A DNA stretch of 22,040 bases from Pyrobaculum sp. (GCA_046293555.1 JBKBOT010000024.1:1-22040); one strand, 5' to 3'; counted from the first letter of the stretch, positions 1 through 22,040 are shown. The notes: a model not told the origin generated them from the sequence alone. A program made the numbers and translations.

Positions 1-77
1 TAAAGCCGCGGCGGTATGAAGACCCTGCCGCACCTCTCGCATACAGTGCCTAAAATCTTCCCCTCTTTAAGCCCTCT
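1..77. repeat. Terminal direct repeat, copy 1 (identical to 21964-22040); circular-contig overlap
   Basis: taaagccgcg...taagccctct matches 21964-22040 base for base over 77 nt. Confidence 0.98.
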
Positions 78-206
78 GAGGAACTTCCCCAACGCCTCGC
101 CGGTGGTGTATTCATACCTAGCCTTGCCCACTGCCGGCATCTCGATTACCGGAAATGTCCACGCCTCGTATTTAGTGCCCCCCGGCGACTTGGGCTGCGC
201 CGTCAT
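1..206 (-). CDS. DUF35-type Zn-ribbon/OB-fold protein, 5' part (continues at 21963 down to 21648 across the circular join; 173 aa in total)
   Basis: Not in the ORF track. ATG at 206 overlaps the TGA of the upstream thiolase-fold gene (ATGA). Manual translation: MTAQPKSPGGTKYEAWTFPVIEMPAVGKARYEYTTGEALGKFLRGLKEGKILGTVCERCGRVFIPPRL, continuing into YCSYCFREVDRWVE..., which gives the CxxC...PPRxxCxxC zinc ribbon. Confidence 0.92.
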   Translation of the reverse strand, partial: MTAQPKSPGGTKYEAWTFPVIEMPAVGKARYEYTTGEALGKFLRGLKEGKILGTVCERCGRVFIPPRL

Positions 207-1387
207 ATCCCCATAACTATGACTGTCCCCGCCTGCATGAGGTCTCCCCACGCCTGTGCGAGGCCTGTGTATACCGGCTTCCTCACCTGCCTAGCCCCAG
301 CCTCGCCTCTTACCTGCCAGAATATCTCAGCCACTTTCATCAACCCAGCTGCGGCTATGGGGTTGCCGACGCCCAGCAGACCGCCCGAGGGGTTTATGGG
401 GAGATCTCCATCTCTCTGGGTGACGCCCTCTCTGGTTAATACATGTGCCTCACATTTTTTAGCCAGGCCGAGCCCCTCCATGTGGTGTAGCTCTTTGTAG
501 TCAAAGGGGTCGTAGGGCTCAGCCACGTCGATTTGTTTTCTCGGGTTGTCTATGCCGGCCATGCGGTAGGCCATCTCAGCCGCCCTCCTTACGTATTCCG
601 GGTAGGCCAGGTCGCGGTTAGTCCAGTGGGTTGTGTCTAACGTCCACCCCACCCCCTTGATCCACACGGGGGTGTCTGTAATTCGGCGCGCCTCCTCCTC
701 GCTGGCGAGCACTAACGCCACGGCGCCATCGCTAGTGGGCGATATGTCTAGCAGCTGGACTGGCCACACGAGAACCTCGCTCTTCAGCACCTCCTCCACA
801 GTTATATTGGGCATACATAACTGCGCAGAGGGGTGGCCACAGGCGTTGCGCTTGTTCTTTACGGACACCAGGGCGATATCCTCTTTCTTAACCCCACATT
901 TGTACATATAGCGATGCATCTCCATGGCGAATATCCAGATCAGGTTGGGGTTTAGGGGCTTCTCCACAATGGGGTCCCATATATACCGAAAGACGTATTG
1001 GGTATGCGGCTTAGCTGCGTGGCTCATCTTCTCCTCAGCCACAGCTAACACCCTCTTACAGAGCCCAGAGGCCACATGCCACCACGCGGCAATTGGGACA
1101 AAGACGCCAGTAGCGCCCCCCACGAAGACCCGCACTACGGGCTTCCGCCAGCCCCCCGCGCCGTCTGCAAGATATTCGCCTTTCATGTGGACGCCGTCGA
1201 AGGCGTCCGGGGCACTTCCAATTACCACACAGTCAATGTCTTTTAACGTGAGGCCAGCCCCCTCCAGCGCCTGCCTGGCGGCTAGCCACGCCAGCTCCTG
1301 GGGGGTTTCTAACAGCCTGCTTCTAAATAGCGTCATCCCGGCGCTTACCACTGCCACCCTGTGTTTAAAGTTTATGTTGCGGCTCAT
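203..1387 (-). CDS. Thiolase-fold (SCP-x/Ltp-like) protein lacking the catalytic Cys; probable aldolase-type subunit
   Basis: 394 aa. SPTSDGAVALVLAS and PINPSGGLLG thiolase motifs. VFVGGATG at the nucleophile-Cys site, EPYDPF in place of EVHDAF, GNPIAAAG in place of GHPxGATG. Adjacent to DUF35 genes. Confidence 0.88.
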   Translation of the reverse strand: MSRNINFKHRVAVVSAGMTLFRSRLLETPQELAWLAARQALEGAGLTLKDIDCVVIGSAPDAFDGVHMKGEYLADGAGGWRKPVVRVFVGGATGVFVPIAAWWHVASGLCKRVLAVAEEKMSHAAKPHTQYVFRYIWDPIVEKPLNPNLIWIFAMEMHRYMYKCGVKKEDIALVSVKNKRNACGHPSAQLCMPNITVEEVLKSEVLVWPVQLLDISPTSDGAVALVLASEEEARRITDTPVWIKGVGWTLDTTHWTNRDLAYPEYVRRAAEMAYRMAGIDNPRKQIDVAEPYDPFDYKELHHMEGLGLAKKCEAHVLTREGVTQRDGDLPINPSGGLLGVGNPIAAAGLMKVAEIFWQVRGEAGARQVRKPVYTGLAQAWGDLMQAGTVIVMGI

Positions 1388-2517
1388 AGCCCCAGCACAG
1401 CCACGGTGCTTGTGGTCGTGGGGACGCCCCTCCAGCTGTGTACCACCGCCCTCTCTCTCCTGTCGACAGCGGCCTTCACGTCGCCTCTCATAACGGCCAC
1501 TGCATAGGTTAACCTAGCCAACCCATGCGCCTCCAAGGGCAAGCCCTCCGCAAGGGCGCCGCCGCTTAAGTTCACCGGTAGCCTCCCACCTGGGCAGAAG
1601 GCGCCGTCAAGCAACAACTCCGCCGCCGTGCCTCTTGGGGCGAGTCTTAACGCCTCTATGTGCTGAACCTCCTTAAAGCTATATCTGTTGTCCACCTCGG
1701 CAAACCCAACCTCTTTGGCTGGGTCTGTAATCTTGGCTTGTATATATGCCCCATCAGCCGCCTCTCTGGCATGTATGGGAAACGCCAGGTCGTGAAACTC
1801 AAATGTAGAGGTTTCTGTAACCCACCAGCCCCCTAAAATCCAGACAGGCGTGTCGTTATATTTCTTTGCCACCGCCTCTGAGGCCAACACCACGACGATA
1901 GCCGCATCTACAAACCTCGCTATATCTCTCTCCCTGAGGGGGTCCACATAGATGTCGCCTCTGGACACACCTGGCGACGCGTAGGGAGCTCTGGGGTTTT
2001 TAGACCCGTTTTTATGTGCCTTCTCCACCACTGCGTCTAGATGCTCCTCATTCACGCCGAATTTCTCCATATAAGCCCTAGCCTCCAATGCGGCCAAGGC
2101 GTGGACGTTTTTCAACTCTAGAGGCCTGATGGAGATGGGGTCAGTGGCTAAGTTCATAATCTCGTTGGGCGTAACGATGTCGCTAGGCTTCCCATGTGAC
2201 TCCACCACAACCACGTCGAAAAGCCCACTTCTAATCATCATATATGCTTGACCCACACACTGAAGCCCGTCGCCAGCAACGGTGAACACAGACTTCATGG
2301 CGCCGCCTACGGGATCTGGGGCGAACTCATCCGAGATGGCGACACCCTCCCAGAAATCCTCCTGACAGGAGACAAAGGCATCTACCTCAGACCTGGGATC
2401 TAACCCGCCGGCGTCTTGATACGCCCTCTGCGCAGCCTTAAACATCATCTCTCGAAATGAGTAACTTACCTCAGGCTGGAAACCAAACCAGCCGATACCA
2501 ACAACACCAACCCTCAT
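1384..2517 (-). CDS. Thiolase-fold protein, degenerate partner subunit
   Basis: The ORF track starts at 2547; the likelier start is ATG 2517 (MRVGVVGIG, a typical thiolase N-terminus), with a TATA-like run about 18-25 bp upstream. DAAIVVVLAS and PVNLSGG motifs; AEVDNRYS and EGLPLEAHG at the catalytic loops. Stop overlaps the next ATG. Confidence 0.85.
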   Translation of the reverse strand: MRVGVVGIGWFGFQPEVSYSFREMMFKAAQRAYQDAGGLDPRSEVDAFVSCQEDFWEGVAISDEFAPDPVGGAMKSVFTVAGDGLQCVGQAYMMIRSGLFDVVVVESHGKPSDIVTPNEIMNLATDPISIRPLELKNVHALAALEARAYMEKFGVNEEHLDAVVEKAHKNGSKNPRAPYASPGVSRGDIYVDPLRERDIARFVDAAIVVVLASEAVAKKYNDTPVWILGGWWVTETSTFEFHDLAFPIHAREAADGAYIQAKITDPAKEVGFAEVDNRYSFKEVQHIEALRLAPRGTAAELLLDGAFCPGGRLPVNLSGGALAEGLPLEAHGLARLTYAVAVMRGDVKAAVDRRERAVVHSWRGVPTTTSTVAVLGL

Positions 2518-2534
2518 GACATACAAAAAACCTC

Positions 2535-2552
2535 TATATATATTCATTATCT
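2535..2552 (-). promoter_or_regulatory. Putative archaeal BRE/TATA promoter of the thiolase-thiolase-DUF35-DUF35-ACAD operon
   Basis: Minus strand AGATAATGAATATATATA ends about 18 bp before ATG 2517, a leaderless-type spacing. Confidence 0.5.
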
Positions 2553-2694
2553 GTCGTTTTAATTAGCCGTATTGTCTGGCCTTGGTACTATATTTTATAC
2601 ATCACTTAAAGATAATTTAACTCCTCTTTCTTTTGGTTTAGTAGTAATACAGAGATCAGTTAAATGCCTCCCCGGCTCTCTTTCGGCCTGTTCT

Positions 2695-3852
2695 TCAATC
2701 AAAAGGTCTTGCTGCCTGGCGGCGGTCTAGAGTTTTGTAGAGTATGTGCCTTATGGCCTCTATGGTGCCGCCACCGATTTCTAAAGCCTTGGCGTCTCTG
2801 TAGAACATTTCTGATTTGCTTTCTTTGCTGTAGCCATATCCGCCTAGCATCTGTACTGCCTTTCTTGTCACCTCTACTGCTAGCCTAGCTGTCTGTAGCT
2901 TGGCCACATGCGCCATTGTGATAAACTCCTCTCTACGCCCCACGTCAAATAGATATGCCGCATAATACGCGAGAGCCCTCATGGTCTCTATAGCTGCATA
3001 CATCTCGGCAAGTTCAAACTGGGCATTTTGAAAATCCACAAGCCGCTGCCCAAACAACCTCCTCTGCCTAGCCCAACCCCAAGCCTCCTCAAAAGCCCCC
3101 GTTGCAACACCCAAAGCAACGCCAGAGATAGCCACACGGCCTGCATTCAAGGTCTCAGCTATTACTTCCCACCCGCCATTTACTCTTCCCACCACGTCGT
3201 CGTCGGAGACTGAACACTGGCTAAACTTAACCTCGGCAGTGCCGGTGCCCCGCATGCCCATCACCTCTATGGGCGAAGTCTCCACACAACTGCCCCTCTT
3301 TACTATAAACGCCGTTATGGTCTTGTGTCTTTCCTCTCTTGCCCCAGTCCGGGCGAATACGAGAAAGTAGTCTGCATAAAGGCCGGAGGTTATCCAGGTC
3401 TTTACCCCATCTATCCTCCACTCTCCCCCAACCTTCTCCGCCCTAGTCTCTATGGCGGCTGCATCACTACCACAACAAGGCTCAGAAAGCGCAAAAGCGC
3501 CAACAGCCTCGCCGGTAGCCACCCTAGCCAACACCTCCCCCCTCTGAAACCCGGAGCCGTGTGTGAATAAGCTGTGTGTAAAGACCACGCCGGATATGGC
3601 GGTCAAAAAGCCAAATGCGCCACTTGTTTTTGCCAACTCCTCCACCACCACCACCGCCGTTCTTAAATCTCCATCCCCTCCGCCGTATTTTGAGGGGATT
3701 GTGGGGGCTAGTAGGCCTAGTCTGGCTGCCTCGCGTATTGCCTCTCTGGGGTAGTAATTTTCTCTATCCATCCTCCTGGCGAGGGGCTCCACGACGTTGG
3801 TGGCAAACTCTCCAGCAGACTTCTTAACAAGAAGATGCTCTTGACTCAACAT
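2695..3852 (-). CDS. Acyl-CoA dehydrogenase family protein (ACAD-1; no canonical catalytic Glu)
   Basis: 385 aa. FALSEPCCGSD, GVKTWITSG, MGMRGTGT, QMLGGYGY and YRDAK motifs. C-terminal EIGGGT. Confidence 0.93.
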   Translation of the reverse strand: MLSQEHLLVKKSAGEFATNVVEPLARRMDRENYYPREAIREAARLGLLAPTIPSKYGGGDGDLRTAVVVVEELAKTSGAFGFLTAISGVVFTHSLFTHGSGFQRGEVLARVATGEAVGAFALSEPCCGSDAAAIETRAEKVGGEWRIDGVKTWITSGLYADYFLVFARTGAREERHKTITAFIVKRGSCVETSPIEVMGMRGTGTAEVKFSQCSVSDDDVVGRVNGGWEVIAETLNAGRVAISGVALGVATGAFEEAWGWARQRRLFGQRLVDFQNAQFELAEMYAAIETMRALAYYAAYLFDVGRREEFITMAHVAKLQTARLAVEVTRKAVQMLGGYGYSKESKSEMFYRDAKALEIGGGTIEAIRHILYKTLDRRQAARPFD

Positions 3853-3853
3853 G
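3299..3853. repeat. 555-bp direct repeat, copy A (5' half of ACAD-1)
   Basis: Line-by-line comparison with 20709-21263 (offset 17,410): one mismatch, 3430 a vs 20840 c, synonymous (Val GTT/GTG). Confidence 0.96.
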
Positions 3854-3886
3854 ACAAATTTTTTTTAGTAATATTAATCTTTATAC
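3853..3886. promoter_or_regulatory. 34-bp divergent intergenic region/promoter between ACAD-1 and xdhC
   Basis: AT-rich. Minus strand AAAGATTAATAT lies about 19-31 bp before ATG 3852. The + strand TATA is weaker. Confidence 0.5.
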
Positions 3887-4630
3887 ATGTGTGAGGTTTT
3901 TAAGGCGTTAACCTCAATAGAGAGAGCTGTGGTGGTTAAGCTATATGACAGAAGCGGCAAGGTGTTGGTAGACGTGTATACAGATGGCAAGTTCCTGTTT
4001 GGGGCCATAGGGGGCGAGGAGGCGTTAAGGCTAGCCGAGACTGTATACAAGACGGGGGGCGTGCGTGAGGCCGAGATAGGAGGCCTCAGGGCCGTTGCCG
4101 AGTTTATAGAAGTAGGCCCTTTAATAACTGTCGTGGGGTCTGGGGCCGTGGCTAAGGCGTTGGTGGAGCTGGGCTCCGCGGCTGGCTACCGGATGGCTGT
4201 AGTGTCGCCAGAGGGCGAGGAGTTTCCCAAAGCAGTCCTCACTTCAAGAGACCTCAAAGACTTGGAAAAGCTGGTGGGGGAGGGCTCCGTGGTGGTGGTA
4301 GCCACGGGGGGCAAGCCTTATGAAGCCGACGTGTTGTATCTAGCCTTAACGAGGGGGGCTAAATACGTGGGGCTTCTGGCGAGCCAGAGGCGGGCCGCCG
4401 CCATGGTGGCCGAGCTTGTGAGGAGGGGACTTGGCTTGAGGTATGTTTTACAAAAGCTTAGATCTCCCGTGGGGCTGGACATCGGTGCTAAGACAGCTGG
4501 AGAGATTGCGATTAGCATACTTGCAGAGGTGACAATGGCGTTACGATCTGGCACCGGCAAGCCACTTAGAGAAGTAAAAAGCCCGGAGCTATATCTAGAA
4601 AAAGAGGTGAGTTTGTCTTCTTGTAGCTAG
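3887..4630 (+). CDS. xdhC: XdhC/CoxI family molybdenum-cofactor maturation chaperone
   Basis: 247 aa. VVGSGAVA Rossmann-like motif, YVGLLASQRRA, LRSPVGLDIGAKTAGEIAISILAEV. A Mo-hydroxylase is encoded in the same cluster. Confidence 0.9.
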   Translation: MCEVFKALTSIERAVVVKLYDRSGKVLVDVYTDGKFLFGAIGGEEALRLAETVYKTGGVREAEIGGLRAVAEFIEVGPLITVVGSGAVAKALVELGSAAGYRMAVVSPEGEEFPKAVLTSRDLKDLEKLVGEGSVVVVATGGKPYEADVLYLALTRGAKYVGLLASQRRAAAMVAELVRRGLGLRYVLQKLRSPVGLDIGAKTAGEIAISILAEVTMALRSGTGKPLREVKSPELYLEKEVSLSSCS

Positions 4631-5883
4631 GCTAGATATAGCTTACGTAGTTTTTTATAAAACGCAACTCTTGAATTGACGTAATTTAATAGCTCCTCCT
4701 CAGACACCGGCTGGCCCGTCTTGACGTATGCCACCGGGATTTCTCCATATTCTGGATGCGGCTCGCCTACCACCCTGGCGTTAACCACCGCCGGGTGTCC
4801 TTTGAGAATTTCCTCTAGGTCTCTTGGAAATATGGGATACCCCTTGTACTTTATCATACGTTTTTTAACTCCCCTAAAGTAAAGCGCCCCCTCTCTCATC
4901 TCCATCAAATCGCCTGTCTTTAGCCACCCCCCTTCAAAAGCCTTTCTTGTCTCCTCCGGCTCTTTATATCCCACCATATTCCAGGGGGATTTTACCAAAA
5001 GCTCTCCGTCTTGGGCGAGTTTTACCTCTACTAGGGGAAGCGGGATGCCTATAGAGCCGCGGCCGTGGAGCTGGGGTGGCTCAAAGGTGACCACAAGCCC
5101 CTCCGTCAGTCCATATATCTGTAGTATCTTTACCCCGGTCCTTTTCTCAAACTCGTTTTTTGCCTCGGGGGGGAGTGGTGCCCCTCCAGAAATCGCAAAC
5201 TTAGCCCCCAGCCTATCCACACCCATCTTCAGTAGCTCTATATAGAAAGCGGGGGCGCCTACTATCACCGTGGCCTCTTTTAGCTGTTCTAACACCTTTT
5301 CCTCTAGCCTCTTCATTAGGTATATAGACGCGCCTGCGGCCAGCGAGGCGAAGGCCGTGGATAGGCCCAACACGTGGGTGATGGGGGCAGATATGTAGAC
5401 GACGTCCTCTGGCCTAAGTCGCATGGCGAGAGCCATCGATTGTGCACATATCCAAAGTGAGGTGACGTTATGGATTACCTGCATAGTGCGTCCCACCACG
5501 CCGGCATAATACATCACAAATTGCCCTTCGGCAGTATATCTACCGTTCTCTACAAGTTTTTCATCTATATATCTATATTTACTTAATATGTTAATATTAT
5601 TTTTTATAAACTCTCCGTCTCCCACAACAATTTCTGGGCTGAAGTCCTCTATTATGTACTTTAAATCTTCTGAAACCGTCAGCGGATCTACTATAGCCAC
5701 TACGCCACCTCCATGTAATAGGCCTAGGAGCGTGGTAAAGGCCCCTACAGAATTTCTAGCGGCAAATAACACCCTCCCGCCGTATGTCTTCTCTAGTGCC
5801 TTTTCTAACAACTGGCCATAGGTAATACACTCGTAGTCACATAAGGCGGTTTTTTCAGGCGTTATTCTCGACCAGTAGATCAT
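4627..5883 (-). CDS. AMP-binding (ANL) acyl-CoA ligase-like protein with degenerate P-loop and no A10 lysine motif
   Basis: Likely start ATG 5883 (ATGA overlap with the livF stop); 418 aa. SGGAPL, YGLTE, GWLKTGD and HPAV...VVGEPHPEYGE retained. YYAGVVGRTM at the YTSGTTGxPK site. Confidence 0.82.
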   Translation of the reverse strand: MIYWSRITPEKTALCDYECITYGQLLEKALEKTYGGRVLFAARNSVGAFTTLLGLLHGGGVVAIVDPLTVSEDLKYIIEDFSPEIVVGDGEFIKNNINILSKYRYIDEKLVENGRYTAEGQFVMYYAGVVGRTMQVIHNVTSLWICAQSMALAMRLRPEDVVYISAPITHVLGLSTAFASLAAGASIYLMKRLEEKVLEQLKEATVIVGAPAFYIELLKMGVDRLGAKFAISGGAPLPPEAKNEFEKRTGVKILQIYGLTEGLVVTFEPPQLHGRGSIGIPLPLVEVKLAQDGELLVKSPWNMVGYKEPEETRKAFEGGWLKTGDLMEMREGALYFRGVKKRMIKYKGYPIFPRDLEEILKGHPAVVNARVVGEPHPEYGEIPVAYVKTGQPVSEEELLNYVNSRVAFYKKLRKLYLA

Positions 5884-6659
5884 AGATATCTCTTTTTCCT
5901 CTTCCAATACTTTACATCTCTATAGGTGCCTCCCTTAAGTCCTAGGTAAAACTCTTTTACGTCCGGGTTTTCTAAAAGCTGGTCTGAGGGGCCGTCTAAT
6001 ACTATTCTCCCATTTTCTAAAATATAGCCATATTGCGAGATCTTTAATGACATGTATACATTTTGTTCTGCAAGAAGTATTGTAATTTTTTCATTTTCGT
6101 TAATTGACTTAACTATAGAGAATAACTCCTCTACGACCTTGGGGGCTAGTCCAAGAGAAGGTTCGTCGAGAAGCATAAGCCTTGGCCTTAGCACCAACGC
6201 CATTGCTATTACTAACATCTGTTGTTCGCCTCCAGACAGATAGCCAGCTCTTGTTTTTTGCCTCTCTTTCAGCCTAGGGAAGTATTGCAAGGCGATATCT
6301 ACGTCAGGCCTTGACCCCAGTCTCTCAGCTTGTCTCTCTGCCAGCGCCAAATGTTCAGAGACGGTAAGCTCTTCAAATATACGCCTCCCTTCTAACACAT
6401 GGACTATGCCCAGCTTAGCTATTTCTTCTGGACTTTTTTTCACCAGATCTATCTCATTATACGTAATGCTGCCTCTAGTTACCTCACCACGCTCAGTCTT
6501 AGCTATTCCACTTATGGCTTTAAGCGTAGTGGACTTCCCCGCGCCGTTGGGGCCCATTAGGGCCACTGTCGAGCCTGGGGGCACTTTAAGAGAGACAGAT
6601 CTAACGCCTAGAATAAACCTGTCGTATATAACCTGTAGGTTGTCAACAATTAGCGTCAT
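5880..6659 (-). CDS. livF: LIV-type (HAAT) ABC transporter ATPase, LivF-like
   Basis: GPNGAGKST, EGRRIF, LSGGEQQM, LLDEPSLGLAP, AEQN. Basic C-terminal tail YRDVKYWKRKKRYL. Confidence 0.93.
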   Translation of the reverse strand: MTLIVDNLQVIYDRFILGVRSVSLKVPPGSTVALMGPNGAGKSTTLKAISGIAKTERGEVTRGSITYNEIDLVKKSPEEIAKLGIVHVLEGRRIFEELTVSEHLALAERQAERLGSRPDVDIALQYFPRLKERQKTRAGYLSGGEQQMLVIAMALVLRPRLMLLDEPSLGLAPKVVEELFSIVKSINENEKITILLAEQNVYMSLKISQYGYILENGRIVLDGPSDQLLENPDVKEFYLGLKGGTYRDVKYWKRKKRYL

Positions 6660-7972
6660 TAACCTACTGGCTTTATCTCTAGCCCATAATAGTCCCAGCT
6701 AGGTCTTTCAATAGTAATAGTAGCCACTTTTTCCCACGTCCCATCTGGCTTCATAACATATACCCAGACCTCCATGGTGGGCCTGTGGTCGCCTGGCTTA
6801 AATTCGACAGATGCGGCATAGGGGACATTGATGGGGCCCATGGTCTCTAGGGCCTCCTTTATAGCTGGCCCTGAAACATCCTTACCTGTCTTCACCAGTT
6901 GTTCTATGGCTAGTGCCAAAACATAAGCGGCGTGCCAACCTCTTATAGCTGGCTCTTCAGTGGCTTTTACATATTTTAGAAACAGCTGGGCGTCCTTAAT
7001 GCCCTTGTTCGCTAGTGACTTCATTTCGTCGTACATTAAATGGCTTGTTACTCTATATACCCTATTCCCAAGTTTCGAAACTAGGGGGCCTAGAGCGGCG
7101 CCGAGTCTCTCGTTGGCACCCCATACGTTAGTTATCACTATGGCCCTGTCTAGCCCTACTGCATCCATATCTCTTAGTGTCACAATAGTTGGGGCAACAG
7201 TACCCCCTATCCAGATTGCAACGTCGTCACCACATTTGGTCTTTATACGGGTTAACTGTTCTCTTGCACTTACTGCAACTAGTTCCACAATCTCCTCTGC
7301 ACAAATCTCAACTCCTTGTCTTTTTGCCTCAGCCCTAATTGCAGGGAGGGGCTCTAGCCCATAGGGGACGTTGGGATATGTCAATGCAAGCTTAGGCGGG
7401 AGGCCTTTATTGGCAAAATATTGTTTAACAAAACGCACTGCGGCAATTGCGGCATCCTGATAAGATACTGCTGTAAAGAAATTATATGGGTTAACTGTAA
7501 GTGTTACTGTGTAACTCCCGCTGAAATATGGTATCTTGTCTTTGTTTATACTTGGTGCCAGTGCTAACGTATCGCCAGTACCCCACCCCATTATTGCCAC
7601 TACGTTTTGTTGTCTAAAAAACTCGTAGGCGGCTTGGGCTTCCGGTATCTTGTAGCCATAGTCTCTTTCAATACAGTTAATTCTAACGCCTAGTTCTTTC
7701 AGCCGTGTAAGTTCTCCGTTATTAATTGCCTCAAATGCGCCTTTCACACCTTGTGACCAAGCAACTCCGACATCAGCAGTGGCACCAGTTAAGTCAAATA
7801 AACAGCCTACATTTACTACAATCTGGCGAGGAGGGGTGGGAGTTACGGTGGGCGTTGTTGGAGGGGGAGTGGTGGGGGTTGGAGTTGTCGCCGGCGGTCC
7901 TGAGAGCTGTAGTACAGCCATAGCGGCTATTACTATTATTATTACCGCTATTAGGACGTATTTTAACGACAT
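6659..7972 (-). CDS. ABC transporter substrate-binding protein (LIVBP-like), membrane-anchored
   Basis: 437 aa. Hydrophobic N-terminal helix, Pro/Thr linker, then DLTGATADVG, DYGYKIPEA and IMGWGTGDT motifs. Located inside the LIV operon. Confidence 0.9.
   Translation of the reverse strand: MSLKYVLIAVIIIVIAAMAVLQLSGPPATTPTPTTPPPTTPTVTPTPPRQIVVNVGCLFDLTGATADVGVAWSQGVKGAFEAINNGELTRLKELGVRINCIERDYGYKIPEAQAAYEFFRQQNVVAIMGWGTGDTLALAPSINKDKIPYFSGSYTVTLTVNPYNFFTAVSYQDAAIAAVRFVKQYFANKGLPPKLALTYPNVPYGLEPLPAIRAEAKRQGVEICAEEIVELVAVSAREQLTRIKTKCGDDVAIWIGGTVAPTIVTLRDMDAVGLDRAIVITNVWGANERLGAALGPLVSKLGNRVYRVTSHLMYDEMKSLANKGIKDAQLFLKYVKATEEPAIRGWHAAYVLALAIEQLVKTGKDVSGPAIKEALETMGPINVPYAASVEFKPGDHRPTMEVWVYVMKPDGTWEKVATITIERPSWDYYGLEIKPVG
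7829..7897 (-). repeat. Low-complexity Pro/Thr linker within the binding protein
   Basis: PPATTPTPTTPPPTTPTVTPTPP, aa 26-48. Confidence 0.8.
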
Positions 7973-8030
7973 GAAAAGATAACATTATTATAATATAAAA
8001 ATCTATCTTAGATTATATATCATTATAAAT
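7973..8030 (-). promoter_or_regulatory. Internal promoter region for the binding-protein gene
   Basis: Only real gap in the operon. Minus strand TTTTATAT (8000-7993) lies 21-28 bp before ATG 7972. Palindrome AATCTA-N3-TAGATT at 8000-8014. Confidence 0.55.
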
Positions 8031-9076
8031 TAATAATACCTAAATGGGAATAGCCTTATGCGCTCTTTTACTTTTCTTAAAAGCTCTACTGCTCCTAATG
8101 GTTCTTTTAGTAAAAATAAAAGGATTATTCCGCCAAATAATATATCACGTAATGCTATATCTATGCCTCTGAATCCAATTGTAAAAAGCAGATATTTTAT
8201 ACCTTCTGGTACAAGTAATATAAACATACTGCCTAATACGCTACCCCAGACCACACGCCCTAGTCCGCCAATTAGTACTGCCGCTAATACTTCTAGCGAT
8301 GTAGCAAAGGTGAAGCTTTCTACAGTTACAGCTCTGACGGCAAAGGCCCATAACGCACCGCCGATAGCCGCCATATATGCACTTACGCCGAAGGCCACAA
8401 GTTTGTATTTAAACAGGTTGACGCCAATTATTTCCGCAGCTATGTCTCTATCTCTAATAGCCTTTAGAGACCTTCCAATGTACGACCTCCCTAAATTTGC
8501 CAACATAAAGAAATGTAGTAATGCTATGGAAAGGGTTACTATATAGATTTGGTATGTGGTCTGTGCCACAAATGGGCCTATTGACAACGGCGGGGCGATT
8601 TTTGCATAAGCACCGCCGGTGAACCATGCCATGTTTTCTGTTCGAAATAGCCAGTCTAGGAAAAATTGTGCCGCTAATGTACTTACTAGTAGATATAATT
8701 CTTTTAGCCGTAAGCTGGGTAGCCCAAAAAGTAATCCTATCCCTGTGGTTATTAAGCCGGCAAGAGGTATTGCTAAAAGCGGAGGGATACCAGCTTGTGC
8801 AAGATATATGGCTGTGAAGGCTCCAGTAGCCATGAAGGCGCCTTGTGCTAACGATATCTGTCCGCCTAGGCCAAACAGGAAGTTAAGCCCAGCTGCCGAG
8901 AGACTCCATGCCATAACCCACAGCGCCAGTCTGAGTAAGTATTCACCGCCAGTAGCTAAGGGCCATAGATATAAGGCTGGGATTAGGACTCCAATAGCTA
9001 CGTAATGTATAGGCCATTTTATATAAGCTTGGTCTTTTTTATAACTTGTAAAGAATATCCCCGCAGGCATGATCAC
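8030..9076 (-). CDS. livM: LIV-type ABC transporter permease, LivM-like
   Basis: GQISLAQGAF, PSLRLKELYL, GRSLKAIRDRDIAAEIIGVN, LIGGLG. GTG start overlaps the livH stop; an alternative ATG is at 9070. Confidence 0.92.
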   Translation of the reverse strand: MIMPAGIFFTSYKKDQAYIKWPIHYVAIGVLIPALYLWPLATGGEYLLRLALWVMAWSLSAAGLNFLFGLGGQISLAQGAFMATGAFTAIYLAQAGIPPLLAIPLAGLITTGIGLLFGLPSLRLKELYLLVSTLAAQFFLDWLFRTENMAWFTGGAYAKIAPPLSIGPFVAQTTYQIYIVTLSIALLHFFMLANLGRSYIGRSLKAIRDRDIAAEIIGVNLFKYKLVAFGVSAYMAAIGGALWAFAVRAVTVESFTFATSLEVLAAVLIGGLGRVVWGSVLGSMFILLVPEGIKYLLFTIGFRGIDIALRDILFGGIILLFLLKEPLGAVELLRKVKERIRLFPFRYY

Positions 9077-9969
9077 ACACGCTCTATTCGCTCTGTGCCG
9101 AAGAAACCGTATGGCTTAATTAACATTACTATAATCATAACAAGTAGTGGAAATACTTCGCCAAATCCTCCTCCGAAAACTGGGTCTAGATATAGCTTAC
9201 CGACAGCCTCTAAAATACCTATTACCACACCTGCCGCCAATGCGCCCGGAATGCTATCTAATCCGCCGAGGATTATCACAGGTAGAGCCTTAATTGCCAC
9301 TAGCTCTACCTGTCCTGAGACTCCACCTATTATTGCTGCATAAAAAAAGCCGCTGAGAAAGGCAGTAATGCCCGCTAGTAGCCACGACAATAGATATGTC
9401 TCACTTGGCTTAATGCCAAGCGTTAGGGCTGTCTGTCTTTCGTTTGACATAGCCTTCATAGCTATTCCTAATGGAGTTTTGTTGTAAAAGAAATAAAATA
9501 TTGTAAAGGCTATAAACGCCGCCGTAGATGCCCAGAGAAACGTGGCGTTTATAGACAACGGCCCTATTGTATACACGCCGGCGGGTAGAATCTGTTGTGT
9601 AAAAGTCACATATTGCCACCCCGGTAAGCCGGCGCCTAGTTGGAGAAATAGTAGCAAGACCCCTTTTATGACATAAGAAACTCCAATTGTGGCCATTATA
9701 ATTTGTATCACGGGTTCTCCTATCATTGGCCTCATTACGCCTCTCTCCACAAGGACAGCTATTAGAGAAATAGAGACCGTTACTAAGACAATAGCAAGGA
9801 ATATCGACACAAAGGTGGAGAAGTACCAAAATAGGTAGACTGCCATAAGCGACATGGCGCCATATGCCAAGTTAATTACTTTCGAGGCGCGGTAAATTAA
9901 GACGTAACCTATGGCGGTTAATGCGTATATTCCCCCTCTAAGTACCCCATCTAAGACAATTTCTATCAT
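9073..9969 (-). CDS. livH: LIV-type ABC transporter permease, LivH-like
   Basis: GGIYALTAIGYVLIYRASKVINLAYG, TPLGIAMKA, ILGGLDSIPGA, KPYGFFG. Confidence 0.92.
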   Translation of the reverse strand: MIEIVLDGVLRGGIYALTAIGYVLIYRASKVINLAYGAMSLMAVYLFWYFSTFVSIFLAIVLVTVSISLIAVLVERGVMRPMIGEPVIQIIMATIGVSYVIKGVLLLFLQLGAGLPGWQYVTFTQQILPAGVYTIGPLSINATFLWASTAAFIAFTIFYFFYNKTPLGIAMKAMSNERQTALTLGIKPSETYLLSWLLAGITAFLSGFFYAAIIGGVSGQVELVAIKALPVIILGGLDSIPGALAAGVVIGILEAVGKLYLDPVFGGGFGEVFPLLVMIIVMLIKPYGFFGTERIERV

Positions 9970-11885
9970 AACCTAGCTATCTTTACATCCGTCTCTACGT
10001 CTCTAATAGAGCCGTCTTCATAGCGTATCGCCAGTCTAAGTCTGTAACCAGTTGCCCCGGCATATATGGCATTTATTAACCCGCCATATTTTTCCTCTAT
10101 AAATAGCCTCCTGAGTTTTCTCGTGCGGGTCATTTCTCCATCATCTGGGTGGAATTCTTTAAATAACGAAACAAAGGCCTTTACTTTAAGCTTCTCCGGT
10201 AGTTGGCCATTTACGTTGTTCACCACCTCCCCCAATAGTTTATATACTTCGTCCTTTTGGCTTAGGTCTTGGTAACTCGTATAGGAGACCCCACGCCTCT
10301 CTGCCCATTTAGACACAGTTTCAAAGTTTATGTTTAAAATTGCTATTACATACGGCTTGTCTTTGCCGTAGACAAAAGCCTCTTTTACATATGGGCTGTA
10401 CTTAAGCATGTTTTCAATAAACAGGGCACTGAACACAGTGCCGTCGTTTAGACGCTGGAGATCTTCCTTCCTCCCTAGATATATCAAATGTCCATCTTCC
10501 GTCAACATGCCCACATCTCCCGTATAAAGCCACCCATCTCTTAACGCCTCTGCAGTGGCCTCAGGCCTCTTGTAGTAGCCCACCATCACTGCCGGAGTTT
10601 TTACTAAAATCTCGCCGTCTTCAGCAATTTTAATTTCCGTATTGGCTATAGGCTTCCCCACTGTGTCAGACCTTACGTCGTTATTTAGATGTACTGTGGC
10701 AATTCCAGAGACCTCTGTCATGCCCCAAATTCTCTTTAAATTAACGCCCATGCCTCTAAAGAATTTTAAGTAGTCTGGCCCAAGAAACGACCCTCCTACA
10801 TAGGCATATCTCATTCGCTTTAACCCTACCTTATCTAATACAGACCTGAACACAAGAAGCCGCATTATTTGCCAAAATATCTCTTCCCAGGGGCTTAACT
10901 TCCCGTGCCGCATTTCTACTTCAGCCTTCTTAGCCCCAAATTTTATGGCAAATTCAAAAATTTTTCTATCTAACGGACTGGAGTCTTCTAGATATTCCAT
11001 AATTCTACTATAGATCATCTCATATATTCTAGCAGGCCCGAAGATTACATGTGGGGCAATTTCTCTGAAGTCTCTCCAGAAAGTCTCGGGCTCTTCTACA
11101 AAATTTACCCTAAACCCAGCAAGTAGGTGCATAGATAGCGACATCATTTGTTCCCCAATCCACCCAAACGGCAGGTAGGAGATATATTCGAAATCTGGCC
11201 ATATTGGGTCTATTTCCCACAGGTTTTTTGCCATTGACAATAGGGACGCATAAGTTAACATCACAGCTTTAGGCTTGCCAGTTGTGCCAGAAGTAGATAG
11301 AAATAGACAGACGTCATCAGGCGACGTGGCGTCAGTTAGTTGATCTAATAGTTTAGGCTCTGTCTTCTTAACCTCCCCTCCCAATTTTACCACCTCTTCC
11401 CAGCTTGCTAACCTTGGCTTTTTTACATCTCTATATTGCCACATCATCCTGTCGTCCCAATATATAATATATTCTAACTTAGGTAGATTTTCTTTTACTG
11501 CAAGTATTTTATCTACCTGCTCCTGGTCTTCTGCAATAACAATTTTCACATCTGTATAGTCTAGCCAATACGCCCTCTCTTCTGGTAGAGTATCTTGATA
11601 CATCCCCACGGCCACTCCTTTAGTTGCAAACACAGCCTGTTCTGCGATGAGGATCTGCGGCCTGTTATAGCCCACAACTGCCACATGGTCGCCTGGCTTA
11701 AGTCCTAAAGCCAATAGACCATATGCAAAATCCTGCGCTGCGGCGTAGTAATCATGCCATGTATAAGGCCTCCATATGCCTTTTATCTTTTCTCTAAAGG
11801 CGATAGCCCTCGGCATCTTAATTGCCCTTTCTCTTAAAAGTTTTGGAAATGTATCTCCTTTCAACTCCTCCCAAGGCTTTCTCAT
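9966..11885 (-). CDS. Long-chain acyl-CoA synthetase (AMP-forming) embedded in the ABC operon
   Basis: 639 aa. STSGTTGKPK, WGMTE, GWLYTGDVG, LGRKED and GEMTRTRKLRR; all adenylation motifs intact. Confidence 0.92.
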   Translation of the reverse strand: MRKPWEELKGDTFPKLLRERAIKMPRAIAFREKIKGIWRPYTWHDYYAAAQDFAYGLLALGLKPGDHVAVVGYNRPQILIAEQAVFATKGVAVGMYQDTLPEERAYWLDYTDVKIVIAEDQEQVDKILAVKENLPKLEYIIYWDDRMMWQYRDVKKPRLASWEEVVKLGGEVKKTEPKLLDQLTDATSPDDVCLFLSTSGTTGKPKAVMLTYASLLSMAKNLWEIDPIWPDFEYISYLPFGWIGEQMMSLSMHLLAGFRVNFVEEPETFWRDFREIAPHVIFGPARIYEMIYSRIMEYLEDSSPLDRKIFEFAIKFGAKKAEVEMRHGKLSPWEEIFWQIMRLLVFRSVLDKVGLKRMRYAYVGGSFLGPDYLKFFRGMGVNLKRIWGMTEVSGIATVHLNNDVRSDTVGKPIANTEIKIAEDGEILVKTPAVMVGYYKRPEATAEALRDGWLYTGDVGMLTEDGHLIYLGRKEDLQRLNDGTVFSALFIENMLKYSPYVKEAFVYGKDKPYVIAILNINFETVSKWAERRGVSYTSYQDLSQKDEVYKLLGEVVNNVNGQLPEKLKVKAFVSLFKEFHPDDGEMTRTRKLRRLFIEEKYGGLINAIYAGATGYRLRLAIRYEDGSIRDVETDVKIARL

Positions 11886-12661
11886 ACAGCCGCCCCTATA
11901 TATGCCTTTGTCACCAACTCGCTTTTTAGTATCTCTGAGGGGGGCCCCTCCGCTAGCTTCGCGCCGTAGGTCATGACCGCCACTCTGTCTGCAATGTCGT
12001 ATACGAGAGACAGGTCATGTTCCACAAGAACTATAGTCATCTTCATGATTTTATTTAACTCGATAATATATCGCGCAACGTCTTCTCGTTCCTCTCTGGT
12101 CAAGCCAGACATGGGCTCGTCTAGCAGTAAAACACTAGGTCGGCCAGCCAACGCCCTGGCTATATCCACCTTCTTCTGTAGACCGTAGGGGAGTGTGCCC
12201 ACCGGCTTATGTCTATATTCATATAGCTCCATAAATTCAATTACCTCTTCTGCAATTTCCCTAAAACGAGTTTCTTTTTTAAAATAAGGCCCGTGCCATA
12301 ACACGGCTGGCAAAAAATCAAGAAATACTCTATCTTCTACCGCCGCAATTGCGCCAGTCATCACAGCCTCAAGTACAGTCATATGTCGGAAGACCTCAGA
12401 AGTTTTTTGAAAAGTTCTACCAATGCCCAACTTCGCCCGGACGTGAGGCCTCGTTTTTGTAATATCACGGCCTTTATATATAACAAATCCCTTTCTAGGT
12501 TTTATAAAACCGGAGATTACATTTAGTAAAGTGGTCTTCCCAGCGCCATTTGGGCCAATTATGCCTAAAATTTTTCCCGCTTCTACTTCAATAGATATAT
12601 CTCTAAGTGCATAAACACCACCAAACCTTACCTCAATATCGTCAGTTTTCAATATTTCCAT
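11882..12661 (-). CDS. livG: LIV-type ABC transporter ATPase, LivG-like
   Basis: RFGGVYAL, GPNGAGKTT, GIGRTFQ, LPYGLQK, LLLDEPMSG, VEHD. Confidence 0.93.
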   Translation of the reverse strand: MEILKTDDIEVRFGGVYALRDISIEVEAGKILGIIGPNGAGKTTLLNVISGFIKPRKGFVIYKGRDITKTRPHVRAKLGIGRTFQKTSEVFRHMTVLEAVMTGAIAAVEDRVFLDFLPAVLWHGPYFKKETRFREIAEEVIEFMELYEYRHKPVGTLPYGLQKKVDIARALAGRPSVLLLDEPMSGLTREEREDVARYIIELNKIMKMTIVLVEHDLSLVYDIADRVAVMTYGAKLAEGPPSEILKSELVTKAYIGAAV

Positions 12662-12680
12662 AGGAAAAACATATATTCAC

Positions 12681-12696
12681 TATTTAAACTTTTATC
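12681..12696 (-). promoter_or_regulatory. BRE/TATA promoter of the ABC transporter operon
   Basis: Minus strand GATAAAAG-TTTAAATA; the TATA element lies 20-27 bp before ATG 12661. Confidence 0.6.
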
Positions 12697-12828
12697 ATTA
12701 TAAATATGTAATAAGAATTTATATTTTTGACAATATAAAAAGTGTTAGTAATTTTAGCAAAATGAAAAAATTTTATAAATATAAAGAAATTTTCAAAAAA
12801 TTCTGAATATGAATGTATTTATTTATAA

Positions 12829-13164
12829 TTATTTCTGAGACTTTCTTATGGCATACCAGAGTTTATCTCCTATGTAAGTTATCGTCCATTCCACCCCCTC
12901 TCCTATTTCTACAGGCTCTAATGCATATGCTGGGAGTTGGAATTTGTCAAATTTAACAATGGCGACGTGATATGGAGTGGGGAATCTTCTAGTTGATATA
13001 TAAACCTCGCTATGTGTTATAACCACGCCTTTCTTAGGTATGTCTACAGTCTCCATTGGGCCACGGCAGTGGGGACACATGGATCTTGGCGGGAATATGG
13101 CTACATCACACTTTTTACAATAAGACCCCACCAGCTTATTTTGTCGTAACCACTGTTCTATCAT
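12829..13164 (-). CDS. DUF35 Zn-ribbon/OB-fold thiolase partner protein
   Basis: 111 aa. CKKC...FPPRSMCPHC, GVVITHS, PYHVAIV. ATGA-coupled to the upstream thiolase. Confidence 0.9.
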   Translation of the reverse strand: MIEQWLRQNKLVGSYCKKCDVAIFPPRSMCPHCRGPMETVDIPKKGVVITHSEVYISTRRFPTPYHVAIVKFDKFQLPAYALEPVEIGEGVEWTITYIGDKLWYAIRKSQK

Positions 13165-14291
13165 ATGGAAAAGATGTGGATCACCACTGCGGAGTTTACT
13201 CCCCCCTCGTTTACCGTCATGCCAATTTTTGCATTTGTTAACCTCTTTCCAGCCCCGCCTGTGAGCTGGAGATAGATCTCATATATCTGCGCCAGCCCGG
13301 TGGCCCCTATCGGGTGGCCTCTTGCCTTGAGGCCCCCGCTTGGGTTTATCGGAATCTTCCCGCCGATATAGGTCTGCCCCTCTCTAACTAATTTATAGCC
13401 TTCTTTCCTCCTGGCAAAGCCTAGGGCCTCGTACATTAACACCTCGTTTATTGTAAAGGCGTCATGTACCTCAGCTACCTGTACATCTCTTGGCTCTATC
13501 TTGGCTTGTCTATACGCCTTCTGCGCCGCCTCCCACACGGCTGTAGGCCAAGCTATGTCTGGTCTTTGTGACACGCTGAGGGTATCTGTGGCTACCGCAG
13601 AGGCCAATATCTTGACCTTGTCTTTAAACCTTCGTGCAGCCTCTTCAGAGGCTACAACCGCCACAGCCGCGCCGTCGCTAATTGGCGCAGAGTCTAAAAG
13701 TTTAAGCGGCTTGGCCACAGGTCTGCTTTTTAGACATTCTTCTAGAGTAATGGCCCTCTGGAAGTGGGCCTTGGGGTTATATGTTGCATGTTGGTGATTT
13801 TTCACAGCGACTAGACAGAGATCTTCTTCTGTTGCACCGGCCTCGTACATATACCGGCGGGCTACCATGGCGTAATGTGCTGGTATCGTCACGCCGCTTT
13901 CTCTATCTACATAATGGCTAGCAGACATGAGGGCCTCCGTGGCAACTTCGGTGCCGGCGGCGCTCATCTTCTCTACCCCAATAGCCACAGCTATATGGGC
14001 TTCTCCAGATTTCACAGCTAAGTAGGCATTTCTAAAAGCCAGAGCGCCGGCGGCGGCACATGCCTCCACTCTATAGGCCTCTTTTGGAAGTAGGCCCAAG
14101 GCCTCTGCCGCAAGAGTTCCATACATAATCTGGTGTTCATATACCTCAGATTGTACCCCCACATATACGGCGTCAATTAGGGCTGGGTCTACTTCAACTT
14201 CTCTAAAGGCCTCTATAATTAACTCTGTGCTGTTCTCTTCTCTTTTCCCTATCTTGCTCATCCCAGCTGCAACAAGATAGGCATTACCCAT
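13161..14291 (-). CDS. Archaeal-type thiolase (acetyl-CoA C-acyltransferase, SCP-x-like)
   Basis: 376 aa. RVEACAAAG with Cys, GVEKMS, ISDGAAVAV, EVHDAFT, NPSGGLKARGHPIGATG. Confidence 0.92.
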   Translation of the reverse strand: MGNAYLVAAGMSKIGKREENSTELIIEAFREVEVDPALIDAVYVGVQSEVYEHQIMYGTLAAEALGLLPKEAYRVEACAAAGALAFRNAYLAVKSGEAHIAVAIGVEKMSAAGTEVATEALMSASHYVDRESGVTIPAHYAMVARRYMYEAGATEEDLCLVAVKNHQHATYNPKAHFQRAITLEECLKSRPVAKPLKLLDSAPISDGAAVAVVASEEAARRFKDKVKILASAVATDTLSVSQRPDIAWPTAVWEAAQKAYRQAKIEPRDVQVAEVHDAFTINEVLMYEALGFARRKEGYKLVREGQTYIGGKIPINPSGGLKARGHPIGATGLAQIYEIYLQLTGGAGKRLTNAKIGMTVNEGGVNSAVVIHIFSI

Positions 14292-14324
14292 AAGTTTTAA
14301 ATAAGTATAGGTTTTATACTTTTA
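14292..14324. promoter_or_regulatory. 33-bp bidirectional promoter between thiolase (-) and aldehyde dehydrogenase (+), with inverted repeat
   Basis: + strand TTTTAAAT at 14295-14302. Minus strand TATAAAA at 14318-14312. AAGTATA-N5-TATACTT at 14303-14321. Confidence 0.65.
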
Positions 14325-15761
14325 ATGATAAAGATAAAACATTACATAAATGGCCAATTTATAGAAGGCGAGGAATATAGAACTAAAAAATCTCCTATCG
14401 ACGGGACCCCCATCGCTGAGGCTCCGGTGGGGAGAAGAGAAGACGTAAAAGCCGCAATAGACGCAGCTTACGACGCGGCTAAGACGTGGGGGCAGATGCC
14501 AGCCATTAGAAGAGCCGAGCTGTTGTATAAACTACATGAGGTCATTAAGACTAGAGAAGAGGAGCTGATCTCCATGTTGACCATAGAGGGGGGCGGCATT
14601 TATAAGAAGAGCTGGGGCGAGGTGGTTTTCTCACAGAGACTTGTGAGAAATGCCGCCGAGTTGGCGAGACATTTCGGCGGACGTACTATGCAGCCTGACG
14701 CGGAGGGGATAATCTCCACAGTTTTTAAAAAGCCTAAGGGGGTGGTGGGGGTTATTACGCCGTGGAATTACCCACTTTCTATCAGCATGAAGAAGATTGC
14801 CCACGCCTTGGCTGTGGGAAATACCGTAGTGTATAAGCCCGCCAGCGAGACTCCACTTACCGGTTTTAAAATTGCCGAGATGATCCACCAGGCTGGCTTC
14901 CCCAAGGGGGTCTTTAACCTCGTCATCGGCCCCGGGCCTGTGGTGGGGGACGAGATTGTGGCTAACAGGAAGATCTCCCACGTGACCTTTACCGGCGAGA
15001 GTTCTACTGGCAGAGAGATTGCCGCCAAAGCCGCCGGGACTTTAAAAACTGTGACGCTTGAGCTAGGGGGTAGCGACCCGTTGATAATTCTAGACGATGC
15101 AGACTTGGGGCTTGCGGTGCGTATTGCGGTATTTGGCGCCTTTTTCCACCAAGGCCAGATCTGTACCTCTAGCAAGAGGATTATTGTACATGAGAAAGTC
15201 TATAAACAGTTTTTAGAGAAGTTTGTAGAGAGAGTTTCACAACTTAAAGTAGGCGACCCTAGAGACAAGTCTACAGAACAGGGGCCGTTGATTTCTGTCA
15301 AGCAGGCTGACCAAATGGCCGAGTTTTATAGAGACGCAGTAGGGCGTGGGGGGAGGGTACTCACAGGCGGCAAAAAAGACGGCGCCTATTTCTGGCCCAC
15401 GGTGGTGACTGATGTGGACAGACAGTTTGGGGTAATGCGCGAGGAGGTGTTTGGCCCCATAAGGCCCGTGGTCCCTGTAAAAAACGACGACGAGGCTGTA
15501 GAGGTGGCTAATGACACGGAATATGGCCTCTCGGCCGCCGTGGTTACTACAAACATAAACCGGGCCTTCAAAATCGCGGAGGCTATAGAAAGCGGCATGG
15601 TGCATATAAACGACGTCACCATGTTAGAGGAGAGCCACGTGCCCTTTGGCGGGATTAAGGCCAGCGGTTTTGGCAGAGAGGGCGGGGAGTGGTCTTTTCT
15701 CGAAACCACCTACGACCGGTGGCTCACCATCACTCTAAGAGAGCGGAAGTACCCCATATGA
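14325..15761 (+). CDS. NAD(P)-dependent aldehyde dehydrogenase, aromatic-aldehyde (vanillin/benzaldehyde DH-like) type
   Basis: 478 aa. ITPWNYP, KPASETP, FTGES, LELGG, FFHQGQICTS (catalytic Cys), EEVFGP, GMVHINDVT...HVPFGGIKASG. Confidence 0.93.
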   Translation: MIKIKHYINGQFIEGEEYRTKKSPIDGTPIAEAPVGRREDVKAAIDAAYDAAKTWGQMPAIRRAELLYKLHEVIKTREEELISMLTIEGGGIYKKSWGEVVFSQRLVRNAAELARHFGGRTMQPDAEGIISTVFKKPKGVVGVITPWNYPLSISMKKIAHALAVGNTVVYKPASETPLTGFKIAEMIHQAGFPKGVFNLVIGPGPVVGDEIVANRKISHVTFTGESSTGREIAAKAAGTLKTVTLELGGSDPLIILDDADLGLAVRIAVFGAFFHQGQICTSSKRIIVHEKVYKQFLEKFVERVSQLKVGDPRDKSTEQGPLISVKQADQMAEFYRDAVGRGGRVLTGGKKDGAYFWPTVVTDVDRQFGVMREEVFGPIRPVVPVKNDDEAVEVANDTEYGLSAAVVTTNINRAFKIAEAIESGMVHINDVTMLEESHVPFGGIKASGFGREGGEWSFLETTYDRWLTITLRERKYPI

Positions 15762-16537
15762 TACAGCTGGCTGGAGGGAAGGTAGTTCTAGAGTGGGTAG
15801 AAGAGGGGATAATGCAGCTGGCTTTGAACTACCCCGAGCGGCATAACGTCATCACGCTAGAAATGAGGAAGGCTATCGGCGAGGCGGCAGGCGAGGTGGC
15901 AAAAAGCGGGGCTAAAGTGTTGATAATCTCTGCTGTGGGCGACAAGGCCTTTTCGGCGGGGGGAGACATGAGGGAGTTTTTAAACGTCACAGTGGCCGAC
16001 GTCTTGGAGTGGGGCAGGACTTTAACCATGCTGGAGGAACTCCCCGTGGCTACAGTGGCGGAACTCAAGGGCTATGTCCTCGGCGGCGGGCTTGAGCTGG
16101 CCATGTCTTGTGACATTAGAATAGCCTCAGAGGACGCAGAGCTGGGACTTCCCGAGGTGCGACTCGGCATGGTGCCGGCCAGCGGCGGGCTGACTAGAGT
16201 AGTCAAGGCGTTAGGCCCCCTTAAGGCTAGGTACTACTTACTTTTGGGAAAAAGGATTAAGGCCGGCGACGCGTTGGCTCTTGGACTTGTAGATGAGGTA
16301 GTCTCCAGGCAGGAGCTAAGAGGTAGAGTGCTTGAGGTGGCTAGGGAGTTGCGATCTCTGCCCCCTCTAGCTGTTAGGGAGGTGAAGAAGTTAGTTATGT
16401 TGATAGCTGACGCCCCGAGGGAGGTTGGGTTTGACCTGGAGAGAAAGACCTTCGGCGTGTTGAGATATAGCAAGGATTTTGAAGAGGGGGTTAAGGCCTT
16501 TTTTGAGAAAAGGACGCCGAAATATAGAGGCGAATGA
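15758..16537 (+). CDS. Enoyl-CoA hydratase/isomerase (crotonase) family protein, HmfE (2-oxoglutaroyl-CoA hydrolase)-like
   Basis: Real start most likely ATG 15758 (ATGA overlap with the ALDH stop); 259 aa. AFSAGGD, GGGLELAMSCD, LPEVRLG, DFEEGVKAFFEKRTPKY. The HmfE resemblance is from recall and gene context. Confidence 0.9.
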   Translation: MIQLAGGKVVLEWVEEGIMQLALNYPERHNVITLEMRKAIGEAAGEVAKSGAKVLIISAVGDKAFSAGGDMREFLNVTVADVLEWGRTLTMLEELPVATVAELKGYVLGGGLELAMSCDIRIASEDAELGLPEVRLGMVPASGGLTRVVKALGPLKARYYLLLGKRIKAGDALALGLVDEVVSRQELRGRVLEVARELRSLPPLAVREVKKLVMLIADAPREVGFDLERKTFGVLRYSKDFEEGVKAFFEKRTPKYRGE

Positions 16538-18828
16538 CATATAGAGAGGGCCTTAGGGCGGTTACGGGGGCTGGGGAGTATATAGACGACTTGCCAGTGC
16601 CGCCAGGGACGCTCCACATGGCCATATATAGAAGCCCCTATCCCCACGCCAGGGTGAAAAAAGTAGATGTGTCTGACGTATGGAAGAAAGGGGGGATGGC
16701 CTTCGGCCCAACAGAGCTTTTAAAAGTTGTAAAAAGGCCATTTCCCAACGCCCTGGGGCTACCTATAAGATATTACCCAGTTGCAGTAGATAAGGCTAGA
16801 TACTTCGGCGAGCCTGTGGCTGTGGTTTTGGCTGAGGATAGATACAAGGCCGCAGACCTTTTAGATTACGTCTCTGTGGACTTCGAGCCGCTGGAGCCCG
16901 TGGCCACGGTGGAAGAGGCGTTGAAGGGCGACATCTTGATACACGGGGAGTTACGTTCTAACGTGGCTGTGGAGAGACATATGGCCTTTGGAAATATGGA
17001 GGAGGCCTTTAGAGGGGCCAAGGTTGTGGAGTTTCAGTTTAAGTTTCCTCGACACACCGCCATGCCTCTAGAGCCCTATGGAGTTGTGGCTTATTTTAAA
17101 GAAGAGCTAAACATATGGGCAAATATCCAAGGTCCCGCCCTATATATGTACTTCATAGCACAAGCGTTAGACTTGCCCACTTCTAGAATTAGGCTACAAA
17201 CCCCTAGAGACATCGGGGGAAGTTTTGGCATTAAGTACTCGATATATCCCTACATAGTCTTAACCGCCGCCGCGTCTAGGCTGGCGGGGAGGCCCGTCAA
17301 GTGGGTCGAGACCAGGATGGAGAGCCTGGCCGCCAGTAGCTCAAATGGCGAGAGGCGCGGGGTGGCGAAAATTGCGGCAACACGAGACGGCGTGATCAAA
17401 GGGCTGAAGTTCGACTTTATAGAAGAGGTGGGTGCCTACCTAAGGCCCCCAGAGCCCGGGGCCTTGTATAGAGTTCACGGCAACCTCAACGGGGCTTACG
17501 ACGTGAGGGCAATAGAGGTGCGACATAGGGTGGTTTTTACCAACAGGATGCCCACGGGCTTAAACAGGGGATATGGCGGCCCCCAGTTCTACTTTGCCCT
17601 AGAGAGAGCTGTGGATGAGCTGGCCAGAGAGCTGGGGGTAGACCCACTGGAGCTTAGGCTAAGGAATTTGGTGAAGAGCTTTCCGATTGAGGCACAGGGC
17701 TGGAGGTTTTATGAGACCGCCACAGGGGGGCTCTACCCCATGCAGGACTACGTCGCGGTGGTGAAGGCTCTGGAGGGGGAGTATTTAAAGTGGCGGGAAG
17801 AACAGAGACGGGGCAGAAGGGTGGGGGTAGGCGTGGCTGTAATAATAGAGCCCAGCGGCACAAACCTCGGCTATGTAGACGTTGCGTTGGAGGCAGAGAG
17901 GAGGAAGTATCCCCATTCGGGCGCTGGGGAATATGTGGCGATTAGCCTAGATCCCCACGGCGCGGTGAATGTGTTTGTAAACGCCACCAACGAGGGGCTT
18001 GGGCACGAGACGGCCCTAGCTGAGGTGGTGGCTAGAGAGCTCGGCGTCTCTCCTGACGCCGTCAAGGTGACCTATCAAGTCGACACCTCTCACATATGGT
18101 CTCTCTCAAGCGGGAGTTACTCCAGTAGATTTGCCCCCGTGGTGGTAAGCGCCGCTATTGTGGCCGCCAGGAGGCTTAAAGAAAAGATCTCTCTCCTAGG
18201 CGCTGCGTTGCTTAAGGCAAAGAGGGTGGCCTACGGGGAGGGGTATGTATACGATGTGGATAACCCAGAGAGAAGAGTAGACTTGAGAAGGCTTGTCTCT
18301 ATGGTGCATTGGGACCCCGGCGGCCTGCCTGAGGGGGTAGAGGGGGATCTATCCGCAGTGGCTTACTTCCACCCTCCCACCGTAAAGGCGCCTGTTGGCG
18401 ACAGGGTTAACTCCTCAGCCGCTTATGCCATACAGGCCCATCTGGCCGTCGTGGAGGAGATAGATGGCGAGGTGCGGCTTATCAGATATGTGGTGGCCCA
18501 CGACGCCGGCCGTATCTTAAACTTGCGGCTATTGGAGGGACAGCTGGCGGGCGGCATACATCACGGGATTTGTATGGCCATGTATGAAGAGCTTAAATAC
18601 GGCCCAGACGGGGTGCCTATGTCGCTCACGCTTGAGAGCTACGGCGTGCCAGACCTCTCCGATTTTGTGGGCGTGGAGGTGAGTTTTATACATTTCGAGA
18701 CTCCTGTGGCCTATCTGCCGTCAGGCGCCTTGGGTTCTGGCGAAGGTCCCGTAATGGGCGCGCCGGCGGCTGTGGCCAACGCGGCTGCCGACTTGTACAA
18801 AAAGACAGTGACACAACTGCCCATATGA
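16534..18828 (+). CDS. Xanthine-oxidase-family Mo-hydroxylase large subunit, HmfA (2-furoyl-CoA dehydrogenase)-like; not CoxL
   Basis: 764 aa. VTGAGEYIDD, RSPYPHA, IGGSFGIK, active-site loop LNRGYGGPQ (17560-17586), EGLGHET, GSYSSR, HDAGRILN, GSGEGP with the catalytic Glu. Confidence 0.9.
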   Translation: MTYREGLRAVTGAGEYIDDLPVPPGTLHMAIYRSPYPHARVKKVDVSDVWKKGGMAFGPTELLKVVKRPFPNALGLPIRYYPVAVDKARYFGEPVAVVLAEDRYKAADLLDYVSVDFEPLEPVATVEEALKGDILIHGELRSNVAVERHMAFGNMEEAFRGAKVVEFQFKFPRHTAMPLEPYGVVAYFKEELNIWANIQGPALYMYFIAQALDLPTSRIRLQTPRDIGGSFGIKYSIYPYIVLTAAASRLAGRPVKWVETRMESLAASSSNGERRGVAKIAATRDGVIKGLKFDFIEEVGAYLRPPEPGALYRVHGNLNGAYDVRAIEVRHRVVFTNRMPTGLNRGYGGPQFYFALERAVDELARELGVDPLELRLRNLVKSFPIEAQGWRFYETATGGLYPMQDYVAVVKALEGEYLKWREEQRRGRRVGVGVAVIIEPSGTNLGYVDVALEAERRKYPHSGAGEYVAISLDPHGAVNVFVNATNEGLGHETALAEVVARELGVSPDAVKVTYQVDTSHIWSLSSGSYSSRFAPVVVSAAIVAARRLKEKISLLGAALLKAKRVAYGEGYVYDVDNPERRVDLRRLVSMVHWDPGGLPEGVEGDLSAVAYFHPPTVKAPVGDRVNSSAAYAIQAHLAVVEEIDGEVRLIRYVVAHDAGRILNLRLLEGQLAGGIHHGICMAMYEELKYGPDGVPMSLTLESYGVPDLSDFVGVEVSFIHFETPVAYLPSGALGSGEGPVMGAPAAVANAAADLYKKTVTQLPI

Positions 18829-20153
18829 GGCCTCCCTACCCAAGGCCTTTTAAATACGTCAAGGCCATTTCTATAGATGAGGCTTTGGGCTACATAAAAG
18901 AGGGTTTTAAACCTCTGGCGGGGGGCCAGTCTCTATCCACATTACTCAAACTAGGCCTAGTCTGGGTGGAGGGGCTTGTGGACATTTTTGAGATCGACGA
19001 GTTACGGTACGTCGCCTTAGAGGGCGAGACGTTAAAAATCGGCGCTCTTACAGTTCATAACGACGTGGCGATGCATGAAGACATTGTACATCACGCCCCG
19101 GCTTTAGCCAAGGCCGCGTGGCATATTGGAGACCTACAGGTGAGAAATAGGGGGACAATAGGGGGCTCCATAGCCCACGCGGACCCCGCCGCCAATTACC
19201 TCCCGGTCCTCATGGCGCTAGGCGGAGAGATACAACTAGCAGGTCCGGGGGGCCGCCGGCGTGTGGCAGTGGAGGATTTCGTAAAGGGGCCATACGCCAC
19301 GGCGGCTGAGGGGGAGCTGGTGGTTGAGGTGTCTGTGCCGAGGTGGCCGCTACAGGCGGTTGAGGTAATCAAGAGGCGGGGCGCGGCGTACCCCAGCCTC
19401 GTCCTGGCGGCAGCTGCCCGTGTAGAAGACGGCGTGGTGGTCAAGTCCAGAATTGCGGTGGGAGGGCTCTACACCACGCCAGTGGTGGCCAAAGGCGCTC
19501 TCGACGGGCTTTCTCTAGGGGAGCTGCCTGAGGCCGAGGTGTCTCTACCTGAGGGGGACCCATATGACGACCCGCATATGAGATATGTGGAGAAGAGAGA
19601 GGCGTTGCCGAGATACCTCCAGCGGCTTTTACAACAGCTGGGCCAGGGATACCGCTGGGCTCTACCACTGAGGCGCGAGTTAACCATGTGGCGAGGGACG
19701 GGCAATACGGCAACGCTAAATGGGGTTAAGACAGAGATAGATACAGAGCCTAGAGTCTTGCTGATTGACTACCTGAGGTCAAAGGGGCTGAGGGAGGTGA
19801 GGAGGGGGTGCGACGAAGGGAGGTGTGGGGCTTGTACAGTCCTGGTGGACAAAAAGGCTGTTAAAAGCTGCACCCTATTTGCCCCACAGGCGGCGGGCCA
19901 CGTGATTGAGACTGTGAGATCTATACAAGGCCACCCAATACAGAGGGCGTTTTTAGAGGAATACGCCTCTCAATGTGGTTACTGTACCCACGGCTTTATG
20001 ATGGCTCTAGTAGATTACTTCACTATAGACCTAGAGGCTAGAGACGAGGTTTTAAAACTCTCTATTAAAAACATATGTAGATGTACAGGTTATATAAATA
20101 TCATAAAGGCGATAAAAAAAGCTTCTTATATACTTCTCTCTAAAAATTTATAA
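18825..20153 (+). CDS. Fused FAD-binding (medium) and 2x[2Fe-2S] (small) subunit of the Mo-hydroxylase
   Basis: 442 aa. N-terminal LAGGQSL, IGDLQVRNRGTIGGS, ADPAA. C-terminal GCDEGRCGACTV...KSC and QCGYC...NICRCTGY. Confidence 0.92.
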   Translation: MRPPYPRPFKYVKAISIDEALGYIKEGFKPLAGGQSLSTLLKLGLVWVEGLVDIFEIDELRYVALEGETLKIGALTVHNDVAMHEDIVHHAPALAKAAWHIGDLQVRNRGTIGGSIAHADPAANYLPVLMALGGEIQLAGPGGRRRVAVEDFVKGPYATAAEGELVVEVSVPRWPLQAVEVIKRRGAAYPSLVLAAAARVEDGVVVKSRIAVGGLYTTPVVAKGALDGLSLGELPEAEVSLPEGDPYDDPHMRYVEKREALPRYLQRLLQQLGQGYRWALPLRRELTMWRGTGNTATLNGVKTEIDTEPRVLLIDYLRSKGLREVRRGCDEGRCGACTVLVDKKAVKSCTLFAPQAAGHVIETVRSIQGHPIQRAFLEEYASQCGYCTHGFMMALVDYFTIDLEARDEVLKLSIKNICRCTGYINIIKAIKKASYILLSKNL

Positions 20154-21262
20154 ATTGTATTTAATATAATTTCATTTGTGCCCTCATATATCTCTGTAAC
20201 TTTTGCATCTCTATATAACATCTCCACATGTGAGTCTGTAGAATAGCCGTAGCCCCCCAGTATTTGTACCGCCAGTCTAGTCACCTCCACGGCAGTTCTA
20301 GATCCCAGCAGTTTTGACACTTGTGCATATAGCGGAAATTGGGGGTCTCCGCCATCTTTCATCTTGGCCGTGGTGTAGACCAGGGTTCTAAGGGACTCCA
20401 CTCTGGCGTACATCTCAGACAGGTAGTGTTGTATTGCCTGAAACTCCGTCAGAAGTTTGCCGAAGGCAGCCCTCCTCCTGGCGTAATCAAGGGCTTGGCT
20501 AAAGGCCTCTTCTGCAATGCCCAGCCCAATAGCCCCAACGTTTAGCCTCCCCTGGTTAATGCCATACATAGCCACAGACCACCCCCCGTTTATCTTCCCC
20601 ACCACGTCCTCATCTGAGGCTGGACATCGGTCTAGTTTTACCTCTGCTGTACCTGTGCCCCTGACCCCCATCACCTCTATTGGCGTGGTCTCTATACAAC
20701 TGCCTCTTTTTACTATAAACGCCGTTATGGTCTTGTGTCTTTCCTCTCTTGCCCCAGTCCGGGCGAATACGAGAAAGTAGTCTGCATAAAGGCCGGAGGT
20801 TATCCAGGTCTTTACCCCATCTATCCTCCACTCTCCCCCCACCTTCTCCGCCCTAGTCTCTATGGCGGCTGCATCACTACCACAACAAGGCTCAGAAAGC
20901 GCAAAAGCGCCAACAGCCTCGCCGGTAGCCACCCTAGCCAACACCTCCCCCCTCTGAAACCCGGAGCCGTGTGTGAATAAGCTGTGTGTAAAGACCACGC
21001 CGGATATGGCGGTCAAAAAGCCAAATGCGCCACTTGTTTTTGCCAACTCCTCCACCACCACCACCGCCGTTCTTAAATCTCCATCCCCTCCGCCGTATTT
21101 TGAGGGGATTGTGGGGGCTAGTAGGCCTAGTCTGGCTGCCTCGCGTATTGCCTCTCTGGGGTAGTAATTTTCTCTATCCATCCTCCTGGCGAGGGGCTCC
21201 ACGACGTTGGTGGCAAACTCTCCAGCAGACTTCTTAACAAGAAGATGCTCTTGACTCAACAT
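20126..21262 (-). CDS. Acyl-CoA dehydrogenase (ACAD-2; catalytic Glu present)
   Basis: 378 aa. Same N-terminal half as ACAD-1; QILGGYGY, YRDAKVTEIYEGTNE. The 3' end overlaps the convergent FAD/FeS gene by 28 bp. Confidence 0.94.
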   Translation of the reverse strand: MLSQEHLLVKKSAGEFATNVVEPLARRMDRENYYPREAIREAARLGLLAPTIPSKYGGGDGDLRTAVVVVEELAKTSGAFGFLTAISGVVFTHSLFTHGSGFQRGEVLARVATGEAVGAFALSEPCCGSDAAAIETRAEKVGGEWRIDGVKTWITSGLYADYFLVFARTGAREERHKTITAFIVKRGSCIETTPIEVMGVRGTGTAEVKLDRCPASDEDVVGKINGGWSVAMYGINQGRLNVGAIGLGIAEEAFSQALDYARRRAAFGKLLTEFQAIQHYLSEMYARVESLRTLVYTTAKMKDGGDPQFPLYAQVSKLLGSRTAVEVTRLAVQILGGYGYSTDSHVEMLYRDAKVTEIYEGTNEIILNTIYKFLERSI

Positions 21263-21263
21263 G
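20709..21263. repeat. 555-bp direct repeat, copy B (5' half of ACAD-2)
   Basis: Matches 3299-3853 with one mismatch. Confidence 0.96.
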
Positions 21264-21651
21264 GCTCAAACTCCTCTATGCCAGCCCCCTCTCTCCACTT
21301 AGGCCTTACCTTTGTCCCAACCTTTATCTCCCCCCTCACATAATGTATCAACCCGCCAAACACCCCCGGGAACTCTATAAAGGCCAGGACCCTATCCACC
21401 TCTCTGCCGTAGAAATCCTTTTTGATTACCGTATAGCTCCTCACCACGCCTATTTCTGAGATAGGCCTCAGCTCAGTCACCTCGTGGAAGTCTATTGGAC
21501 AAAAGGCCTTTGGCGGGAGGAATAGTCTGTCACACTTAGGGCAGTAGGCAGCCATGAGTTTCCCCCCTCTCAAGGCCTCAAGCCATTTTGTGCCCACAAC
21601 GCCGGCAGTGTACACGTAGGCCTCTATCTCCATCACCTCTGGGAACCTCAT
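21256..21651 (-). CDS. DUF35 Zn-ribbon/OB-fold protein
   Basis: 131 aa. YVYTAG, CPKC...LPPKAFCPID (fourth ligand Asp), GVVRSYT, GLIHY. Confidence 0.9.
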   Translation of the reverse strand: MRFPEVMEIEAYVYTAGVVGTKWLEALRGGKLMAAYCPKCDRLFLPPKAFCPIDFHEVTELRPISEIGVVRSYTVIKKDFYGREVDRVLAFIEFPGVFGGLIHYVRGEIKVGTKVRPKWREGAGIEEFEPC

Positions 21652-22040
21652 ATCCTCTCAAAACACTCTATATCTGTTATAGAGCCCGTCCTGTTTGGCC
21701 TCCACCTGGCTTTAACCCTTGCCCCAAATACCTTCATAGTCTTTACCTCCTCTTCCGTAAAGCCGCAGAGGTAGTGCATAACCCCCGGGAAGAAGTGGTC
21801 GTCAAACTCTCTCTCCGGCACACTTAGCTTCACTACGCCGACTGCCACAGGCTTCTCTAGTCTTGACCTGTCTGCGGCTATGTGGCTAAGCACGGCGGTT
21901 ACCACCACCCCCTCGTCTCTGGCTTCTACCCACCTATCCACCTCTCTGAAGCAATAGGAGCAATAAAGCCGCGGCGGTATGAAGACCCTGCCGCACCTCT
22001 CGCATACAGTGCCTAAAATCTTCCCCTCTTTAAGCCCTCT
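21648..22040 (-). CDS. DUF35 Zn-ribbon/OB-fold protein, 3' part (start codon is at 206 via the circular join)
   Basis: The frame is open to the window end (...CERCGRVFIPPRLYCSYCFREVDRWVEARDEG...GSITDIECFERI). The 97-aa ORF in the track is an internal-GTG fragment of it. Confidence 0.92.
   Translation of the reverse strand, partial: RGLKEGKILGTVCERCGRVFIPPRLYCSYCFREVDRWVEARDEGVVVTAVLSHIAADRSRLEKPVAVGVVKLSVPEREFDDHFFPGVMHYLCGFTEEEVKTMKVFGARVKARWRPNRTGSITDIECFERI
21964..22040. repeat. Terminal direct repeat, copy 2 (identical to 1-77)
   Basis: Exact 77-nt match to the window start. Confidence 0.98.

Follow-up and report, generated by a model that had tools for sequence, protein, structure and literature searches.

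A candidate archaeal counterpart of the bacterial 2-furoate pathway in a four-gene operon of Pyrobaculum sp.

Introduction

Whether archaea possess a counterpart of the bacterial 2-furoate (Trudgill, or hmf "lower") pathway is the question raised by four plus-strand genes of Pyrobaculum sp. (GCA_046293555.1, JBKBOT010000024.1:1-22040), a hot-spring archaeon. Furoate-type breakdown is not known from archaea, and a literature search returned no account of an hmf pathway in these organisms. The analysed stretch of 22,040 nt, hereafter the window, contains the operon at 14325-20153, which, judging from its sequence, seems rather likely to be such a counterpart. The preliminary description of the locus as an undescribed system was nevertheless too strong, since homologues of the large subunit and of the crotonase are already named "2-furoyl-CoA dehydrogenase large subunit" and "2-oxoglutaroyl-CoA hydrolase" in IMG, and the orthologue of the aldehyde dehydrogenase (ALDH) has been crystallised.

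Organization of the locus

The gene order of the operon is ALDH-E-A-BC, that is ALDH, crotonase, molybdenum (Mo) large subunit and a fused FAD/FeS subunit (Table 1). The genes are ATGA-coupled as previously claimed: all four lie on the same strand and ATGA is read at each of the three junctions (15758, 16534 and 18825), hence each start codon overlaps the stop of the gene before. The crotonase ORF as a whole (15689-16537) opens with GTG and has an in-frame ATG at 15758. In the divergent intergenic region, TTTTAAATA is located 22-30 nt 5' of the ALDH ATG, and TATAAAA is found on the opposite strand ∼20-27 nt 5' of the thiolase ATG; these two elements are probably back-to-back archaeal TATA boxes of leaderless transcripts.

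Table 1. Features of the operon and its surroundings in the window.
Feature	Position	Strand	Evidence
XdhC-type molybdenum-cofactor insertion factor	3887..4630	+	Pfam XdhC_C, 96 bits
Short ANL-family acyl-CoA ligase, 426 aa	4627..5907	-	AMP-binding; generic names only
Liv-type ABC uptake system (ATPase, substrate-binding protein, two permeases)	5880..9969	-	Pfam
Second Liv-type ATPase	11882-12661		Pfam
DUF35 zinc-ribbon/OB partner of thiolase	12829-13164	-	Pfam, synteny
Thiolase, divergent from operon	13161-14291	-	Pfam, synteny
A+T-rich divergent intergenic region, 33 bp, between thiolase gene (-) and ALDH gene (+)	14292..14324	.	Sequence read
NADP-type aldehyde dehydrogenase (ALDH), 478 aa	14325..15761	+	Pfam Aldedh, 552 bits
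HmfE-clade crotonase, 259 aa from ATG at 15758	15758..16537	+	Pfam ECH_1
HmfA-family molybdenum (xanthine dehydrogenase family) large subunit, 764 aa	16534..18828	+	Pfam, trees, motifs
Fused FAD-binding + two-[2Fe-2S] electron-transfer subunit, 442 aa	18825..20153	+	Pfam
Acyl-CoA dehydrogenase, convergent with FAD/FeS gene, 28 bp end overlap	20126..21262	-	Pfam, coordinates, synteny

Molybdenum large subunit

The large subunit consists of Ald_Xan_dh_C, MoCoBD_1 and MoCoBD_2 (PF01315, PF02738 and PF20256), i.e. a hammerhead and two MoCo-binding domains. The catalytic Glu is present, as GSGEGP of the protein aligns with the GxGE of all family members.

Phylogenetic analysis bore out the earlier suggestion that this protein is HmfA-like. 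In a quick tree of 64 rows, 17 archaeal rows (support 100) and 39 bacterial HmfA-type rows form a joint clade (support 99), with the remaining eight rows, all other xanthine-dehydrogenase-family proteins, falling outside. A careful tree of a 32-row subset separated 24 rows from eight outgroups with a split support of 100/99. The outgroups comprised CoxL-like, XdhB, PaoC and other paralogues, while the named form I CoxL, Qor and HcrA were judged by PDB scores only. The trees support the placement of the large subunit with the context-verified HmfA-type subunits, and not with the CoxL-like, XdhB, PaoC or other paralogues. In both trees, however, the archaeal large subunits occupy a long separate branch as a subclade of their own (100/100), and the monophyly of the bacterial HmfA-type rows is weak in the careful tree (74/59); hence, the archaeal proteins may form a sister lineage whose specificity is not that of HmfA.

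The large subunit shares 39-45% amino acid sequence identity with bacterial HmfA, and phmmer scores between the two range from 545 to 614 bits, the highest coming from the hmf-like clusters of Gram-positive bacteria (614 bits for G. kaustophilus). In the reverse phmmer search, three bacterial HmfA proteins scored 548-613 bits on the large subunit versus 281-365 bits on the sole other paralogue in the genome. The best solved structure is that of a CoxL, with only 311 bits, and none of the NCBIfam equivalog cut-offs is reached. Three specific assignments were tried and rejected: form I/II CO dehydrogenase (TIGR02416, 303 against a cut-off of 991; loop LNRGYGG), glyceraldehyde dehydrogenase alpha (NF041018, 427 against an equivalog cut-off of 790) and 4-hydroxybenzoyl-CoA reductase alpha (TIGR03194, 276 against an equivalog cut-off of 994.55; only 185 bits to 1RM6).

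All five sequence blocks quoted in the preliminary description were located in the 764-residue protein, at residues 300-322, 336-358, 439-447 (EPSGTNLGY), 522-534 and 623-628 (DRVNSS). The blocks, with the consensus G[AG]YxRxPEP, PTGLxRG[YF]GG, [ED]PSxxNxGY, WxxxxGxYSSRF and [VI]NSS, are common to six archaeal and six HmfA-type rows and missing in seven outgroups; the window protein has them in common with the HmfA of D. shibae, C. pinatubonensis and G. kaustophilus. It had also been argued that a cox/cut annotation does not fit. Indeed, neither AYxCSFR (form I) nor AYRGAGR (form II) was found in the large subunit, and LNRGYGG, the stretch aligned with the active-site loop of CO dehydrogenase, has no Cys; AYRGAGR is carried by the other large subunit of the genome, on contig C28. 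The position given for the loop has to be corrected, however, because the HMMER alignment with form I CO dehydrogenase (1ffu) pairs the loop PGGVAYRCSFRVTE with the second quoted block, not with the first.

Crotonase

The crotonase, too, was found where the preliminary description had put it. In a careful tree, HmfE together with the archaeal and nearest bacterial rows (46 in all) is set apart from 22 other crotonases, including 15 further paralogues of two hmf-bearing bacteria, with a support of 97/98. All five residues characteristic of the HmfE clade (R42, G74, M143, S147 and R241; each in at least 87% of the sequences inside the clade and at most 17% outside) are present, and the two canonical Glu residues of crotonases are conserved as well. 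Against this assignment, bacterial HmfE scores about the same on the FadB-like protein of the genome as on the window crotonase, so that the latter is distinguished solely by its position in the tree and its signature residues.

Fused subunit and XdhC

The product of the fourth gene contains FAD_binding_5 (residues 8-174) followed by Fer2 (297-349) and Fer2_2 (362-431) according to Pfam, and since the FAD and two 2Fe-2S modules reside in one chain, the proposed fusion is real. The CO_deh_flav_C part is shortened (23.5 bits, under the cut-off of 25.5) and is followed by a ∼70-residue linker. In the loci examined from Pyrobaculum, g9 and Sulfolobaceae the two parts are likewise fused; in g8 they are separate. 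By sequence, the chain corresponds to HmfB and HmfC in a single polypeptide, although both match the subunits of the C28 enzyme equally well or better, which counts against the hmf reading of the operon. XdhC is encoded in a single copy in the genome (one match, G000) and therefore probably serves both the Mo enzyme of the operon and that of C28.

Aldehyde dehydrogenase

The ALDH scores 736.5 bits over residues 2-478 against PDB 4h73 and seven related entries, with the next-best solved protein at 366 bits. By this likeness its orthologue is AlDHPyr1147 (P186_1147) from Pyrobaculum sp. 1860, an enzyme with known crystal structures; the G095 copy adjoining ech reaches 736 bits to the same enzyme. 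The designation "aromatic-aldehyde type" holds in part. Apart from that orthologue, the solved proteins closest to the window ALDH are benzaldehyde and 4-hydroxybenzaldehyde dehydrogenases, yet, according to the available text of PMC5121451, AlDHPyr1147 oxidises and prefers short aliphatic aldehydes, is active on isobutyraldehyde, and could not be measured with aromatic substrates; furfural is not mentioned in that part of the account.

Ligase, transporter and neighbouring genes

In the window, no HmfD-like gene was found, though other ligase types are nearby, and the genome contains no HmfD orthologue: the HmfD proteins of three bacteria match best to contig C13, with 139-196 bits. The 426-residue ligase may be regarded as a weak candidate for acid activation. 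In G095 and G103 its gene immediately precedes that of the Mo subunit, the stop of the former overlapping the start of the latter; against its candidacy, it has four stops in G098, which carries the operon, and is present in six genomes without the Mo subunit. The Liv-type ABC system is a possible acid importer, and in G095 and G103 the ABC transporter adjoins ech-aldh.

In the same two genomes, the thiolase and DUF35 genes are co-oriented and overlapping with those of the ligase, Mo subunit and FAD/FeS subunit, and each of the four related Pyrobaculum loci has the acyl-CoA dehydrogenase next to the cluster. The window is at the same time a general CoA-ester island, harbouring three of the six thiolases and two of the four acyl-CoA dehydrogenases of the genome; the adjacency of these genes may therefore be incidental. 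The thiolase/DUF35 pair and the acyl-CoA dehydrogenase have no role in the bacterial hmf pathway, an observation that counts against equating the two systems.

Distribution and genomic context

Among 120 genomes of the class, the Mo subunit occurs in 20 and the crotonase in 17, with both in 16. The four genomes with the Mo subunit only are three g8 genomes and one that is 54% complete; the single one with the crotonase only is 63% complete. Within the genus, ALDH, crotonase and Mo subunit are all found in the same five of 18 genomes. As related genomes do not count as independent cases, this co-inheritance represents a few events. The Mo genes of g9 and of most Sulfolobaceae are isolated and surrounded by unrelated genes, which argues against the hmf interpretation.

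In bacteria, HmfD-type and HmfE-type genes both accompany the relatives of the large subunit in 57 of 77 loci; when only loci spanning 20 kb or more are counted, the figure is 48 of 53. As 17 of the 77 have A-B-C only, D and E are not constant companions of the HmfA-type clade. A separate CoxG gene occurs in 13 of these loci, CoxG thus not being universal in bacteria, and an ALDH is present in 19. As to function, the available text of the review PMC3223595 describes D. shibae DFL12 as a confirmed furfural degrader and gives only a preliminary report for the hmf-like cluster of G. kaustophilus; C. pinatubonensis JMP134, with hmfABCDE only, grows on furoic acid (PMC8091172 and PMC3223595, in part).

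Proposed pathway and alternative explanations

Since the Mo enzyme and the hydrolase are true relatives of furoic-acid enzymes, the operon probably degrades a furan-type acid. In the proposed scheme, the NADP-dependent ALDH would oxidise an aldehyde such as furfural to the acid, and a ligase other than an HmfD orthologue would make the CoA ester of this acid. The HmfA-family enzyme, which pairs the large subunit with a single fused FAD/[2Fe-2S] chain and is presumably matured by the one XdhC of the window, would then hydroxylate the (hetero)aroyl-CoA ring; with water as the oxygen source, this step would proceed without O2. Electrons would pass from Mo through the two [2Fe-2S] clusters to FAD and on to an acceptor. 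Finally, the HmfE-clade crotonase is proposed to open the product or hydrolyse its CoA ester, the bacterial model yielding 2-oxoglutarate. From sequence we infer the substrate, most likely 2-furoyl-CoA and possibly thiophene- or pyrrole-2-carbonyl-CoA, as well as what is made from it and how the ALDH, transporter, thiolase and acyl-CoA dehydrogenase take part.

It is possible, if considerably less probable, that the same chemistry acts on another five- or six-membered (hetero)aroyl-CoA (thiophene-2-carbonyl-CoA, pyrrole-2-carbonyl-CoA or an aryl-CoA), with the ring-opened product entering thiolase/DUF35 and acyl-CoA dehydrogenase steps instead of ending in 2-oxoglutarate. The long archaeal branch with its limited identity to HmfA, a ligase type differing from HmfD, the overlap of thiolase, DUF35 and ligase genes with the Mo genes in G095 and G103 and the constant adjacency of the acyl-CoA dehydrogenase are all consistent with such a substrate, as is the existence of further CoA-linked Mo-hydroxylase clusters without known function, e.g. 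on a B. elkanii plasmid. On the other hand, the blocks of the active-site region are nearly identical to those of HmfA, the crotonase is nested in the HmfE clade with its full set of signature residues, and the island character of the window weakens the argument from gene neighbourhood.

Aliphatic or branched-chain acyl-CoA catabolism seems improbable. Here the Liv-type transporter, an isobutyraldehyde-active ALDH, acyl-CoA dehydrogenases, the crotonase and thiolases would form one pathway, and the Mo enzyme would oxidise a non-aromatic compound or an aldehyde. Such a pathway would agree with the short aliphatic substrates reported for AlDHPyr1147 (PMC5121451, in part), the branched-chain amino-acid type of the transporter and the abundance of beta-oxidation genes in the island; but the Mo subunit and crotonase belong specifically to the HmfA and HmfE clades, the general crotonase of the genome is the FadB-like gene on C13, Liv-type transporters flank the D. 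shibae hmf cluster too, and the glyceraldehyde dehydrogenase model stays well below its cut-off. Finally, a CO dehydrogenase, CutA-type aldehyde oxidoreductase or 4-hydroxybenzoyl-CoA reductase, as generic annotation would have it, can hardly be entertained, for although fold and domain set are common to all, the best PDB match is a CoxL and NCBIfam returns the CO dehydrogenase, glyceraldehyde dehydrogenase and 4-hydroxybenzoyl-CoA reductase families as partial matches, the curated cut-offs are far off, the CO dehydrogenase loop is replaced, the reductase match is poor, and the large subunit groups with HmfA, away from the AYRGAGR-bearing C28 paralogue.

Comparison with known systems

The work on AlDHPyr1147 (PDB 4H73, 5EEB, 5EK6 and others) concerns the thermostable enzyme in isolation, its physiological role and gene context not being discussed in the available text (PMC5121451). 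CoxL of forms I and II and quinoline 2-oxidoreductase have the fold, domain order and GxGE catalytic Glu of the archaeal large subunit, but score only 230-311 bits, form a separate clade and differ in the active-site loop. 4-Hydroxybenzoyl-CoA reductase (HcrABC, 1RM6) is likewise a xanthine-dehydrogenase-family enzyme acting on aroyl-CoA; it is far more distant, however, and is a reductive dehydroxylase, unlike the proposed archaeal hydroxylation.

Among the hmf-like clusters of Gram-positive bacteria, in which an HmfD-type ligase is always present, unlike in the archaeal operon, that of G. kaustophilus HTA426 (plasmid pHTA426) reads XdhC, MobA-like, A, CoxG, B, C, D, E, and the actinobacterial ones D-A-E-B-C, with the crotonase adjoining the large subunit as in Pyrobaculum; the subunits are separate in both. 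The HmfABCDE systems of C. basilensis HMF14, C. pinatubonensis JMP134 and D. shibae DFL12 (PMC3223595, PMC8091172, in part) contain a large subunit of the same family, about 40-41% identical to the archaeal one and with the blocks in common, and the archaeal operon repeats their modules, namely an HmfE-clade crotonase, FAD and 2Fe-2S modules and XdhC nearby. It differs in gene order, in lacking an HmfD orthologue, in having one chain in place of separate HmfB and HmfC, and in its large subunit, which, at 764 versus 983-1012 residues, is without the C-terminal extension. The CoxG/SRPBCC part, fused in proteobacteria and separate in bacilli, is absent, no such gene having been found in the Pyrobaculum genome. 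The hosts of HmfABCDE are bacterial, whereas the archaeal operon resides in a hyperthermophile, inside a thiolase/acyl-CoA dehydrogenase island. The D. shibae cluster (pDSHI01), which includes an ALDH and in which hmfABCDE is followed by a Liv-type ABC transporter, offers a parallel to the archaeal list of parts.

Organization of the operon

Contig C24, whose 22,040-bp window carries the operon, is part of a 1.75-Mb genome of Pyrobaculum sp. (hereafter G000) that is 96% complete. The ORF list and the sequence at the junctions confirmed that the four genes are coupled through ATGA, the start codon of each gene overlapping the stop of the gene before it. Upstream of the ATG at 15758 the crotonase frame continues without a stop to a GTG at 15689; a start at the ATG, however, yields the overlap and a 259-aa product, the length typical of its homologues. 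The presence of FAD and 2Fe-2S domains in a single chain confirms the proposed fusion of hmfB and hmfC. At the far end of the operon, the FAD/FeS gene is convergent with an acyl-CoA dehydrogenase gene and overlaps it by 28 bp.

Features of the operon and its upstream boundary
Feature	Position	Strand	Basis
ALDH (aldehyde dehydrogenase)	14325-15761	+	ORF list; Pfam aldehyde dehydrogenase
Crotonase	15758-16537	+	ORF list; Pfam crotonase
Mo large subunit	16534-18828	+	Pfam; three-domain xanthine-dehydrogenase-family protein
FAD/FeS chain	18825-20153	+	Pfam; N-terminal FAD_binding_5, truncated CO_deh_flav_C, C-terminal Fer2 and Fer2_2
A+T-rich spacer, 33 bp	between ALDH start and divergent thiolase gene		sequence read

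Phylogenetic position of the Mo large subunit

The closest named relatives of the large subunit come from Pyrobaculum sp. (77% identity), P. ferrireducens (72%), Vulcanisaeta (61%), Thermocladium (55%) and Sulfolobales (53-56%). Among annotated plasmids, the top matches share ~40-41% identity and are encoded by the first genes in the hmfABCDE-type clusters of Cupriavidus pinatubonensis, Dinoroseobacter shibae (pDSHI01) and Geobacillus kaustophilus (pHTA426), i.e. of the bacterial furoate lower pathway, in which HmfABC is the Mo enzyme, HmfD the ligase and HmfE a crotonase-family hydrolase. The window protein scores 545-614 bits against these three HmfA proteins; in the reverse search of G000 they reach 548-613 bits on the window gene versus 281-365 bits on the only other member of the family, a paralogue on contig C28.

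A first IQ-TREE run in quick mode, on 64 rows chosen by hand (801 columns; one partial ORF left out), placed 17 archaeal rows, 14 of the window type and three of a second Sulfolobaceae type, in one clade (support 100), which was joined at 99 to 39 bacterial HmfA-type rows (86). The joint clade leaves out the C28 paralogue, four other paralogues from the compared loci and plasmids, XdhB and PaoC, the last two and two unnamed family members having been taken from the plasmid search as outgroups. In a careful tree of 32 of these rows, 24 were separated from eight outgroups at 100/99, the archaeal rows grouped at 100/100 and monophyly of the bacterial rows received 74/59. On these supports the archaeal clade belongs with the HmfA family: it is either sister to that family or diverged early within it. 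For named sequences of CoxL form I, Qor, Kdh and HcrA the comparison is by PDB score and not by tree; the best solved structures are a CoxL (311 bits), quinoline oxidoreductase (270) and 4-hydroxybenzoyl-CoA reductase (185).

All five motif strings quoted in the preliminary description were found in the 764-aa protein. In the alignment they are common to the archaeal rows, D. shibae, C. pinatubonensis, G. kaustophilus, an Amycolatopsis and two other HmfA-type rows, and are missing in all seven outgroups. Thus the trees, the reverse search and the common motif blocks uphold the description of the large subunit as HmfA-like. NCBIfam, which holds no model for HmfA or HmfE, returned scores below every equivalog cut-off (glyceraldehyde dehydrogenase alpha, 427 vs 790; CO dehydrogenase, 303 vs 991; 4-hydroxybenzoyl-CoA reductase, 276 vs 995). 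The CO dehydrogenase loop PGGVAYRCSFR (1ffu) pairs with a ten-residue segment of different sequence in the window protein, and AYRGAGR is present in the C28 paralogue; the loop comparison bears out the earlier objection to a cox/cut annotation. CO dehydrogenase, CutA-type aldehyde dehydrogenase and 4-hydroxybenzoyl-CoA reductase were rejected, since the curated cut-offs are not reached and the Mo subunit groups with HmfA.

Crotonase and aldehyde dehydrogenase

Raw scores would make only a weak case for the crotonase as HmfE, bacterial HmfE proteins scoring 118-145 bits on it versus 112-176 bits on a FadB-like protein of G000. Bacterial HmfE and the window crotonase match identical generic NCBIfam models below cut-off, which speaks neither for nor against membership. 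For the crotonase tree, 70 rows were collected and two duplicates dropped, leaving 26 HmfE from hmf-type clusters, 12 archaeal sequences, eight nearest bacterial matches and 22 other crotonases, 15 of them being the remaining paralogues in two bacterial genomes that carry hmf genes. The 22 others split from the remaining 46 at 97/98, and the archaeal rows were monophyletic (100/100). Five columns set the HmfE clade apart from the rest (R42, G74, M143, S147, R241), and the window crotonase carries all five clade residues; together with the tree, this substantiates the suggested resemblance to HmfE. Many crotonase homologues bear the IMG name '2-oxoglutaroyl-CoA hydrolase'.

The window ALDH and AlDHPyr1147 of Pyrobaculum sp. 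1860, which has been crystallised, are orthologues (736.5 bits). According to the available part of its description, AlDHPyr1147 is NADP-specific and oxidises short aliphatic aldehydes, has no activity on betaine aldehyde or succinic semialdehyde, and gave no measurable values for two aromatic aldehydes; that part of the text makes no mention of furfural (PMC5121451). The next solved relatives are benzaldehyde dehydrogenase (366 bits) and 4-hydroxybenzaldehyde dehydrogenase (355 bits). The assignment to the aromatic-aldehyde type thus agrees with these relatives, but not with the substrates reported for the orthologue. An ALDH gene occurs in 19 of 77 bacterial hmf-type loci.

Bacterial HmfA-type loci

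A scan of species-representative genomes yielded 80 loci, three archaeal and 77 bacterial. With thresholds of at least 350 bits for HmfD-type ligases and at least 200 bits for HmfE-type crotonases, both genes were found in 57/77 bacterial loci (48/53 among loci of at least 20 kb), and neither in 17/77, which are short contigs and an uncultured-bacterial subclade with A-B-C only. This subclade comprises Tectomicrobia, Binatia, Acidobacteria and Deltaproteobacteria (L062, L082, L085, L097, L098, L100, L101, L105-L107, L109, L118), with no HmfD- or HmfE-type neighbour. Judging from such gene contents, members of the HmfA clade need not all act on furoyl-CoA.

On pDSHI01 of D. shibae the order is ALDH, AraC, A, B, C, D, E, followed by a Liv-type ABC transporter. 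A review lists D. shibae DFL12 among the confirmed furfural degraders, gives 54% identity between its HmfA and that of C. basilensis HMF14, and mentions furfural degradation by G. kaustophilus HTA426 as a preliminary result (PMC3223595); C. pinatubonensis JMP134, which has hmfABCDE only, is reported to grow on furoic acid (PMC8091172).

Several loci depart from this pattern. A plasmid copy of the haloarchaeon Halorussus vallis (L004:5295-14380) is nested among bacterial HmfA-type sequences in the 64-row tree, and its locus encodes two AMP-ligases, a PaaI thioesterase, a BenE transporter and XdhC, with no crotonase; the copy was apparently acquired from bacteria and would work with another hydrolase. 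Plasmid pK07G of Bradyrhizobium elkanii (L125:37-7653) carries another CoA-linked Mo-hydroxylase cluster (crotonase, FAD, 2Fe-2S, lactonase-like, Mo subunit, SDR, AMP-ligase), whose large subunit falls outside the HmfA clade; a relative lies in L114:5482-7845. In actinobacterial D-A-E-B-C clusters (L041-L064, e.g. L041:13443-15197) the HmfC-matching ORF extends over ~1.2 kb, which exceeds twice the length of a usual 2Fe-2S subunit, and may contain an extra, perhaps CoxG-like, domain.

Ligases and neighbouring genes

A genome search found no HmfD orthologue in G000. The 426-aa ligase of the window is a candidate for the acid-activating step in that its gene precedes the Mo gene in two congeners; against it, the copy in G098 (C1:1734400-1735281), which also carries the operon, has four stops, and the gene is found in six genomes without the Mo gene. 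Its homologues have generic names only. Acetyl-CoA-synthetase-like ligases adjoin the ALDH gene in all four congeners, their G000 orthologues lying on other contigs. A second ALDH-ligase pair of G000 is located on contig C31 (8728-12031).

The window holds three of the six thiolase-type genes and two of the four acyl-CoA dehydrogenases of G000, its only XdhC and one Liv-type ABC transporter. It is an island of CoA-ester genes, and hence the adjacency of the thiolase and acyl-CoA dehydrogenase genes may be either functional or incidental. All three DUF35 genes matched in G000 also fall in the window (203-22040; duf35 query and Pfam). The lowest G+C content (0.37 vs 0.43-0.59 elsewhere) occurs at 12001-13000, which includes the ABC ATPase-DUF35 spacer (12662-12828).

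Distribution and synteny

Among 120 genomes of the class, including G000, the Mo subunit (E <= 1e-150) was detected in 20 and the crotonase (E <= 1e-60) in 17, with both in 16 and neither in 99; since related genomes are not independent, this co-occurrence represents a few gain or loss events and not 120 trials. The Mo subunit stands without the crotonase in four genomes (three of group g8 and one 54% complete), and the reverse holds for one genome (63% complete). Within the genus, the Mo subunit, crotonase and ALDH orthologue are present in the identical five of 18 genomes.

Two congeners keep the order ALDH-crotonase-Mo-FAD/FeS. Two others have overlapping thiolase-DUF35-ligase (426 aa)-Mo-FAD/FeS genes adjoining ALDH-crotonase-ligase (612 aa) and an ABC transporter. 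The Sulfolobaceae retain the fused FAD/FeS partner beside the window-type Mo gene, but their crotonase orthologue is found in ligase-crotonase-Mo (second type) clusters without FAD/FeS genes of their own. The second Mo type is a deep branch (40-43% identity; L135:6339-11137, G208; L050:7430-12292), and its enzyme may make use of the fused chain whose gene accompanies the first type at another site in the genome. In g9, probably Vulcanisaeta, the Mo genes and the crotonase each lie amid unrelated genes.

Broken copies were seen in several relatives: the Mo subunit of G081 (C10:31096-32982) has four stops, V. distributa (L040:9983-13779) has its Mo-subunit and FAD/FeS genes each split in two, and single in-frame stops interrupt a g9 crotonase (G083:C1:2019595-2020338) and a Sulfolobaceae Mo gene (G453:C1:571458-573719). 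This suggests loss of the pathway in some lineages, or sequencing errors. One further Thermoproteota family (f24; L138, L139) has HmfA-type large subunits, 37-40% identical, directly beside Liv-type ABC transporter genes in 16/16 sampled genomes.

Proposed function and comparison with the bacterial Hmf pathway

The hmf-like interpretation of the operon is supported by homology and gene linkage, with a substrate that we infer. On sequence grounds, the genes very probably specify a pathway built on some (hetero)aroyl-CoA hydroxylase, and furoyl-CoA is favoured, with rather less confidence, as its substrate. A broader proposal, which we consider unlikely, is that hyperthermophilic Thermoproteota use the archaeal clade for O2-independent breakdown of five-membered heteroaromatic acids, with a different ligase and a thiolase/DUF35 and acyl-CoA dehydrogenase branch. 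Either furoate, which sugars would yield abiotically in springs that are hot and often acidic, or thiophene- or pyrrole-2-carboxylate would serve as substrate; the enzyme would consist of two gene products, the large subunit and the fused FAD/FeS chain, and the steps after ring opening would be unlike the bacterial route. If so, the clade could include the first thiophene- or pyrrole-carbonyl-CoA hydroxylase known at the gene level.

Furfural and furoate arise from pentoses under heat and acid, the conditions in which the carriers Vulcanisaeta, Thermocladium, Sulfolobales and some Pyrobaculum live. To our knowledge, furan catabolism has so far been described in bacteria only, and searches of the open-access literature, judged by titles and the beginnings of abstracts, gave no report of an archaeal furoate pathway. 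To call the system undescribed, as had been proposed, nevertheless overstates the case: the automatic IMG names of homologues already indicate Hmf, and the ALDH orthologue has been crystallised. A thermostable archaeal furoyl-CoA-type hydroxylase, dependent on water and not on O2, would mean that the pathway spans two domains of life and reaches ~80-100 °C, would give the crystallised 'orphan' ALDH a physiological role and would be a source of heat-stable enzymes with which lignocellulose hydrolysates could be detoxified. Since some carriers can be cultured and manipulated genetically, the idea lends itself to direct testing.

In its working the operon appears closest to the Hmf lower pathway of bacteria; both of its key proteins, the Mo subunit and the crotonase, come out as members of the Hmf families. 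It differs from the bacterial system in having one fused FAD/FeS chain and no CoxG/SRPBCC part, in the kind of ligase associated with it, in gene order and in the beta-oxidation-type genes that lie beside it.
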